This document shows positions 1 to 64,000 of a DNA stretch of 64,000 bases, piece after piece. Source of the DNA: an uncultured Elusimicrobia bacterium. Its GTDB lineage: Bacteria; Elusimicrobiota; Elusimicrobia; 2-01-FULL-59-12. Position 1 is the first letter of the stretch; each line of letters starts with the position of its first letter. The notes under the pieces are model-generated. The model worked only from the letters and a program-made list of their open reading frames with translations. It had not been told where the DNA came from and made no database searches. The DNA lies in NCBI GenBank assembly GCA_963702895.1, contig OY969767.1, forward strand, positions 2,240,001 to 2,304,000. Reading direction: 5' to 3'. The translations under genes and the position numbers were made by a program.

Positions 1-1
1 C

Positions 2-1054
2 TGAGCTGGTGCAGACGAAGCCGCAACAAGAGACACTGCAACAGTCGCCGTTCACGGCACAGGGGTCTCCATCGGGGGCACAACAAACCTGGGCCCCGGG
101 ACAGCTCCCTCCGCAACCATCATCGCAGGTGCTTCCAATGCATGTCGAGTCTCTGCAGGAGCAATCGGGGCCCTTGATCCCGGCACAGTTCCCTCCGCAA
201 CCATCATCGCAGGTGCTTCCAATGCATGTCGAGTCTCTGCAGGAGCAATCAGGGGTACAAGCACTGCAATCTTTGATCCCAGCGCAGGTCCCTCCGCAAC
301 CATCATCGCAGGTGCTTCCAATGCATGTCGAGTCTCTGCAGGAGCAATCGGGGCCCTTGATCCCGGCACAGTTCCCTCCGCAACCATCATCGCAGGTGCT
401 TCCAATGCATGTCGAGTCTCTGCAGGAGCAATCAGGGGTACAAGCACTGCAATCTTTGATCCCAGCGCAAGTACCTCCGCAACCATCATCGCAGGTGCTT
501 CCAATGCATGTCGAGTCTCTGCAGGAGCAATCATAGGTGCCTGGCTTGGAGCATGTGCCGTCGCACTCGATCTTCCCGCCCGGGCATCCGCAATCAGCTT
601 TCCAGTTAGCGTGGCAAGTGCAATCACAGGTTCCGTCACAGAGAATAGAAGGGTTGCTATTGAAGCAGCCCGGCGCAATCCAGCCGGGGGTCGAGGAGGT
701 ACACGGTAGCGCCTCTTCCACCACGCAGGCGCAGTAGCACGAACCGACTGCCACTTCGCAGCGGGGCGAGCTTGACGGGCAATCATCGTCTCCGTCGCAA
801 ATTACTAAGGCGGGGTTGCAGCATGAACTCCCGCAGTCGGTGCATTCGCCCACACCGCTCAACATGTCACAAAACTGACATGTCTCATTTGTCTCGCATT
901 CCCCATCCGCTTCGCTGCACGAAAAGCTCACGGGGCCGCAGGCCGCGGAGCTGACGGTCCCAGGCAGGAAAACAAGCGCCGCCAGCGCCAGAACCAGGGA
1001 AAGCGGGAGGGAGGCAAGCACGCTCGCTATGAAATGATCGATTCTTTTTCTCAT
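2..1054 (-). CDS. Secreted Cys-rich repeat protein, runs off the window edge; paralog of 6236-8299
   Basis: Absent from the ORF track because it has no stop in the window. Manual translation from ATG 1054 gives MRKRIDHFIASVLASLPLSLVLALAALVFLPGTVSSAACGP (signal peptide), a Cys-rich region, five DCSCRDSTCIGSTCDDGCGGxC repeats, then CCAPDGDPCAVNGDCCSVSCCGFVCTSS shared with the paralog. Confidence 0.85.
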   Translation of the reverse strand, partial: MRKRIDHFIASVLASLPLSLVLALAALVFLPGTVSSAACGPVSFSCSEADGECETNETCQFCDMLSGVGECTDCGSSCCNPALVICDGDDDCPSSSPRCEVAVGSCYCACVVEEALPCTSSTPGWIAPGCFNSNPSILCDGTCDCTCHANWKADCGCPGGKIECDGTCSKPGTYDCSCRDSTCIGSTCDDGCGGTCAGIKDCSACTPDCSCRDSTCIGSTCDDGCGGNCAGIKGPDCSCRDSTCIGSTCDDGCGGTCAGIKDCSACTPDCSCRDSTCIGSTCDDGCGGNCAGIKGPDCSCRDSTCIGSTCDDGCGGSCPGAQVCCAPDGDPCAVNGDCCSVSCCGFVCTSS

Positions 1055-1055
1055 C

Positions 1056-1745
1056 TCACTTGTCCGCGCCGCGCGATTTTCCAGGCGCAAGCGCCCCGGC
1101 CCATTCCGGGTCAATCCACACCTTCTCCGATTGGCGCGCTTTGCTCACCGCGCGGGTCCACCGCCCCTGGGAAATCCGTCGGTAAAGATCCTCCCGTTTC
1201 GATTCATACGGGGGCGACTTGGCGCTCAGGACCATTCCACGGTTGCCTTTCCTGGCAGCTTTGGCCGGCGTTTCGGGGTATTGCGACCGGTAAAGGGCTA
1301 GAACCTCCTCCTCCCTGACGGGCTCCTCCGCCTCCAGGCGCTCGCGCAGCAGGCCCACCAGCGTCACGCGGCGCGCCACGGCCAGCGGCGCATAAGACGT
1401 TGCTTCACGGTCAAGCCCGCGCCTCTCGGCGAGGACGATCAGGGATTGCTGATTGATAAGCGTCTCAAGAAGCCGCCGCTTGCCGTCCGGTCCTGCCAGC
1501 TGCGCCGGCGGATTGCGCTGGGTGAAGGTTTTGTAAGCTTCGTCCAAATCGGAGAGTCTGATGCTGCGGTGCCCCACGCGCGCCAGAACCGGCTGATGGA
1601 CTTCATACCACCAGATCCTGGTCTCGGTCGCCAGAGCCCGCAGGAGCTGCGCGGCGTCGTGACGATCGACCTGGGACGCCCGGCATCCTCCGCCCGCAAG
1701 CAAGAGGAGTGCCGCCAAATACGGACAGATTTGGTTGAAGTTCAT
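1056..1745 (-). CDS. Lipoprotein with SurA/PpiC N-terminal chaperone-like region
   Basis: Lipobox-like LLAGGGC; VLARVGHRSIRLSDL...LLETLINQQSLIVLAERRGLD resembles the SurA/PrsA N-domain. Confidence 0.6.
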   Translation of the reverse strand: MNFNQICPYLAALLLLAGGGCRASQVDRHDAAQLLRALATETRIWWYEVHQPVLARVGHRSIRLSDLDEAYKTFTQRNPPAQLAGPDGKRRLLETLINQQSLIVLAERRGLDREATSYAPLAVARRVTLVGLLRERLEAEEPVREEEVLALYRSQYPETPAKAARKGNRGMVLSAKSPPYESKREDLYRRISQGRWTRAVSKARQSEKVWIDPEWAGALAPGKSRGADK

Positions 1746-1757
1746 CGGAGCTTCCTA

Positions 1758-1813
1758 TTTATATCATAAGACTGTTACGCTGCTGTTAACGAATTCTCAA
1801 CGATTTGTAACAT
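1758..1813 (-). promoter_or_regulatory. 11-bp periodic (G/T)TAAC-like repeats upstream of a TG-n-TATAAA -10 element; Pho-box/OmpR-family-like site
   Basis: Minus strand reads tgttacaaatc|gttgagaattc|gttaacagcag|cgtaac, then 10 nt, then TATAAA. Confidence 0.35.
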
Positions 1814-1994
1814 TTTCGATAAGGCTAGATGAGCCACCAGAGGGAGTCCATAACGGGCCCAAGGACTCTGGGCTGTTATCGGTTTTGGGTGGGAAATGAA
1901 GGGTGTGAGTAGTTGAGCCGCCGCGTAATATCAATGCAATCGTGAAGCAGTAGGGTCTCTAAATCCACCCGATGGGTGGAAAAGGAGGCCCGCC

Positions 1995-3122
1995 ATGACA
2001 CCCGAATGTCCGCGCTGTGGCAGCAGCCACACACACCGTCACGATTTTCGGACGTACCGGAAGATCAGTTTGTCAGGAGTGGAATCGAAAGGATACCAAC
2101 GATGGTTCTGCGTCGCGTGCAACAAGCCATTTATTCCAGTCGAGCAAAAGCGCGACTCGATGACGTCCTACGACCAGGAGGTCAAAGAACAATCAACGAT
2201 TCTCTATATCGATACCGGAGGCTCCTACCGGGCGGTGATGCGGCAACTGCATCAATGGGGACTGCCGCATGTGCAGACCTACCAGGTCTGGCTGTGGATT
2301 CAAGACATGGGGCACCGCTGCGCCGATCCTTTTACCGTGAGCCAACGGCTGGATCCGAAATGGTCCGGCTGGCTGCAGGTCGATGGCGACCGGATTCCGG
2401 TGGAAGGGATGGATGTCTCCATTCTGGCGGCCTTCGATGCCAACACACGGGACGTTCCGGGCGTGATTCTGGGGCGCGAAACGGAGGTCAATTATCGGGA
2501 ATTATTCGGGCAACTCAAGGAGCTGAACTATCCGCTCAAGGGGCTGACTTCCGACGGAGACAGCGCCATCCTTCTCGCCTACAAGAGCGTCTATCCGAAA
2601 GGCATCCATCAGCGTTGCACGGTTCATTTTCAGCGCAACTTAGACGCGTTGCTCGAGCCTCGCTTCGCGACCTACCCGCAGTTGCCCACCGAATACGAAC
2701 GCTTTCAAAAAGCCTATCACCAGTTTGTCAGCGCGGCGCACTGGTACCAGGCCAAGGAGTGGGTGCGGTTCTTTCTGCACTATCCTTCGTTCCAAAGGCT
2801 GATGTTCAAGCCGGCACGGGATTTGTTTCTTCGTACGCTCCCACAAATCATTCCGGCGTTCTTTCATCCCGGCATGCCGCGAACCAACAACTTGATCGAA
2901 AACCTCTTCCGCTTTATGGACCGGCGCTTAACGCCCATGGACCGCTTTCATGCGCGCGAGGCCGCCTGGGCGATCGTCAAGCTGCTCGTCTTATTCTATC
3001 GATTTCATCAATTCGACAACCCGTCCAAAGCGTATCGGCACATCAAAGGCAAGTCGCCGCTTCAACTGGCCGGTGTCGACACCAGCAAGCTGTTCTGGCT
3101 GGACATGGGCACAAAAGGATGA
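1995..3122 (+). CDS. DDE transposase, IS256/Mutator-like, with N-terminal zinc ribbon
   Basis: CPRC...CVAC ribbon; QVDG, TSDG, HQRCTVH and RTNNLIE motifs. Confidence 0.85.
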   Translation: MTPECPRCGSSHTHRHDFRTYRKISLSGVESKGYQRWFCVACNKPFIPVEQKRDSMTSYDQEVKEQSTILYIDTGGSYRAVMRQLHQWGLPHVQTYQVWLWIQDMGHRCADPFTVSQRLDPKWSGWLQVDGDRIPVEGMDVSILAAFDANTRDVPGVILGRETEVNYRELFGQLKELNYPLKGLTSDGDSAILLAYKSVYPKGIHQRCTVHFQRNLDALLEPRFATYPQLPTEYERFQKAYHQFVSAAHWYQAKEWVRFFLHYPSFQRLMFKPARDLFLRTLPQIIPAFFHPGMPRTNNLIENLFRFMDRRLTPMDRFHAREAAWAIVKLLVLFYRFHQFDNPSKAYRHIKGKSPLQLAGVDTSKLFWLDMGTKG

Positions 3123-3137
3123 TTTTTCCACCCAAAG

Positions 3138-4522
3138 GAGTTACCATCAAAAGTGCTGGAAATAGGTTCTGAGGCAAGGAAGGATTTGCCTTAGGAATAG
3201 ATAACGGCGTACCCTTTCGTTGAACCAAACAAACCTGTCCGTTCAAGCGGACAATAAACGAAAAGGAGACGCCGTTATGAAGACCATTGTAAACGTGAAA
3301 GGCTGCGAACACAAAGAGAGCATGCTGGATTATCTGGCCCGAGAGGGAGCGCGCAAAATGCTGGTGGAAGCCCTGGAGGAAGAAGTGACGATGTATCTGG
3401 AGCGGCGGCGCTATGAGCGGGCGAAGAGCCTGGAGAAAGGCTATCGCAACGGAACCCGGGAGCGGAAGGTGACAGTTTTGGGAGCAGGTTTAAAGCTCTC
3501 GGTGCCGCAAGTCGACGGGGGCGAGTTTGAGTCGAGCATCTTGCGTCCGTACCAGCGGCGAACCGAGGGTGTCGAGGAGTTATTCCGGCGGCTGTACCTG
3601 GAGGGGCTCTCGAGCCGGGACTTTGAGCCGGCGATGCGAGCACTGATCGGGGATGGAGCCACCTTATCAGCCAGCACGATCCTGCGTTTATCGGCGAAGT
3701 TTCAATCGGACCTGGCCACCTTCAGCCGCCGGGACTTATCCGAAACGCGTTACGCCTATGTCTGGGCGGACGGCGTGTACTTGAAGGCCGGGCTGGAGAA
3801 AGAGAATACGGCGCTTTTAGTGTTGGTTGGCGTGAATGCCGATGGGAAGAAAGAGCTGATTGCTCTGATGGAAGGCTACCGGGAGAGCCGGGATTCCTGG
3901 AAGGAAATCTGGCGAGGGGTGGCGGAGCGTGGAATGCCCGCTCCGCTCTTGGTTATCGGCGATGGGATGGGTGGGCTCTGGGAGGCGGTGGCGGAGGTCT
4001 ATCCGACCGCCAAAGATCAACGGTGCTGGAAGCACAAGATGCGCAACGTCGTGGATAAAGTGCCGAAGGCCAAGCAAGAGGAGGTGCTCAACCGTCTGCG
4101 CGTAGCGTATCAGGCGGAGCGTCGAGAAGACGCGGAGAATCACCTGGCCTTGTTAGCCGAGGACCTGGAGATTCGCTACCCGAAGGCGGCGGCTTGTATC
4201 CGGAAGGACCATGACGCCTTGCTGCGCTACTTCGACTTTCCGAAGGAGCACTGGGTGCATTTAAAGACGAGCAATCCGATCGAGTCGGTCTTCGCGGGGG
4301 TCCGATTGCGAACTCGCGTTGTGCGGCGGTTTCAGAAATCTCGCACGGGAGTAGCGTTCGTCTACAAAATCATTGAACGCCTGGCGCAATTCTGGAAGCC
4401 GATTGAGAAGCCGGAATTGGTGATGGGATTATTCGTCGAACGAGAGAAGCTGGAGGTAGCGGCCTAAGAGACTTTCGACCAAAGGGGCGCCGATCGATTT
4501 CCATCACATTTGACTAAAGCTC
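3138..4522 (+). mobile_element. IS256-family element, copy 1
   Basis: IRs gagttaccatcaaaagtgctggaaat and atttccatcacatttgactaaagctc; 8-bp TSD ACCCAAAG at 3130-3137 and 4523-4530. Confidence 0.92.
3220..4467 (+). CDS. IS256-family transposase (start may be ATG 3277)
   Basis: GYRNG, YVWADG, LVIGDG, QRCWKH and TSNPIES motifs. Confidence 0.95.
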   Translation: MNQTNLSVQADNKRKGDAVMKTIVNVKGCEHKESMLDYLAREGARKMLVEALEEEVTMYLERRRYERAKSLEKGYRNGTRERKVTVLGAGLKLSVPQVDGGEFESSILRPYQRRTEGVEELFRRLYLEGLSSRDFEPAMRALIGDGATLSASTILRLSAKFQSDLATFSRRDLSETRYAYVWADGVYLKAGLEKENTALLVLVGVNADGKKELIALMEGYRESRDSWKEIWRGVAERGMPAPLLVIGDGMGGLWEAVAEVYPTAKDQRCWKHKMRNVVDKVPKAKQEEVLNRLRVAYQAERREDAENHLALLAEDLEIRYPKAAACIRKDHDALLRYFDFPKEHWVHLKTSNPIESVFAGVRLRTRVVRRFQKSRTGVAFVYKIIERLAQFWKPIEKPELVMGLFVEREKLEVAA

Positions 4523-4562
4523 ACCCAAAGTCAATAACGGGCCCAAGGACTCCATAGGCCTA

Positions 4563-5681
4563 TTGGGACGGAATATTTGGACGTTTGTTCTATTCCCTCC
4601 ATCAGGGAAGCTTGCTATCCTGAGCTCTGTGAAGAACGGTCCCCGCACCATGCTCCTCGTCCTCATGGCGGCATTTGCAACGAGCGCCTGCAATGACAAG
4701 AACGACTCGGCACAAGAGCCCCCTCCTGGCACTCCGAGCAACCCGCAAACCCCCGAGTATAAGATATACTCCTGTACCGTGCCCGGCACGAATGGAAGCC
4801 AGACAATCCAAGTCATTTACGATATCAATCAGCCTCCTATCGACCCGGATTTGATGGTCAAAAGGATAGGTTCATTCCCCTCCAAGCATCTGGCTGGCCT
4901 CAGCACCGTGCACTACTCGACCATCATTGATGAGGTGGCGATGAATGTCTATCCCGGCCTGAACTCAGCGCAGATGGACGAGTGGCAAGTGATCGCAGCC
5001 GGCAAGGAAAGCCCGAAGGATGAGTTCCGAGCCTTTTACGCCAAATGGTTCACGAGCAAGCCGGACGCGCTGCTCAGCCAATTCTTATCAGCTTTAAGGT
5101 CCGGAGCCAGCCAATTCGCTTCGGAATACCTCTATATGGCAGGGCTATTTGCTGATCCCCTCAAGCAAATGATTATCGCTTACGCCGGTTTGTTTAGCGA
5201 CGGCACTCCTACCTTTACGCGCACGAATTATCTGTACTATAGCTTCACGGGTAACATCTTCAAGCTGGCAGGTATAAGTTTCAGGATGCAGATTGTCTCT
5301 GGAAGACTCAGCATTGTGGACATCGACGGCGCTCCCGTCGTGCCGCTGGCTGTGCCAAACATGTTCATCGAACAAGTGCTTCTGGCGCCGGTGAGTGCCT
5401 CGTCTGTCAGCAGCACGCCTCCTTCCGCGCCCGGCGGAGCGTCGCTGGCCCCAGACCGCCAGGAAGCAGCGAGTACGGCGATCGTCTCACCAACAGCGGC
5501 GCGTTCCGTCTACGTCAGCCCGAGAAGACCGAACGAGTACCGCAGCACTCTCGACACGGGCGCCCGCCAGGAGATCCTCCGCGAGATCGACAACTTGACA
5601 TCCGATCCTTCCTACATCCTCGATCACGCTCCCGGCACCATTCCCCACGGGTTCTCCATCGACTCCCGCCAAGCGAAATAG
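4563..5681 (+). CDS. Uncharacterised lipoprotein, paralog of 10833-11828 (true start probably ~4629-4650)
   Basis: Lipobox ATSAC followed by a Pro-rich tether; colinear similarity to the paralog and identical C-terminus YILDHAPGTIPHGFSIDSRQAK. Confidence 0.75.
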   Translation: MGRNIWTFVLFPPSGKLAILSSVKNGPRTMLLVLMAAFATSACNDKNDSAQEPPPGTPSNPQTPEYKIYSCTVPGTNGSQTIQVIYDINQPPIDPDLMVKRIGSFPSKHLAGLSTVHYSTIIDEVAMNVYPGLNSAQMDEWQVIAAGKESPKDEFRAFYAKWFTSKPDALLSQFLSALRSGASQFASEYLYMAGLFADPLKQMIIAYAGLFSDGTPTFTRTNYLYYSFTGNIFKLAGISFRMQIVSGRLSIVDIDGAPVVPLAVPNMFIEQVLLAPVSASSVSSTPPSAPGGASLAPDRQEAASTAIVSPTAARSVYVSPRRPNEYRSTLDTGARQEILREIDNLTSDPSYILDHAPGTIPHGFSIDSRQAK

Positions 5682-5708
5682 CGCCAAAGAACGATACAGC
5701 AACGACGA

Positions 5709-5802
5709 GGGGACGTTCCATCACAAACGTCACAAACTCTAAAGCGCAGGTGCCAGCACCGGGAGCCTAGGGAGTTTGTGACGTTTGTGATGGAACGTCC
5801 CC
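5709..5802. repeat. Palindromic REP/REPIN-like element, GGGGACGTTCCATCACAAACGTCACAAACTC family
   Basis: 31-bp perfect inverted arms; related copies at 11856, 31080 and 57939. Confidence 0.9.
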
Positions 5803-6055
5803 AAGTAGTTGAGTCATTTGTGACCGCCCCAGAGCTCGTCGAACTCATCTGGTTGAGGGTTGAGCCGCCCATTCAGGTGTTCGTGGAGGAGAGGAGCGCC
5901 CCGGCGCCGCCAGAGACGCCCCGCGTCGGGGCGGCAGGGCAAGAAGCGGGACAATCGATGAATCGCTCCATTTGATCTTGGGCAAGCTGGCAGCCTCCCA
6001 AAAGAAGGGCACTCCCCAAAAACGTGCCGAGAAATGGAAATGAAAAATGCTTCAT
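5803..6055 (-). pseudogene. Truncated lipoprotein N-terminus fused to a deleted relic of a giant-fibre C-terminus
   Basis: MKHFSFPFLGTFLGSALLLGGC (lipobox), then AAPTRG...GALLSSTNT*MGGSTLNQMSSTSSGAV, which resembles GAAPTWG...GLLSSTNTW...GSTINQKGSTGSGSV near the end of the 4695-aa protein. Ends in ctcaactac, the LNY codons. Confidence 0.65.
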
Positions 6056-6239
6056 TGATTCGTTTGGATATAGCAAACGGAGGCTGGGTCGACAAGAAAA
6101 CGAACCTCAGCCAAGACAAACGATAAGGGGATGTTCTTCAGGAACGAAAGGACGCGGTTTAGGGACAGACGACCGAGCCGGCCACCAGCACCGAGACCAT
6201 CAGCAGCTCAATCATGGTGGTTCCTGTCTGGCTCATCAT
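6052..6239 (-). pseudogene. Probable frameshifted short pilin-like (class III signal peptide) gene
   Basis: MMSQTG-TTMIELLMVSVLVAGSVV begins with an ATGA overlap on the Cys-rich gene stop. A shifted frame continues LSLNRVLSFLKN...IQTNQ* and its TGA overlaps the next ATG at 6055. Confidence 0.45.
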
Positions 6240-8299
6240 GGGCAATTTTCCGGGGGCACGTCCGACTGGGGCTCGATCGTCGCGCCGGACTCGACATCCT
6301 TACTTCCCGTCGCCGGCGCGCGCACATACGTCCTTTGCCCGTCAGCGCCGACCACAGACTTCCAGCAGGTCAGGTAGTATCTCCCATGGGTGACCTCGAG
6401 GTCAAGACTTCCGTTTGGCCCCACCACGCCCGAGATAATCTTCGGCCGCGCCACCGCCGAAGCGCTGATCTGGGGAGGCATCGCCGCCCCGGCCCATGTA
6501 ATCGTACTCAGCATCACAAAGCTCCCCGAGGGGGCCCGCACCTGCACCCTCGACGTCGCCCCCCGTAACGTAAACGTGTAGCTGCTCAAGGGGACCGCTT
6601 CCAAAGAAGCCGGTGAGGCCGTCTGCTTCCGGTCAGTGACCACATTCAAGGAGAAGGAGGCGCCCTCAAGCGTGGGCCCAAAGTTGAACCAGCCCGTCGG
6701 GTCGGTGTTCTGCACCATGTACGGGCGCCCATCCGAGGTGCGAAGCTCCACAGGAACACCCTTGAGCTCCAGGACGGTGGGCCAGACCTCGTCCGCAAGG
6801 ACCCGGCCGCAAACCCCTCCTGCCGCGCAAGCGCAGACCGGCGGCGGAGGAAAGGTGCAGTTCCCATCGCAAGCCCATCCGCCGCTGCCACACATAGGGA
6901 CCCCCCCGCAGGCGCCACCTATAGGTCTTGTCATATGAAAAGCGCAGACGCCGGAACTGCACAGACCGCTCGAGCACTGGTTACCGCAGACGCAGGTCGC
7001 GCAAGGAGCGCGCCCTGAGCTGGTGCAGACAAAGCCGCAACAAGAGACACTGCAACAGTCGCCGTTCACGGCACAGGGGTCTCCATCGGGGGCGCAACAA
7101 ACCTGGGCCCCGGGACAGCTCCCGCCGCATCCATCAGGGCAGGTGCTTCCAACGCAGGTCGTGGCGGCGCAGGAGCAATCGGGGCCCTTGGTCCCAGCGC
7201 AATTACCTCCGCAACCATCAGGGCAGGTGTTTCCAACGCATGTCGTGGCGGCGCAGGCGCAATTGGGGCCCTTGGTCCCAGCGCAATTACCTCCGCAACC
7301 ATCAGGGCAGGTGCTTCCAACGCAGGTCGTGGCGGCGCAGGAGCAATCGGCGGCGCAACAAAACTGGGTCCCGGCACAGTTCCCTCCGCAACCATCAGGG
7401 CAGGTGCTTCCAACGCAGGTCGTGGCGGCGCAGGAGCAATCGGGGCCCTTGGTCCCAGCGCAATTACCTCCGCAACCATCAGGGCAGGTGCTTCCAACGC
7501 ATGTCGTGGCGGCGCAGGCGCAATTGGGGGCGCAACAACCCAGGGTCCCGGCACAGTTCCCGCCGCAACCATCAGGGCAGGTGCTTCCAACACATGTCGT
7601 GGCGGCGCAGGAGCAATCGGGAGCGCAACAACCCAGGGTCCCGGCACAGTTCCCTCCGCAACCATCACTGCAGGTGCTTCCAACGCAGGTCGTGGCGGCG
7701 CAGGAGCAATCGGGAGCGCAACAACCCAGGGTCCCGGCACAGTTCCCGCCGCAACCATCACTGCAGGTGCTTCCAACGCAGGTCGTGGCGGCGCAGGAGC
7801 AATCGGGGGCGCAACAACCCAGGGTCCCGGCACAGCTCCCGCCGCATCCATCAGCGCAGGTGCTTCCAACGCATGTCGTGGCGGCGCAGGAGCAATCGGG
7901 GCCCTTGGTCCCAGCGCAATTACCTCCGCATCCATCGGGGCAGGTGCTTCCAGCGCATGTCGTGGCGGCGCAGGAGCAATCAGGGGCGCAGGGGGGTGTG
8001 CAGGTATCGGTCATGCAATCCTCAACACAACAACCGTGGGCGGCGCAATCTGGCTCAGCCAGCTTGGCTTCGCAATAGGCAACACCGGACCAACCCGCCG
8101 GACACGAGCAATCTAACAAACCGATGGGGTGGCAAGCACCGGCATCCCAATAGTCAGATCGGCATATATCATCAAGAGCCGAGCTTGTGACAACCTCAAT
8201 GCAAACGACAGCAAAGGACACGAGCGCCAGCCGCGCGGCGGCCGCCAGGCGTTTTCGGAGCAACAGCAAGCATCCCCTCTTTGTTAATTCAGGAGTCAT
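6236..8299 (-). CDS. Secreted Cys-rich repeat protein with C-terminal Ig/transthyretin-like region
   Basis: Signal peptide; ten 28-31-aa PDCSCAATTCVGSTCxDGCGGNCAGT repeats; C-terminal LKGVPVELRT...TDPTGWFNF. Confidence 0.85.
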   Translation of the reverse strand: MTPELTKRGCLLLLRKRLAAAARLALVSFAVVCIEVVTSSALDDICRSDYWDAGACHPIGLLDCSCPAGWSGVAYCEAKLAEPDCAAHGCCVEDCMTDTCTPPCAPDCSCAATTCAGSTCPDGCGGNCAGTKGPDCSCAATTCVGSTCADGCGGSCAGTLGCCAPDCSCAATTCVGSTCSDGCGGNCAGTLGCCAPDCSCAATTCVGSTCSDGCGGNCAGTLGCCAPDCSCAATTCVGSTCPDGCGGNCAGTLGCCAPNCACAATTCVGSTCPDGCGGNCAGTKGPDCSCAATTCVGSTCPDGCGGNCAGTQFCCAADCSCAATTCVGSTCPDGCGGNCAGTKGPNCACAATTCVGNTCPDGCGGNCAGTKGPDCSCAATTCVGSTCPDGCGGSCPGAQVCCAPDGDPCAVNGDCCSVSCCGFVCTSSGRAPCATCVCGNQCSSGLCSSGVCAFHMTRPIGGACGGVPMCGSGGWACDGNCTFPPPPVCACAAGGVCGRVLADEVWPTVLELKGVPVELRTSDGRPYMVQNTDPTGWFNFGPTLEGASFSLNVVTDRKQTASPASLEAVPLSSYTFTLRGATSRVQVRAPSGSFVMLSTITWAGAAMPPQISASAVARPKIISGVVGPNGSLDLEVTHGRYYLTCWKSVVGADGQRTYVRAPATGSKDVESGATIEPQSDVPPENCP

Positions 8300-8396
8300 T
8301 CTTTGAGCGGTACCCTTTAGAGGCTATCGCATCGCATGAACGAAATCAAGACCCATTCTTCCAGGGTGAATTCCGTCCTTAAGCAAAACACGCGTT

Positions 8397-9296
8397 ATGG
8401 CTGCCGAAAAATGCTATTTATTACGTATGAAGTTGATCTCATTTGCCCTGGTGCTTCTACCCGTCGGCTTGGTCTGGCTGGCGGGGTGTCAGAGGCGCGA
8501 TCTTCCGGCTTGGTCGGAACTTTTTCAGGACCAATACCTCCGCCAAGAGGAAGGCCGTACTGTGGCCCGCGTGGATGGACTGCCCATTACCGAGGCGGAG
8601 ATCCTGTCGTGGGCGGAGAGCGCGCCCCATGTCTTTGAGGCTGCCCTGGCCAGCCGTGCAGGGCGCCAGCAATTTATGGACTCCCTCATCCGACAAAGAA
8701 TCTGGGTACAGTGGGCCCGGCGCAGCGGTGCTGACGATCTGCACTACCGCTTGGGCATTCGCCGACACCGCTATACGATGCTGGCGCGAGCACTTCGCGA
8801 AAAACTCGCCAAAAATGCTGTTGCAGGAAACGCCGCTCAAGCAGGCGATGGAACAGAGGACACCGCACCAGAGCTGACCGAAGTCGAGGCGAGCCTGCTC
8901 CATGTGCGGAGTCTCCAGGATGCAAAACGCTTGCAGAGCCTTCTTCAGCAGGGCATGCGCCCTGAGTCGGTGAAGCACCTCTCCGTCAACGGAAAACCGC
9001 TTCCGACACCTGCCGCGGCGCCCTTTGATCTCGACGCAGCCCTTAAAAAATTGAAGGATGGCCAGGCTTCCTCGCCCATCAAGCTTGGCAAGGGTTATGC
9101 CATCCTTCGGCGCAACAACACGCGCCGATTGCCCGCCCCGATGGCTCTAAGGGAACCAACACGCCAGATCAAAGAAGAAGATTTCGGAGCACAATTTAAC
9201 CAAGTCAAAGCAGACATGAAAATCGAAATTGACGAATCTGTTTTGGATGCCGTTCTCCCCTTAAAAAAACCTGCCGCTTCGACGAAAGAACCTTAA
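8397..9296 (+). CDS. PpiC/PrsA-like foldase lipoprotein with a degenerate parvulin domain
   Basis: Lipobox LAGC; VARVDGLPITEAEI; ASLLHVRSLQDAKRL; LKDGQASSPIKLGKGYAILRR. Confidence 0.75.
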   Translation: MAAEKCYLLRMKLISFALVLLPVGLVWLAGCQRRDLPAWSELFQDQYLRQEEGRTVARVDGLPITEAEILSWAESAPHVFEAALASRAGRQQFMDSLIRQRIWVQWARRSGADDLHYRLGIRRHRYTMLARALREKLAKNAVAGNAAQAGDGTEDTAPELTEVEASLLHVRSLQDAKRLQSLLQQGMRPESVKHLSVNGKPLPTPAAAPFDLDAALKKLKDGQASSPIKLGKGYAILRRNNTRRLPAPMALREPTRQIKEEDFGAQFNQVKADMKIEIDESVLDAVLPLKKPAASTKEP

Positions 9297-9339
9297 GGCA
9301 AAACCTTTTCAGCCTGATACTTTGGGGGCCAGGAAAGAA

Positions 9340-10727
9340 GAGTTCTTGTCAAATGTACTGGAAATAGGGCAACGCCCCTTTCGTTGAATGTCTCTTAGGC
9401 CGCGACCTCCAGCTTCTCTCTTTCCACAAATAGTACTTCAACCAATTCCGGCTTTGCGATCGGCTTCCAGAACTGCGCTAAACGCTCAATGACCTTGTAG
9501 ACGAATGCCACGCCTGTTCGGGATTTCTGGAACCGGCGCACGACTCGCGTCCGCAACCGCACTCCCGCGAAGACCGACTCAATCGGATTGCTCGTCTTCA
9601 AATGGACCCAGTGCTCCTTCGGAAAGTCGAAGTACCTCAGCAACGTGTCATGATCCTTGCGCACACAAGCCGCAGCCTTCGGATAGCGAATTTCAAGATC
9701 CTCAGCCAACAAGGCCAACTGGTTCTCCGCGTCTTCGCGGCGCTCCGCCTGATAGGCCACCCGCAGGCGATTGAGGACTTCATCCTGCTTAGCCTTCGGC
9801 ACTTTATCCACGACGTTGCGCATCTTGTGCTTCCAACACCGTTGATCCTTCGCCGAGGGATACACCTCTGCCACCGCCTCCCAGAGCCCTCCGATCCCGT
9901 CGCCGATGACCAACAGCGGAGCAGGCATACCGCGCTCCGCGACCCCTCTCCAGATTTCCTTCCAGGAATCCCGGCTCTCCCGGTAGCCTTCCATCAGCGC
10001 GATCAGTTCCTTCTGGCCTTTCGCGTTGACGCCCACCAGAACCAGAAGCGCTGTGTTCTCTTTTTCCAGCCCCGCTTTTAAATACACGCCGTCTGCCCAG
10101 ACATAGGCGTAACGCGTCTCCGATAGGTCCCGGCGACTGAACGTAGCCAGGTCCGACTGAAACTTCGCCGATAGACGCAGGATCGTGCTGGCTGATAAGG
10201 TGGCTCCATCCCCGATCAGTGCTCGCAACGCCGGCTCAAAGTCCCGACTCGAGAGTCCCTCCAGGTACAGCCGCCGGAATAACTCCTCGACCCCTTCCGT
10301 CCGCCGCTGGTAGGGCCGCAAGATGCTCGACTCAAACTCGCCTCCGTCCACCTGGGGCACCGATAGCTTCAGCCCCGCCCCCAACACCGTCACCTTCCGC
10401 TCCCGCGTTCCGTTCCGATAGCCTTTCTCCAGATTCTTCGCCCGTTCATAGCGCCGACGCTCTAAATACATCGTCACTTCTTCTTCCAGGGCCTCCACCA
10501 GCATCTTGCGCGCTCCTTCACGGGCCAGATAATCCACCATGCTCTCGCCTTTGTGCTGAGTCCCTTTCTCGTTTACAATGGTTTCCATAACGGCGTCTCC
10601 TTTTCGTTTATTGTCCGCTCGAACGGACAGGTTTGTGTGTTTCAACGAAAGGGTACGCCGTTTCTATTTCCTAAGGCAAATCCTTCCTTGCCTTAAAACC
10701 TATTTCCAGCACTTTTGATGGTAACTC
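9340..10727 (-). mobile_element. IS256-family element, copy 2 (diverged relative of copy 1)
   Basis: IRs gagttcttgtcaaatgtactggaaat and atttccagcacttttgatggtaactc; 8-bp TSD GGAAAGAA at 9332-9339 and 10728-10735. Confidence 0.92.
9395..10645 (-). CDS. IS256-family transposase
   Basis: Protein nearly identical to 3220-4467, with many synonymous changes. Confidence 0.95.
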   Translation of the reverse strand: MKHTNLSVRADNKRKGDAVMETIVNEKGTQHKGESMVDYLAREGARKMLVEALEEEVTMYLERRRYERAKNLEKGYRNGTRERKVTVLGAGLKLSVPQVDGGEFESSILRPYQRRTEGVEELFRRLYLEGLSSRDFEPALRALIGDGATLSASTILRLSAKFQSDLATFSRRDLSETRYAYVWADGVYLKAGLEKENTALLVLVGVNAKGQKELIALMEGYRESRDSWKEIWRGVAERGMPAPLLVIGDGIGGLWEAVAEVYPSAKDQRCWKHKMRNVVDKVPKAKQDEVLNRLRVAYQAERREDAENQLALLAEDLEIRYPKAAACVRKDHDTLLRYFDFPKEHWVHLKTSNPIESVFAGVRLRTRVVRRFQKSRTGVAFVYKVIERLAQFWKPIAKPELVEVLFVEREKLEVAA

Positions 10728-10832
10728 GGAAAGAAGCTTTGCAAGACCCAGCTGGATCATGGGTCTTTTAGCGTAGTTTTTTAGACAAAAGTTCGATTCA
10801 CTTCATCCAGCTCATTGATATAGAGTTAAGCC

Positions 10833-11828
10833 ATGCTTACACTCAAACACCGCACGGTCTGGAGCATCACCTTGGTGCTCGGCCATGCGTTGATGACGGG
10901 CTGCAAAGAGGAGACATCGTCAACGACGCCTCCTCCTCCACCCTTTGTCGACTCCTCGTTCACCTATGTCGTTCCGGGCACCTCCCATCAGATCAATATC
11001 ATCGACGATGTGGCCAGCGCCACTCCCTCCAAAGAGGACATGACGCAGGCGCTTGATGTCATTCCGGCAGCTCACTTGACCAGCCTGACAACGCTGCATT
11101 TCAGCAGCTACGCCAACGACATTGCGACCAGCCTCTATGACAGGTTGACGCCGGCGCAGCGCGACGAGTGGGCGAGCTTTCAAGTGGCCTCCGATGCCAA
11201 GAAGGAGTTCTCCAACTACTATTACCGGTGGCTGAACACCAACGGCGGGGCGCTCATGAAGGAAGATGTATTAAGTGCGCTTCCGGCCAATAACCCCAAG
11301 TCGGCTTCCAAGTGGCTTTTCATGGCAGCCCTCTTTGCCGACCAGAGCAGCAGCCAGATCATTATCTTTACGGGCCTGACCGCATTGCCCTCGAAACGGG
11401 CCTATTTCCCCTATTCCATGTCAGGGAATACCCTTACGATTGTTGGCCACAAATTTCTGCTGGCCGTGGTCGACGGAAAATTGTCGGTCGTTGGACTCGA
11501 CGGTACGCCCGTGACGCCTGCGTCTGTTCCAAGCATCTTTGTGGAACGCGTGATCCTGAATCCCCGCCCGGCCATCCTATCCAACACGCTCAGCTCCCAG
11601 ACCTCCGAGAGGCCGCTTGACGCGGGGTTATCTTCACAAGGTGCAGGGGCTCTCAACTATATCAGCCCTCAGAGTCCCGATGTCTATCGACCAGTGACCG
11701 ACTCCGCCGCCCAGGACGAACTTGCAAAAGAAATCCAGCGGCTGCGGGCCGATCCCCGCTACATCCTCGATCACGCTCCCGGCACCATTCCCCACGGGTT
11801 CTCCATCGACTCCCGCCAAGCGAAATAG
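10833..11828 (+). CDS. Uncharacterised lipoprotein, paralog of 4563-5681
   Basis: Lipobox LMTGC, poly-Pro tether, shared motifs with the paralog. Confidence 0.8.
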   Translation: MLTLKHRTVWSITLVLGHALMTGCKEETSSTTPPPPPFVDSSFTYVVPGTSHQINIIDDVASATPSKEDMTQALDVIPAAHLTSLTTLHFSSYANDIATSLYDRLTPAQRDEWASFQVASDAKKEFSNYYYRWLNTNGGALMKEDVLSALPANNPKSASKWLFMAALFADQSSSQIIIFTGLTALPSKRAYFPYSMSGNTLTIVGHKFLLAVVDGKLSVVGLDGTPVTPASVPSIFVERVILNPRPAILSNTLSSQTSERPLDAGLSSQGAGALNYISPQSPDVYRPVTDSAAQDELAKEIQRLRADPRYILDHAPGTIPHGFSIDSRQAK

Positions 11829-11855
11829 CGCCAAAGAACGATACAGCAACGACGA

Positions 11856-11949
11856 GGGGACGTTCCATCACAAACGTCACAAACTCTAAAGCGCAGGTGC
11901 CAGCACCGGGAGCCTAGGGAGTTTGTGACGTTTGTGATGGAACGTCCCC
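11856..11949. repeat. Palindromic REP-like element, identical to 5709-5802; likely bidirectional terminator
   Basis: Lies between convergent genes and abuts the stop codon of the giant gene. Confidence 0.9.
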
Positions 11950-14900
11950 TAGTAGTTGAGGGTGTAGGCGAGATTGTCGTAGGTCGAATCGACGTCGTTG
12001 AAGATGAAAGCCATGTAATCCGTCTTGTTGCCCGCGCTGGAGAGGACAGGATAGGCCCCACCCGGGAAGCGGATGGTCCCCGGCCAATTGATGTTGCGGC
12101 CGCCCGTCGCGTCTTGCTTCACCATGAGCACATACTTGCGGCCCGAAATTCCATTGGCGAAGGTGAGCGTGGGGTTGCCGGTGAGCACCACATGCTGCGT
12201 GTTGCCGTTGGACCAGTCGATTTCAACAGAACCCGAGCCGGTCGAACCCTTCTGATTAATGGTCGAGCCAAATTGGCCGTTCGTGATGGCAAGCGACGCG
12301 TTGTTCACCACCACCATCGAGCTAAACGTGACGCTCGACACATAGGTTTGCCCCGCCGTCCAGGTATTCGTGGAACTGAGGAGGCCCGTGGCGCCTGCCC
12401 CCCACGTCGGCGCCGCACCGGGGCCGTTCGATTGAAGCACCTGGCTGGCCGTCCCTGCGCTGCCGCTCAAAACGAGTGCGCCGTTTAAGGCCAGCTGCGT
12501 CTGGACCGTGCCGCTGGACACATAGAACGTCGATCCCGTCTGGAGACTCTGCGTGAGCTGGATGTAGCTCGTCGCGCCGCCCGGTAGGTCCCCCGCCACA
12601 AGCCCGGCACTCACGAGCTTTTTGCTGCCGTCAGTCTTGACGAATTGGCTGGCCGAAAGGTCATTGGCGGTCACACTGCCCGCCACCACGCCGTAGGTGA
12701 CGCCCACGCCGCCCGCACTGGTCACGGTGAGACTGGAGGTCAGGGTCTTGACGCCTGAAATCGTTTGGTTGGTGTCGGTGTAGACGACGTTCGCCGGCAG
12801 GTCGCCCGAGGCGATGGTGGCGCTCACGAGCTTCTTGTTCCCATCGGTCTTGACGAACTGGCTGGCGCTCAAGTCGTTGGCCGTGACGCTGCCGGCCACC
12901 ACGCCGTAGGTCACGCTCACGCCGCTTGGCGAAGCGATGGTCTGGCCGCCGGTCCAGGTGTTGGTGGAGCTCAAGTACGCCACGGTCGACGGCAGCACCG
13001 TGCTGGCAATGCCCGTCACAATGTTGGCGCCGGTGAGATTCGTCAGTCCCGTTCCAAGGCCCGTAAAGCTGCCCGCTGCCACACCGTAGGTGACGCCCAC
13101 GCCGCCCGCACTGGTCACGGTGAGACTGGAGGTCAGGGTCTTGACGCCTGAAATCGTTTGGTTGGTGTCGGTGTAGACGACGTTCGCCGGCAGGTCGCCT
13201 GAAGCGATGGTGGCGCTCACGAGTTTTTTGCTGCTGTCGGTTTTCACAAACTGGCTGGCCGTTAGGGGGTTGAGTTGCAGGCTGCCGGCGTTGACGATGA
13301 GGTTGGTGCTCACCGTCACATCGTTCTGGAACGTCTGCCAGGCCGTCCAGGTATTGGTGGAATTGAGCAAGGCGCTTGCGCTGGCCGGGCTCACCCACGT
13401 GGGCGCGGCACCAGGACCCTGGCTCTGCAGCACCTGCCCGCTCGTCCCCGAATTGTTGCTCGCAAGCACGGCTCCGGAGACGACCAAGTTGGACGAGATC
13501 GTGACCGCCTGCCCGGAGGCTCCGAAGAGCGCGGCGTTCGCTACGGTGATGCTGGAGCCATAGGTCTGCGGCGCGCTCCAAAGCTGGTTTTTGTCCACAT
13601 AGGCCACGGTCGACGGCAGCACCGTGCTGGCAATGCCCGTCACAATGTTGGCGCCGGTGAGATTCGTCAGTCCCGTTCCAAGACCCGTAAAGCTTCCCGC
13701 TGCCACACCGTAGGTGACGCCCACGCCGCCCGCACTGGTCACGGTGAGACTGGAGGTCAGGGTCTTGACGCCTGAAATCGTTTGGTTGGTGTCGGTGTAG
13801 ACGACGTTCGCCGGCAGGTCGCCTGAAGCGATGGTGGCGCTCACGAGTTTTTTGCTGCTGTCGGTTTTCACAAACTGGCTGGCCGTTAGGGGGTTGAGTT
13901 GCAGGCTGCCGGCGTTCACGATCAAGTTCGTGCTCACCGTCACATCGTTCTGGAACGTCTGCCAGGCCGTCCAGGTGTTGGTGGAGTTGAGCAAGGCGCT
14001 TGCGCTGGCCGGGCTCACCCACGTGGGCGCGGCACCAGGACCCTGGCTCTGCAGCACCTGCCCGCTCGTCCCCGAATTGTTGCTCGCAAGCACGGCTCCG
14101 GAGACGACCAAGTTGGACGAGATCGTGACCGCCTGCCCAGAAGCACCGAGTAATGCGGCATTGGTCACCGTGACGCTCGACCCATACGTCTGCGGCGCGC
14201 TCCAAAGCTGGTTTTTGTCCACATAGGCCACAGTCGACGGCAGCACCGTGCTGGCAATGCCCGTCACAATGTTGGCGCCGGTGAGATTCGTCAGTCCCGT
14301 TCCAAGACCCGTAAAGCTTCCCGCTGCCACGCCGTAGGTGACGCCCACGCCGCCCGCACTGGTCACGGTGAGACTGGAGGTCAGGGTCTTGACGCCTGAA
14401 ATCGTTTGGTTGGTGTCGGTGTAGACGACGTTCGCCGGCAGGTCGCCTGAAGCGATGGTGGCGCTCACGAGTTTTTTGCTGCTGTCGGTTTTCACAAACT
14501 GGCTGGCCGTTAGGGGGTTGAGTTGCAGGCTGCCGGCGTTGACGATGAGGTTGGTGCTCACCGTCACATCGTTCTGGAACGTCTGCCAGGCCGTCCAGGT
14601 ATTGGTGGAATTGAGCAAGGCGCTTGCGCTGGCCGGGCTCACCCACGTGGGCGCGGCACCAGGACCCTGGCTCTGCAGCACCTGCCCGCTCGTCCCCGAA
14701 TTGTTGCTCGCAAGCACGGCTCCGGAGACGACCAAGTTGGACGAGATCGTGACCGCCTGCCCGGAGGCTCCGAAGAGCGCGGCGTTCGCTACGGTGATGC
14801 TGGAGCCATAGGTCTGCGGCGCGCTCCAAAGCTGGTTTTTGTCCACATAGGCCACGGTCGACGGCAGCACCGTGCTGGCAATGCCCGTCACAATGTTGGC

Positions 14901-17900
14901 GCCGGTGAGATTCGTCAGTCCCGTTCCAAGACCCGTAAAGCTTCCCGCTGCCACACCGTAGGTGACGCCCACGCCGCCCGCACTGGTCACGGTGAGACTG
15001 GAGGTCAGGGTCTTGACGCCTGAAATCGTTTGGTTGGTGTCCGTGTAGACGACGTTCGCCGGCAGGTCGCCTGAAGCGATGGTGGCGCTCACGAGTTTTT
15101 TGCTGCTGTCGGTTTTCACAAACTGGCTGGCCGTTAGGGGGTTGAGTTGCAGGCTGCCGGCGTTCACGATCAAGTTCGTGCTCACCGTCACATCGTTCTG
15201 GAACGTCTGCCAGGCCGTCCAGGTGTTGGTGGAGTTGAGCAAGGCGCTCGCGCTCGCCGGGTCCACCCACGTCGGAACGCTTCCTGCTCCGTTGGACTGC
15301 AGGACTTGACCGGAGCTGCCGCTTGCACCCGCAAGCTTCAGCGTGTTCTGGATATTGAGATCAAGAACCGTGCCGCTTGACACATAGAAGGTTGCCCCGG
15401 CTTGGAGGGTCTCCCGGATCAAAATGACGTCCGTGGCGGCATTGGTGATGAGATCACTCCATGCGCCGTTTTGGTAGCCGCGGAATTTAGCGCCGCTGGC
15501 GTTATAGTAGATCATGCCGTTGACCCCGACCGCCGGGTCCCCGGCGTCAGACTTGCGCGGCACAAGGATACTTCCCCCATCCCCTGTGATGTCCAAAAGC
15601 GCCTGGGGATTCGCTGTGCCGATGCCCACCAGGCCCCCCAACATCGCCAGATAAGCGTTCGAGGAGATGCTCACCGCCTGCCCGGAGGCTCCGAAGAGCG
15701 CGGCGTTCGCTACGGTGATGCTGGAGCCATAGGTCTGCGGCGCGCTCCAGAGCTGGTTTTTGTCCACATAGGCCACGGTTGACGGCAGCACCGTGCTGGC
15801 AATGCCCGTCACAATGTTGGCGCCGGTGAGATTCGTCAGTCCCGTTCCAAGGCCCGTAAAGCTTCCCGCTGCCACGCCGTAGGTGACGCCCACGCCGCCC
15901 GCACTGGTCACGGTGAGACTGGAGGTCAGGGTCTTGACGCCTGAAATCGTTTGGTTGGTGTCGGTGTAGACGACGTTCGCCGGCAGGTCGCCTGAAGCGA
16001 TGGTGGCGCTCACGAGTTTTTTGCTGCTGTCGGTTTTCACAAACTGGCTGGCCGTTAGAGGGTTGAGTTGCAGGCTGCCGGCGTTGACGATGAGGTTGGT
16101 GCTCACCGTCACATCGTTCTGGAACGTCTGCCAGGCCGTCCAGGTGTTGGTGGAATTGAGCAAGGCGCTTGCGCTGGCCGGGCTCACCCACGTGGGCGCG
16201 GCACCAGGACCCTGGCTCTGCAGCACCTGCCCGCTCGTCCCCGAATTGTTGCTCGCAAGCACGGCTCCGGAGACGACCAAGTTGGACGAGATCGTGACCG
16301 CCTGCCCAGAAGCACCGAGTAATGCGGCATTGGTCACCGTGACGCTCGACCCATACGTCTGCGGCGCGCTCCAAAGCTGGTTTTTGTCCACATAGGCCAC
16401 AGTCGACGGCAGCACCGTGCTGGCAATGCCCGTCACAATGTTGGCGCCGGTGAGATTCGTCAGTCCCGTTCCAAGGCCCGTAAAGCTGCCCGCTGCCACA
16501 CCGTAGGTGACGCCCACGCCGCCCGCACTGGTCACGGTGAGACTGGAGGTCAGGGTCTTGACGCCTGAAATCGTTTGGTTGGTGTCGGTGTAGACGACGT
16601 TCGCCGGCAGGTCGCCTGAAGCGATGGTGGCGCTCACGAGTTTTTTGCTGCTGTCGGTTTTCACAAACTGGCTGGCCGTTAGGGGGTTGAGTTGCAGGCT
16701 GCCGGCGTTCACGATCAAGTTCGTGCTCACCGTCACATCGTTCTGGAACGTCTGCCAGGCCGTCCAGGTGTTGGTGGAGTTGAGCAAGGCGCTCGCGCTC
16801 GCCGGGTCCACCCACGTCGGCGCGGCGCTCGCGCCACCCGACTGCAGAATCTGACCGCTTGATCCCACGCTGCCGTTGATCGAAAGCGGGGCGTTGGCGG
16901 TTAAGGTCAGGGTCCCGGCTGTCACACCGTAGCTCACCGCCGCGCCGCCGATGCTCGTCACCGTGACGCTTGAGCCATAGGTCTGCGGCGCGCTCCAAAG
17001 CTGGTTTTTGTCCACATAGGCCACGGTCGACGGCAGCACCGTGCTGGCAATGCCCGTCACAATGTTGGCGCCGGTGAGATTCGTCAGTCCCGTTCCAAGG
17101 CCCGTAAAGCTGCCCGCTGCCACACCGTAGGTGACGCCCACGCCGCCCGCACTGGTCACGGTGAGACTGGAGGTCAGGGTCTTGACGCCTGAAATCGTTT
17201 GGTTGGTGTCGGTGTAGACGACGTTCGCCGGCAGGTCGCCTGAGGCGATGGTGGCGCTCACGAGCTTCTTGTTCCCATCGGTCTTGACGAACTGGCTGGC
17301 GCTCAAGTCGTTGGCCGTGACGCTGCCGGCCACCACGCCGTAGGTCACGCTCACGCCGCTTGGCGAAGCGATGGTCTGGCCGCCGGTCCAGGTGTTGGTG
17401 GAGCTCAAGTACGCCACGGTCGACGGCAGCACCGTGCTGGCAATGCCCGTCACAATGTTGGCGCCGGTGAGATTCGTCAGTCCCGTTCCAAGACCCGTAA
17501 AGCTTCCCGCTGCCACGCCGTAGGTGACGCCCACGCCGCCCGCACTGGTCACGGTGAGACTGGAGGTCAGGGTCTTGACGCCTGAAATCGTTTGGTTGGT
17601 GTCCGTGTAGACGACGTTCGCCGGCAGGTCGCCTGAAGCGATGGTGGCGCTCACCAGCTTCTTGTCGGCATCGGTCTTCACAAATTGGCTGGCGGTGAGG
17701 GGGTTGAGTCGGACGCTGCCGGCGTTCACGATCAAGTTCGTGCTCACCGTCACATCGTTCTGGAACGTCTGCCAGGCCGTCCAGGTGTTGGTGGAGTTGA
17801 GCAAGGCGCTCGCGCTCGCCGGGTCCACCCACGTCGGCGCGGCGCTCGCGCCACCCGACTGCAGAATCTGACCGCTTGATCCCACGCTGCCGTTGATCGA

Positions 17901-20900
17901 AAGCGGGGCGTTGGCCGTCAAGGTCAAAGTCCCGGCTGTCACACCGTAGCTCACCGCCGCGCCGCCGATGCTCGTCACCGTGACGCTTGAGCCATAGGTC
18001 TGCGGCGCGCTCCAAAGCTGGTTTTTGTCCACATAGGCCACGGTCGACGGCAGCACCGTGCTGGCAATGCCCGTCACAATGTTGGCGCCGGTGAGATTCG
18101 TCAGTCCCGTTCCAAGGCCCGTAAAGCTGCCCGCTGCCACACCGTAGGTGACGCCCACGCCGCCCGCACTGGTCACGGTGAGACTGGAGGTCAGGGTCTT
18201 GACGCCTGAAATCGTTTGGTTGGTGTCGGTGTAGACGACGTTCGCCGGCAGGTCGCCTGAGGCGATGGTGGCGCTCACGAGCTTCTTGTTCCCATCGGTC
18301 TTGACGAACTGGCTGGCGCTCAAGTCGTTGGCCGTGACGCTGCCGGCCACCACGCCGTAGGTCACATTCAATCCACCGGAAGAGGTCATGATCTGGTTGG
18401 CCGTCCAGGTGTTGGTCGAGGCGAGTAGGGCGCTGGCCTGTGCCGGGTCCACCCACGTCGGAACGCTTCCTGCTCCGTTGGACTGCAGGACTTGACCGGA
18501 GCTGCCGCTTGCACCCGCAAGCTTCAGCGTGTTCTGGATATTGAGATCAAGAACCGTGCCGCTTGACACATAGAAGGTTGCCCCGGCTTGGAGGGTCTCC
18601 CGGATCAAAATGACGTCCGTGGCGGCATTGGTGATGAGATCACTCCATGCGCCGTTTTGGTAGCCGCGGAATTTCGCGCCGCTGGCGTTATAGTAGATCA
18701 TGCCGTTGACCCCGACCGCCGGGTCCCCGGCGTCAGACTTGCGCGGCACAAGGATACTTCCCCCATCCCCTGTGATGTCCAAAAGCGCCTGGGGATTCGC
18801 CGTGCCGATGCCCACCAGGCCCCCCAACATCGCCAGATAAGCGTTCGAGGAGATGCTCACCGCCTGCCCGGAGGCTCCGAAGAGCGCGGCGTTCGCTACG
18901 GTGACGCTTGAGCCATAGGTCTGCGGCGCGCTCCAAAGCTGGTTTTTGTCCACATAGGCCACAGTCGACGGCAGCACCGTGCTGGCAATGCCCGTCACAA
19001 TGTTGGCGCCGGTGAGATTCGTCAGTCCCGTTCCAAGGCCCGTAAAGCTGCCCGCTGCCACACCGTAGGTGACGCCCACGCCGCCCGCACTGGTCACGGT
19101 GAGACTGGAGGTCAGGGTCTTGACGCCTGAAATCGTTTGGTTGGTGTCGGTGTAGACGACGTTCGCCGGCAGGTCGCCTGAAGCGATGGTGGCGCTCACG
19201 AGTTTTTTGCTGCTGTCGGTTTTCACAAACTGGCTGGCCGTTAGAGGGTTGAGTTGCAGGCTGCCGGCGTTGACGATGAGGTTGGTGCTCACCGTCACAT
19301 CGTTCTGGAACGTCTGCCAGGCCGTCCAGGTGTTGGTCGAGGCCAGCAAGACGTCCGCTGAGCCAGGATTGACCCACGTCGGAACGGCGCCCGGGCCATT
19401 GGATTGCAGCACCTGCCCGGAGGAGCCGACGCCATTACCCGCCACCACCATGCTCGAGAACGTCACGCTCGACACGAAGGTCTGGCCCGCTGTCCAGGTG
19501 TTGGTAGATGAAAGGAGGCTGCTCGCGCCAGGGACAGCCACCCAGGTAGGAGCGGCCCCGGGCCCGTTACTTTGAAGGGTGTAACCACTGGAGCCCGCGC
19601 TTCCACCGGCGACGAGTTCCCCATTTAAGGTCAGGCTCCCCGCGACGACGCCATAAATGGCCCGAAGACCGCCAGGTCCCAAGACCGTGGCGCTCGACCC
19701 TACATAAAGGAAGTCCGGATAAGCGGTCGAACCTGCCTGCAAGGTATTGGTGTTCAAAATGTATTCGCCGGCACCGGCTGGTGCCCACGTGAGTCCGCCC
19801 GCGCCGTTATTGCTCAGAACACCGACGGTGTGGGCCGCTGGCCAGTTGTAGCTCAGCCCTTTGACGTTCACATCGCCTGTGGTGGTGACGCTGCCCGCCA
19901 CCAAACCGTAAGTCAGACCGATGCCGCCGGGCGCGCTCACGGCGATCGAAGAGACGTACATCTGCGTCGCCGTCCAGGTGTTGGTGGAATTGAGCAAGGC
20001 GCTCGCGCTCGCCGGGTCCACCCACGTCGGAACGCTTCCTGCTCCGTTGGACTGCAGGACTTGACCGGAGCTGCCGCTTGCACCCGCAAGCTTCAGCGTG
20101 TTCTGGATATTGAGATCAAGAACCGTGCCGCTTGACACATAGAAGGTTGCCCCGGCTTGGAGGGTCTCCCGGATCAAAATGACGTCCGTGGCGGCATTGG
20201 TGATGAGATCACTCCATGCGCCGTTTTGGTAGCCGCGGAATTTAGCGCCGCTGGCGTTATAGTAGATCATGCCGTTGACCCCGACCGCCGGGTCCCCGGC
20301 GTCAGACTTGCGCGGCACAAGGATACTTCCCCCATCCCCTGTGATGTCCAAAAGCGCCTGGGGATTCGCTGTGCCGATGCCCACCAGGCCCCCCAACATC
20401 GCCAGATAAGCGTTCGAGGAGATGCTCACCGCCTGCCCGGAGGCTCCGAAGAGCGCGGCGTTCGCTACGGTGATGCTGGAGCCATAGGTCTGCGGCGCGC
20501 TCCAAAGCTGGTTTTTGTCCACATAGGCCACGGTTGACGGCAGCACCGTGCTGGCAATGCCCGTCACAATGTTGGCGCCGGTGAGATTCGTCAGTCCCGT
20601 TCCAAGGCCCGTAAAGCTTCCCGCTGCCACGCCGTAGGTGACGCCCACGCCGCCCGCACTGGTCACGGTGAGACTGGAGGTCAGGGTCTTGACGCCTGAA
20701 ATCGTTTGGTTGGTGTCGGTGTAGACGACGTTCGCCGGCAGGTCGCCTGAGGCGATGGTGGCGCTCACGAGCTTCTTGTCGGCATCGGTCTTGACGAACT
20801 GGCTGGCGCTCAAGTCGTTGGCCGTGACGCTGCCGGCCACCACGCCGTAGGTCACATTCAATCCACCGGAAGAGGTCATGATCTGGTTGGCCGTCCAGGT

Positions 20901-23900
20901 GTTGGTCGAGGCGAGTAGGGCGCTGGCCTGTGCCGGGTCCACCCACGTCGGAACGCTTCCTGCTCCGTTGGACTGCAGGACTTGACCGGAGCTGCCGCTT
21001 GCACCCGCAAGCTTCAGCGTGTTCTGGATATTGAGATCAAGAACCGTGCCGCTCGAGACATAGAACGTCGCCCCGGCTTGGAGGGTCTCCCGGATCAAAA
21101 TGACGTCCGTGGCGGCATTGGTGATGAGATCACTCCATGCGCCGTTTTGGTAGCCGCGGAATTTCGCGCCGCTGGCGTTATAGTAGATCATGCCGTTGAC
21201 CCCGACCGCCGGGTCCCCGGCGTCAGACTTGCGCGGCACAAGGATACTTCCCCCATCCCCTGTGATGTCCAAAAGCGCCTGGGGATTCGCCGTGCCGATG
21301 CCCACCAGGCCCCCCAACATCGCCAGATAAGCGTTCGAGGAGATGCTCACCGCCTGCCCGGAGGCTCCGAAGAGCGCGGCGTTCGCTACGGTGACGCTTG
21401 AGCCATAGGTCTGCGGCGCGCTCCAAAGCTGGTTTTTGTCCACATAGGCCACCGTCGACGGCAGCACCGTGCTCGGGATGCCGCTCGCGATACTCGAGCC
21501 GGTGAGGCCCGTGAGCCCGGAGCCGAGACCCGTAAAGCTTCCCGCTGCCACACCGTAGGTGACGCCCACGCCGCCCGCACTGGTCACGGTGAGACTGGAG
21601 GTCAGGGTCTTGACGCCTGAAATCGTTTGGTTGGTGTCGGTGTAGACGACGTTCGCCGGCAGGTCGCCTGAAGCGATGGTGGCGCTCACGAGTTTTTTGC
21701 TGCTGTCGGTTTTCACAAACTGGCTGGCCGTTAGAGGGTTGAGTTGCAGGCTGCCGGCGTTGACGATGAGGTTGGTGCTCACCGTCACATCGTTCTGGAA
21801 CGTCTGCCAGGCCGTCCAGGTGTTGGTCGAGGCCAGCAAGACGTCCGCTGAGCCAGGATTGACCCACGTCGGAACGGCGCCCGGGCCATTGGATTGCAGC
21901 ACCTGCCCGGAGGAGCCGACGCCATTACCCGCCACCACCATGCTCGAGAACGTCACGCTCGACACGAAGGTCTGGCCCGCTGTCCAGGTGTTGGTAGATG
22001 AAAGGAGGCTGCTCGCGCCAGGGACAGCCACCCAGGTAGGAGCGGCCCCGGGCCCGTTACTTTGAAGGGTGTAACCACTGGAGCCCGCGCTTCCACCGGC
22101 GACGAGTTCCCCATTTAAGGTCAGGCTCCCCGCGACGACGCCATAAATGGCCCGAAGACCGCCAGGTCCCAAGACCGTGGCGCTCGACCCTACATAAAGG
22201 AAGTCCGGATAAGCGGTCGAACCTGCCTGCAAGGTATTGGTGTTCAAAATGTATTCGCCGGCACCGGCTGGTGCCCACGTGAGTCCGCCCGCGCCGTTAT
22301 TGCTCAGAACACCGACGGTGTGGGCCGCTGGCCAGTTGTAGCTCAGCCCTTTGACGTTCACATCGCCTGTGGTGGTGACGCTGCCCGCCACCAAACCGTA
22401 AGTCAGACCGATGCCGCCGGGCGCGCTCACGGCGATCGAAGAGACGTACATCTGCGTCGCCGTCCAGGTGTTGGTGGAATTGAGCAAGGCACTCGCGCTC
22501 GCCGGGTCCACCCACGTCGGTGCGGCGCTCGCGCCACCCGACTGCAGAATCTGACCGCTTGATCCCACGCTGCCGTTGATCGAAAGCGGGGCGTTGGCCG
22601 TCAAGGTCAAAGTCCCGGCTGTCACACCGTAGCTCACCGCCGCGCCGCCGATGCTCGTCACCGTGACGCTTGAGCCATAGGTCTGCGGCGCGCTCCAAAG
22701 CTGATTTTTGTCCACATAGGCCACGGTCGACGGCAGCACCGTGCTGGCAATGCCCGTCACAATGTTGGCGCCGGTGAGATTCGTCAGTCCCGTTCCAAGA
22801 CCCGTAAAGCTTCCCGCTGCCACGCCGTAGGTGACGCCCACGCCGCCCGCACTGGTCACGGTGAGACTGGAGGTCAGGGTCTTGACGCCTGAAATCGTTT
22901 GGTTGGTGTCGGTGTAGACGACGTTCGCCGGCAGGTCGCCTGAAGCGATAGTGGCGCTCACGAGCTTCTTGTCGGCATCGGTCTTCACAAATTGGCTGGC
23001 GGTGAGGGGGTTGAGTCGGACGCTGCCGGCATTGACAATCAAGTTCGTGCTCACCGTCACATCGTTCTGGAACGTCTGCCAGGCCGTCCAGGTGTTGGTG
23101 GAGTTGAGCAAGGCGCTCGCGCTCGCCGGGTCGACCCACGTCGGAACGCTTCCTGCTCCGTTGGACTGCAGGACTTGACCGGAGCTGCCGCTTGCACCTG
23201 CAAGCTTCAGCGTGTTCTGGATATTGAGATCAAGAACCGTGCCGCTTGACACATAGAACGTTGAACCGGGCTGCAGCGATTCCTTCACATGGATGTAATT
23301 GGTGTTGCCGTAGACCAACACATCCACATAAACTTTGGTCGCCGCATCGTAGGGCCCGGTGGGGTCGAGCAAGTTGTTGATCTGATGGCTGTTCATGCTC
23401 AAGGATTGGCTTTGGGCGCCGACACCTGTGATGTTCGGATAGATGCTGCTTTGCACGGCCGCCGGATAGACCGAAAGGGGCGTGATGGAGGAGGCAACGA
23501 CCGTGTTGGGCAGGGTGCCGTTTGCCAGGGCAGCCAGCGCCACGGACTGCGCCGGGAGGGCAATGGAGCTGCCCACCCGCAAGGCTTGGACGGTACCGCT
23601 CGAGACAAAGAAGGTCGCGCCGCTCTGGAGGCTGTCGCTCAAAAGGATGAAGGTGGTGGCCCCGCCGGCGAGGCTGCCGGCCGAGCCGGCGGAGGTGGCG
23701 TAAGAAGCGGTCGCGGCGTTGCCCGTGATGTCGATGCCGGCCGTTCCCGCGCTGATGTTCGCGGGGGTGAGGGCCGTCAGGCCTGAGCCCACGCCCGTGA
23801 AGCTGCCCGCGACGACACCGTAGGTGACGTTCAGGCCGCCGGAGGAGGTCATGATTTGGTTCGCCGTCCAGGTGTTGGTGGTGGCGAGCAGGGTGCTCGC

Positions 23901-26036
23901 GCTTGCCGGGTCGACCCAGGTCGGAACGCTTCCTGCTCCGTTGGACTGCAGGACTTGACCGGAGCTGCCGCTTGCACCCGCAAGCTTCAGCGTGTTCTGG
24001 ATATTGAGATCAAGAACCGTGCCGCTTGACACATAGAAGGTTGCCCCGGCTTGGAGGGTCTCCCGGATGAGAATGACGTCCGTGGCGGCATTGGTGATGA
24101 GATCGCTCCATGCACCGTTTTGGTAGCCGCGGAATTTCGCGCCGCTGGCGTTATAGTAGATCATGCCGTTGACCCCGACCGCCGGGTCCCCGGCGTCGGA
24201 CTTGCGCGGCACAAGGATACTTCCCCCATCCCCTGTGATGTCCAAAAGCGCCTGGGGATTCGCTGTGCCGATGCCCACCAGGCCCCCCAACATCGCCAGA
24301 TAAGCGTTCGAGGAGATGCTCACCGCCTGCCCGGAGGCTCCGAAGAGCGCGGCGTTCGCTACGGTGATGCTGGAGCCATAGGTCTGCGGCGCGCTCCAAA
24401 GCTGGTTTTTGTCCACATAGGCCACGGTCGAGGGCAGCACAGCGCTGGCGATACCGCTCGCAATGTTGGCACCGGTGAGACCTGTCAGGCCTGAACCGAG
24501 ACCCGTAAAGCTGCCCGCCACCACGCCGTAGGTGACGTTCAAACCGCCGGAAGAAGTCACGATCTGGTTGGCCGTCCAGGTGTTGGTGGTAGAAAGCAGG
24601 GCGCTGGCCTGCGCCGGGTCCACCCACGTCGGCGCGGCGCTCGCGCCACCCGACTGCAGGACCTGGCCGGAGGAACCCACGCTGCCGTTGATCGAAAGCG
24701 GGGCGTTCGCGGTGAGGGTCAAAGTCCCGGCCGTCACGCCATAAGTGACCGCCGCGCCGCCAGCACTCGTCACCGTGATGCTCGACCCATACGTCTGCGG
24801 CGCGCTCCAAAGCTGGTTCTTGTCCACATAGGCCACCGTCGACGGCAGTACCGCGCTCGGGATGCCCGTCACGATGTTGGCGCCGGTGAGGCTCGTGAGG
24901 TTGGTGCCCAGGCCCGTAAAGCTCCCCGCCACCACACCATAAGTCACGTTCAGCCCGCCGGAAGAGGTCATGATCTGGTTGGCCGTCCAGGTGTTGGTCG
25001 TCGAAAGAAGCGCGCTGGCGCTGGCCGCCGGGACCCACGTCGGGGCCGATCCGGCCCCGTTTGATTGGAGCACCTCGCCGCTTGAGCCTGCGCTGCCGTT
25101 GATCGAAAGCGGGGCATTCGCCAAGAGGGTGAGGCTCCCCGCCACCACGCCGTAAGTGGCGCTCATGCCGCCGGCATGCGTCACCGTGATGCTCGAAGCA
25201 AAGGTCTTGTTGCCCGTGATGTTCTGGTCGGTGTCCGTGTAGACCACATTGGCCGGCAAATCACCTCCGGCGATGGTCGCGCTCACGAGCTTCTTGTTCC
25301 CATCGGTCTTGACGAACTGGCTCGCGCTCAGATCATTGGCCGTCACGCTGCCCGCCACGATGCCGTAGATCACGTTCAGCCCGCCGGCGTTCGTCACGGT
25401 GAGACTCGAGATCATGGTCACAGGGTTCTGGAACGTCTGATCGGCCGTCCAGGTGTTGGTTGAGTTGAGCAAGCCGTCGCCGGCAATGAGACCGTCGACG
25501 TACTCCTTCGTGGTCAGTTCGGAATCGACCGTCGGCGTGAGTGATCCGCTCTTGCGCGGGAAGGTGGAAAAGGTCTTCAGGCCGTCGATGGATTGGGCCG
25601 TGAAGGTATCGATAAAGGCGTCATAGGTCCGGCCGGAGAGCATGTGCGTGTTGAAGGAAAAAGGCGCGCTCAAAAGCGTTTCGCGCGGCGTAAGGGCTTC
25701 CCCTTCGACCTCGATCTGCAAATAGACGGACGTGCTGTCAAAGACCGAAAAGGGGATGGGCGTCCCCGATCCGATCGAGGCGTTGAAGACGCCGTTGGTG
25801 ACCGTGAGGGTCTGGGATTCGGACCAGGGGCTGGCCGCGGGGAGCTGCGTGCCTCCGGAGAGATCGCTATAAAACTTGAAAACGAAATCGATATTGCCGC
25901 TCGTGGGATTGTTGCTCGTGTCGGTGAGGCGCCCCTGGAAATTGATCACCTGGGGGACATCGGCCGCATAAGACAGGCCGATCGAAAATACCACTAAACT
26001 CACGAGCCGTATGAGGTGGCGTGCGTTCCGGGTCAC
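11949..26036 (-). CDS. Giant (4695 aa) secreted repetitive tail-fibre/adhesin-like protein
   Basis: Signal peptide; N-terminal VPQVINFQGRLTD...TVTNGVFN domain; LTTKEYVD and DAATKVYVD fibre motifs; many STNTWT, GQVLQSxG...PTW and VGIGT repeats; C-terminal IDWSNGN...QDATGGRNINWP domain of a type seen at phage fibre ends. Confidence 0.85.
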   Translation of the reverse strand: MTRNARHLIRLVSLVVFSIGLSYAADVPQVINFQGRLTDTSNNPTSGNIDFVFKFYSDLSGGTQLPAASPWSESQTLTVTNGVFNASIGSGTPIPFSVFDSTSVYLQIEVEGEALTPRETLLSAPFSFNTHMLSGRTYDAFIDTFTAQSIDGLKTFSTFPRKSGSLTPTVDSELTTKEYVDGLIAGDGLLNSTNTWTADQTFQNPVTMISSLTVTNAGGLNVIYGIVAGSVTANDLSASQFVKTDGNKKLVSATIAGGDLPANVVYTDTDQNITGNKTFASSITVTHAGGMSATYGVVAGSLTLLANAPLSINGSAGSSGEVLQSNGAGSAPTWVPAASASALLSTTNTWTANQIMTSSGGLNVTYGVVAGSFTGLGTNLTSLTGANIVTGIPSAVLPSTVAYVDKNQLWSAPQTYGSSITVTSAGGAAVTYGVTAGTLTLTANAPLSINGSVGSSGQVLQSGGASAAPTWVDPAQASALLSTTNTWTANQIVTSSGGLNVTYGVVAGSFTGLGSGLTGLTGANIASGIASAVLPSTVAYVDKNQLWSAPQTYGSSITVANAALFGASGQAVSISSNAYLAMLGGLVGIGTANPQALLDITGDGGSILVPRKSDAGDPAVGVNGMIYYNASGAKFRGYQNGAWSDLITNAATDVILIRETLQAGATFYVSSGTVLDLNIQNTLKLAGASGSSGQVLQSNGAGSVPTWVDPASASTLLATTNTWTANQIMTSSGGLNVTYGVVAGSFTGVGSGLTALTPANISAGTAGIDITGNAATASYATSAGSAGSLAGGATTFILLSDSLQSGATFFVSSGTVQALRVGSSIALPAQSVALAALANGTLPNTVVASSITPLSVYPAAVQSSIYPNITGVGAQSQSLSMNSHQINNLLDPTGPYDAATKVYVDVLVYGNTNYIHVKESLQPGSTFYVSSGTVLDLNIQNTLKLAGASGSSGQVLQSNGAGSVPTWVDPASASALLNSTNTWTAWQTFQNDVTVSTNLIVNAGSVRLNPLTASQFVKTDADKKLVSATIASGDLPANVVYTDTNQTISGVKTLTSSLTVTSAGGVGVTYGVAAGSFTGLGTGLTNLTGANIVTGIASTVLPSTVAYVDKNQLWSAPQTYGSSVTVTSIGGAAVSYGVTAGTLTLTANAPLSINGSVGSSGQILQSGGASAAPTWVDPASASALLNSTNTWTATQMYVSSIAVSAPGGIGLTYGLVAGSVTTTGDVNVKGLSYNWPAAHTVGVLSNNGAGGLTWAPAGAGEYILNTNTLQAGSTAYPDFLYVGSSATVLGPGGLRAIYGVVAGSLTLNGELVAGGSAGSSGYTLQSNGPGAAPTWVAVPGASSLLSSTNTWTAGQTFVSSVTFSSMVVAGNGVGSSGQVLQSNGPGAVPTWVNPGSADVLLASTNTWTAWQTFQNDVTVSTNLIVNAGSLQLNPLTASQFVKTDSSKKLVSATIASGDLPANVVYTDTNQTISGVKTLTSSLTVTSAGGVGVTYGVAAGSFTGLGSGLTGLTGSSIASGIPSTVLPSTVAYVDKNQLWSAPQTYGSSVTVANAALFGASGQAVSISSNAYLAMLGGLVGIGTANPQALLDITGDGGSILVPRKSDAGDPAVGVNGMIYYNASGAKFRGYQNGAWSDLITNAATDVILIRETLQAGATFYVSSGTVLDLNIQNTLKLAGASGSSGQVLQSNGAGSVPTWVDPAQASALLASTNTWTANQIMTSSGGLNVTYGVVAGSVTANDLSASQFVKTDADKKLVSATIASGDLPANVVYTDTNQTISGVKTLTSSLTVTSAGGVGVTYGVAAGSFTGLGTGLTNLTGANIVTGIASTVLPSTVAYVDKNQLWSAPQTYGSSITVANAALFGASGQAVSISSNAYLAMLGGLVGIGTANPQALLDITGDGGSILVPRKSDAGDPAVGVNGMIYYNASGAKFRGYQNGAWSDLITNAATDVILIRETLQAGATFYVSSGTVLDLNIQNTLKLAGASGSSGQVLQSNGAGSVPTWVDPASASALLNSTNTWTATQMYVSSIAVSAPGGIGLTYGLVAGSVTTTGDVNVKGLSYNWPAAHTVGVLSNNGAGGLTWAPAGAGEYILNTNTLQAGSTAYPDFLYVGSSATVLGPGGLRAIYGVVAGSLTLNGELVAGGSAGSSGYTLQSNGPGAAPTWVAVPGASSLLSSTNTWTAGQTFVSSVTFSSMVVAGNGVGSSGQVLQSNGPGAVPTWVNPGSADVLLASTNTWTAWQTFQNDVTVSTNLIVNAGSLQLNPLTASQFVKTDSSKKLVSATIASGDLPANVVYTDTNQTISGVKTLTSSLTVTSAGGVGVTYGVAAGSFTGLGTGLTNLTGANIVTGIASTVLPSTVAYVDKNQLWSAPQTYGSSVTVANAALFGASGQAVSISSNAYLAMLGGLVGIGTANPQALLDITGDGGSILVPRKSDAGDPAVGVNGMIYYNASGAKFRGYQNGAWSDLITNAATDVILIRETLQAGATFYVSSGTVLDLNIQNTLKLAGASGSSGQVLQSNGAGSVPTWVDPAQASALLASTNTWTANQIMTSSGGLNVTYGVVAGSVTANDLSASQFVKTDGNKKLVSATIASGDLPANVVYTDTNQTISGVKTLTSSLTVTSAGGVGVTYGVAAGSFTGLGTGLTNLTGANIVTGIASTVLPSTVAYVDKNQLWSAPQTYGSSVTVTSIGGAAVSYGVTAGTLTLTANAPLSINGSVGSSGQILQSGGASAAPTWVDPASASALLNSTNTWTAWQTFQNDVTVSTNLIVNAGSVRLNPLTASQFVKTDADKKLVSATIASGDLPANVVYTDTNQTISGVKTLTSSLTVTSAGGVGVTYGVAAGSFTGLGTGLTNLTGANIVTGIASTVLPSTVAYLSSTNTWTGGQTIASPSGVSVTYGVVAGSVTANDLSASQFVKTDGNKKLVSATIASGDLPANVVYTDTNQTISGVKTLTSSLTVTSAGGVGVTYGVAAGSFTGLGTGLTNLTGANIVTGIASTVLPSTVAYVDKNQLWSAPQTYGSSVTVTSIGGAAVSYGVTAGTLTLTANAPLSINGSVGSSGQILQSGGASAAPTWVDPASASALLNSTNTWTAWQTFQNDVTVSTNLIVNAGSLQLNPLTASQFVKTDSSKKLVSATIASGDLPANVVYTDTNQTISGVKTLTSSLTVTSAGGVGVTYGVAAGSFTGLGTGLTNLTGANIVTGIASTVLPSTVAYVDKNQLWSAPQTYGSSVTVTNAALLGASGQAVTISSNLVVSGAVLASNNSGTSGQVLQSQGPGAAPTWVSPASASALLNSTNTWTAWQTFQNDVTVSTNLIVNAGSLQLNPLTASQFVKTDSSKKLVSATIASGDLPANVVYTDTNQTISGVKTLTSSLTVTSAGGVGVTYGVAAGSFTGLGTGLTNLTGANIVTGIASTVLPSTVAYVDKNQLWSAPQTYGSSITVANAALFGASGQAVSISSNAYLAMLGGLVGIGTANPQALLDITGDGGSILVPRKSDAGDPAVGVNGMIYYNASGAKFRGYQNGAWSDLITNAATDVILIRETLQAGATFYVSSGTVLDLNIQNTLKLAGASGSSGQVLQSNGAGSVPTWVDPASASALLNSTNTWTAWQTFQNDVTVSTNLIVNAGSLQLNPLTASQFVKTDSSKKLVSATIASGDLPANVVYTDTNQTISGVKTLTSSLTVTSAGGVGVTYGVAAGSFTGLGTGLTNLTGANIVTGIASTVLPSTVAYVDKNQLWSAPQTYGSSITVANAALFGASGQAVTISSNLVVSGAVLASNNSGTSGQVLQSQGPGAAPTWVSPASASALLNSTNTWTAWQTFQNDVTVSTNLIVNAGSLQLNPLTASQFVKTDSSKKLVSATIASGDLPANVVYTDTNQTISGVKTLTSSLTVTSAGGVGVTYGVAAGSFTGLGTGLTNLTGANIVTGIASTVLPSTVAYVDKNQLWSAPQTYGSSVTVTNAALLGASGQAVTISSNLVVSGAVLASNNSGTSGQVLQSQGPGAAPTWVSPASASALLNSTNTWTAWQTFQNDVTVSTNLIVNAGSLQLNPLTASQFVKTDSSKKLVSATIASGDLPANVVYTDTNQTISGVKTLTSSLTVTSAGGVGVTYGVAAGSFTGLGTGLTNLTGANIVTGIASTVLPSTVAYVDKNQLWSAPQTYGSSITVANAALFGASGQAVTISSNLVVSGAVLASNNSGTSGQVLQSQGPGAAPTWVSPASASALLNSTNTWTAWQTFQNDVTVSTNLIVNAGSLQLNPLTASQFVKTDSSKKLVSATIASGDLPANVVYTDTNQTISGVKTLTSSLTVTSAGGVGVTYGVAAGSFTGLGTGLTNLTGANIVTGIASTVLPSTVAYLSSTNTWTGGQTIASPSGVSVTYGVVAGSVTANDLSASQFVKTDGNKKLVSATIASGDLPANVVYTDTNQTISGVKTLTSSLTVTSAGGVGVTYGVVAGSVTANDLSASQFVKTDGSKKLVSAGLVAGDLPGGATSYIQLTQSLQTGSTFYVSSGTVQTQLALNGALVLSGSAGTASQVLQSNGPGAAPTWGAGATGLLSSTNTWTAGQTYVSSVTFSSMVVVNNASLAITNGQFGSTINQKGSTGSGSVEIDWSNGNTQHVVLTGNPTLTFANGISGRKYVLMVKQDATGGRNINWPGTIRFPGGAYPVLSSAGNKTDYMAFIFNDVDSTYDNLAYTLNY
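12980..15250. repeat. 624-bp near-identical tandem units inside the giant gene
   Basis: The same sequence recurs at 13207, 13831, 14455 and 15079, and again at 16000 and 16624. Confidence 0.9.
17990..22520. repeat. ~2-kb near-identical direct repeat (offset 2490 bp) inside the giant gene
   Basis: Matching pairs 18733/21223, 19186/21676 and 19807/22297. Confidence 0.9.
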
Positions 26037-26189
26037 GTGACCTTTCTATAGGAGAAGAGCCCAGACCTCAAGTATCAAACTTGTAAATTTTTTGAGGATG
26101 GAACAGTTCTAGATCTCGGCATGTTTTTAGGAGGGCGTGAGAGTTCGTTGAGATTTTGGTGAGCCGCTACACGCCTTAACAAAAGGTTT

Positions 26190-26541
26190 GGGCCGGGCGA
26201 GCTCCGCTCGCTCCATGGCGTTTTCTCCTCCTTCGCCAAGGATACGGAGGAGCGCCGTTTCCCTTCGGACAGGCCTCACAACTCCCGTTCGCCTGTTCCT
26301 CTTCGACGGGACCAGCGGCGATCAACTCATCCGCCGCAGGTCCTCGTCCCCCAGGCCCCCTATCTTCAGAGGATGGGGGACTTCGTCGGACCCCGTCCTC
26401 TTGGTAAGCGCGACTGCGCGATATCGTCGGGGCCGCCCCATCCTTATACCGGTATAGGAAAGTGGGGCGGACAGTTCGGCCTCGGCGTCCTCAGGGATCC
26501 GGCTGAAAACGCCAAGTCGCTCGCCAGAGCTCGCCCGGCCC
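26190..26541. repeat. Structured intergenic element A, closed by a 15-bp terminal stem
   Basis: gggccgggcgagctc ... gagctcgcccggccc; interior is homologous to element B in inverted orientation. Confidence 0.65.
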
Positions 26542-26606
26542 TCGTTGGCTGCAGGTGGTCACTTCTCAATAAAATCTGACAAGCATTCCACTATCAAATG
26601 CGCCCG

Positions 26607-26897
26607 CGGCAGAGCATGGGACGAGCGAGTGACTTGAGGCTTGAGCCCCGAAGGCGGAGACGATGCTCCGAGCACTGTCCGCCCCGCTTCCTCCAGAAGT
26701 TTTCATGGCTGGGGTGGCCCCGGCATTACACGCGCCTACGGCGCTTATAAAGTGGGCGGGGCCGACGAAGTCCCCCGTCCTCTTGAACGAGGGGGTCCGG
26801 GGGACGAGGAGTTGTGCGAGGAGTCGGAACCTGAGGGGCGCCCCCCCAGACTTCTGGGGGGCAAGCCGAACGGAACGAGCTGTCCCATGCTCTGCCG
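26607..26897. repeat. Structured intergenic element B, closed by a 16-bp terminal stem
   Basis: cggcagagcatgggac ... gtcccatgctctgccg. Confidence 0.65.
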
Positions 26898-26903
26898 AGG
26901 GAG

Positions 26904-28643
26904 CTAGCGCGCGACGACGACCGTCCCCGAGGCCGAGGTGCCTCCCTGCTCGATCTGGTAGAGGTAGATGCCGCCGGGGACGGCTTTGCCTCCGTCGTCT
27001 TTGCCATCCCAGGCCAGCGTCGAATCGGAGGCAGGTCCGGGCGCAAGCTCCGCCACAAAAGCATCCGAGAGGTCATACATTTTCCCGGAGAGCGGCAGGA
27101 GCTGCGGGTTGTCAAACTCGAAAATCACTTTGTCATTCCAACCGTCGCCATTCGGCGAAAAGATCCGCGGGTAGACGCGCGTGAGGACGAGTCCCGACGC
27201 GTGGGAGGCGGCCCGGATCTGGAAGTGCCCGATTCTTGGCGCCGTAAAGGAGACCGTGTTGTCGGTCGTATTGATGACGGCCGAGGTTTTGACCCACTCG
27301 TTGCCGTTAAACCAGAAGAGCGAGAGCTCCTCGGCCGCCTGCGCGGAATCGATGAGCGGGATCCTGAACGGTCGGCTCGCCGCAGGTGCCCCGGGAACAA
27401 CGACGCCGCCTGAGACGCTGTAGGCGAGCGTCCCCCGGAGGACCGGCAAAGCAAACGTGGGGGCGGCAATCTCCTCCCCCGTATCGTAGTTGAAGAGCTT
27501 CACCGACATGGACCGGGCGACGCGGCCGGTCTCTTCCGAGGAAACTTCCGTCAAGGTGAGCTCGAGGTCTGATCCATAGGTGGTTTGGCCGCGCAAGAAG
27601 ACATTGGCGGAGTTCTGCGGGAGCTGGATCCGTGAGACGAAATCGGATGCCACAAAATAATGGTTCAGGTCGCTCGAGTCATCCAAGACCCTGCTCCAGT
27701 CGGAGGTCTGGCCGTCCGTGTCGATAGTTTTAAGCGCGTAATAGGTCACCGTGCCGTCCGTGGTCGTCGTCCAACTCGCCGCCGCGGGCGTCGACACAAC
27801 CACCCACTGACTGCGCGCTTGGAGGAGGCTGGTCGAGGTGTAAATCTGATAGCCGAAGAGGTTCGTCATGGCGCTGCCATCGGTGCGCTCGGTGACGGCG
27901 TGCCACTGGAAATCGATCTGATAGGCGCTGGGACCTGTTTGTGTGCGCGTCAGCGAAAATCCCGTCGGCATGCGGGGCAGGCTCGCCGTGCCGGGGATCG
28001 TCACCGTGATGCTGTTGCTGGTGGCGCTCGGCACATTCAGGTCATTGAGCGCCAAGACCCTGTACTCGTAGGTGGCCCCCGGCGTGACGCTTGCGTCCGT
28101 CGAGGTCGTGGCGGTTTCGCTGGCGATCGCCGAAAACGAAAGGCCGTCGGAGCTGCGCTCAACCACAAAGACCGTCCCGTCGGGATTGCCGTTGCCGTCC
28201 CAGGAGAGCCCCACGGCGATGAAGCTCACCGAGGTCGTCGTCAGGGCGAGCGGCGGATTGGCCAGGGTGCAGGTGCTCACCGAAGCGGTCCAGCTTGACG
28301 AGCTGTCTTCGACCGTGTCATAGGCGATCACGCGGGTGAAATAGACGGCGTTCACGTCGAGCGCCGTGAAGGTCGAGCTCAGGACCAGCGTGCTCGAAGA
28401 GTGCGGCTCGACGAAGGCGCTCGAGGCGAGCTCCACCGTATACTGGACCGTGGTTCCGGCGAGTCCTTGCCAGTCCACCGCGAGCGTCGTGGCCGTAACG
28501 CTCGAGAAAACGACCGCGGTCGGGTCGGGCGGCGCCGCCTCAAGGCGCGCGGCCACCAGCAGAGGCGCGAGGACGCCCCCCAGAAATAGCGATAGTCTTC
28601 TGGCCATACACACCCATATAGAGTGGAATAGTCCTTCCGACAA
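26904..28643 (-). CDS. Secreted fibronectin type III protein with T9SS type-B/FlgD-Ig-like C-terminal domain (likely start ATG 28607)
   Basis: FN3 patterns (LSWDGNGNP, YEYRVLALN); C-terminus YPRIFSPNGDGWND...WDGKDDGGKAVPGGIYLYQI...TVVVAR. Confidence 0.85.
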   Translation of the reverse strand: MSEGLFHSIWVCMARRLSLFLGGVLAPLLVAARLEAAPPDPTAVVFSSVTATTLAVDWQGLAGTTVQYTVELASSAFVEPHSSSTLVLSSTFTALDVNAVYFTRVIAYDTVEDSSSSWTASVSTCTLANPPLALTTTSVSFIAVGLSWDGNGNPDGTVFVVERSSDGLSFSAIASETATTSTDASVTPGATYEYRVLALNDLNVPSATSNSITVTIPGTASLPRMPTGFSLTRTQTGPSAYQIDFQWHAVTERTDGSAMTNLFGYQIYTSTSLLQARSQWVVVSTPAAASWTTTTDGTVTYYALKTIDTDGQTSDWSRVLDDSSDLNHYFVASDFVSRIQLPQNSANVFLRGQTTYGSDLELTLTEVSSEETGRVARSMSVKLFNYDTGEEIAAPTFALPVLRGTLAYSVSGGVVVPGAPAASRPFRIPLIDSAQAAEELSLFWFNGNEWVKTSAVINTTDNTVSFTAPRIGHFQIRAASHASGLVLTRVYPRIFSPNGDGWNDKVIFEFDNPQLLPLSGKMYDLSDAFVAELAPGPASDSTLAWDGKDDGGKAVPGGIYLYQIEQGGTSASGTVVVAR

Positions 28644-28790
28644 GTATTTTTGTTGTAAAGAATTTGAGGTTAATACAGACTGATTTTTAGACTATTTTTG
28701 AAACCGGCCGTCTGTTTCGTGAGATTTTGGTGAGCTGCAACAGCTTGGGGACGGTCTCCAGACTTCCGGCGACCGCCCGCCGGATGTCTT

Positions 28791-28868
28791 GGCGGACGTT
28801 CCTCACGATCTCACGGTTGCGAGCAGCGAGACAAGATAGGCAACACCGTGAGATCGTGAGGAACGTCC
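28791..28868. repeat. Palindromic element, variant of the GGACGTTCC family
   Basis: ggacgttcctcacgatctcacgg ... ccgtgagatcgtgaggaacgtcc. Confidence 0.7.
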
Positions 28869-28879
28869 CCAAGGCGTAA

Positions 28880-28957
28880 GGCCAAGAGTGCTGGGGGTAG
28901 GACGTGAGCTCGTCGAAGCGAGCTCACGCCTACGTAGGGCGAAGCCCGCCAGATTTA
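28880..28957 (-). pseudogene. Duplicated 3' half of tRNA-Tyr with a hairpin replacing the T-loop
   Basis: Matches 29018-29075 except that tttgaa is replaced by cgtgagctcgtcgaagcgagctcacg. Confidence 0.7.
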
Positions 28958-29026
28958 TCCGCCTTCGCTCGGCATGCTGCCGCGCAGCTTCGGCGGACAA
29001 GCAGTTTACGCACGAGAGGCCAAGAG

Positions 29027-29110
29027 TGCTGGGGGTAGGATTTGAACCTACGTAGGGCGTAGCCCGCCAGATTTACAGTCTGGTGCATTTGACCGCTCTG
29101 CCACCCCAGC
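29027..29110 (-). tRNA. tRNA-Tyr (GTA); CCA not encoded
   Basis: GCTGGGGTGGCAGAGCGGTCAAATGCACCAGACTGTAAATCTGG...GGTTCAAATCCTACCCCCAGCA; long variable arm. Confidence 0.95.
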
Positions 29111-29132
29111 ACTCTTGGCCCAAAGAGCATTC

Positions 29133-29200
29133 TGCATTTGCTTGTCCCCCGCAGCCTTGGCGAAGGGGGAACCGCTCTGCCACCCCAGCACCCTTGGCCC
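29133..29200 (-). pseudogene. Duplicated 5' part of tRNA-Tyr with a REP-like hairpin in the D-loop
   Basis: GCTGGGGTGGCAGAGCGGT[TCCCCCTTCGCCAAGGCTGCGGGGGACAAG]CAAATGCA. Confidence 0.7.
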
Positions 29201-29505
29201 AACACGGTTCTGGTTTTCAACTGCGCGGGCGTTATTATACAACGCCCTACGAAGGCGTGAGCTTGTCGCTTTTTTCGTGTCGCCCTCCCCCTCCTTCAAC
29301 GAACAACGGAAGCCCAGAAGAGCGGCAGCCCTGAACAGCGGCAGACCCGAGGGGCAGCGAGTGGCCCTTCTCTTTGAAAGTACCTCTCATCGCCATTCCG
29401 GCATGCCGACGTTCGGGTTTGCCGCCGCTCTTGTCCCCATGCAGTGGGTCCCCCAACCCTTCACAAGGCCTCCCTGCGTCCGAGATATCCTTCCTTTCAT
29501 GGAAA

Positions 29506-29560
29506 GTTAACAAGCCTGTAACAATGCGTTAATCGTGCTGTAACCTTCGAGGGTCATACT
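29506..29560 (+). promoter_or_regulatory. Pho-box/OmpR-family-like tandem repeats with a -10 element (CATACT)
   Basis: gttaacaagcc|tgtaacaatgc|gttaatcgtgc|tgtaac, then 10 nt, then CATACT. Confidence 0.4.
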
Positions 29561-29581
29561 TATCGCGACAGGGCTATAGTT

Positions 29582-31081
29582 ATGAAAACAATCCATAGAG
29601 TCTATCACGGGAAGGCCGGCCGTTTTCGCCCCGTTCGACGGTTCACAAGGGCGTCGTGGGCCGTTCTTTTGTCTTTTTCCATCGCGATCTCCACGCTTCT
29701 TCCCGTCTCAAGTTTCGCGGCAGGCCCGGGGACAACGAGCGGCGATCTCCTCAAGGTCCCGGTCAGCGCCCGCGCGATCGGCATGGGCGAAGCCTACACG
29801 GCGCTCGCCAACGATTCGTCCGCCCTCGACTGGAACCCCGCGGGCATGTCCTTTATGCAGCAGAAGGAAGCGGCCTTCATGCACTCATCGCTCTACGAAG
29901 GCATCCATTATGAGCGCCTGGCCTTTGCCGCCCCTGGCGACAGCTATTCTTACGGAGCGTCCATGTCCTATCTGGGATATGGCTCGATGGAAGGCTTCGA
30001 CAACAACGGAATCCCCATCGGCGATCAGTCCGCCTACTCGTATCTTTTGACCGGCGGCCTGGCCTCGATGGTGCACGACCGCCTGTCCCTGGGCGTGACC
30101 GCCTCTTACCTCCGTCAAAAACTGGCGGACACCTCCGCCGGTACCGCGGTCTTTAATACCGGTATCCTCTACGAGCTCGCCTCGCGCCCGTGGGGCGGAG
30201 CCTACCGGCTGGGATTTTCGGCCTTGAACCTGGGACCGGGCCTCGAATTTGTCTCCGAGTCGAACCCGCTCCCTCGCAAATACAGGTTCGGCGCTTCGGC
30301 CCTGCATCTCAAGGATTTGCCCCTGAATCTGGCGGCGGACGTTCTCATGCCCAATGACAACTCGACGACGTTTTCCATGGGTTCGGAATATTGGTTTAAA
30401 GAGATGATCGCGCTGCGCTTGGGCTACGCGGGCTCGCGCGATGAGGGGAGCGGTCTGCGCCTGGGCTTCGGCTTTCGTCACCGGGATATTCTCTTCGACT
30501 ATGCCTTTAGTGACCAGGGGGACCTGGGATCGGCGCATCGCTTCGAGATGATGTTCCGCTGGGGGGACCGGATGCATCCGCTCAACCGCGAACAGCGCGC
30601 GATCCTCAAGGAAGCCAAGCGCGCGGGGACGGAGCAGGATTTTGTGCAGGAGATCCTCACGCTCAACGAGATCTTAAACACGGACCCGACCAATGACCGG
30701 ATTTTGCGAAAGATGATTCTAGCGCATGAAGCGATGCTCAAGAACGAGCTCCAGGACGTGATGACGGCCGACGGCCGACCAGCCCCTCCGGAAGAGGAGA
30801 TTCCATCGCCTGAGGAATTCGCGCTGCAGGACATGGTGCCCGGGCAGCAGGCGATCGTGAGCAACACCGTGCCTGCCAATTTTGACCCTGCCGACCCGCT
30901 CGGGCTCGGGAACCTCCCCGACACCCTCAGCCATCAAGCCCCCGCGGCGACGCCCGGCGTTGTGAGCGCGCCTTCGGCCGTGCCGGCCGTCGAGAAGGCC
31001 GCCGCGAGCTTCGATGCAGACATCTCCGCCGGTCCGGAATCCGACGGGATCCTGCTCAAACCCAGCGACATCTACAACTAA
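29582..31081 (+). CDS. PorV/PorQ-family outer-membrane barrel with helical and Pro/Ala-rich C-terminal extension
   Basis: LKVPVSARAIGMGEAYTALANDSSALDWNPAG; ALRLGY...FDYAF...LGSAHRF. Confidence 0.8.
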   Translation: MKTIHRVYHGKAGRFRPVRRFTRASWAVLLSFSIAISTLLPVSSFAAGPGTTSGDLLKVPVSARAIGMGEAYTALANDSSALDWNPAGMSFMQQKEAAFMHSSLYEGIHYERLAFAAPGDSYSYGASMSYLGYGSMEGFDNNGIPIGDQSAYSYLLTGGLASMVHDRLSLGVTASYLRQKLADTSAGTAVFNTGILYELASRPWGGAYRLGFSALNLGPGLEFVSESNPLPRKYRFGASALHLKDLPLNLAADVLMPNDNSTTFSMGSEYWFKEMIALRLGYAGSRDEGSGLRLGFGFRHRDILFDYAFSDQGDLGSAHRFEMMFRWGDRMHPLNREQRAILKEAKRAGTEQDFVQEILTLNEILNTDPTNDRILRKMILAHEAMLKNELQDVMTADGRPAPPEEEIPSPEEFALQDMVPGQQAIVSNTVPANFDPADPLGLGNLPDTLSHQAPAATPGVVSAPSAVPAVEKAAASFDADISAGPESDGILLKPSDIYN

Positions 31082-31168
31082 GGGACGTTCCATCACAAAC
31101 GTCACAAACTCCTGCATCTTTGCGCTTGGTGCTCTGAAGTTTGTGACGTTTGTGATGGAACGTCCCTT
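31080..31168. repeat. GGGACGTTCC palindromic element abutting the stop codon
   Basis: Same arms as 5709-5802 with a different loop. Confidence 0.9.
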
Positions 31169-31200
31169 CGTCGTATGGACTATGAGGGATGCGGGCTTTT

Positions 31201-31273
31201 AGCCGACGATAGGACTCGAACCTACAACCTGCTGTTTACAAAACAGCTGCTCTACCAATTGAGCTACGTCGGC
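31201..31273 (-). tRNA. tRNA-Thr (TGT); CCA not encoded
   Basis: GCCGACGTAGCTCAATTGGTAGAGCAGCTGTTTTGTAAACAGCAGGTTGTAGGTTCGAGTCCTATCGTCGGCT. Confidence 0.95.
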
Positions 31274-31292
31274 TAAAAGCCCGCCACCACTA

Positions 31293-31399
31293 AACCTGCT
31301 GCATACAAAACAGCTGCTCTACCCATTCCCGCCACACGACGATCGGGCCCGCCATAGCTCGCCACTCTTCTGGCGAGCGCCGGCGGGAGCTACGTCGGC
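31293..31399 (-). pseudogene. Duplicated 5' two-thirds of tRNA-Thr with a ~59-nt hairpin inserted in the D-loop
   Basis: GCCGACGTAGCTC[insert]AATGGGTAGAGCAGCTGTTTTGTATGCAGCAGGTT. Confidence 0.7.
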
Positions 31400-31421
31400 A
31401 AAATCTTCAAATACCAAGAAC

Positions 31422-31820
31422 TTATGCATGGCTCTTGAAACGACTGAGATCAAGAATATGCTTGTCATAATCAATGATAGTTCGGCAACGCCGTAGAAAA
31501 TTTAACCCAATGAAACCGCTGATCTCAGGAATCTCTGGAATATCTTGGCAGGTGACAGCAACGTGATGTGCATAAGCACTTCCAATCCGCATCTCAAGAA
31601 CAAGGACGGACGGAATTTTAATGCTGCCATTGGCCGTGATAATCGTCACCTTTCGATGTGACCCACTTAATTTATAGCCCAGGCTAATAGCGAGTTCAGT
31701 GGAAATTGAACAGTATTCTGCTCCTGTATCAAGCAAGAGGTCGGCTTTCTGAACGGTTTTCGGCCCCGTGATAACCGATGGAAGAATGATAGGCCCTGCA
31801 GGTTGAAGCGGAAATCTCAA
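31422..31820 (-). CDS. Retropepsin-like (clan AA) aspartyl protease
   Basis: LLLDTGA, ITANG and FIGLNFL motifs; visibly AT-richer than the flanks. Confidence 0.88.
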   Translation of the reverse strand: MRFPLQPAGPIILPSVITGPKTVQKADLLLDTGAEYCSISTELAISLGYKLSGSHRKVTIITANGSIKIPSVLVLEMRIGSAYAHHVAVTCQDIPEIPEISGFIGLNFLRRCRTIIDYDKHILDLSRFKSHA

Positions 31821-32026
31821 AAGAAGAAACCTACGCCACGCGGGACAACCGGCCCGTTAAACGTAATGTAAACGTTATTCAACCCCTTGCGATCAATAAA
31901 ATCATGAATGGATTTTCTTGTCTTCGCAGTGCCCAACACATCTCCTTCAACAGCGGGTTTCTCTCTTCGAATCTTGAAAACCATCCACTGATTTTTAAAC
32001 TTGCGACGGGCGGTAGCGAGTTTCAT
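31817..32026 (-). CDS. Small DUF5678-like protein coupled to the aspartyl protease
   Basis: KFKNQWMVF...GDVLGTAK; ATGA overlap with the protease gene. Confidence 0.65.
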   Translation of the reverse strand: MKLATARRKFKNQWMVFKIRREKPAVEGDVLGTAKTRKSIHDFIDRKGLNNVYITFNGPVVPRGVGFFF

Positions 32027-32078
32027 GCTCTTCTCCTTCTTAAACGAATTTTACCAAAGCCATAAACCCAGGATCTAT

Positions 32079-33031
<953 letters not shown>

Positions 33032-33032
<1 letters not shown>

Positions 33033-34468
33033 TAAATGCCAGCCTTCGGCAAGAGCCGGAACCCTTGCGCGGAGTCCTCGACGACATAGCCGGCGTTCGA
33101 GATGTCCTGGCGCAGGCGGTCCGCCTCTTTCCAATCCTTGCGCTGGCGGGCCTCTTCGCGCGCGCGCGCCAGCGCCGTCACCTCAGGCGGAATCAAAATC
33201 CCCTGCAGGAAGGAAAAGAGGTCGAGCCCCAAGAGCTCCGCGCAGGATCGGACCCACTGCAAAATATAGCGGACCGACCCGCGGGAGATGGTGTTGGAGG
33301 CGAACTGCTTCTCCAGGAGCCGCACGAACTGATGGAGGACCCCCAGGGCTTCCGGCGTGTTGAAATCGTCCTGGAGCGCTTCGCGGAATTCACGAACGAG
33401 TAACGCGCTGGTCGAGGCAACCTCCGGAAGGATCTCGTCCGACTGGTCTACGCCGAATTCCTGCTTTTGGAGGACGCGGGTGGCCCTGGCGATCGCATCC
33501 CGAAGGCCCGAGAGCGCCTGGCGGCTTTGCTCGAGAATCTCCTCGGAGAAATCGAGCGGCGACCGGTAATGGACGGTGAGGAGCATATAGCGCACCACCG
33601 AAGGGTGATACTTGGCGAAGACTTCGGAAAGCGTGAAGAAATTCCCCAGGGACTTGGACATCTTTTCGCGGCTCACGGTCACAAAGCCGTTGTGCATCCA
33701 GAGCTGGACGAAGGGCTTTTGCGTGGCCGCTTCCGATTGGGCGATCTCGTTTTCATGGTGCGGAAAGATGAGGTCAAGCCCCCCCCCGTGAATGTCAAAA
33801 GGAACGCCTAAATGTTTCATCGACATCACGGAGCACTCGATGTGCCAGCCGGGACGGCCCTTGCCCCACGGCGAATCCCACGAGACCTCCGGGGGGTCCT
33901 CGGGCTTGGAAGCTTTCCATAAGGCAAAATCCAAGGGGTCCTTCTTGTCCTGGTTCACCTCGACACGGGCGCCCGCTTGCAGCTCCTGGAGCGGTTTCTT
34001 CGAGAGCTTGCCGTAGGAAGGAAAGGCCTTCACCGAATAATAGACATCGCCTCCCAAACGATAGGCCACTTTCTTGTCGAGAAGATCGCGGATGAGCGTG
34101 AGGATCTCCGGGATGTGTTCCGTCACTTTGGGGTAGGCGTCGGCCCTGGCGACGCCCAGAGCGTCCATTTTGCTAAAGAAATCCTCGATATTTTCACGGA
34201 CCAGATCAGCCGCGCGGACCCCCCGCTCGCGCGCGCGAGCGATGATCTTGTCATCGACATCCGTAAAGTTCTGGACATAGCGGACGTGGTAACCGTTGGC
34301 CACGAGCACCCGGCGCACCACGTCAAAGACCACGTAGCAGCGCGCGTGGCCCACATGGCAGACGTCATAAGGGGTGATGCCGCACACATACATCCGCACC
34401 GCCCCCGGCTCCAGCGGCTGGAAAGGGACGGTTTGGCCCGTTAAGGTGTTGTGAATTTGAATGGTCAT
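33032..34468 (-). CDS. cysS: Cysteinyl-tRNA synthetase
   Basis: MYVCGIT, HVGH, GWHIEC and KMSKS motifs. Confidence 0.98.
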
Positions 34469-34516
34469 AAATTACTCATGCTCGTTCCTGGCAGAGTCTC
34501 GGAAAAGCCGAAAAGC

Positions 34517-34637
34517 TGTCATCGCGAGTCCGCCAGACGTCTGGCGGACGTGGCGATCTGTCATGGTCGTCGGAGATGACAGATTGCTTCGTCGGCCTTG
34601 CCCCATGAAGACAGCGGAAGGCCTCCTCGCAATGACA
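34517..34637. repeat. GTCATCGCGAG...CTCGCAATGAC palindromic element (RPE-like)
   Basis: Terminal inverted repeat with internal hairpins. Confidence 0.7.
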
Positions 34638-34648
34638 CCCTTGAGTCG

Positions 34649-35143
34649 TTATACGTCACCTTGCGTAGAACTTGAAAGCAAAACGACGGCGTGGGCGGCA
34701 ATGGCTTTGCCTTGTCCGATGTCGCCCAGGCCCTCGTTCGTTTTTCCTTTAATTTGGACGCTCGAGACAGGGATCGACAGGGCCTCGGCGATCGCCTCGC
34801 GCATCTTTTCGCGATAAGGAGAGATTTTCGGCTCTTCCGTGATGATGACGGAATCGACATTCACCACCCGGTAGCCGGCTCGGGTGATCTCCTCCACGGC
34901 CTTGGCGAGCATCGCGCGGCTCTTGATCCCTTGGAGGGAGGGATCCGACGGCGGAAAGTAATGGCCAATGTCCGGCAAGGCCGCCGCGCCTAAGAGCGCG
35001 TCGATCACGGCATGCAGCAAAGCGTCCGCGTCGGAATGGCCGTCTAAGCCCTTCTCGAATGGAATTTGGACGCCTCCCAGCCAGAGCGCCCGGCCTTTTT
35101 TCAAGCGGTGAATGTCATAACCGATCCCGACGCGAAAACTCAT
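34649..35143 (-). CDS. ispF: 2-C-methyl-D-erythritol 2,4-cyclodiphosphate synthase
   Basis: GIGYDIH and GHSDAD motifs. Confidence 0.97.
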   Translation of the reverse strand: MSFRVGIGYDIHRLKKGRALWLGGVQIPFEKGLDGHSDADALLHAVIDALLGAAALPDIGHYFPPSDPSLQGIKSRAMLAKAVEEITRAGYRVVNVDSVIITEEPKISPYREKMREAIAEALSIPVSSVQIKGKTNEGLGDIGQGKAIAAHAVVLLSSSTQGDV

Positions 35144-35850
35144 CAGCGACCCTCCAAAATAAGCCGTGCCAAGGCCAAATCCATGGGGACCGTGACCTTG
35201 AGATTGTCCGGCGATGATTCCACAAGCTTCACCCTCACCCCAAAACGCTCCACCAGCATTGCGTCGTCAGTAATCACATCATTTCGGCGAATGCCAGCCC
35301 GCCGGGATGACGGCCGTGACGCGTGGGCCCGATCCAATAAGGATCTCCTAAACACCTGCGGCGTTTGCGCCAGCCACACACGCTGTCTGGGCGGCGAGCC
35401 GATCACCGTATGGCCTTTCCCAGCAAGTTTCACCGTGTCCCTGCTGGGGCAGGCGGCGAGCGCCGCGCCGCAGCGGCGTGCCGCGGCGATCACCGACTCA
35501 ATGAGCGCCGGCCGCGCGAGCGGCCGCACGGCATCATGGACCGCGACATACCGGCACGCCTGTGGCACGGCCGAGAGGCCCTCGCGGACAGAATCCGCTC
35601 GAGACTTTCCGCCCGGGACAACCACAAAAATCTTTTTGAATTTCCAAGCCCGGACGAGCCTGCCGATCTGCCCCACATCCCCCCGCGGCACCACGAGCAC
35701 CACGAGCACCACCGACGGACATTTCTCGAAAGCCGCCGCCGACCACCACAAGAGCGGCCGCCCCTTCAAGCGAAGGTACTGCTTGCGAATCCTGCCACCG
35801 TAGCGGAGGCCCTTGCCGCCCGCCACGATGATGGCGGCGGTATCTTTCAT
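35143..35850 (-). CDS. ispD: MEP cytidylyltransferase
   Basis: AGGKGLR...KQY, VHDAVRP, AQTPQ, TDDA and NLKVT motifs. Confidence 0.97.
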   Translation of the reverse strand: MKDTAAIIVAGGKGLRYGGRIRKQYLRLKGRPLLWWSAAAFEKCPSVVLVVLVVPRGDVGQIGRLVRAWKFKKIFVVVPGGKSRADSVREGLSAVPQACRYVAVHDAVRPLARPALIESVIAAARRCGAALAACPSRDTVKLAGKGHTVIGSPPRQRVWLAQTPQVFRRSLLDRAHASRPSSRRAGIRRNDVITDDAMLVERFGVRVKLVESSPDNLKVTVPMDLALARLILEGR

Positions 35851-36836
35851 TCTTTCTCTTTGATTTTGGTGAAGATCATGCGGCCCGCGGACGTCTGAAG
35901 CACGGAGCTTACCAGGACTTCCACTTTCTTTCCGACCATCCTGCGGCCCTCTTCGACGACGACCATGGTGCCATCGTCGAGATACCCCACGCCCTGCTCG
36001 CGTTCCTTGCCCTCTTTGGCGATAAAGATCACCATGTTCTCGCCGGGGAGCACGGCGGGCTTCAAAGCGTTGGCCAGGTCGTTGACGTTCAAGACCGTGA
36101 CCCCCTGCAGCGAAGCGACCTTGTTGAGATTGAAATCCGTCGTGATGATCTTGGCGTCGAGCTCGCGCGCCATCACCACGAGCTTGCCGTCCACGTCCTT
36201 CACCTCGGGATAGTCTTTCTCATAGATCTTGAGCTGGATCTCAGGATGGTCCTGGAGCCTTTGCAGAATCTCCAGCCCCCGACGGCCCCTTGCGCGCTTC
36301 ATGGCGTCGGAAGTATCGGCGATGTTCTGGAGCTCTTTGAGGATGAAGCGGCCCACGATGAGCGGCCCCGAGAGGAACTTCGTTTCGAAGACATCGGCCA
36401 CGCGGCCGTCAATGATCGCCGAGGTGTCGATCACTTTGATCTCCACGCCCTTGCGCCGGCCGCCTTTCATGGGAAAGTCCCCCTTGTCCAGATCCTCCAC
36501 TTCCTCCTGACGCCTGACCGCCAGAACGGCCCCTAAGTAGGTGAGCACGATAAAAACATACGGAGCAGCCTTCCCCATCCAGAGCGTGAGGCTGGGCTCG
36601 TTGACACGCGTGATGACCTCATTGACAAGAACAGCAAAGATAAACCCAAGCCCGCCGCCCAAGGCCCCATAGAGAAAATGGCTCAAGGGAACATGCTCCA
36701 TCAGGATTTCGACGCCGATCACAAAGAGCGCCGCGACAACACCCGCGGCGATCCCGCGCCAGTCGGAAGAAACCTTAAACCAGCCGATCACAGGAGAAAT
36801 AATGATGACCGTCAACCTAAAAAACCATAACGTCAT
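35847..36836 (-). CDS. Membrane PIN/TRAM-domain protein (YacL-like)
   Basis: DTSAIIDGR, TTDFNLNKVA and GVGYLDDGTMVVVE; conserved radA-yacL-ispDF order. Confidence 0.93.
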   Translation of the reverse strand: MTLWFFRLTVIIISPVIGWFKVSSDWRGIAAGVVAALFVIGVEILMEHVPLSHFLYGALGGGLGFIFAVLVNEVITRVNEPSLTLWMGKAAPYVFIVLTYLGAVLAVRRQEEVEDLDKGDFPMKGGRRKGVEIKVIDTSAIIDGRVADVFETKFLSGPLIVGRFILKELQNIADTSDAMKRARGRRGLEILQRLQDHPEIQLKIYEKDYPEVKDVDGKLVVMARELDAKIITTDFNLNKVASLQGVTVLNVNDLANALKPAVLPGENMVIFIAKEGKEREQGVGYLDDGTMVVVEEGRRMVGKKVEVLVSSVLQTSAGRMIFTKIKEKE

Positions 36837-38242
36837 GATACAGTCCTTTCATCCCCCGCGACGGGGGGATCTTGAAGTGCTTCGGAAAGCCAGCGGACGC
36901 CCTGGATATCAAGGTGCAAGGAATGGAGCTCCCGTCCGGATTCCCGAAGGTTGGTTTGCGGAACCACAGCGCGCTTAAAACCCAACTGTGCGGCCTCGGC
37001 GAGGCGCAGCGGCAGTCCTGCGACGGAACGAACTTCTCCGCCGAGGCCTACCTCGCCGATCCACACGGTCGCGGGATCGAGCGTCTGGTTGCGATGCGCG
37101 CTCGCCACGGCGAGCGCGACGCCCAAATCGATGGCGGGTTCTTTGATTTTGACCCCGCCCACAAGATTCACGAAAACATCCTCATTCTCAAGATGGAGGC
37201 CCAGGCGCTTCTCGAGAACGGAAATAAGAAGCAGCGCCCGGTTGGCGTCCAAGCCCGTCACCATGCGCTTGGGAAAACCAAAATGCGTCCGCGAGACCAG
37301 GGACTGGACTTCCACCATGAGCGGACGCGTCCCCTCCAGGCTCGCCACCACAACGGAGCCGGGGGTCTTCGTTCGCTCGCTCAGGAAAAGTTCAGACGGG
37401 CTTTTGACACCCTCGAGGCCTCTGCCGGTCATGCGAAAGACCCCCACTTCATGGGTCGGCCCAAACCGGTTCTTGTAGGAGCGCAAGAGCCGGAAGACTT
37501 GCTCGCGTTCCGACTCAAAATAGAGCACGGTGTCCACCATGTGTTCCAGGACCCGAGGACCCGCGAGGTCTCCTTCCTTGGTGACGTGGCCCAGCACAAA
37601 GACGGCGATGCCGCGGGACTTGGCGAGGCGCAAGACCTCAGCCGTGCATTCCCGGACCTGGCCCACGGACCCCGGGGCGCTCACCATATCCTCGCGGTAG
37701 GTCGTTTGAATGGAATCGATGACGCAAAAGGACGGGGCGACTTTGTCGATGGCCTCAATGATTCTCGAAAGCTCCGTCTCGGACATGAGCGAAAGCGCAG
37801 GCGCCTGAAGCCCCAACCGATGCGCTCGGTCTTTGATTTGCTCGAGTGATTCTTCCCCTGAAATATAGAGCCCCCGGCCTTTCGTGCGGCAAAGGCCTTC
37901 CGCGATCTGAAGCATCAGGGTGGACTTGCCGATGCCGGGGGGGCCCCCAAGGAGAATCAAAGACCCCGGCACGACCCCGCCGCCCAGGACGCGGTCAAAT
38001 TCCGCCATACCGCTTGACGCGCGGGCGATGGGCGCGAGCGCCACGTCCTCTAAGCGAACGATCTCGGATGAAAACGAGGTGAGCGCGCGGTTGCGGATGC
38101 CGGCGGAGGTCCTGGCGGAGGGCGCTTCTTCCTCTTCCACGAAGGTATTCCACTGTTCGCACTCGGGGCACCGCCCGAGCCACCGGGCGCTGGAGTGTCC
38201 GCACTCCTGGCAACGAAAAGAGGTTTTGGTTTTCGTCTTCAT
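36833..38242 (-). CDS. radA: DNA repair protein RadA/Sms
   Basis: C4 zinc finger, GPPGIGKST and KNRFG. Confidence 0.98.
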   Translation of the reverse strand: MKTKTKTSFRCQECGHSSARWLGRCPECEQWNTFVEEEEAPSARTSAGIRNRALTSFSSEIVRLEDVALAPIARASSGMAEFDRVLGGGVVPGSLILLGGPPGIGKSTLMLQIAEGLCRTKGRGLYISGEESLEQIKDRAHRLGLQAPALSLMSETELSRIIEAIDKVAPSFCVIDSIQTTYREDMVSAPGSVGQVRECTAEVLRLAKSRGIAVFVLGHVTKEGDLAGPRVLEHMVDTVLYFESEREQVFRLLRSYKNRFGPTHEVGVFRMTGRGLEGVKSPSELFLSERTKTPGSVVVASLEGTRPLMVEVQSLVSRTHFGFPKRMVTGLDANRALLLISVLEKRLGLHLENEDVFVNLVGGVKIKEPAIDLGVALAVASAHRNQTLDPATVWIGEVGLGGEVRSVAGLPLRLAEAAQLGFKRAVVPQTNLRESGRELHSLHLDIQGVRWLSEALQDPPVAGDERTVS

Positions 38243-38248
38243 AAAACC

Positions 38249-39658
38249 TTATCGGGCGAAGGTGACAAAGCCGAGGAGATAGGCGACGTCCTTATCCTCG
38301 AAGGCGACATTGACGACGCCATGGAGGTTCGTTGTTTCCGCGATATCATCCGACGTGATGCCGGCCGTGAGCCACTGGTTCAGTTTCACACGCGCCCCCG
38401 CGCTGTAATTGGGGTTGGTAAAGTGCCGGCCTTTAATGATGGCGTCGCGGCCAAAGTCCGACCCCTGCCCCAAAAGCTCCAGGCGATTGAGGACCGGCAC
38501 CTCGGTATTCTGGAAGGGGCGGTAGCGGGCCTCGACGCCTCCGCGCGATTTGATCATCCCGACGGCCCCCGTGAAGGACCCCCAATGCTGACCGATGAGC
38601 GCCGTAATGGTATTGGTCCTCTCGTAATCCTGGTCGTCCTCGCGCGTGCTGCCCGAGAAGGACAGGTGCTGCCCCATAATCTCATAAAACTTGTTGGGCC
38701 GTGGCTCAAGCCTCAGTCCCACATCTCCTTTGGACTGGCCCACACGGAAATCCTGTCGTCCCTGCACGATCCAGAACGCCCTCACCTTGGTGAAGCGCGC
38801 CAGGACCTCTTTGGCGGATTCGCTGGTCTGCTTGAGGTTGGTCACCGTGTCCTTGATGTCCTCACCCGTCTTTTTATCATTCAGGAGCACGCCGAGCGTG
38901 CCTTCCCCGCGCTGCACGCCGGCCAGGATCGTGTTGGACTTATCCAGGGTTTCCTTGAGGTTGCGAATGGCGGATTTGATTTCCTCTTTGCTCGATTTCA
39001 AGATCTCATCCAGGTGGCTGGCCACCGACTTGGCGTGCTCAGAGAAGGACTCGACATTCTTCACAATCGTGACCAGGGCCTGGCGCTGCTGGCCGACCGC
39101 GGCATTGAGCGAATCGGTGATCTGACGGAGGTTTTCCATGGTCGCGTTGAGGTTCGACCCCAGCTTTCCTCCGCCGGTAATGTCATCGAGGGATTTGGCC
39201 ACGCGTTCCATGAGCTCGTCAATGGAGAGCGTATCCTGGCCGCGCAGCGTCTCGCCGCCCTGAAGTTGCTGGTCCTGCGGCGACAGGTTCGGGTCGGGCC
39301 TGCCGGGATCCAGCGCAATAAATTTGGTGCCGATAATGCCGGTGCTGCGAATACGCACCGCGGCGTTCTTATAAATCGGGATCCCCTTTTGGAGCGCCAT
39401 CGTGATGTGCGCGCGCCCGTCCTCAAGCTCCACGGCCTTGACGGACCCCACCTCGACGCCAAAAATCTTCACGGGGGACTTGTCCGTGATGCCTTCGATG
39501 CTGTTAAAGGTGGCGTGGAAATAGTTCTGCGGACGAAACCGGATGTCTCCCAACATGAGGATGCTGATCATCAGGACCGCAACACCCATCAGGACAAAAA
39601 GACCGACCTTGCTTTCGGCGGAAAGCCGCGGGGTGTTCTCCGGGTCAAGCTCACTCAT
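38249..39658 (-). CDS. mlaD: MCE/MlaD protein with long helical region and beta-rich C-terminus
   Basis: KVGLFV transmembrane segment; MCE motif SPVKIFGVEVGSV...GIIGTKFIAL. Confidence 0.85.
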   Translation of the reverse strand: MSELDPENTPRLSAESKVGLFVLMGVAVLMISILMLGDIRFRPQNYFHATFNSIEGITDKSPVKIFGVEVGSVKAVELEDGRAHITMALQKGIPIYKNAAVRIRSTGIIGTKFIALDPGRPDPNLSPQDQQLQGGETLRGQDTLSIDELMERVAKSLDDITGGGKLGSNLNATMENLRQITDSLNAAVGQQRQALVTIVKNVESFSEHAKSVASHLDEILKSSKEEIKSAIRNLKETLDKSNTILAGVQRGEGTLGVLLNDKKTGEDIKDTVTNLKQTSESAKEVLARFTKVRAFWIVQGRQDFRVGQSKGDVGLRLEPRPNKFYEIMGQHLSFSGSTREDDQDYERTNTITALIGQHWGSFTGAVGMIKSRGGVEARYRPFQNTEVPVLNRLELLGQGSDFGRDAIIKGRHFTNPNYSAGARVKLNQWLTAGITSDDIAETTNLHGVVNVAFEDKDVAYLLGFVTFAR

Positions 39659-40412
39659 AGGCTCTCACCTTCATCTGAATGGGACCCTGGGCGGAACCGG
39701 TGACAAACTGCTGCACGACGGGGTTGGTTGAATTCTTGATATTGTCCGGCGTGTCAATTTGAATAATTCTCCCTTCGTAAAGCATCGCGATACGACTGGA
39801 TATTTTATAAGCGGACCGCATGTCGTGCGTGATCACGACCCCCGTTTGGCCCAGTTTCGTGTGCAAATCGACGATCAGATCATTGATGACGTCGGACATG
39901 ATCGGATCAAGCCCCGTCGTCGGCTCATCATAGAATAAATATTTGGGGCCCATGGCGATGGAACGGGCGATTGAAACACGCTTGCGCATGCCGCCGGAGA
40001 GCTCCGAAGGTTTCAGGCGCTCAATACCGTGAAGTCCGACGAGCGCGAGCTTCTCCTCAACGGTGCTGCGGAGCTCCTTGTCCGTCACCTGTCCCAGCTG
40101 TCTCAGACCAAAGGCGACGTTTTCTCCGACCGTGAGCGAATCAAACAAGGCGCCTCCCTGAAAGACGTAGGAGAATTGGCGCTGCGTTCCAGAGAGCTCC
40201 TCCTCGCGCATCTGTGTGATGTCCTGGCCGTCCACGACAATACGCCCCCGATCGGCTTTGAGCAACCCTAGCATGAGCTTGAGCGTCACGCTTTTACCCG
40301 TGCCGGAGCCTCCGATGATCGTGAGGGTCTCGCCGTCACGAACGTCGAGCGTACAGCCCCGCAGGACCCGGTTGCGTCCAAACGCCTTATGAACATTCTC
40401 GAATAGAATCAC
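39651..40412 (-). CDS. mlaF: Mla ABC transporter ATPase
   Basis: GGSGTGKS, LSGGMRKR and YDEPTTGLDP. Confidence 0.9.
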   Translation of the reverse strand: MILFENVHKAFGRNRVLRGCTLDVRDGETLTIIGGSGTGKSVTLKLMLGLLKADRGRIVVDGQDITQMREEELSGTQRQFSYVFQGGALFDSLTVGENVAFGLRQLGQVTDKELRSTVEEKLALVGLHGIERLKPSELSGGMRKRVSIARSIAMGPKYLFYDEPTTGLDPIMSDVINDLIVDLHTKLGQTGVVITHDMRSAYKISSRIAMLYEGRIIQIDTPDNIKNSTNPVVQQFVTGSAQGPIQMKVRAYE

Positions 40413-40477
40413 ACCATTAACCCGAAATCTTCCTTTGGAATAGCTTTATCGTCCGGCCCTGATGCACTTTTCTGTGC

Positions 40478-40564
40478 CGTCATCCCCCCCGGCCGTAAGG
40501 GGGGGATCCATCATTTCGTTGACGAAGATGATAGACCCCGGCTAACGGCCGCCGGGGTGACGGC
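40478..40564. repeat. GTCATCCCC...GGGGTGAC palindromic element
   Basis: Related to 54950-55119. Confidence 0.65.
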
Positions 40565-40591
40565 TCTACTATCGAGTACGAACTTCCCCGG

Positions 40592-41404
40592 TTAACCGAT
40601 TCCAAACGAGACCAGGATCGCCGACAAGAAGTAGTCGAGCACCAGCACCAGCACCATCGAGATCACCACGGCGCTCGTCGTGGCCTTGCCGACGCCCTCG
40701 GCGCCTCCCTCACAGGTAAACCCCTTGTAGCAGGAGACCACGACGATAATGACCGCAAAGAACACGGACTTCGTAAGGCCGTGCACGCATTCTCGCCACC
40801 CTATTTCTTTAATTTCGTTCAGATAGACCGTCATGGGGATGCCCAGACGATAGATGGAGACGATCTCTCCGCCGATGATGCCGATAAAGATGGCGAACAT
40901 CGTCAAAAGCGGAATGCTCAAAAGGCATGCGATAAAGCGCGGGACCGCGAGATACTTCACGGGGTTGGTCCCCAGCGTATAGAGCGCGTCAATTTGCTCC
41001 GTCACCTTCATGGTCCCCAGTTCCGCCGCAATGGCCGCGCCCACGCGCCCCGACACCACGACCGCCGTGAGGACCGGGCCCAGCTCCTTGGTGAGCGAAA
41101 GCCCCACCACGGTCCCGACGTAGAGCGGTTCGTTGAAAACTTTGCGGAAGGAATAGCCCGTTTGAAGGGCAAGCACCATCCCCGTGAAGAGGCTGGTGAG
41201 CGCCGTGACCGGAAACGATTCCACGCCGATTGCCACGATCTGCTCGTAGACCGCGCCGCGCTGGGCGGATTTGAGCCAATAAATCGTTTGGCGGGTGAGG
41301 ATCACCATCCTGCCCATGGCTTCCGCGATCGAGACGAGCGTCCCTCCTAAAAGCTGAAGGAGCTTCTGCTCAAAAGGCGATTCGACGACTTCTTCTTCAC
41401 TCAT
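40592..41404 (-). CDS. mlaE: Mla ABC transporter permease
   Basis: ELGPVL...AAELGTMKVTEQIDAL and GAEGVGKATT. Confidence 0.93.
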   Translation of the reverse strand: MSEEEVVESPFEQKLLQLLGGTLVSIAEAMGRMVILTRQTIYWLKSAQRGAVYEQIVAIGVESFPVTALTSLFTGMVLALQTGYSFRKVFNEPLYVGTVVGLSLTKELGPVLTAVVVSGRVGAAIAAELGTMKVTEQIDALYTLGTNPVKYLAVPRFIACLLSIPLLTMFAIFIGIIGGEIVSIYRLGIPMTVYLNEIKEIGWRECVHGLTKSVFFAVIIVVVSCYKGFTCEGGAEGVGKATTSAVVISMVLVLVLDYFLSAILVSFGIG

Positions 41405-42563
41405 GCGTCATCACCCTTGGGACACGATCCGCAAGTCCGCAAAGAATCTCATAGGCGTTGGTTTGCGCCCACTCCGCCATCTCGAGCGCCGTGATCGTTT
41501 GCGTTCCCTGAGTCCCCAGGAGCACCACCTCATCCCCCACGCGACAGGGGTCGATGTCCGTAACGTCGACCATGGTCATGTCCATCGTCACGCGCCCCAG
41601 GACCGGAGCGCGCCGGCCCTGCAGGAGGACCTGTCCCTTGTTGGAAAGCAGGCGCGGCAGGCCGTCCGCGTAACCCACGGCGAGCGTCGCCACAAGCGTC
41701 TTGCGCCGGGCGGTCCAGGTCCGGGCATAGCTGATGCTTGAACCCGCCGGGACCGTCTTCAAGAAAATGATCCGCGATTTCCAGGTCATCGCTTGTTTTA
41801 ACGAAATCTTCTGGCTGGCGCCAAGGAAAGGATCGACACCATAAAACGCGATACCGGGACGAACCAGGTTCCCGTGCGTTTCGGCAAAACGCAACATCGC
41901 TGACGAGTTGGCCATATGGACCCACCGGGGAGAAATGCCGGCCTCACGGGCGGCCTGAATGACGGATCTAAACGCGGATGCCTGCTCGCGCGTGTAGACA
42001 GGGTCGACATCGGAACTTGCGAAATGGGTGTAGAGGCCTTCCAGCTCCAGGCCCCGCATCGCGGCGACCTGCGTAATGAAACCCAGCGCATTCAGAGTGG
42101 AAACACCGATGCGCCCGAAACCGGTATCGATCTTCAGGTGGACCGGCAGGGATCTTCCTTTTTGCGTCGCCATACGGTCCAGCGCCTGAGCGGCCTCGAG
42201 GCTTGCGACCGTGGGGGTGAGCCGGTAGTCAAAAAGAGGGGCAAAACTCTCGAACGGGAATAGGCTCCCCAGGATGAGAACCGGGACCTGGAAACCGGCC
42301 TTGCGTAGCTGGATCCCCTCCTCCACGCTTGAAACCCCCAGGTAGGCCGCCCCCTCTTCCACCGCGACCTTGGCGACAGAAAGAATCCCGAGACCATAAC
42401 CGTTGGCTTTCACCACCGCCAGCATCTGGACGTCGGGGGCGAGTTGGGAGCGCAGGGCACGCCAATTCGCGCGCAGGGCGCCCTCGTGGACTTCAAGCCA
42501 ACAGGGTCTGAAAAAAGAGGAGGTCGTGGAGGGAGTCGAGCTCAGGCTGGCCGCGGCGCTCAC
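41397..42563 (-). CDS. alr: Alanine racemase
   Basis: AVVKANGYG, HLKIDTG and GYADG. Confidence 0.96.
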   Translation of the reverse strand: MSAAASLSSTPSTTSSFFRPCWLEVHEGALRANWRALRSQLAPDVQMLAVVKANGYGLGILSVAKVAVEEGAAYLGVSSVEEGIQLRKAGFQVPVLILGSLFPFESFAPLFDYRLTPTVASLEAAQALDRMATQKGRSLPVHLKIDTGFGRIGVSTLNALGFITQVAAMRGLELEGLYTHFASSDVDPVYTREQASAFRSVIQAAREAGISPRWVHMANSSAMLRFAETHGNLVRPGIAFYGVDPFLGASQKISLKQAMTWKSRIIFLKTVPAGSSISYARTWTARRKTLVATLAVGYADGLPRLLSNKGQVLLQGRRAPVLGRVTMDMTMVDVTDIDPCRVGDEVVLLGTQGTQTITALEMAEWAQTNAYEILCGLADRVPRVMTHE

Positions 42564-43951
42564 GCCACCGGCTCCGGAATGCCCGTCGGCGCGAGGTTTT
42601 CAAATTTGGTGAATTCCCGAAGGAAAGCAAGCTCTATTTCACCCGTAGGGCCGTTGCGCTGTTTGGCGATGATGATCTTCGCTTTGCCCTGATGGTCGAG
42701 CTCCTGCGGCTTATAGACTTCCTCGCGAAAGATAAAAGCGACGAGGTCGGCGTCTTGTTCGATCGCGCCCGATTCGCGCAGGTCCGAAAGCTGAGGGCGG
42801 CCCTCCCGGCCTTTTTCCTCCGGGCGGCGGGAAAGCTGCGAGAGGGCCATCACGGGGACCCGCAGGTCGCGGGCCAGGGCCTTCAGGTTACGGGAAATTT
42901 CGGAGATTTCCTGCTGGCGGCTCTCCACGCGGCCCATCCCCCGCATGAGCTGCAGATAGTCCACCATGATCAGGGCCAGCGGCGTCCCCTTGGCGGAGAG
43001 TTCCGCGGCCAGGCGCCTCGCGCGAGCGCGCATTTCAAGAACGGAAAGTGCGGAGCTGTCATCGATATAAATGGGGGCTTGCGCAATCTGGCTGGCGGCG
43101 GAGGTCAGGGTGTTCCAGTAGCGCTTTTCAAGATAGCCGCGGCGCACCTTGTGGCTGTCCACCCGGGACTGGGAACAAAGCAGGCGAAGCATCAGCTCTT
43201 CCCGGGACATTTCCAGCGAAAAGATCGCCACGGGCTTTTTTTCATGGATGGCGACGTGCTCCGCGATGTTGAGGGCGAGGCTTGTCTTCCCCATCGAAGG
43301 GCGTCCGGCGATGATGATGAGGTTCGAAGGCTGAAAGCCCGCCGTCATGGTGTCGATCTCGGAAAAGCCGGTCGGGACCCCAGTGACGTGCGCCTTTCTC
43401 TGGTAAAGCTTTTCGACCGTTTCGATCACGTCATGGACAAGCTCCGAGACCGACACAAACCCTTTTTCCGCTTTGGCCTGCGCGATATTAAAGATCTCGC
43501 GCTCGGCGGCGTCCAAGAGGTCCGAAACGTCCCCCTCCTGGTTGAACGCCGAGGTGACGATTTGCGTCGACACCTCGATGAGACGCCGCAGGACCGCCTT
43601 ATCTTTGACGATGCGGGCATAGTAATCGACGTTGGCTGCCGTGGGCAACACATTGGCGAGGTCGGTCAGGTACGAGGATCCCCCGATCTCGGTGAGGAGC
43701 TTCTGGTTTTTGAGATGCTCGCCCACCGTCACCACATCGACCGCCGCGCCCTCGGAGAACAGATGCGCGATGGTCCGGAAGATATGTTGATGGGCGGGCT
43801 TGTAAAAGGAGTGTTCGTCGAGGAGGTCGAGGACCTTCGCCTGGGCTTCGCGCTCAATGAGCATGGCGCCCAGGACAGCCATTTCCGCCTCCAAGGCTTG
43901 AGGCGGGGTTTTGTCAATCAGATAAGAACTCATTTGGAAATCACTCTTCAA
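42560..43951 (-). CDS. dnaB: Replicative DNA helicase (likely start ATG 43933)
   Basis: PPQALEAE, GRPSMGKT, DYLQL and DLRESGAIEQDAD. Confidence 0.98.
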   Translation of the reverse strand: MKSDFQMSSYLIDKTPPQALEAEMAVLGAMLIEREAQAKVLDLLDEHSFYKPAHQHIFRTIAHLFSEGAAVDVVTVGEHLKNQKLLTEIGGSSYLTDLANVLPTAANVDYYARIVKDKAVLRRLIEVSTQIVTSAFNQEGDVSDLLDAAEREIFNIAQAKAEKGFVSVSELVHDVIETVEKLYQRKAHVTGVPTGFSEIDTMTAGFQPSNLIIIAGRPSMGKTSLALNIAEHVAIHEKKPVAIFSLEMSREELMLRLLCSQSRVDSHKVRRGYLEKRYWNTLTSAASQIAQAPIYIDDSSALSVLEMRARARRLAAELSAKGTPLALIMVDYLQLMRGMGRVESRQQEISEISRNLKALARDLRVPVMALSQLSRRPEEKGREGRPQLSDLRESGAIEQDADLVAFIFREEVYKPQELDHQGKAKIIIAKQRNGPTGEIELAFLREFTKFENLAPTGIPEPVA

Positions 43952-44024
43952 TCTGACCAGAACTTTTTAGCCCTGGACGGAGGCGCGCCGGAGCGCCGCG
44001 CGCTCAACGGCCGCGCGTGGCGTT

Positions 44025-44486
44025 CTAGCCGTTCTCTCCGACGATCGTGATTTTAAGTTGTGCCGCAATGCCATTGCCCAAATGCACGAGGACGCTCACG
44101 GGCCCCGTCTGCTTGAGAGGCCCCCGCAGCTCGATCATGCGACGGTCCACCGTGATACTTTCTTTGGAAAGGGCGTCCTTGATCTCCTGCCGCGTGACCG
44201 AACCGAAGAGGCGCCCCTCGTCGCTCGCTTTGGCCGCAATCGTCAGGGTGAGGGCCTCGATTCTCTGAGCGACGGACTCCGCGCCCTGACGGAGCTTCTC
44301 GGCTTTGGCGAGCGTCCCCTGGCGTTCAGTTTCCCATTGGCGCAGGGCGCCCTCGGAAGCGGGAAACGCCAGCTTGCGCGGGAAAAGATAATTCCGGGCG
44401 TATCCTGAGGCCACTTTTTTTACGTCGCCTGCGTGCGCGATGCCGCGCACGTCACTTCGAAACACCACTTTCATCGCATGGGGCAT
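44025..44486 (-). CDS. rplI: 50S ribosomal protein L9
   Basis: GYARNYLFP and GRLFGSVT. Confidence 0.97.
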   Translation of the reverse strand: MPHAMKVVFRSDVRGIAHAGDVKKVASGYARNYLFPRKLAFPASEGALRQWETERQGTLAKAEKLRQGAESVAQRIEALTLTIAAKASDEGRLFGSVTRQEIKDALSKESITVDRRMIELRGPLKQTGPVSVLVHLGNGIAAQLKITIVGENG

Positions 44487-44495
44487 GAGATCCTC

Positions 44496-44804
44496 CTAAA
44501 CCACCAAATAAGGCAGGAGCGCGATGTTGCGCGCCCGCTTGATCGCGCGCGTCAGCATCCGGTGGTGCTTGGCGCAGTTGCCTGTGGAACGGCCGGAAAT
44601 GAGCTTGCCGCGTTCGGTGATGAAATTGCGCAGAAGCGTCATGTTCTTGTAATCGATCTCCACGACGCGGTCGACGCAAAAACGGCAGGCTTTGCGGCGA
44701 GGCGGCCCCCATCGCCGGGGGCGGCCGCCGCCTTCCTCCGAGCGGGGCCCGCCGGGTTTCATGCCTCCTCTGCGACGTGGTGCTGCGGTGATAGGTGCCA
44801 TCAT
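44496..44804 (-). CDS. rpsR: 30S ribosomal protein S18 (Zn-binding form)
   Basis: CRFC, IDYKN and AIKRAR...LLPY. Confidence 0.97.
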
Positions 44805-44819
44805 AAGGTCCTTTCTCGT

Positions 44820-45317
44820 TTAAAACGGGATCTCGTCGCCCGCTGTGCTGGACGCGGAGCTTGAAGCCCCAACGGTAGCCGGTTCCGAAAACGACGCGCT
44901 GGAGGAAGCTTCGGCGGCGCCTTCTGTCTCTTCTGAATCCTGAGTGGACGGGGCTCCCTCGCCCGTCATCTTGGCCAAGAATTGGAGCCGGTAGGCTTCG
45001 ACTTCCATGCCGGAGCGCTTTTGACCCTCCTTGGTTTCCCAACTTGTACTCCGCAGACGGCCTTCGACATAGAGCGGGCTGCCCTTTTTGAGACGTTCTT
45101 TGCAGCGCTCGGCCGCGTCCCGCCAAACCGTCACGGGAACAAAGGTGGTGTCATCGCGCCATTCGCCGGTGGAATCCTTATAACGCCTGTTCACCGCCAT
45201 GTCCAGGCGGGCCACGGCTTGGCCCTTGGACGTGTAGCGGACTTCAGGGTCACGCGTGAGCCGGCCAACCAGCCGGACATCATTCATCTGCAACAGTCGA
45301 AGGACGGTAGGGGTCAT
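44820..45317 (-). CDS. ssb: Single-stranded DNA-binding protein
   Basis: GRLTRDPEVRY; C-terminal DEIPF. Confidence 0.97.
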   Translation of the reverse strand: MTPTVLRLLQMNDVRLVGRLTRDPEVRYTSKGQAVARLDMAVNRRYKDSTGEWRDDTTFVPVTVWRDAAERCKERLKKGSPLYVEGRLRSTSWETKEGQKRSGMEVEAYRLQFLAKMTGEGAPSTQDSEETEGAAEASSSASFSEPATVGASSSASSTAGDEIPF

Positions 45318-45844
45318 GCGAGAGTTCCTCCTTGAGATGTTTCAGCGGCCGGGACGGCCGCGGGCGCGCTTTCCGGCGCCTTGGCCGCGGGCGCGCTTTC
45401 CGGCGCCTTGGCCGCGGGCGCGCTTTCCGGCGCCTTGGCCGCGGGCGCGCTTTCCGGGCGGGAGCGGCCGCTACCCGAAGGACGCGAGCTATGGCGCGCT
45501 CCTTCGGCTTGTCCCGCGGGGCGTTCTCGCCTGGGCGGGAAAGACTTGTGTTTCTTGATCACCCGGGTGGTCAGGTGGCGAATGACGATATCGGTCACAT
45601 TGTAGAGATGCTCGATCGCCTGGACAGCGCCGGCTTCCGCCGTAAAACTGATCACGGTATAGAACCCTTCCCGGTGGCCCCCAATCGAATAGGCCATGCG
45701 GCGTTTTCCCCAACGATCTTCGGATGTGATGCTCCCCTGGTTGGAGGTGATCGCTTGCTTGATCTTGGCGATCAACTGGTCGACCTGGTCGTTGGAGATA
45801 TCCGGCTCTGCGATAAAGACTGTTTCGTACGTAGTTGAGGACAC
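45314..45844 (-). CDS. rpsF: 30S ribosomal protein S6 with 27-bp tandem-repeat tail (PESAPAAKA)
   Basis: YETVFI and WGKRRMAYSI; GTG 45844 follows an AAGGAG RBS. Confidence 0.95.
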   Translation of the reverse strand: MSSTTYETVFIAEPDISNDQVDQLIAKIKQAITSNQGSITSEDRWGKRRMAYSIGGHREGFYTVISFTAEAGAVQAIEHLYNVTDIVIRHLTTRVIKKHKSFPPRRERPAGQAEGARHSSRPSGSGRSRPESAPAAKAPESAPAAKAPESAPAAKAPESAPAAVPAAETSQGGTLA

Positions 45845-45929
45845 GAGTTGTGTCTCCTTTCTGGTTGATGCCCAGCTTGTTTCGCGGGAGGCCCCGAGAA
45901 TGCCGAGCAAAGGAGTCTTGCTTAGTGAT

Positions 45930-46208
45930 TTACGAGCGAGATGATACCAAAATCCGGTACTCGACTTCTCCCTTTTTCACATAGCCGAGGTGCTTGCGGA
46001 TGAGGTATTCCGTGTAGGCGGGGTCCTTCTGGAGGCGCGCCCATTCCGCTTCCAGCGCCGTATGCTCCGCCCGGAGGCGCGTCAGCAAGCGTTCCAACTT
46101 GCGCTTTTCGCGCGTCCTGACGACAAGATTGCGAAATCCCTCATTGGCAAAGAGGAAAAACGCCGCCGCGGCCACCCCGCCCCACCAATAAAGTCTCTTC
46201 TTATTAAT
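45930..46208 (-). CDS. ftsB: Septum formation initiator FtsB/DivIC (probable ATT start)
   Basis: Transmembrane segment plus coiled coil and RKHLGYVKKGE; lies downstream of eno. Confidence 0.8.
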   Translation of the reverse strand: MNKKRLYWWGGVAAAAFFLFANEGFRNLVVRTREKRKLERLLTRLRAEHTALEAEWARLQKDPAYTEYLIRKHLGYVKKGEVEYRILVSSRS

Positions 46209-46235
46209 GGTGTCTCTCCCTCATCCTTAATTCAC

Positions 46236-46400
46236 GCGGCGGGTGTATGCCTCGCCTTCCCCGCGCGGGCGGTTCCTGTACACCCGCTTCGGATGGGACC
46301 ACTCCCCCCATCCCCCAGCTCCGCTGGTGGCTCTCCGCCCATCCTCGCGGGTTTGTCGAACCTTACGCGCGGATTCAGGCATCGGCATACACCATCCGTT
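46236..46400 (-). ncRNA. Rod-shaped structured RNA, 6S RNA candidate
   Basis: Nested stems GGTGTATGCC/GGCATACACC, CCGCGCG/CGCGCGG, GGTTC/GAACC, ACCCGC/GCGGGT and GGATGGG/CCCATCC; upstream TG-c-TATAGT. Confidence 0.4.
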
Positions 46401-46478
46401 GACCCATCACTATTCCCAAGGCATCTGGACTCATCGCCCGTTTGTATGGGCAACTATAGCACCCGAGCCTTATCCAGA

Positions 46479-46652
46479 CCGCATCGGGTCCAGGGGTCAG
46501 GAGGGCGACTGTGCGGCTTTAGCGACGAAGGCCGGAGCGTCATGGATGGCGCCGGACGTCATAAAGCCATCCAGGTCCGGCCGAGGAGTGGTCCAATCGC
46601 TGCGATTGGAAAAGACGCACCGGAGCCCGGATGAACCCTGGACCCGATGCGG
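46479..46652. repeat. Structured element with 17-bp terminal inverted repeat downstream of eno
   Basis: ccgcatcgggtccaggg ... ccctggacccgatgcgg. Confidence 0.65.
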
Positions 46653-46682
46653 GCGGACCTACACATAGGGCGATGCTCGTTA

Positions 46683-48121
<1,439 letters not shown>

Positions 48122-48131
48122 ATAAGCGCTG

Positions 48132-49610
48132 TTACTCTTGAATGAGTTTTGTTCCGATTTTTTCGAGTTCTTTGAGTTTCCGCGGCGAGTCCGACTCCAG
48201 ATACAGGCGAACCACAGGCTCCGTCCCGGAAAGCCGAACTCCCATCCAGCTCTCATCCTGAAACACAAATTTGAAGCCGTCCATACGGACGATTTTTTTC
48301 ACGGAGAGGCCCTCGATCTCATTGGGGGTAAAGGTCTCAAACCGTTTGCGCACCCCTTGCATGGTGTCCGTGGATAAGTGGAGGTTCACGCGCTTAGAAT
48401 AATAGGGACCGACCCTGGCTCGGAGCTCCTTCAAAATCTCGCGGAAAGGCTTCCTTTCAAGCGCTCGCACTTCGGCCATGAGCAGACAGGCCAGCACTCC
48501 ATCTTTTTCAGGGACATGCCCGCGGATGGTCAGGCCGCCGGACTCTTCGCCTCCCATCAGAAAGCCGCCGGCCAGCATCGCTTCGGCTATGTACTTAAAG
48601 CCAACGGGAGTCTCTTTGAGCTCAAGGCCAAAGTGCCGGGCCACGGCATCGAGAAAATGGGAGGTCATGACGCTTCGTACGACCAGGCCTTTCCAACGCC
48701 TGGTTTTGACCAAATGCTGAAGGACAATCGGCAAGATTTCGTTGGGCGAAAGGAGTGTGCCGTCCTCGTCCATCACCCCAAAACGGTCCGCGTCGCCATC
48801 GGTGCCAAAGCCCGCGACGAGTTTCTCCTTTTTCATCACGCGAACCATTTCCGCGAGCTGTTCCTGGGCGGGTTCAGGGGGACGGCCGCCAAAGTTGACG
48901 TCACGCCAGTCGTGCAGGACCACCGTCCGGCAGCCGGCCGCTTTCAAAAAGGCATCCAGATACCCCTGCCCAGTGCCGTAAAGGACGTCCGCGGCGACCT
49001 TCAGTTTGGCTTTTTTAAGCAAGGAGACGTCGATGATGTTCTTCAGCCGCGCCAAATAGGCTGGGCGCGGGTCCAAGAGTCGTATCGGGGTAACGGGGTA
49101 ACGGGGTAACGGAGTTGAGCCTTGGTGTGACTCCGATACTCCGGTACTCCGATACTCCGTTACCGAATTGGCGAGGCGTTCAATCTCGTGGGTCACCTCC
49201 GGAGAGGACGGGGCGCCATTGGCCATATTGAATTTAATGCCGTTGTACTCGGCCGGGTTGTGGCTGGCCGTGAAATTAATGCCGCCCGCCGCTTTTTGAT
49301 GGATCACCTGGAAGGACACGACAGGCGTCGGAACGGGATCTTTGGACAAGAGCACCGGAAACCCATAGGACGAAACGATGTCCGCGGACATCTTGGCGAG
49401 CTCCGGAGAGAGGAAGCGTGTGTCGTAACCGATCACGACTGGCGAATCGGCGATTCCCCGGTTCCCCGATTCGCCGGTTCCCTGGTTCGATCCATCACGC
49501 TGATTGGAAAGGTGCTGACTGATCGCATGCACGACGCGACGGACATTCTCGAAGGTAAACTCTTCCGCGATGACCGCGCGCCAGCCGGAGGTTCCAAAAC
49601 GAATGCTCAT
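48132..49610 (-). CDS. Phosphoglucomutase/phosphomannomutase with two in-frame repeat insertions
   Basis: FGTSGWR, TASHNP, DGDADR and GGEESGG. Confidence 0.95.
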   Translation of the reverse strand: MSIRFGTSGWRAVIAEEFTFENVRRVVHAISQHLSNQRDGSNQGTGESGNRGIADSPVVIGYDTRFLSPELAKMSADIVSSYGFPVLLSKDPVPTPVVSFQVIHQKAAGGINFTASHNPAEYNGIKFNMANGAPSSPEVTHEIERLANSVTEYRSTGVSESHQGSTPLPRYPVTPIRLLDPRPAYLARLKNIIDVSLLKKAKLKVAADVLYGTGQGYLDAFLKAAGCRTVVLHDWRDVNFGGRPPEPAQEQLAEMVRVMKKEKLVAGFGTDGDADRFGVMDEDGTLLSPNEILPIVLQHLVKTRRWKGLVVRSVMTSHFLDAVARHFGLELKETPVGFKYIAEAMLAGGFLMGGEESGGLTIRGHVPEKDGVLACLLMAEVRALERKPFREILKELRARVGPYYSKRVNLHLSTDTMQGVRKRFETFTPNEIEGLSVKKIVRMDGFKFVFQDESWMGVRLSGTEPVVRLYLESDSPRKLKELEKIGTKLIQE

Positions 49611-49987
49611 GGGTTTTTCCTGCCTAAGATTTGGGTCACGACTTTGATCACGTCCTTCGCTTGAAAGGGCTTGATCAGATAATCCTGCGCGCCGAGGGCC
49701 AGGGCCTTCCCCCAGGCGGCCTCCTCCCCGTAGACGCTCATCATGAGCGAAGGCAGCGAGAGATGGTTTTCTTTGAGCTTTTCCAAGAGCTCAAGCCCCC
49801 CGAGGCGCGGCATCACCCTGTCGGTAATGAGCAGGTCAGGTTTTCGTTTTTGGATCACGTCCAGCGCCGCGAGCCCGTCAGCGGCTTCCCACACCTCAAA
49901 ACCGGCCTCGGTCAGGATGTCCCGGAGGAAGGTGCGGCTGTTGAGTTCGTCTTCCGCGATGAGAACCGTCTTTTTTAATTCTGCCAC
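49607..49987 (-). CDS. Single-domain response regulator receiver
   Basis: LIAEDE, LITDRVMP and YLIKPF; GTG start at 49987. Confidence 0.9.
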   Translation of the reverse strand: MAELKKTVLIAEDELNSRTFLRDILTEAGFEVWEAADGLAALDVIQKRKPDLLITDRVMPRLGGLELLEKLKENHLSLPSLMMSVYGEEAAWGKALALGAQDYLIKPFQAKDVIKVVTQILGRKNP

Positions 49988-52479
49988 TGCTTCACTTTCA
50001 GAGCGTATTCCTTTAAGAGCGAGCGGGCCTGCGCGTTGTCTGCGGACTCCGCCCAAACATGAAAGGTCGCCTCATCGGGGTCCGGCAGGAGCAACACCCA
50101 GCCGCCCTCGACAAATATTTTGACGCCATCCACCAATTCGTGCGAGCACTTTTCCACGGCCTCAATGGCTTTCCTCATCACGAGCCCCTTTTTGTCCCAG
50201 GGACAAGGGACTTTTTGGTGCAGCGTTTCAAAGGCCGGTATTTCTTTTTCCAGAGCGCTCAAGCTCACCTCGTGGCGCGCGAGCAGCTCGGCAATTTTAG
50301 CAATCGCAAACATCGCGTCAAAGCAAGGCTGAAATTCCGGGAAGATGAAGCCGCCAATACCATCGCCGACCAAATCCATGCCTTTCTCGCGGCTCGCGTC
50401 CATAATATAGCGAGGCGCTGTCCGCAGACGCTGCACGCTGGCGTGGCTGGGTTCCGCCAGGCGCTCCAGGACGCTGGAGAGATTCACCGGAACACCCAGG
50501 CGCACTCCTTTGCGGGTCATCATCATGAGCTTGGCGGCCATAAAAAGCGCCAACTCATTGGGGATGCGTTTGCCTTTATCATCAACGAGAAAGATCTTTT
50601 CGGCCCCCGTATCGACCAGGAAACCGGCGTCCGCCTGGAGCGTGAGGACAATCGTGGAGAGACGGTCGAGGGACGATTGAAATTCTTCCGTCGTTTTGGT
50701 CACCCGTTGGGCACTGAGGTAAGCGTTTAAACTGATGACCTCAATGCCCAGGCGGCCCAAAATGTCCGGCAGGATCATGGAGGCCGATGAGAAGGCGTAG
50801 TCGATCGCGATTTTAAGCTTGGTTTTTTGAAAAATGGTGGCGTCGATCGCCTTCAAAAATCCGGAGCGGTAGTATTGCTGGGCCTGGGGCGGCGTGATGA
50901 TCTCCCCGACCCGGTCAGGCGTGGCCCTCTGGAAATCTTCGCGCAGGAAAAGCTGCTCGATCGAGCGTTCCTGGCCGCTGGAAAGGTCCACGCCCGTCCG
51001 GTCCAGCAGCTTGATGTCCACCAAATGGGGGTCGAAGGGAGATTGCCGAACGTGGATGCCGCCGACTTCCCCCTCCTGTCCCATTTCATAACGCACCACC
51101 GGTATAGGCGAGGTGCGCAAATCCCCCACTTTGACCCCCGTGGACAATAAGCCTGAAATGATCGCCCGTTTGATCATGCGGCTGGCCATATGCGCGTCGC
51201 GGGAGGTGATGACGTAAGCGCCCTGTCCCAAATAGGCGCCATAGGCGGCGCCAATCCGGGTGGCGAGCTCCGGCGTGATCTCGCGGTTGCAGAGCCCCGT
51301 AATGCCGTAGGCCCCAAAGAGACGCCTCGACCACACGTCCCCCCAGACGAGGCTCGTGGAAAGAACGGCCCCGTCTTCAATGCGCTTGTTGGGCCAGACT
51401 TTGACGTTGGCATGGACCGACGACGCGTGGCCAATCTCACAGTCATCGCCCACAATGGCCCCTTCGCCGAGATGCGATTTTTCCGCCAGTCGCGTATGCG
51501 AGCCGACCACCGCCTCTTGGAGCGTCGCGTCCTGCCCCACCTCGACATTGTCCCAAAGGACGCAGCCGGTCAGGTCCGCGCCAGCCCGGATTTTCACCCC
51601 AGGTCCCAGAACGCAGTTCGTGAGTTTCACGCGCTCTTCGATCCGGCAGCCGTCGCCCAGGAGGTTCACGCCTTCGAGCAACGCCTTCGGGCTAATGGAA
51701 CAGCCCGTCCCGATATGCGTGCTGTTGCCTCGCTTGCCTGACTTGACTTTACGTCCGGGGAACGGGATTTTGACCAGTTGCTCGAGAATTTCCACATGGG
51801 CGAGGCGATACTCCATGAGGTCTCCCACGTCTTTCCAATAGCCTTCGGCGATATGGCCGTAAAGGGCCGCCTTCGTTTCGAGAAGCAGCGGAAAAAGGTT
51901 CTTGGAGAAATCAAAGTTTCGGTCGGAGGGGATATCGCGCAGCACGGAGGGCTCCAAGAGATAAATGCCGGTGTTGATCGTGTCGGAGAAGACTTCGCCC
52001 CAGGAAGGCTTCTCGAGGAAGCGCTGGATTCGGCCCTGCTCATTGACGATCACCACCCCATAGGCCAGGGGGTTCGACGAACGGGTCAAGACGAGGGTGG
52101 CCGCCGCTTGGTTCTTGCGGTGGCACGCGAGCGCCGCCTTGAGGTCAAAATCGGTCAACAGATCACCGGAGATGACGAGAAACGTATCGGTCAGATACTT
52201 CTCCGCGAATTTCACGCAACCCGCCGTGCCCAGGTCAGACTGAGGGCGGAGATATTCGATTTTGACGCCAAAGGCGGCCCCATCCCCAAAGTGCCGAATG
52301 ATCACTTCCGGCTGGTAATAGAGCATGACCAAGAGTTCATTAAAACCGTTGTCCTTGAGGAGGTGCACAATGTGCTCCATCATGGGCTTGTTCGCCATGG
52401 GGACCATCGGCTTGGGGATATTGACGGTGAGCGGCCGCAGCCGCGTACCGAAACCACCCGCCATGATGATTGCGCGCAT
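49975..52479 (-). CDS. Mannose-1-phosphate guanylyltransferase / phosphomannomutase fusion
   Basis: AGGFGTRLRPLT, hexapeptide repeats and a C-terminal mutase-like domain. Confidence 0.93.
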   Translation of the reverse strand: MRAIIMAGGFGTRLRPLTVNIPKPMVPMANKPMMEHIVHLLKDNGFNELLVMLYYQPEVIIRHFGDGAAFGVKIEYLRPQSDLGTAGCVKFAEKYLTDTFLVISGDLLTDFDLKAALACHRKNQAAATLVLTRSSNPLAYGVVIVNEQGRIQRFLEKPSWGEVFSDTINTGIYLLEPSVLRDIPSDRNFDFSKNLFPLLLETKAALYGHIAEGYWKDVGDLMEYRLAHVEILEQLVKIPFPGRKVKSGKRGNSTHIGTGCSISPKALLEGVNLLGDGCRIEERVKLTNCVLGPGVKIRAGADLTGCVLWDNVEVGQDATLQEAVVGSHTRLAEKSHLGEGAIVGDDCEIGHASSVHANVKVWPNKRIEDGAVLSTSLVWGDVWSRRLFGAYGITGLCNREITPELATRIGAAYGAYLGQGAYVITSRDAHMASRMIKRAIISGLLSTGVKVGDLRTSPIPVVRYEMGQEGEVGGIHVRQSPFDPHLVDIKLLDRTGVDLSSGQERSIEQLFLREDFQRATPDRVGEIITPPQAQQYYRSGFLKAIDATIFQKTKLKIAIDYAFSSASMILPDILGRLGIEVISLNAYLSAQRVTKTTEEFQSSLDRLSTIVLTLQADAGFLVDTGAEKIFLVDDKGKRIPNELALFMAAKLMMMTRKGVRLGVPVNLSSVLERLAEPSHASVQRLRTAPRYIMDASREKGMDLVGDGIGGFIFPEFQPCFDAMFAIAKIAELLARHEVSLSALEKEIPAFETLHQKVPCPWDKKGLVMRKAIEAVEKCSHELVDGVKIFVEGGWVLLLPDPDEATFHVWAESADNAQARSLLKEYALKVKQWQN

Positions 52480-52588
52480 ATCGTTTGTCCTTTAGGAGAA
52501 GTTGTTGTTTGAGATGCGCCGGACGTGGCGCCAGTTTTCGACGAAGATCAGAATACAAAATTGAGGTCCGCTACGACAATTCATACAC

Positions 52589-52735
52589 CAGAATAGCCAG
52601 AACATCAGAATATCCAGGACAGCGGAATATGCACCAGAACGGCAGAAAACGCTCCATGACGGCGGTTCACAGCCGAAGAGATCCGCTGTCTGGCGATTCT
52701 GTCGTCCAGATTATTCTGCTGTTCTGGCTCTTCTG
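52589..52735. repeat. Inverted pair of 9-mer (CAGAAYAGC-like) arrays in the divergent promoter region
   Basis: cagaatagccagaacatcagaat... pairs with ...attctgctgttctggctcttctg. Confidence 0.7.
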
Positions 52736-52756
52736 ACGTTCGACGTTTGTGAATTT

Positions 52757-54940
52757 GTGAAGAACGTCCCCAAGCCGGAGCAGTATAATGCGCCCATGCT
52801 GCTGCCTGCGCTGGAACGTTTAGGGACGGTCAAAAAGCGCTATGCCCTCGGAGCGCTTCTGCTTATGGCGTGGCTGCTCGGGATGGCCGTCCTGCATATT
52901 CTGCTTGCGGACCTTCCGGACATTGACGCCCTCCAGCACTACACACCGCCGCTCGTGACGAAGATTTACGACCGCCACAACCAGATCATCAGCGAGCTCT
53001 ATACCGAACGCCGCACCATCCTTCCCTTGAACGAAATTCCCGTGAATATTCAAAATGCTTTTCTGGCCACCGAAGACCAGAATTTCTTTGCCCATTGGGG
53101 GATTGATGTCAAAGGGATCAGCCGCGCGGCCATCGCGAACCTCCGGCACGGGCGCGTCGTCGAGGGCGGCTCGACCATCACGCAGCAACTTTCGAAAGTC
53201 CTCTTCTTCTCCCAGAAAAAGACGCTCACCCGAAAAATCAGAGAGCTCCTCTTGGCTTTGCAGCTGGAGCGCCAATACTCCAAGGAAGAGATTTTCCAGA
53301 TGTACCTGAACCAGATTTATTTTGGCCACGGCGCCTACGGGGTGGAAGCGGCCGCCCGAACGTTCTTCGGCAAACACGCCAAAGAGCTGACGCTGGCCGA
53401 ATGTGCCCTGCTGGGAGGGCTCCCCAAGTCCCCCCGGACGTACTCTCCTTTTGTCAATCCGAAGAACGCCCAGCGCCGAAGGGCCTGGGTGCTCTCGCGG
53501 ATGCGTCGCTCAGGCTACGTCACGAACCGGGAAGAAACAGAAGCGAATCTTGTCCCTTTGAGGACCGAGAAAGTACCGCTCGCGCCTCCGGTCGGGGCCT
53601 ACTTTGTGGAATACCTGCGTCAAATCCTCGATCCGAAGTATGGAGACAACGCCCTCTATCGAGGGGGCTTTTCCATCTTCACAACACTGGATCTCAAGAT
53701 GCAGCAGGCGGCCGAAGACGTGATGGGCCGACATCTGGCTGAATTTGATATTGAAAAGCAAAAGGAATTGGACGAAGCCGTCAAAGCGGCGAAAAAATCC
53801 AGGAAACCCCTCGTGGAGACCTCTACGACCGTCGCGAAAGTCCAGGGGGCGCTCGTGGCGCTCGACACGCGTTCCGGAGAGATCCGGGCTCTGGTGGGCG
53901 GCAGGGACTTCAAGGAATCCCAGTTTAACCGCGTCGTGCAGGCCCAAAGGCAGCCCGGGTCGGCCTTTAAACCTTTTGTGTGGAGCGTGGCGATGGATCA
54001 AGAGATGACGCAAGCCACCGTCGTCGACGACGATCTGGTCGGCTTCTTTAACGACGGCTCGGACTGGAAGCTCCTCGATAGCGCCACCGACGCCTATTCG
54101 GTGGCCTTGGCCACGGCACCTTTCCCGCCCGACCAGGCCTGGGTCCCCCAAAATTGGGATCATAAGTACTTCGGACCGGTGACGCTTCGCACCGGCCTCT
54201 CACTTTCCCGAAACCTCGTCTCCATCCGGCTCACAAACCATTTCGGGCCCAAGGCCGTGGTCGACTACGCCAGGAGGTGCGGCATCAAAAGCAAGCTTTC
54301 GGCCGTGCTCTCGATTGGTTTGGGCACGGAGCAAGTCAACCTTCTGGAGCTCACGGGCGCTTTCTCGACGTTTGCCAATGGCGGCATACGGCCTGAGCCG
54401 TACGGCGTACGCCGCATTGAAGACAAAAACGGGAAGGTGCTGGAAGAGAATTCGCCGAGATCAACCGTTGAGCTTTCCGCCCAGACGGCCTATCTGATGG
54501 TGGATCTCATGCGTTCGGTGGTGACCAGCGGCACCGGCCGCCGGGCCCTGGAGCTGGCGCGGCCCGCCGGAGGAAAAACCGGTACGAACCAGGACTTGAG
54601 AGACCTCTGGTTTGTCGGTTTTACGCCGGACATCAGTTGCGGTGTTTGGATGGGCTATGACGATTTCGTTTCGATGGGAAAACACTTTACCGCCGCGACG
54701 AAGGTCCTCCCCTGGTGGACGGAATTCATGAAGAAAGCTCACGCGGGGCTTCCGGTGAGAAACTTTGACGTGCCGCCCGACATCGTCTTTGCCAAGATCG
54801 ATGCCGTGACCGGGATGCTGGCACTTCCCACCTGCCCCAAGGTGGCGCTGGCCGCCTTCAAAAAGGGGACTGACCCCAAGGAACCTTGCCCGGTCGACCA
54901 TATCAGCCAGACCGCGCCCGTCGTGGAAACTGAAGAATGA
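52757..54940 (+). CDS. Class A penicillin-binding protein (PBP1A family); likely start ATG 52796
   Basis: EDQNF and GGSTITQQL; transpeptidase SAFK, SRN and KTG motifs. Confidence 0.95.
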   Translation: MKNVPKPEQYNAPMLLPALERLGTVKKRYALGALLLMAWLLGMAVLHILLADLPDIDALQHYTPPLVTKIYDRHNQIISELYTERRTILPLNEIPVNIQNAFLATEDQNFFAHWGIDVKGISRAAIANLRHGRVVEGGSTITQQLSKVLFFSQKKTLTRKIRELLLALQLERQYSKEEIFQMYLNQIYFGHGAYGVEAAARTFFGKHAKELTLAECALLGGLPKSPRTYSPFVNPKNAQRRRAWVLSRMRRSGYVTNREETEANLVPLRTEKVPLAPPVGAYFVEYLRQILDPKYGDNALYRGGFSIFTTLDLKMQQAAEDVMGRHLAEFDIEKQKELDEAVKAAKKSRKPLVETSTTVAKVQGALVALDTRSGEIRALVGGRDFKESQFNRVVQAQRQPGSAFKPFVWSVAMDQEMTQATVVDDDLVGFFNDGSDWKLLDSATDAYSVALATAPFPPDQAWVPQNWDHKYFGPVTLRTGLSLSRNLVSIRLTNHFGPKAVVDYARRCGIKSKLSAVLSIGLGTEQVNLLELTGAFSTFANGGIRPEPYGVRRIEDKNGKVLEENSPRSTVELSAQTAYLMVDLMRSVVTSGTGRRALELARPAGGKTGTNQDLRDLWFVGFTPDISCGVWMGYDDFVSMGKHFTAATKVLPWWTEFMKKAHAGLPVRNFDVPPDIVFAKIDAVTGMLALPTCPKVALAAFKKGTDPKEPCPVDHISQTAPVVETEE

Positions 54941-54949
54941 CGGGCCCTT

Positions 54950-55119
54950 CGTCATCCCCCACGGTCGTAAGTGGGGGATCCATCAATGAATCCTTATGAT
55001 GGATCCCGGGTCTCCACAAGAACCGGCGACCCTCCGCCACACGACAGGCGGAGAGCGCCGGGTGTGTGGCGCTCGGCCCGCCGGCAGTTTGGAGGGCCGG
55101 CTTTCGCCGGGATGACGGC
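54950..55119. repeat. GTCATCCCC...GGGATGAC composite palindromic element
   Basis: Related to 40478-40564. Confidence 0.65.
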
Positions 55120-55136
55120 ACTCATTTGAACCGTTC

Positions 55137-55180
55137 AAAAGAAAACCCCCCACCACCCGATTTCCAGGGCGGTGGGGGGC
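55137..55180 (-). terminator. Rho-independent terminator of ppdK
   Basis: CCCCCCACC/GGTGGGGGG stem followed by a T-tract on the minus strand. Confidence 0.7.
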
Positions 55181-55196
55181 TCGTTACTTCCGTGAA

Positions 55197-57854
55197 CTAT
55201 TTCGAGGTGTAAGCCGATTTGCCTTTGGACTTGCCTTCGATCACCGCTTGTGCAGCGGCCAACCGGGCGATCGGCACCCGGTAGGGCGAGCAGGAGACGT
55301 AGTTCAAGCCCGTGCGGTGACAGAACTTCACCGAGGCGGGATCGCCCCCATGTTCGCCACAGATGCCGCACTTGAGGTCTTTCTTCACCTTGCGGCCCTT
55401 TTGAACCGACATCTGCATCAGCTGGCCGACGCCGCTTTGGTCCAGCGTCTGGAACGGATCATCCTTAAAGATCTTCTTGTCCAGATAGACCTTGATGAAC
55501 TTGCCCGCGTCATCGCGCGAAAATCCCAGCGCCATTTGCGTGAGGTCGTTGGTCCCGAAGCTGAAGAAGTCCGCTTCCTGGGCGATCTCGTCGGCCGTCA
55601 AGGCCGCGCGCGGGACTTCGATCATCGTCCCCACCATGTACTGGAGCTTCACGCCCGCTTCTTTGATTGTTTCTTCGGCGACGCGAACAATGATCTCTTT
55701 TTGATCGCGGAGTTCGCTGACGTTGCCCACCAGTGGAATCATGATCTCGGGAACGACTTTGATCTTTTCGGCGGCGAGCTCGCAGGCCGCGCTGATGATG
55801 GCCTTGGTCTGCATTTCGGTGATTTCGGGATACGTGATGCCCAAACGGCACCCGCGGTGACCGAGCATCGGGTTGAACTCATGGAGCTCCTGCGCGGCCT
55901 GCATGATCTTGGAAGTCGGCACACCGATTTTCTTGGAAAGGATGTCCGCATCCGCCTGCGTCTTCGGCAGGAACTCGTGCAGCGGCGGATCGATCAAGCG
56001 GATCGTGACGGGGTACCCTTTCATTTCCCGGAAAAGACCTTTGAAGTCCTCCTTTTGGAACGGAAGGAGTTTGGCGAGCGCCACTTTTCGCGCTTCCACG
56101 TCCGTGGCCACGATCATTTCCTGCATGAAGGGCAGGCGATCTTCGGCAAAGAACATGTGCTCCGTCCGGCAAAGCCCAATGCCCTGCGCGCCGAACTCGC
56201 GGGCGACTTTGGCGTCGCGCGGAATATCGGCGTTGGCGCGGACTCTGAGCACGCGAAGGGCGTCCGCCCATCCCATAAAGATGCCGAACTCTCCTGAGAT
56301 GGTGGGTTCGATCAAGGGAGCAGAACCCATGATGACGCGGCCGGTGGAGCCATCGATCGTGATCCATTCGTTTTCTTTGACGGTCGTGCCATTCGCGCTG
56401 AATTGTTTGTTCTGTTCGGAAACGCGGATCTCTTCGCAGCCTGCAACGCAGGATTTGCCCATGCCGCGGGCGACCACGGCCGCATGAGAAGTCATGCCAC
56501 CGCGCGCCGTGAGGATCCCCTGGGCGGCATCCATGCCGTGGATATCGTCGGGGTTGGTTTCCTGGCGGACGAGAATGACTTTCTCGCCTTTGCCGCCGCG
56601 CTCGGCCGCGGTGTCGGCGTCAAAAACCGCCTGGCCGGTGGCCGCGCCGGGAGAAGCCGGCAGACCCTTGGCGATCACCTTGAGCGCCGCTTTGGGATCG
56701 ATGACGGGATGCAGGAGTTGGTCGAGCTGCTCCGGCTCCACGCGCATGAGCGCTTCGTCTTTGGAAATGAGCTTTTCTTTCACCATATCGACAGCGATTT
56801 TGACGGCGGCTGCCGCCGTGCGCTTGCCGGTCCGGGTTTGCAGCATGAAGAGACGGCCCTTTTCGATGGTGAACTCAAAGTCCTGCACGTCCCGGTAGTG
56901 TTTCTCGAGGCGCGTCGTGATCTCACGAAGCTGCTTGTAAACGACTGGCATATCCTCGCCGAGCTTGACAATGGGTTTGGGCGTGCGGATCCCAGCAACC
57001 ACATCTTCCCCTTGAGCGTTGGTGAGATATTCCCCGTAGAACTCTTTTGTGCCGGTGGAGGGATTGCGGGTAAAGCCCACGCCCGTACCTGAGTCATCAC
57101 CCATATTGCCGAAGACCATGGACTGGACATTGACGGCTGTCCCTAAATCTTCAGAGATTTTATTTTGCTTGCGGTAGTAGATCGCGCGGGGGTTGTTCCA
57201 AGACTTGAAGACCGCATTGCGCGCGCCTTCCACCTGCTTCCAGGGGTCCTGGGGGAACGCCTCGCCGCACTTCGCCTGATAAACGTCCTTGAACTTCGCC
57301 ACAATGTCCCGGAGGTCCTTCACATTGAGATCCGTATCCAGCTTGACGCCGCGCTTCTGTTTCTGGGATTCGAGGAGATGCTCAAACTCGCTCTTTTCAA
57401 TACCCCCCACCACGTTGCCGTACATGGCGATAAAACGGCGATAGGCGTCCCACGCGAAGCGCGGGTTGGACGTGAGGCGGGAGAGTCCTTCCACCACCTG
57501 GTCGTTGATGCCAAGGTTCAAGATCGTGTCCATCATGCCGGGCATGGAAAACTTCGCGCCGGAGCGGACGGAGACGAGCAGCGGATTGTCCGCGTTGCCA
57601 AAGCCCTTGTCCATGATCTTCTGGAGCTTTTCCATGGCGGCTTTTTGCTGGGCTTCGAGCTCCTTGGGGAGCCTCTGTTTATTGGCGTAGTAGTAGCGGC
57701 AAACATCCGTCGTGATAGTAAATCCAGCGGGGACGGGGACCCCGGCGTTGGTCATTTCGGCAAGACCCGCTCCTTTGCCGCCTAACAAATCTTTCATCGT
57801 GCCTTTGCCGTCAGCACGGCCTGCGCCAAAGAAATAAACATACTTCGTAGCCAT
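55197..57854 (-). CDS. ppdK: Pyruvate, phosphate dikinase
   Basis: LGGKGAGL, GGMTSHAAVVAR, GTNDLTQ and CGEHGGDP. Confidence 0.98.
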   Translation of the reverse strand: MATKYVYFFGAGRADGKGTMKDLLGGKGAGLAEMTNAGVPVPAGFTITTDVCRYYYANKQRLPKELEAQQKAAMEKLQKIMDKGFGNADNPLLVSVRSGAKFSMPGMMDTILNLGINDQVVEGLSRLTSNPRFAWDAYRRFIAMYGNVVGGIEKSEFEHLLESQKQKRGVKLDTDLNVKDLRDIVAKFKDVYQAKCGEAFPQDPWKQVEGARNAVFKSWNNPRAIYYRKQNKISEDLGTAVNVQSMVFGNMGDDSGTGVGFTRNPSTGTKEFYGEYLTNAQGEDVVAGIRTPKPIVKLGEDMPVVYKQLREITTRLEKHYRDVQDFEFTIEKGRLFMLQTRTGKRTAAAAVKIAVDMVKEKLISKDEALMRVEPEQLDQLLHPVIDPKAALKVIAKGLPASPGAATGQAVFDADTAAERGGKGEKVILVRQETNPDDIHGMDAAQGILTARGGMTSHAAVVARGMGKSCVAGCEEIRVSEQNKQFSANGTTVKENEWITIDGSTGRVIMGSAPLIEPTISGEFGIFMGWADALRVLRVRANADIPRDAKVAREFGAQGIGLCRTEHMFFAEDRLPFMQEMIVATDVEARKVALAKLLPFQKEDFKGLFREMKGYPVTIRLIDPPLHEFLPKTQADADILSKKIGVPTSKIMQAAQELHEFNPMLGHRGCRLGITYPEITEMQTKAIISAACELAAEKIKVVPEIMIPLVGNVSELRDQKEIIVRVAEETIKEAGVKLQYMVGTMIEVPRAALTADEIAQEADFFSFGTNDLTQMALGFSRDDAGKFIKVYLDKKIFKDDPFQTLDQSGVGQLMQMSVQKGRKVKKDLKCGICGEHGGDPASVKFCHRTGLNYVSCSPYRVPIARLAAAQAVIEGKSKGKSAYTSK

Positions 57855-57938
57855 GGATAATCTCCTTTATGTGATTCAGGTTGCTGTTCGATCAGGGCGT
57901 TCGGAATGCCTGAGGCAACGAAGGGGATTTTACAATAT

Positions 57939-58028
57939 CAGGGGACGTTCCATCACAAACGTCACAAACTCCAGAAAGCCAAGAACAAGACGTTGGAGTT
58001 TGTGACGTTTGTGATGGAACGTCCCCTG
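57939..58028. repeat. GGGGACGTTCC palindromic element just after motB
   Basis: Same arms as 5709-5802. Confidence 0.9.
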
Positions 58029-58031
58029 GAT

Positions 58032-58883
58032 TTATTCGTCTTGGACTTGGACGGGCACGGGCAGCGCCTCGTCAATGGCAGGTTCTTCCTCGACCGCCTC
58101 CGCCCCTTGCTCCTCGGGCGCGTCTGCGGTTGAGGGCGCGTCTGCGGTTGAGGGCGCGTCTGCGGTTGAGGGCGCGTCTGCGGGCGCGGTCGCTTCGACG
58201 ACGGTGGAGTTTTGGGCTGCTCGCTCGGGCGAGACGTCTTCTTTGTTGTCCTTGTTGAAGTTGGGCGGCTTGTTCTTCACAAAGAAGACGACACGGCGAT
58301 TTTTGGCGCGATTTTCATCGCTGTCATTGGCGACCAGCGGATGGAATTCCCCATAACCAATAGCCGCCATATGAGCGGGCGGCATGCCGAGGCCGCGAAT
58401 CATGTACTGCACAACGCGCGTCGCCCGCGCGGCGGAGAGCTCCCAGTTGGAAGAGAAATGGGCGTTGTGGATGGGAATATTGTCCGTATGCCCTTCCACC
58501 ACGATATCATGATCTTCTTTGGCAAGCTTCAGAAGAGACGGCGTGATTTTCGACAGGATCTCCTTCATCCGGGGGGAAAGATCCGCGGACCCGCTTCCAA
58601 AAAAAATGTTTTCACCGCTTTCTTGAAGCGTGATTTGCATTCCTTCTTTGGTCACTTTGACCTCGGTCGCCACACCCTCTTGCTGCATGGCGACGGAGAC
58701 ATCCTTTTTGATCTGCTGGATGTCCTTGCTCAGGGCCGCCGAGAGCGCATAGAGAATAATGAAAAAGCACACGAGCTCCGTCATGAGATCGGCGTAATTG
58801 ACGAGCCACGGAGGAGCGGGATGGCCGATCTGCGACACCCTCGGGTCGTGAATCGAAATCATGTTTTTCAGTTTTTTGGCCAT
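58032..58883 (-). CDS. motB: Stator MotB/PomB-family protein with OmpA peptidoglycan-binding domain and 21-bp repeat tail
   Basis: WLVNYADLMT (conserved Asp), EGHTDN, NWELSAARA and NRRV. Confidence 0.93.
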   Translation of the reverse strand: MAKKLKNMISIHDPRVSQIGHPAPPWLVNYADLMTELVCFFIILYALSAALSKDIQQIKKDVSVAMQQEGVATEVKVTKEGMQITLQESGENIFFGSGSADLSPRMKEILSKITPSLLKLAKEDHDIVVEGHTDNIPIHNAHFSSNWELSAARATRVVQYMIRGLGMPPAHMAAIGYGEFHPLVANDSDENRAKNRRVVFFVKNKPPNFNKDNKEDVSPERAAQNSTVVEATAPADAPSTADAPSTADAPSTADAPEEQGAEAVEEEPAIDEALPVPVQVQDE

Positions 58884-58905
58884 GGCGTTTCCTCGGCGCC
58901 TTCCC

Positions 58906-59685
58906 CTAGGCGGCCTTCTGGATCAGGGCGCGTTTCGAGGGTTCCAGATAAGCCTTCAAATTGGCCTCCATGATGGAGGGGCTCACACCGCTTTGCAGAA
59001 GAAGCACTCCCCGAATAATGATTTCCTTGATCAGGAGCTCCTCTTCCGATCGGCGGCGAAGCTTACCGGCCATGGGGAGGAAGAGCATGTAGCCGGAGCC
59101 CAAACCGAAAAAGGCGGCGGCCAGACACAGCGCCATCCGGCGCGGAACTTCTTCGACATTGGAAATCGTGTTGAGCATGAGGATCATCCCCAGAACGGTG
59201 CCGATAATCCCAAAAGCCGGACTATAGGTTCCCAGCGAATTGAAAATCTCTTGCCCCACCTGATGGCGCTCACGAATAAAGCCGAGCTCCGTCTCCATCA
59301 TGTTGCGGATAAATTCCTGGTCTGATCCATCGATCACCAGCTGCACGCCACGCTTAAGAAAGTCATTTTTGAGGAGCTTGACGTCGCCTTCGAGCGCCAA
59401 AAATCCTTCGGTACGGCCCTTCTTGGCAAAGTTCACAAAGGTCGTGACGATTTCGGAGGTGTCCTCGCCGCTGGCGGCCATCACTTTTTTGAGAACCCTA
59501 AAGAGACCGAAGACTTGCCCAATGGGATAATTGACCAGAATCGCACAAAAGGTCCCTCCCATCACAATGAGAAAGGCCTCATAGTTGAGAAATGGCTTAA
59601 AACCCGCGACGCCCTCCCCCAAAAAGACGGAGATAATCACGAGCCCAGCTCCCACCACAATTCCTAACAGTGTCGCGATGTCCAT
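58906..59685 (-). CDS. motA: Stator MotA/PomA-family protein
   Basis: GRTEGFLALE, SPAFGIIGTVLGMI and FLPMAGKL. Confidence 0.95.
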   Translation of the reverse strand: MDIATLLGIVVGAGLVIISVFLGEGVAGFKPFLNYEAFLIVMGGTFCAILVNYPIGQVFGLFRVLKKVMAASGEDTSEIVTTFVNFAKKGRTEGFLALEGDVKLLKNDFLKRGVQLVIDGSDQEFIRNMMETELGFIRERHQVGQEIFNSLGTYSPAFGIIGTVLGMILMLNTISNVEEVPRRMALCLAAAFFGLGSGYMLFLPMAGKLRRRSEEELLIKEIIIRGVLLLQSGVSPSIMEANLKAYLEPSKRALIQKAA

Positions 59686-59812
59686 CTCAACCTCCCGGAA
59701 TCAGGGACGCGTCACGGTCGATGAAGGACGAGACATGCGCTGCCTGTTCCTATCGTCTCACTCACCTTCATGGCCCTCTTGTCCCTTATCTCTTTTCTCT
59801 CATCTCACTCTT

Positions 59813-59983
59813 TTAGGCGGCTTTACGTCTTGGGCTGACGATTCTTTTCCTTATGGTTCTGCCGTGCCTGCTGCGCGTTTCATGGACGACCCTCTGGGGC
59901 TTCGCGTCTTCCATCAAGAATCCAATCACAAGGCAAAGAAATCCCACGAGAATCCCCGTCATGGCAATCAGTGTTAGCGACAT
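59813..59983 (-). CDS. Small (56 aa) single-TM protein with basic tail, below the ORF-track cutoff
   Basis: AAGGAG RBS; MSLTLIAMTGILVGFLCLVIGFLMEDAKPQRVVHETRSRHGRTIRKRIVSPRRKAA; overlaps the flbD end. Confidence 0.6.
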   Translation of the reverse strand: MSLTLIAMTGILVGFLCLVIGFLMEDAKPQRVVHETRSRHGRTIRKRIVSPRRKAA

Positions 59984-60219
59984 GGTGTACTCCTTTCGGA
60001 TTCCCCCCGCAAATACTGGGGAAGGTACGTCGATCCCGCAAAGACCGTCTTCTTGTATTCGATCGCTTTCTGGACCACTTCCGTCACTGGCTCACGAACA
60101 ACAATTTTGTTCCCTGTCGCCATGGCGAGCACCGTTTCGATGCCATGGCTTTCGATGGACTCGATCAGCTCGGCGTTCACCACCGTTTCCTGGCCGTTGA
60201 GTCGGTGGAGTTTAATCAT
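59974..60219 (-). CDS. flbD: FlbD/SwrD-family protein
   Basis: MIKLHRLNGQ..VVNAELIESIE....TVLAMATGNKIVVRE; ATGA overlap with the upstream gene. Confidence 0.9.
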   Translation of the reverse strand: MIKLHRLNGQETVVNAELIESIESHGIETVLAMATGNKIVVREPVTEVVQKAIEYKKTVFAGSTYLPQYLRGESERSTPCR

Positions 60220-62126
60220 GCGGCCGCTCCCGATTGCAGCTTCCACTGCTCAAACCAGCTCTTGAGCGACGGGTCTTTATTGATCTCACACATTCTTTCG
60301 TAGGCCCCGGCGGCCTCGTTGACCATGCCCTGGGCCGCGTAAGAACTCCCCAAATACTGATAGGCCTGCCAATGGTCAGGCTGGGCCTGGATGGCCTCAT
60401 GAAAGCTGCGAATGGCTTCCGCCAAGAGGCCCTGCGCGAAGAAGGCGGTGCCCGCTTGGAATCTCGCCTCCGCCTCGGCGGGATCCACCTTGGCTGGAGG
60501 GGGGGCGGCTTTGCCAAGACTCAAATGCAGAGGCTCCGTATCATCAGCCGCCTCCTCGCCTTCGAGGATGCCCATCTTTTGTTTCTTGCGGATGCTGATT
60601 TTGTTTTCTTTTTCGAGCTTGGTGATGATGTCCATGAGCTTTTTACGCTCATCCTCAATCTGCTCCATGGAAAGCGGTCGGCCATAATCCATGGATTCCT
60701 TGAGCAGTGCGGCGGCGCCCGCCGACATATTGTTGAAGAACTTGTTGATGTAATCCACCGGCGCTTCGCGCAGCGCCCGCGCGAGCTGCTCCGTACCGAT
60801 TTCGCGAACGATGCCCTGGACCGCCTGGTCCGGGAATTTGAGAATGTCCTCAAAGAGGATGACTTCTTCTCGGACGCGCTCATAGAGCTGCGGTTTCTCA
60901 TTGCGGAGGTAATCCAGAATATTTTCCCGGGTGGTCTTATCAGCCTCATTGAGGATCTTCACGAGGTTTTCAATGCCGCCTAAGACGAAATCGACTTTTT
61001 TCTTAACGTATTCATCGATCGACATCACCTGTTCCAGGGAGGTTTGGCGGATGGTGGCCGTCTCCACAGCGACGCGCGCCTGAAGCTCCGGTGGAAACGA
61101 GGAAAAGATCTCTTTGGCGAACTCCGGTTTGAGGTACGACAGGACGAGCGACACGATCCACGGTTCTTCCTTACGAAGGAGGTAGGCCAGCCCTTTGAGA
61201 TTTTGTTCCGAAACATATTTGAACGGCTCAAACTTTTTCATGGCTGCCTCCTCCTCCTCTAACTTCTGCTGTTCTTCTTCGGTGAGCACCCCATCCCCTT
61301 CTCCGCTGCCCCCTCCTCCACCCCCTTCTTGCTTACCTTCATTTTCATTGGCCATCTCCTGTTCGCTTTCCTCTTTCATCGTGGTCATCTGCTCAATGCG
61401 TTGCGTCTTGTCTTCGAGGGCGGCGTTGAGCCGGCGGAAAAAGCTTGCCAGAGGCCCCCAGAGGAAGAGTAAGAGCCACAAGGTCAGGGCGATGGGAATG
61501 ATCCATTTGGGCGCGAGCAATTGCTGCCAGGCCGTCTCGCTAAAGGTCGTGGGGGTGAAGACCATCTGATTTTCCGTGACTTTCAGAAGCGCGATGATGG
61601 CTTGCTTGACTGCCAGAAGCTTATCTCCAGGAACTTTGTTGTCATAGAGCACCGTCACCAGCAGTTTTTTGATGGTCGTCCGGACTTCGACGCGCTTCTG
61701 AAGCATTTGCCCTCCGGATTCTTGAGAGGAGCCGCCACGATCCTCCTCCTGCTGAAACGGAGACTTGGGCATGGGAACGCCAGGGACAAGGACTTTGGCT
61801 TGCGGGAGGGGCAGGGCTTCGCCCGTGTCTGTCTCGCTCTTTTTTTTGTCGCTCTTTTTCTTTTCCATCCCCAATTCAGAGGCCCGCGATTCAAGACCCA
61901 TCTCCACATCCACGATCACGACCGCTTTTCCCGGGCCTAAGATTTTGTCCAGGACGTTTTCCTGCAGGTATTCCGTCTTTTCCTTCTCAAATTTGGATTC
62001 TTGCTCGAGGAGCATCATATCGGGGGAGAGCCCGGAGGACGCCGCTGGCGAGGCCGACTGCCCCACGGCCGCCCAGACGATCCCGCTGGTCAGCAGGAAC
62101 GATGCAAAAAGTAAATGGATTCGCAT
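60216..62126 (-). CDS. FliF(C-terminal ring)-TM-FliG(M/C)-TPR fusion protein
   Basis: Signal peptide; LDKILGPGKAVVIVDV and IKKLLVTVLYD (FliF RBM3-like); TM; PFKYV...EEPWIVSLVLSYL, GGIE..VKILN, LFEDI and FFNNMS (FliG); C-terminal TPRs. Confidence 0.85.
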   Translation of the reverse strand: MRIHLLFASFLLTSGIVWAAVGQSASPAASSGLSPDMMLLEQESKFEKEKTEYLQENVLDKILGPGKAVVIVDVEMGLESRASELGMEKKKSDKKKSETDTGEALPLPQAKVLVPGVPMPKSPFQQEEDRGGSSQESGGQMLQKRVEVRTTIKKLLVTVLYDNKVPGDKLLAVKQAIIALLKVTENQMVFTPTTFSETAWQQLLAPKWIIPIALTLWLLLFLWGPLASFFRRLNAALEDKTQRIEQMTTMKEESEQEMANENEGKQEGGGGGGSGEGDGVLTEEEQQKLEEEEAAMKKFEPFKYVSEQNLKGLAYLLRKEEPWIVSLVLSYLKPEFAKEIFSSFPPELQARVAVETATIRQTSLEQVMSIDEYVKKKVDFVLGGIENLVKILNEADKTTRENILDYLRNEKPQLYERVREEVILFEDILKFPDQAVQGIVREIGTEQLARALREAPVDYINKFFNNMSAGAAALLKESMDYGRPLSMEQIEDERKKLMDIITKLEKENKISIRKKQKMGILEGEEAADDTEPLHLSLGKAAPPPAKVDPAEAEARFQAGTAFFAQGLLAEAIRSFHEAIQAQPDHWQAYQYLGSSYAAQGMVNEAAGAYERMCEINKDPSLKSWFEQWKLQSGAAA

Positions 62127-62136
62127 TCTTGTGACA

Positions 62137-62165
62137 AGTCTAGCCTGCCCCTTTGGGAGTTTCAA
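62137..62165 (-). promoter_or_regulatory. Sigma70-like promoter of the motor operon
   Basis: TTGAAA-17 nt-TAGACT, ending 10 nt before ATG 62126. Confidence 0.5.
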
Positions 62166-62251
62166 TGACGTAAAGAAAGTTTTACAGCTAAAAACGAGCT
62201 GTTAAGTAGACGTGTTTTTATGGGTCTAGAAGTGCAGCTGGGTTGGCGAGA

Positions 62252-62560
62252 TTAACCGTATTTGTAAGACACGCCGAAACCGCCACGCGGCGGCTCCCAT
62301 GCGATGTTATTGAAAGGGCAGAGCATGCGCGCCGCTCCGCATTCAATACAGTTTTCGTAGGCGAGGATGATCTTCTGCTTGTCCTGGTCCCAGGTGTAGA
62401 CCCCGGCGGGGCAAGCGCTCACGCAGGGCTTGTTGGGACATCCAAGGCAGACCTGCGGGTCGATAATCTTGATGTGGGTTTGGTGATCGTTCTTATACGT
62501 GAGAAGCCCTAATTTGGCTTCAAGCGTCATGGGTTTTGGATTTTCTGCCATCTTAGCCAA
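62252..62560 (-). CDS. fixX: FixX-like ferredoxin
   Basis: CPAGVY, ENCIECGA and PRGGFGVSYKYG. Confidence 0.9.
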   Translation of the reverse strand: MAKMAENPKPMTLEAKLGLLTYKNDHQTHIKIIDPQVCLGCPNKPCVSACPAGVYTWDQDKQKIILAYENCIECGAARMLCPFNNIAWEPPRGGFGVSYKYG

Positions 62561-63848
62561 TCGCCTTTCTAAGACTCAGCGCGTCCTTCACCATACGGAA
62601 GAGCCCACGTTCCTTGCGGAAGAGGCGGAAAATGCGCCGCTGGTGGTCCCGCTTGGGATGGCCGTCGACAAGAAAATATTCTTTGGCCGCCTCCGTGACC
62701 AAGCGCGGATAGACGGTGAGCATATCGCGGTTTTCACGCACTTTTTCTTCGATGTCCTTGTGGTCTTTCATATCAATGAGGACAAAGGAGCGGTCCAGTT
62801 TTTTGCGGTAGAGCGAAAGCATCTTGGAAGTGAAATCATTTTTTTTCTTCGCTTCGATGGCTGTTTCGGCCGCCAACTTCCCGGCAGCCATGGCAAGGTT
62901 GGAGCCTTCCCGGTGTGTGGGGTTGATCATTTGCGCGGCATCCCCAGCGATGAGCATCCCATCCGTATACAAGGGAGGCATGACGTTGTAGCCCCCTTCC
63001 GGAATCAGATGGGCCGAGTATTCCAGAGGCGTGGCGCCCTGGAGATAGCGTCGCAGGAGCGGATGACGTTTGAGTTCCTCAAGCAAGTCATAAGGTTTGA
63101 TGTTCGTTTTTTGAAAATCGTCCAGGGCGCACCCGATCCCTAAGGAGATGGATTCTTTGTTGGTATACATGAAAGCGTATCCCAGCATGCCCTTGGTGAT
63201 ATCCCCGACCATCTCGAAGGTCGAACCCTGATCCCCTTCGAGGCAGAAGCGGTCTTCGATCTTCTCCCGCGCCAGTCCCAGGACTTCCTTCACGGCAAGG
63301 GCCACTTCCGTCGGCTTCCATTCGCGCGCAAGTCCCGCTTTTTGGGCGAGGATCGAATTCACCCCATCGCAAGCGATGACCACGCTTCCGTAGAGCTCAT
63401 CGCCTTCGGTGGATTTCACTCCGACCACCGCGCCTTCTTTCTTGAGGACGTCCTGAATCGTGACGCCGGTCAGAAGAGTGACACCCGCTTCCTCCGCTTT
63501 CTTGGAATACCACCGGTCAAACTCGGTACGGATAATGGTGTAGCTGTTGGCGGGCGGCTGGTCATAATCGGCGGACTTATAAGCCACTTGAAGGCTTGAG
63601 GTGGCGGTCATGACCATCGCGCGCTCTTCGATGATGGCCCGCTCCAGGGGGCAGTCCTTCCAGAATTCAGGAATGACATCGGCGAGCATCTTGGAGTAGA
63701 GAACAGCCCCTTGGACATTTTTAGCCCCAGGATAGTCCCCTCGCTCAAGGAGCGCAACGGAGAGCCCGCCTCGGGCCGCCGTGATGGCAGCGGAAACCCC
63801 TGCGGGCCCCGCTCCTACAACGATACAGTCAAAGTTGTCGTCTGCCAT
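62553..63848 (-). CDS. fixC: FixC-like flavoprotein (ETF-quinone oxidoreductase)
   Basis: VGAGPAG, ERGDYPGAKN, YSAHLIPEGG and AGDAA. Confidence 0.92.
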   Translation of the reverse strand: MADDNFDCIVVGAGPAGVSAAITAARGGLSVALLERGDYPGAKNVQGAVLYSKMLADVIPEFWKDCPLERAIIEERAMVMTATSSLQVAYKSADYDQPPANSYTIIRTEFDRWYSKKAEEAGVTLLTGVTIQDVLKKEGAVVGVKSTEGDELYGSVVIACDGVNSILAQKAGLAREWKPTEVALAVKEVLGLAREKIEDRFCLEGDQGSTFEMVGDITKGMLGYAFMYTNKESISLGIGCALDDFQKTNIKPYDLLEELKRHPLLRRYLQGATPLEYSAHLIPEGGYNVMPPLYTDGMLIAGDAAQMINPTHREGSNLAMAAGKLAAETAIEAKKKNDFTSKMLSLYRKKLDRSFVLIDMKDHKDIEEKVRENRDMLTVYPRLVTEAAKEYFLVDGHPKRDHQRRIFRLFRKERGLFRMVKDALSLRKAIG

Positions 63849-64000
63849 AGGTGATATCCACTGAAGAAATTTGAACAGCCCGGGAAATTGGAAAATCTGA
63901 GCATACAGAATTCACCATTCAACGTCAAACAAACTCAGGGGACCCTGGGCAGGGGGCAGGGCATCGGGGACAGAAAAAAACCGTTGGGGCATTTTTTACC

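Follow-up and report, generated by a model that had tools for sequence, protein, structure and literature searches.

The window analysed here, a 64,000-nucleotide stretch of DNA from an uncultured Elusimicrobia bacterium, carries on its minus strand five translationally packed genes, namely a gene fusion, flbD, a 56-aa transmembrane (TM) ORF, motA and motB, flanked by fixX/fixC on one side and ppdK on the other. An earlier note made from the letters of the window had described this five-gene unit and its placement between fixX and ppdK, and both were confirmed. The genome is a single contig of 2.72 Mb, is 98% complete, and carries a second, paralogous fusion-MotAB system. The features of the locus are as follows.

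62137..62165, minus strand: sigma-70-like match, TTGAAA-17-TAGACT, 9/12, just upstream of ATG 62126; not above chance
60216..62165, minus strand: fusion gene FliF(RBM3)-TM-FliG_M-FliG_C-TPR (ORF, domain and fold matches)
61521..62033, minus strand: periplasmic RBM3-like ring-building domain, residues ~45-215 (AlphaFold model, Foldseek, VIA-align)
61431..61508, minus strand: TM helix, about residues 220-245, equivalent to FliF TM2 (hydropathy scan, long helix of the model)
60990..61190, minus strand: FliG middle domain, residues 326-392 (PF14841, E 7e-16)
60591..60911, minus strand: FliG C-terminal (torque) domain, residues 419-525 (PF01706, E 8.5e-27)
60267..60473, minus strand: C-terminal cytoplasmic TPR repeats, residues 565-630 (TPR_2, TPR_1, TPR_16; E 4e-9)
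59974..60219, minus strand: flbD, 81 aa from ATG (PF06289, E 1e-20, 73.5 bits versus a cut-off of 24.7)
59813..59983, minus strand: 56-aa ORF with one N-terminal TM helix and a basic tail (ORF, hydropathy)
58906..59685, minus strand: motA, flagellar-type stator A subunit, 259 aa, four TM helices (PF01618, MotA_ExbB)
58032..58883, minus strand: motB, stator B subunit, 283 aa (PF13677, MotB_plug; PF00691, OmpA)

The fusion is co-transcribed with flbD and the flagellar-type motA-motB, and is probably translationally coupled to them; no reading frame is interrupted, the starts are coupled, and the flbD ATG overlaps the TGA of the fusion as ATGA. The 56-aa ORF, whose ATG is preceded at 7 nt by AAGGAG, is specific to the clade of this locus, with tblastn matches (36-61% identity) only in the six closest loci that have sequence there (L006, L007 and L009-L012). 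The sigma70-like promoter of the earlier note did not hold up, as the 9/12 site at 62165-62137 is no better than shuffled sequence (three sites found in 5 kb versus 2.5 +/- 1.4 in shuffles). The fusion is 649 aa long if read from TTG 62165, and 636 aa, as in the public record, if read from ATG 62126, the latter start being more likely.

A FliF-FliG-TPR chain with a flagellar-type stator

The fusion contains a linker rich in Glu and Gly and two hydrophobic segments, at about residues 16-34 and 215-245. For the TM helix, likened to FliF TM2, the paralogous system gives a match of the fliF model TIGR00206, at positions 401-497. The N-terminal part of the fusion looks only faintly like FliF when this sequence is taken by itself: a scan of the 649-aa ORF, as the earlier note had proposed, recovered FliG_M, FliG_C and TPR, while the Pfam model YscJ_FliF_C reached only E 0.68 (10.8 bits). 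FliF ancestry is nonetheless firm by family profile and fold. YscJ_FliF_C is matched by 10 of the 16 aligned family members (best E 5.5e-6), and the four best PDB matches of a 42-sequence profile of the N-terminal part are all FliF (E 0.033-0.13). With the AlphaFold model of the N-terminal part (pLDDT 74.1; a long helix at 175-220), the first 19 Foldseek matches are FliF or SpoIIIAG throughout, and VIA-align against FliF RBM3/S-ring gives Z scores of 11.9 (Vibrio FliF 255-452), 10.9 and 10.4, with an rmsd of 2.1-2.3 over 95-99 residues. Within the domain are two long strands, and a disordered loop rich in Lys, Glu and Gly bears an invariant PGVPxP motif; P84, G85, P87 and P89 are invariant in 42 sequences, and PGVP aligns with GVPGA of FliF. 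Only the C-terminal ring part of FliF is thus present (RBM3 and a short collar), as the earlier note had proposed, and FliF homology of the N-terminal region, on which that proposal depended, was found, FliF RBM3/S-ring structures being the closest in fold.

The cytoplasmic part was likewise borne out by Pfam as FliG middle and C domains followed by TPRs, FliG_N giving only a sub-threshold internal echo. The FliG portion matches Thermotoga maritima FliG at E 5.5e-40, and the TPRs are present in 16/16 aligned homologues. The EHPQ motif of FliG binds FliM; its position reads EEPW here, and EHPQ is kept in none of 80 fusion loci. In E. coli, an Arg of the FliG torque helix pairs with Glu98 of MotA. 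This Arg is also kept in 0/80 fusion loci, its position being G, N or S in all of them; one torque-helix Glu is retained in 80/80, and the second acidic residue is Ser in this fusion. The absence of the Arg, together with this Ser, means that the classical interface is altered. The EHPQ and Arg changes, specific to this family, fit a loss of FliM and a changed interface. Both EHPQ and the Arg are retained in the canonical FliG of G064, a genome of the same family. A tree places 15 of 16 canonical-length FliGs in a single group (SH-aLRT 99) that excludes all 33 long forms.

Flagellar MotA/PomA structures head the PDB matches of the motA product (E 1e-47 to 1e-45). With the NCBIfam models for MotP/MotA/PomA it scores 201-217 bits, less than their cut-offs require; the equivalog cut-offs of NCBIfam for FliG, MotA and MotB are not reached by the proteins here. 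MotA of this locus has both Arg and Glu of the charged pair. Among 53 orthologues, the basic residue is kept in all and the Glu is replaced by Gln in 44; since Gln is found in the canonical flagellar MotA of G064 as well, co-variation cannot be argued. MotB has a plug, a TM helix with Asp, an OmpA-like domain for peptidoglycan binding and a repetitive tail of Ala, Pro, Ser, Thr and Asp, and its Asp motif, YADLMT, is invariant in 49/49 loci.

Distribution of the fusion and its relation to flagella

The fusion family is phylum-wide in Elusimicrobiota. Of the 251 genomes sampled from the phylum, 87 have FliG_C, as do 59 of 86 genera; genome contigs yielded 107 related loci, of which 80 were kept. 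The N-terminal domain is in frame in 78/80, across classes, and flbD-motA-motB is found downstream, on the strand of the fusion, in 54/80, with 12 more cut by contig ends. In 14 loci of Endomicrobia type with at least 7 kb downstream, no motA follows; in five such genomes searched, MotA homologues lie on other contigs, with 56-74% identity in three and 33-37% in two. Outside the clade of this locus, a gene for a PorV-like barrel-TPR protein (PorV/PorQ-family match of 93.6 bits; cut-off 90) stands directly upstream of the fusion in 70 of 73 loci, and flbD-motAB is set off from the fusion by one or two large coiled-coil genes. In the clade itself the cluster is broken up, the fusion having moved together with flbD-motAB, and in this genome orthologues of the PorV-like and coiled-coil partners are found about 450 kb away. 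The unit is therefore not the stand-alone, minimal one that the earlier note described.

Profile searches of this genome gave no match for FHIPEP (FlhA), YscJ_FliF, FliP or Flagellin_N, and FliMN_C gave only E >= 0.27; an export apparatus, rod, hook and filament were likewise not detected. The same searches give matches in E. coli, B. subtilis, Caulobacter and Thermotoga. The earlier note had seen no fliM/N, export gate, rod, hook or flagellin gene in the window; across the genome, too, these searches found no export gate, FliF N-terminal part, flagellin or FliM/N, and no flagellar set that lacks its own fliF and fliG. Many homologues are named "flagellar motor switch protein FliG" in source annotations, which might suggest the ordinary flagellar rotor and stator of the organism, the other flagellar genes having been missed. 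With five hallmark families unmatched in a single-contig genome of this completeness, matches in the control genomes, and FliG-N and the FliM-binding EHPQ motif absent, this reading is already contradicted by the data and scarcely credible.

A flagellated sister genus has this operon besides a complete flagellar cluster with its own fliF, fliG, motA and motB. G064 encodes flagellin, FliD/S, FlgC/D/E, FliH/I/L/M/N/O/P/Q/R, FlhA/B, MotA and MotB, with a canonical FliF of 525 aa and a FliG of 334 aa comprising N, M and C domains. It also has the fusion operon, whose MotA is 87% identical to that of this locus, and a second fusion-MotAB set. Such coexistence with a full flagellar cluster indicates that the fusion system is neither a flagellar rotor nor a relic, and makes a non-flagellar job, as the earlier note had suggested, the best reading. 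The relic view would see the genes as drifting, functionless remnants of a flagellum since lost. The remaining flagellar parts indeed have no match in this genome, and the phylum's ancestors may have been flagellated, since FHIPEP is found in 6/251 phylum genomes. The data already contradict this view, which is very improbable: the frames are uninterrupted and their starts coupled; between this fusion and that of L006, dN (0.10) is much lower than a saturated dS (1.8), resembling ppdK; the architecture recurs across classes; the fusion stands beside a complete flagellum and separate fliF/fliG/motAB in both G064 and G242; and its FliG domains branch apart from canonical FliGs.

A proposed rotor-stator module

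In the fusion with FlbD, MotA and MotB, components of a flagellar motor seem to have been turned to another cell-envelope job, and the operon is likely to encode the central part of an ion-driven rotor-stator module that is not flagellar and is characteristic of Elusimicrobiota. The repurposed rotor and stator of the earlier note stand as a FliF-FliG-TPR chain beside a flagellar-type stator in a non-flagellar setting; the stand-alone character and the promoter do not. In the proposed module, RBM3 domains would form a membrane ring in the style of the FliF S-ring, displaying a ring of FliG(M+C) beneath the membrane; FliG-N may be dispensable because the FliF-FliG link is covalent. Units of the MotA5B2 type, with MotB as their peptidoglycan anchor and FlbD as a helper, would push the FliG C-domain, driven by ion flow through the conserved Asp of MotB. 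Rotation, ring assembly and FliG-MotA contact are here predicted by homology. Other partners would replace FliM/FliN, possibly via the TPRs and the coiled-coil proteins of the ancestral cluster. The periplasmic ring may then pass motion or force to the outer-membrane PorV-like barrel-TPR protein and on to very large surface proteins with a T9SS-type C-terminal domain, leading to their movement, attachment or release; this transfer is the least secure step of the explanation.

A T9SS-CTD-like protein end lies upstream of the PorV-like gene in 31 of the 62 loci with room, and this synteny, the one tie to surface-protein handling, perhaps points to such a role; that the gene is there in only half of these loci counts against the link. 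A SprA-like protein, scoring below the family cut-off, is found in 214/251 genomes and does not co-vary with the fusion. In one family it occurs in 68/70 genomes and FliG_C in 1/70; therefore, the module is no general requirement of the putative translocon, and the SprA-like distribution cuts against a simple reading as the motor of a T9SS-like system. The GldK, L, M and N models had no match here; their sensitivity is unproven, no control genome scoring above the cut-offs.

An unlikely but not negligible alternative is a non-rotary energy transducer or envelope tether, in which the FliF-FliG ring would be only a docking and activation platform for MotAB, whose force or conformational change, drawn from ion flow, would reach the outer-membrane PorV-like-TPR protein, as in ExbBD-TonB or TolQR-TolA-Pal, with no continuous rotation. 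The classical torque-helix charge pair is half lost, no rod or shaft gene to carry rotation outward was found in the genome, and the partners, outer-membrane barrel-TPR and, for the second paralogue, TPR-LysM, are typical of envelope-spanning tethers. However, MotA is of the flagellar type and accompanied by FlbD, not of the ExbB/TolQ type (E 0.05-0.17 with TolQ/ExbB models versus 200+ bits), and strong constraint on FliG_M and FliG_C, together with retention of the RBM3 ring domain, matches the needs of a rotor.

Comparison with known systems

The proposed rotor-stator module shares with the flagellar motor the FliF RBM3 fold, FliG_M and FliG_C, the Arg and Glu of the MotA charged pair, the plug, Asp and OmpA domain of MotB, and the order flbD-motA-motB. 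It differs in lacking FliF RBM1/RBM2, FliG-N, EHPQ and the torque-helix Arg, in joining FliF and FliG in one chain with an added C-terminal TPR, and in coexisting with a true flagellum in relatives. Engineered Salmonella/Vibrio FliF-FliG fusions (PDB 8z4d/8z4g) reportedly show that a covalent chain can form an S-ring, and 8z4d is among the best structural matches of the N-terminal model (Z 10.4); these man-made proteins are said to join full-length FliF to full-length FliG and to act within the flagellum.

The T9SS/gliding motor of Bacteroidota comprises GldLM/PorLM, a PorKN ring, SprA/Sov and PorV; the Agl-Glt machinery of Myxococcus also invites comparison. A possible likeness lies in an ion-driven inner-membrane motor of the 5:2 type whose action would be transmitted through the periplasm to barrels in the outer membrane and to very large surface proteins that bear a C-terminal sorting domain. 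The conserved neighbour here is a PorV-family barrel; the motor, in contrast, is MotAB with a FliF-FliG ring and not GldLM.

Orphan motAB, flbD and fliG, the same genes in the same phylum, were reported in non-flagellated Elusimicrobiota in a preprint by Uzun et al. (bioRxiv 10.1101/2022.07.08.499144), according to which most free-living species have numerous homologues despite having no flagellar structural genes; their role is called unclear, and a link to gliding or twitching is suggested. The available text of that preprint uses KEGG gene names and makes no mention of a FliF part, fusion, TPR, operon, PorV-like partner or coexistence with flagella.

For a natural FliF-FliG fusion there is a precedent, as the available text of Bergeron (2016, PeerJ, PMC4768692) describes a FliF-FliG(M) fusion in Chlamydiaceae, bacteria without flagella. 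Like the protein here, in which the signal sequence is putative, it is a single polypeptide with a signal sequence, a shortened periplasmic FliF, a TM helix and a cytoplasmic FliG-like domain, and the corresponding NCBIfam model, PRK05934, weakly matches residues 321-365 of our fusion (E 5e-4). According to the same text, the chlamydial protein of ~330 aa has RBM2-like and RBM-like regions, FliG M only and no TPR, and its gene has T3SS-related neighbours; a dedicated MotAB is not reported there. The Elusimicrobiota protein, in contrast, has RBM3, FliG M and C, a TPR and its own stator.

The fusion operon and its FliG part

The gene at 60216-62165 encodes a conserved, non-flagellar FliF(RBM3)-FliG-TPR rotor-like protein that has a dedicated flagellar-type stator. 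An earlier note, made from the sequence of the window alone, described a five-gene unit of the fusion, flbD, a small ORF, motA and motB; this unit is real, all of its ORFs being present on the minus strand in a block flanked by fixX/fixC and ppdK. The start codon of flbD and the stop codon of the fusion share bases as ATGA. The sigma-70-like promoter that the note placed before the block (62165-62137, 9/12) did not hold up, since three such sites occur in 5 kb, compared with 2.5 +/- 1.4 in shuffled sequence.

ORFs of the fusion operon (window coordinates)
60216-62165, minus strand: fusion ORF, 649 aa from a TTG; 636 aa from the ATG at 62126, the form in the public record
59974-60246, minus strand: flbD ORF, second of the five tightly packed ORFs
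59813-59983, minus strand: 56-aa ORF, overlapping the end of flbD; AAGGAG precedes its ATG
58906-59685, minus strand: motA; GGGAGG precedes its ATG
58032-58883, minus strand: motB, last of the five ORFs

A profile scan of the fusion ORF, which the note had proposed, matched FliG_M (PF14841, 58.6 bits with a cut-off of 25, residues 326-392, E 7e-16), FliG_C (PF01706, 94 bits with a cut-off of 23.3, residues 419-525, E 8.5e-27) and TPRs (residues 565-630), all with Pfam models, and the M and C part matched Thermotoga maritima FliG at E 5.5e-40. FliG-N is lacking, as had been claimed: PF14842 reached only 16.8 bits against a cut-off of 25, and this over residues 340-421 of the M/C region. The canonical FliG of G064, a flagellated relative, scored 89.9 bits with the same model. 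The model for full-length FliG (TIGR00207) gave the fusion 140.6 bits against a cut-off of 226.7, and its match spans model positions 92-330 only.

The EHPQ(R) motif of the FliG middle domain has a role in FliM binding. Its place is taken by EEPW in the window fusion, and EHPQ occurs in 0 of the 80 fusion loci kept from a one-genome-per-species scan, while both T. maritima FliG and the canonical FliG of G064 keep it at the aligned place. This loss fits the absence of FliM from the genome. The charges of the torque helix are kept in part. According to the available text of PMC12505986, R281 of E. coli FliG pairs with E98 of MotA, and D288-D289 with R90 of MotA. The position of the arginine is G, N or S in all 80 loci and Arg in none, although the canonical FliG of G064 has kept it; the first acidic position is Glu in 80/80 loci, whereas the window has Ser at the second, which varies among the other loci.

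The FliF part, the stator and the flagellar gene content

The N-terminal part of the fusion is, judged by its modelled fold, the RBM3/S-ring domain of FliF with the collar hairpin. By sequence the window protein alone matched YscJ_FliF_C (PF08345) weakly (10.8 bits, E 0.68), but the same model was matched by 10 of 16 aligned homologues (best E 5.5e-6), and the four best PDB matches to a profile of 42 N-terminal regions were all FliF (E 0.033-0.13), with the conserved PGVP motif aligning with GVPGA of FliF. In the AlphaFold model this part (pLDDT 74.1) runs as a helix, a long strand, a disordered loop, a long strand, a helix, a strand and the membrane helix. With this model, ranks 1-19 in Foldseek were FliF ring structures or SpoIIIAG, and the top three in VIA-align against representatives were FliF S-rings (Z 11.9, 10.9 and 10.4; rmsd 2.1-2.3 over 95-99 residues), ahead of PrgK (Z 8.9) and SpoIIIAG (Z 8.7). 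It is these homologue matches, the profile, the predicted fold and the structural rankings together that argue for the assignment. A predicted complex of four copies of the periplasmic domain (score 0.01, mark 0.42) says nothing on ring formation either way.

The RBM1-RBM2 part of FliF surrounds the export gate. Its profile (PF01514) had no match in the fusion and none at E <= 1 in the genome as a whole, and the note was right in stating that only the RBM3/collar-like part of FliF is present.

MotA has four hydrophobic segments, matches PF01618 with 87.9 bits, and carries the Arg and Glu of the cytoplasmic charged pair at aligned positions; its best solved relatives in the PDB are the flagellar proteins MotA and PomA (E 1e-47 to 1e-45). 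Both the plug (PF13677, 45.2 bits) and the OmpA-like peptidoglycan-binding domain (PF00691, 67.1 bits) are present in MotB, and FlbD matches PF06289 over profile positions 1-59 of 59 (73.5 bits with a cut-off of 24.7). The NCBIfam models, PomA included, were not reached by MotA (217.3 bits against 394 for MotP, 214.8 against 340 for MotA), nor were MotB and MotS by MotB (best 148.2 bits against 283). FliG, MotA and MotB all fall below the equivalog cut-offs; they are diverged members of their families rather than routine orthologues. The Asp motif in the MotB membrane segment is invariant (49/49 loci), and the basic residue of MotA is kept in 53/53. The OmpA-like domain of the window MotB is followed by a repetitive tail of Ala, Pro, Ser, Thr and Asp (58032-58200, minus strand), in which a six-residue unit occurs three times in identical form and the end is acidic. 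A change of the MotA Glu to Gln (44/53 loci), taken together with the loss of the fusion Arg (80/80), was considered as a co-evolved interface and dropped as evidence, because Gln is likewise found in the flagellar MotA of G064, a genome whose canonical FliG retains Arg. The available text of PMC12505986 (mBio 2025), which deals with MotAB evolution, makes no mention of Elusimicrobia or FlbD.

The genome of the window is a single contig (C1) of 2,724,539 bp with an estimated completeness of 98%. The genome-wide search for a flagellar set that the note had named ended without a real match to FlhA, FliP, the N-terminal part of FliF, flagellin or FliM/N: the profiles FHIPEP, YscJ_FliF, FliP and Flagellin_N had no match, and FliMN_C gave E 0.27-0.94 only. 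The same profiles do match in flagellated control genomes. Apart from the window genome, its family is represented in the sample by G064 alone, which has FlhA and a complete flagellar cluster on its own contig C1, comprising flagellin, FlaG, FliD, FliS, MotA, MotB, FlgC, FliH, FliI, FlgD, FlgE, FliL, FliM, FliN, FliO, FliP, FliQ, FliR, FlhB, FlhA and a sigma factor. Its flagellar FliF (525 aa) matches both FliF models, and its FliG (334 aa) has the N, M and C domains. The fusion operon of G064 lies on another contig, with a MotA 87% identical to that of the window, and a second fusion, also off the flagellar contig, has its own MotA and two MotBs. A second flagellated relative, G242, possesses the same three sets.

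Partner genes and the envelope

The fusion and its stator belong to a larger envelope system of the Elusimicrobiota. The note had called the motor stand-alone, a description contradicted by the 73 related loci outside the clade of the window (L013-L085). In 70 of them the next gene upstream of the fusion codes for a barrel of the PorV/PorQ family that carries TPRs at its C-terminus, the other three being without upstream sequence, and in 66 a gene for a conserved coiled-coil protein (Y) lies downstream. Of the 73 loci, 48 to 50 have flbD-motA-motB 1.3-5.3 kb past the fusion; 14 whose downstream sequence runs to 7 kb or more lack these genes, and 11 end too early. In half of the loci with room (31/62), a protein with a T9SS-CTD-like end precedes the barrel gene. 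Y is without a TM segment; its N-terminus is Pro-rich, and Glu, Gln and Lys are abundant in it. The 762-aa protein belongs to no Pfam or NCBIfam family, and in the Atlas it found only coiled-coil look-alikes, with low recognition. In L062, from a relative with a complete genome, an FlbD domain (residues 705-761) shares an open frame with Y (779 aa; L062:10257-12596), which could be either a fusion or the run-on of a high-GC frame.

In the clade of the window (7 loci), the fusion abuts flbD, and fixX lies upstream in 6/7, as it does in the window. Orthologues of the partners exist in the window genome, some 450 kb off.

Partner orthologues and related features in the window genome
C1:18970-39993 (L086, L087): partner orthologues, about 450 kb off around the circle; the fusion is not among them
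C1:18970-21258: Y, 762 aa, with a Pro-rich N-terminus
C1:21270-26099: 1609-aa coiled-coil protein with TPRs at its end
C1:26281-28029: PorV-like-TPR protein, 582 aa; NF033709 (PorV_fam) 93.6 bits, cut-off 90
within C1:18970-39993: giant proteins with a T9SS-CTD-like end
C1:1835246-1841116 (L088:7246-13116), outside the window: second fusion-MotAB system
window 29582-31081, plus strand: PorV-family outer-membrane protein; PF19572 (PorV) 30.4 bits, cut-off 27

Thus, the ancestral cluster was split, and the fusion moved along with flbD-motAB. This joint move is the best in-silico hint that the fusion, FlbD, MotA and MotB work directly together.

The second, paralogous system consists, in order, of a PorV-like barrel, a TPR-LysM protein, a 502-aa fusion, MotA, two MotBs and a dCache-HAMP-PAS histidine kinase, and the same order is repeated in G064 (L094). 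Its fusion is of the form FliF_C-FliG_M-FliG_C without TPRs, and here the FliF part passed the Pfam cut-off (PF08345, 24.4 bits with a cut-off of 23.8; TIGR00206 fliF, E 1.6e-6). Some 16 kb from this system lie two long open frames in succession, the first of about 8,500 aa and the next of about 1,750 aa (C1:1857619-1883220, minus strand).

Other T9SS-like parts are spread over the genome. A 1813-aa frame (C1:1187754-1190987, minus strand) resembles SprA, with matches of 63, 49, 36 and 33 bits in collinear order, none of the four reaching the cut-off of 200, and SprA-like frames of about 1800 aa occur in 214/251 sampled genomes of the phylum. SprA-like was rejected as a specific partner of the fusion, as it is present in 68/70 genomes of a family in which FliG_C occurs in 1/70. 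Being near-universal and present where FliG_C hardly occurs, it is not generally energised by fusion-MotAB, which would at most serve particular PorV-like/cargo pairs. Models for GldL, GldM, GldK and GldN (TIGR03513, TIGR03517, TIGR03525 and TIGR03523) had no match in the genome, although the 14 control genomes, none of which exceeded the cut-offs, give no measure of how sensitive these models are. In the genome, 23 places match the PorU model in its CTD part only, and a dozen more stretches resemble the PorV-like barrel. A PorV-type shuttle beside a CTD cargo is a feature of the neighbours of the fusion in relatives, not of the window operon.

Several large ORFs lie in or near the window. Just upstream of it, at least 11 large ORFs (frames of 655-1653 aa; C1:2185315-2224423, minus strand) stand in tandem and encode proteins whose end domains each match only the C-terminal sorting part of the PorU model. 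The window itself has a 4695-aa ORF almost without a Pfam match (11949-26036, minus strand) and a 579-aa ORF with fn3 (26904-28643, minus strand). Two Mutator-family transposase genes in opposite orientation (3220-4467, plus strand; 9395-10645, minus strand; PF00872, E 1e-73 each) bracket ORFs without family matches.

Distribution and relation to known systems

The fusion is found throughout the phylum. A word-seeded search scored 8000 candidates, and 192 proteins reached E <= 1e-3, their named sources being Elusimicrobia, Elusimicrobiota or Endomicrobiales. The one-genome-per-species scan gave 107 relatives, and 80 of these were retained; almost every title reads Elusimicrobia or Endomicrobia, the remainder being one Ignavibacteria and a few "bacterium" only. 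The locus titled Ignavibacteria bacterium (L042), the sole other-phylum title of the 80, has the PorV-like-TPR and fusion arrangement at 41% identity, and may represent a binning error or a transfer. In 78/80 loci the FliG part shares its frame with the N-terminal domain, the other two being interrupted by a contig end or a frame change. Residues 45-545 of the fusion, taken as query in an exhaustive HMMER search, found 103 cluster representatives at E <= 1e-30, many of them 480-735 aa long and aligned across nearly the whole query.

In phylogenetic profiling, another proposal of the note, FliG_C was found in 87/251 sampled genomes of the phylum (59/86 genera), as opposed to 6/251 for FHIPEP. 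It is almost missing from two heavily sampled families (1/70 and 1/84), but present in 84/96 genomes elsewhere. A genome can have up to six FliG_C matches, and by our own count about 139 of the 150 matches listed sit in open frames of more than 400 aa. An unrooted tree of FliG M+C was built from 49 chosen rows, namely 13 from the loci (11 fusion orthologues and two paralogue-2 proteins), 20 long and 15 canonical-length forms from the HMMER search, and the FliG of G064. In this tree, 15/16 canonical-length FliGs form one group (SH-aLRT 99) separate from all long forms, the backbone among which is unresolved. Between the window fusion and its closest locus, dN was 0.10 and dS 1.8 (saturated), a ratio similar to that of ppdK.

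Flagellar rotor proteins in flagellum-less genomes are a recognized puzzle, of which the Elusimicrobiota offer a clean, phylum-wide case. Here strong constraint acts on the torque-receiving rotor half and on a flagellar-type stator, which are fused into a simpler unit and duplicated within genomes, and the module is wired to outer-membrane and coiled-coil partners, not to an export gate, rod or switch complex. The fusion may form a ring, may rotate, and may be coupled to surface proteins. Should the module rotate, it would rank as the smallest FliG-MotAB motor in nature, tractable for studying the minimal needs of torque and the assembly of an MS-ring without RBM1/2, and would bear on whether flagellar parts were co-opted or are ancestral to the flagellum. 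It also bears on movement or giant-surface-protein handling in uncultured Elusimicrobiota, including flagellum-less magnetotactic ones.

A more far-reaching proposal, which we regard as rather unlikely in its entirety, is that of a new class of envelope machine, in which a FliF(RBM3)-FliG ring with its own FlbD-MotAB would have coiled-coil/TPR proteins for a C-ring and PorV-like-TPR for a rod. Such a machine would move, anchor or release giant surface proteins with T9SS tails, and in function it would correspond, as a derivative of the flagellum, to the GldLM motor of gliding and the T9SS. A genome would have as many as six copies for different cargoes, and the machine would predate, or be independent of, the flagella of the few members of the phylum that have them.

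A literature search with subscription journals outside its coverage found no description of the fusion-stator operon and its partners beyond two reports, by Uzun et al. (2022 preprint) and Bergeron (2016). The available text of Uzun et al. records many homologues of motAB, flbD and fliG in flagellum-less Elusimicrobiota, the role of which its authors call unclear. Rotor proteins that lack filaments are taken up as a general question in the available text of a 2025 preprint. A FliF-FliG fusion is known from the Chlamydiaceae (Bergeron, 2016); as described in the available text, it is shorter and has FliG M only, whereas the window fusion has both M and C.
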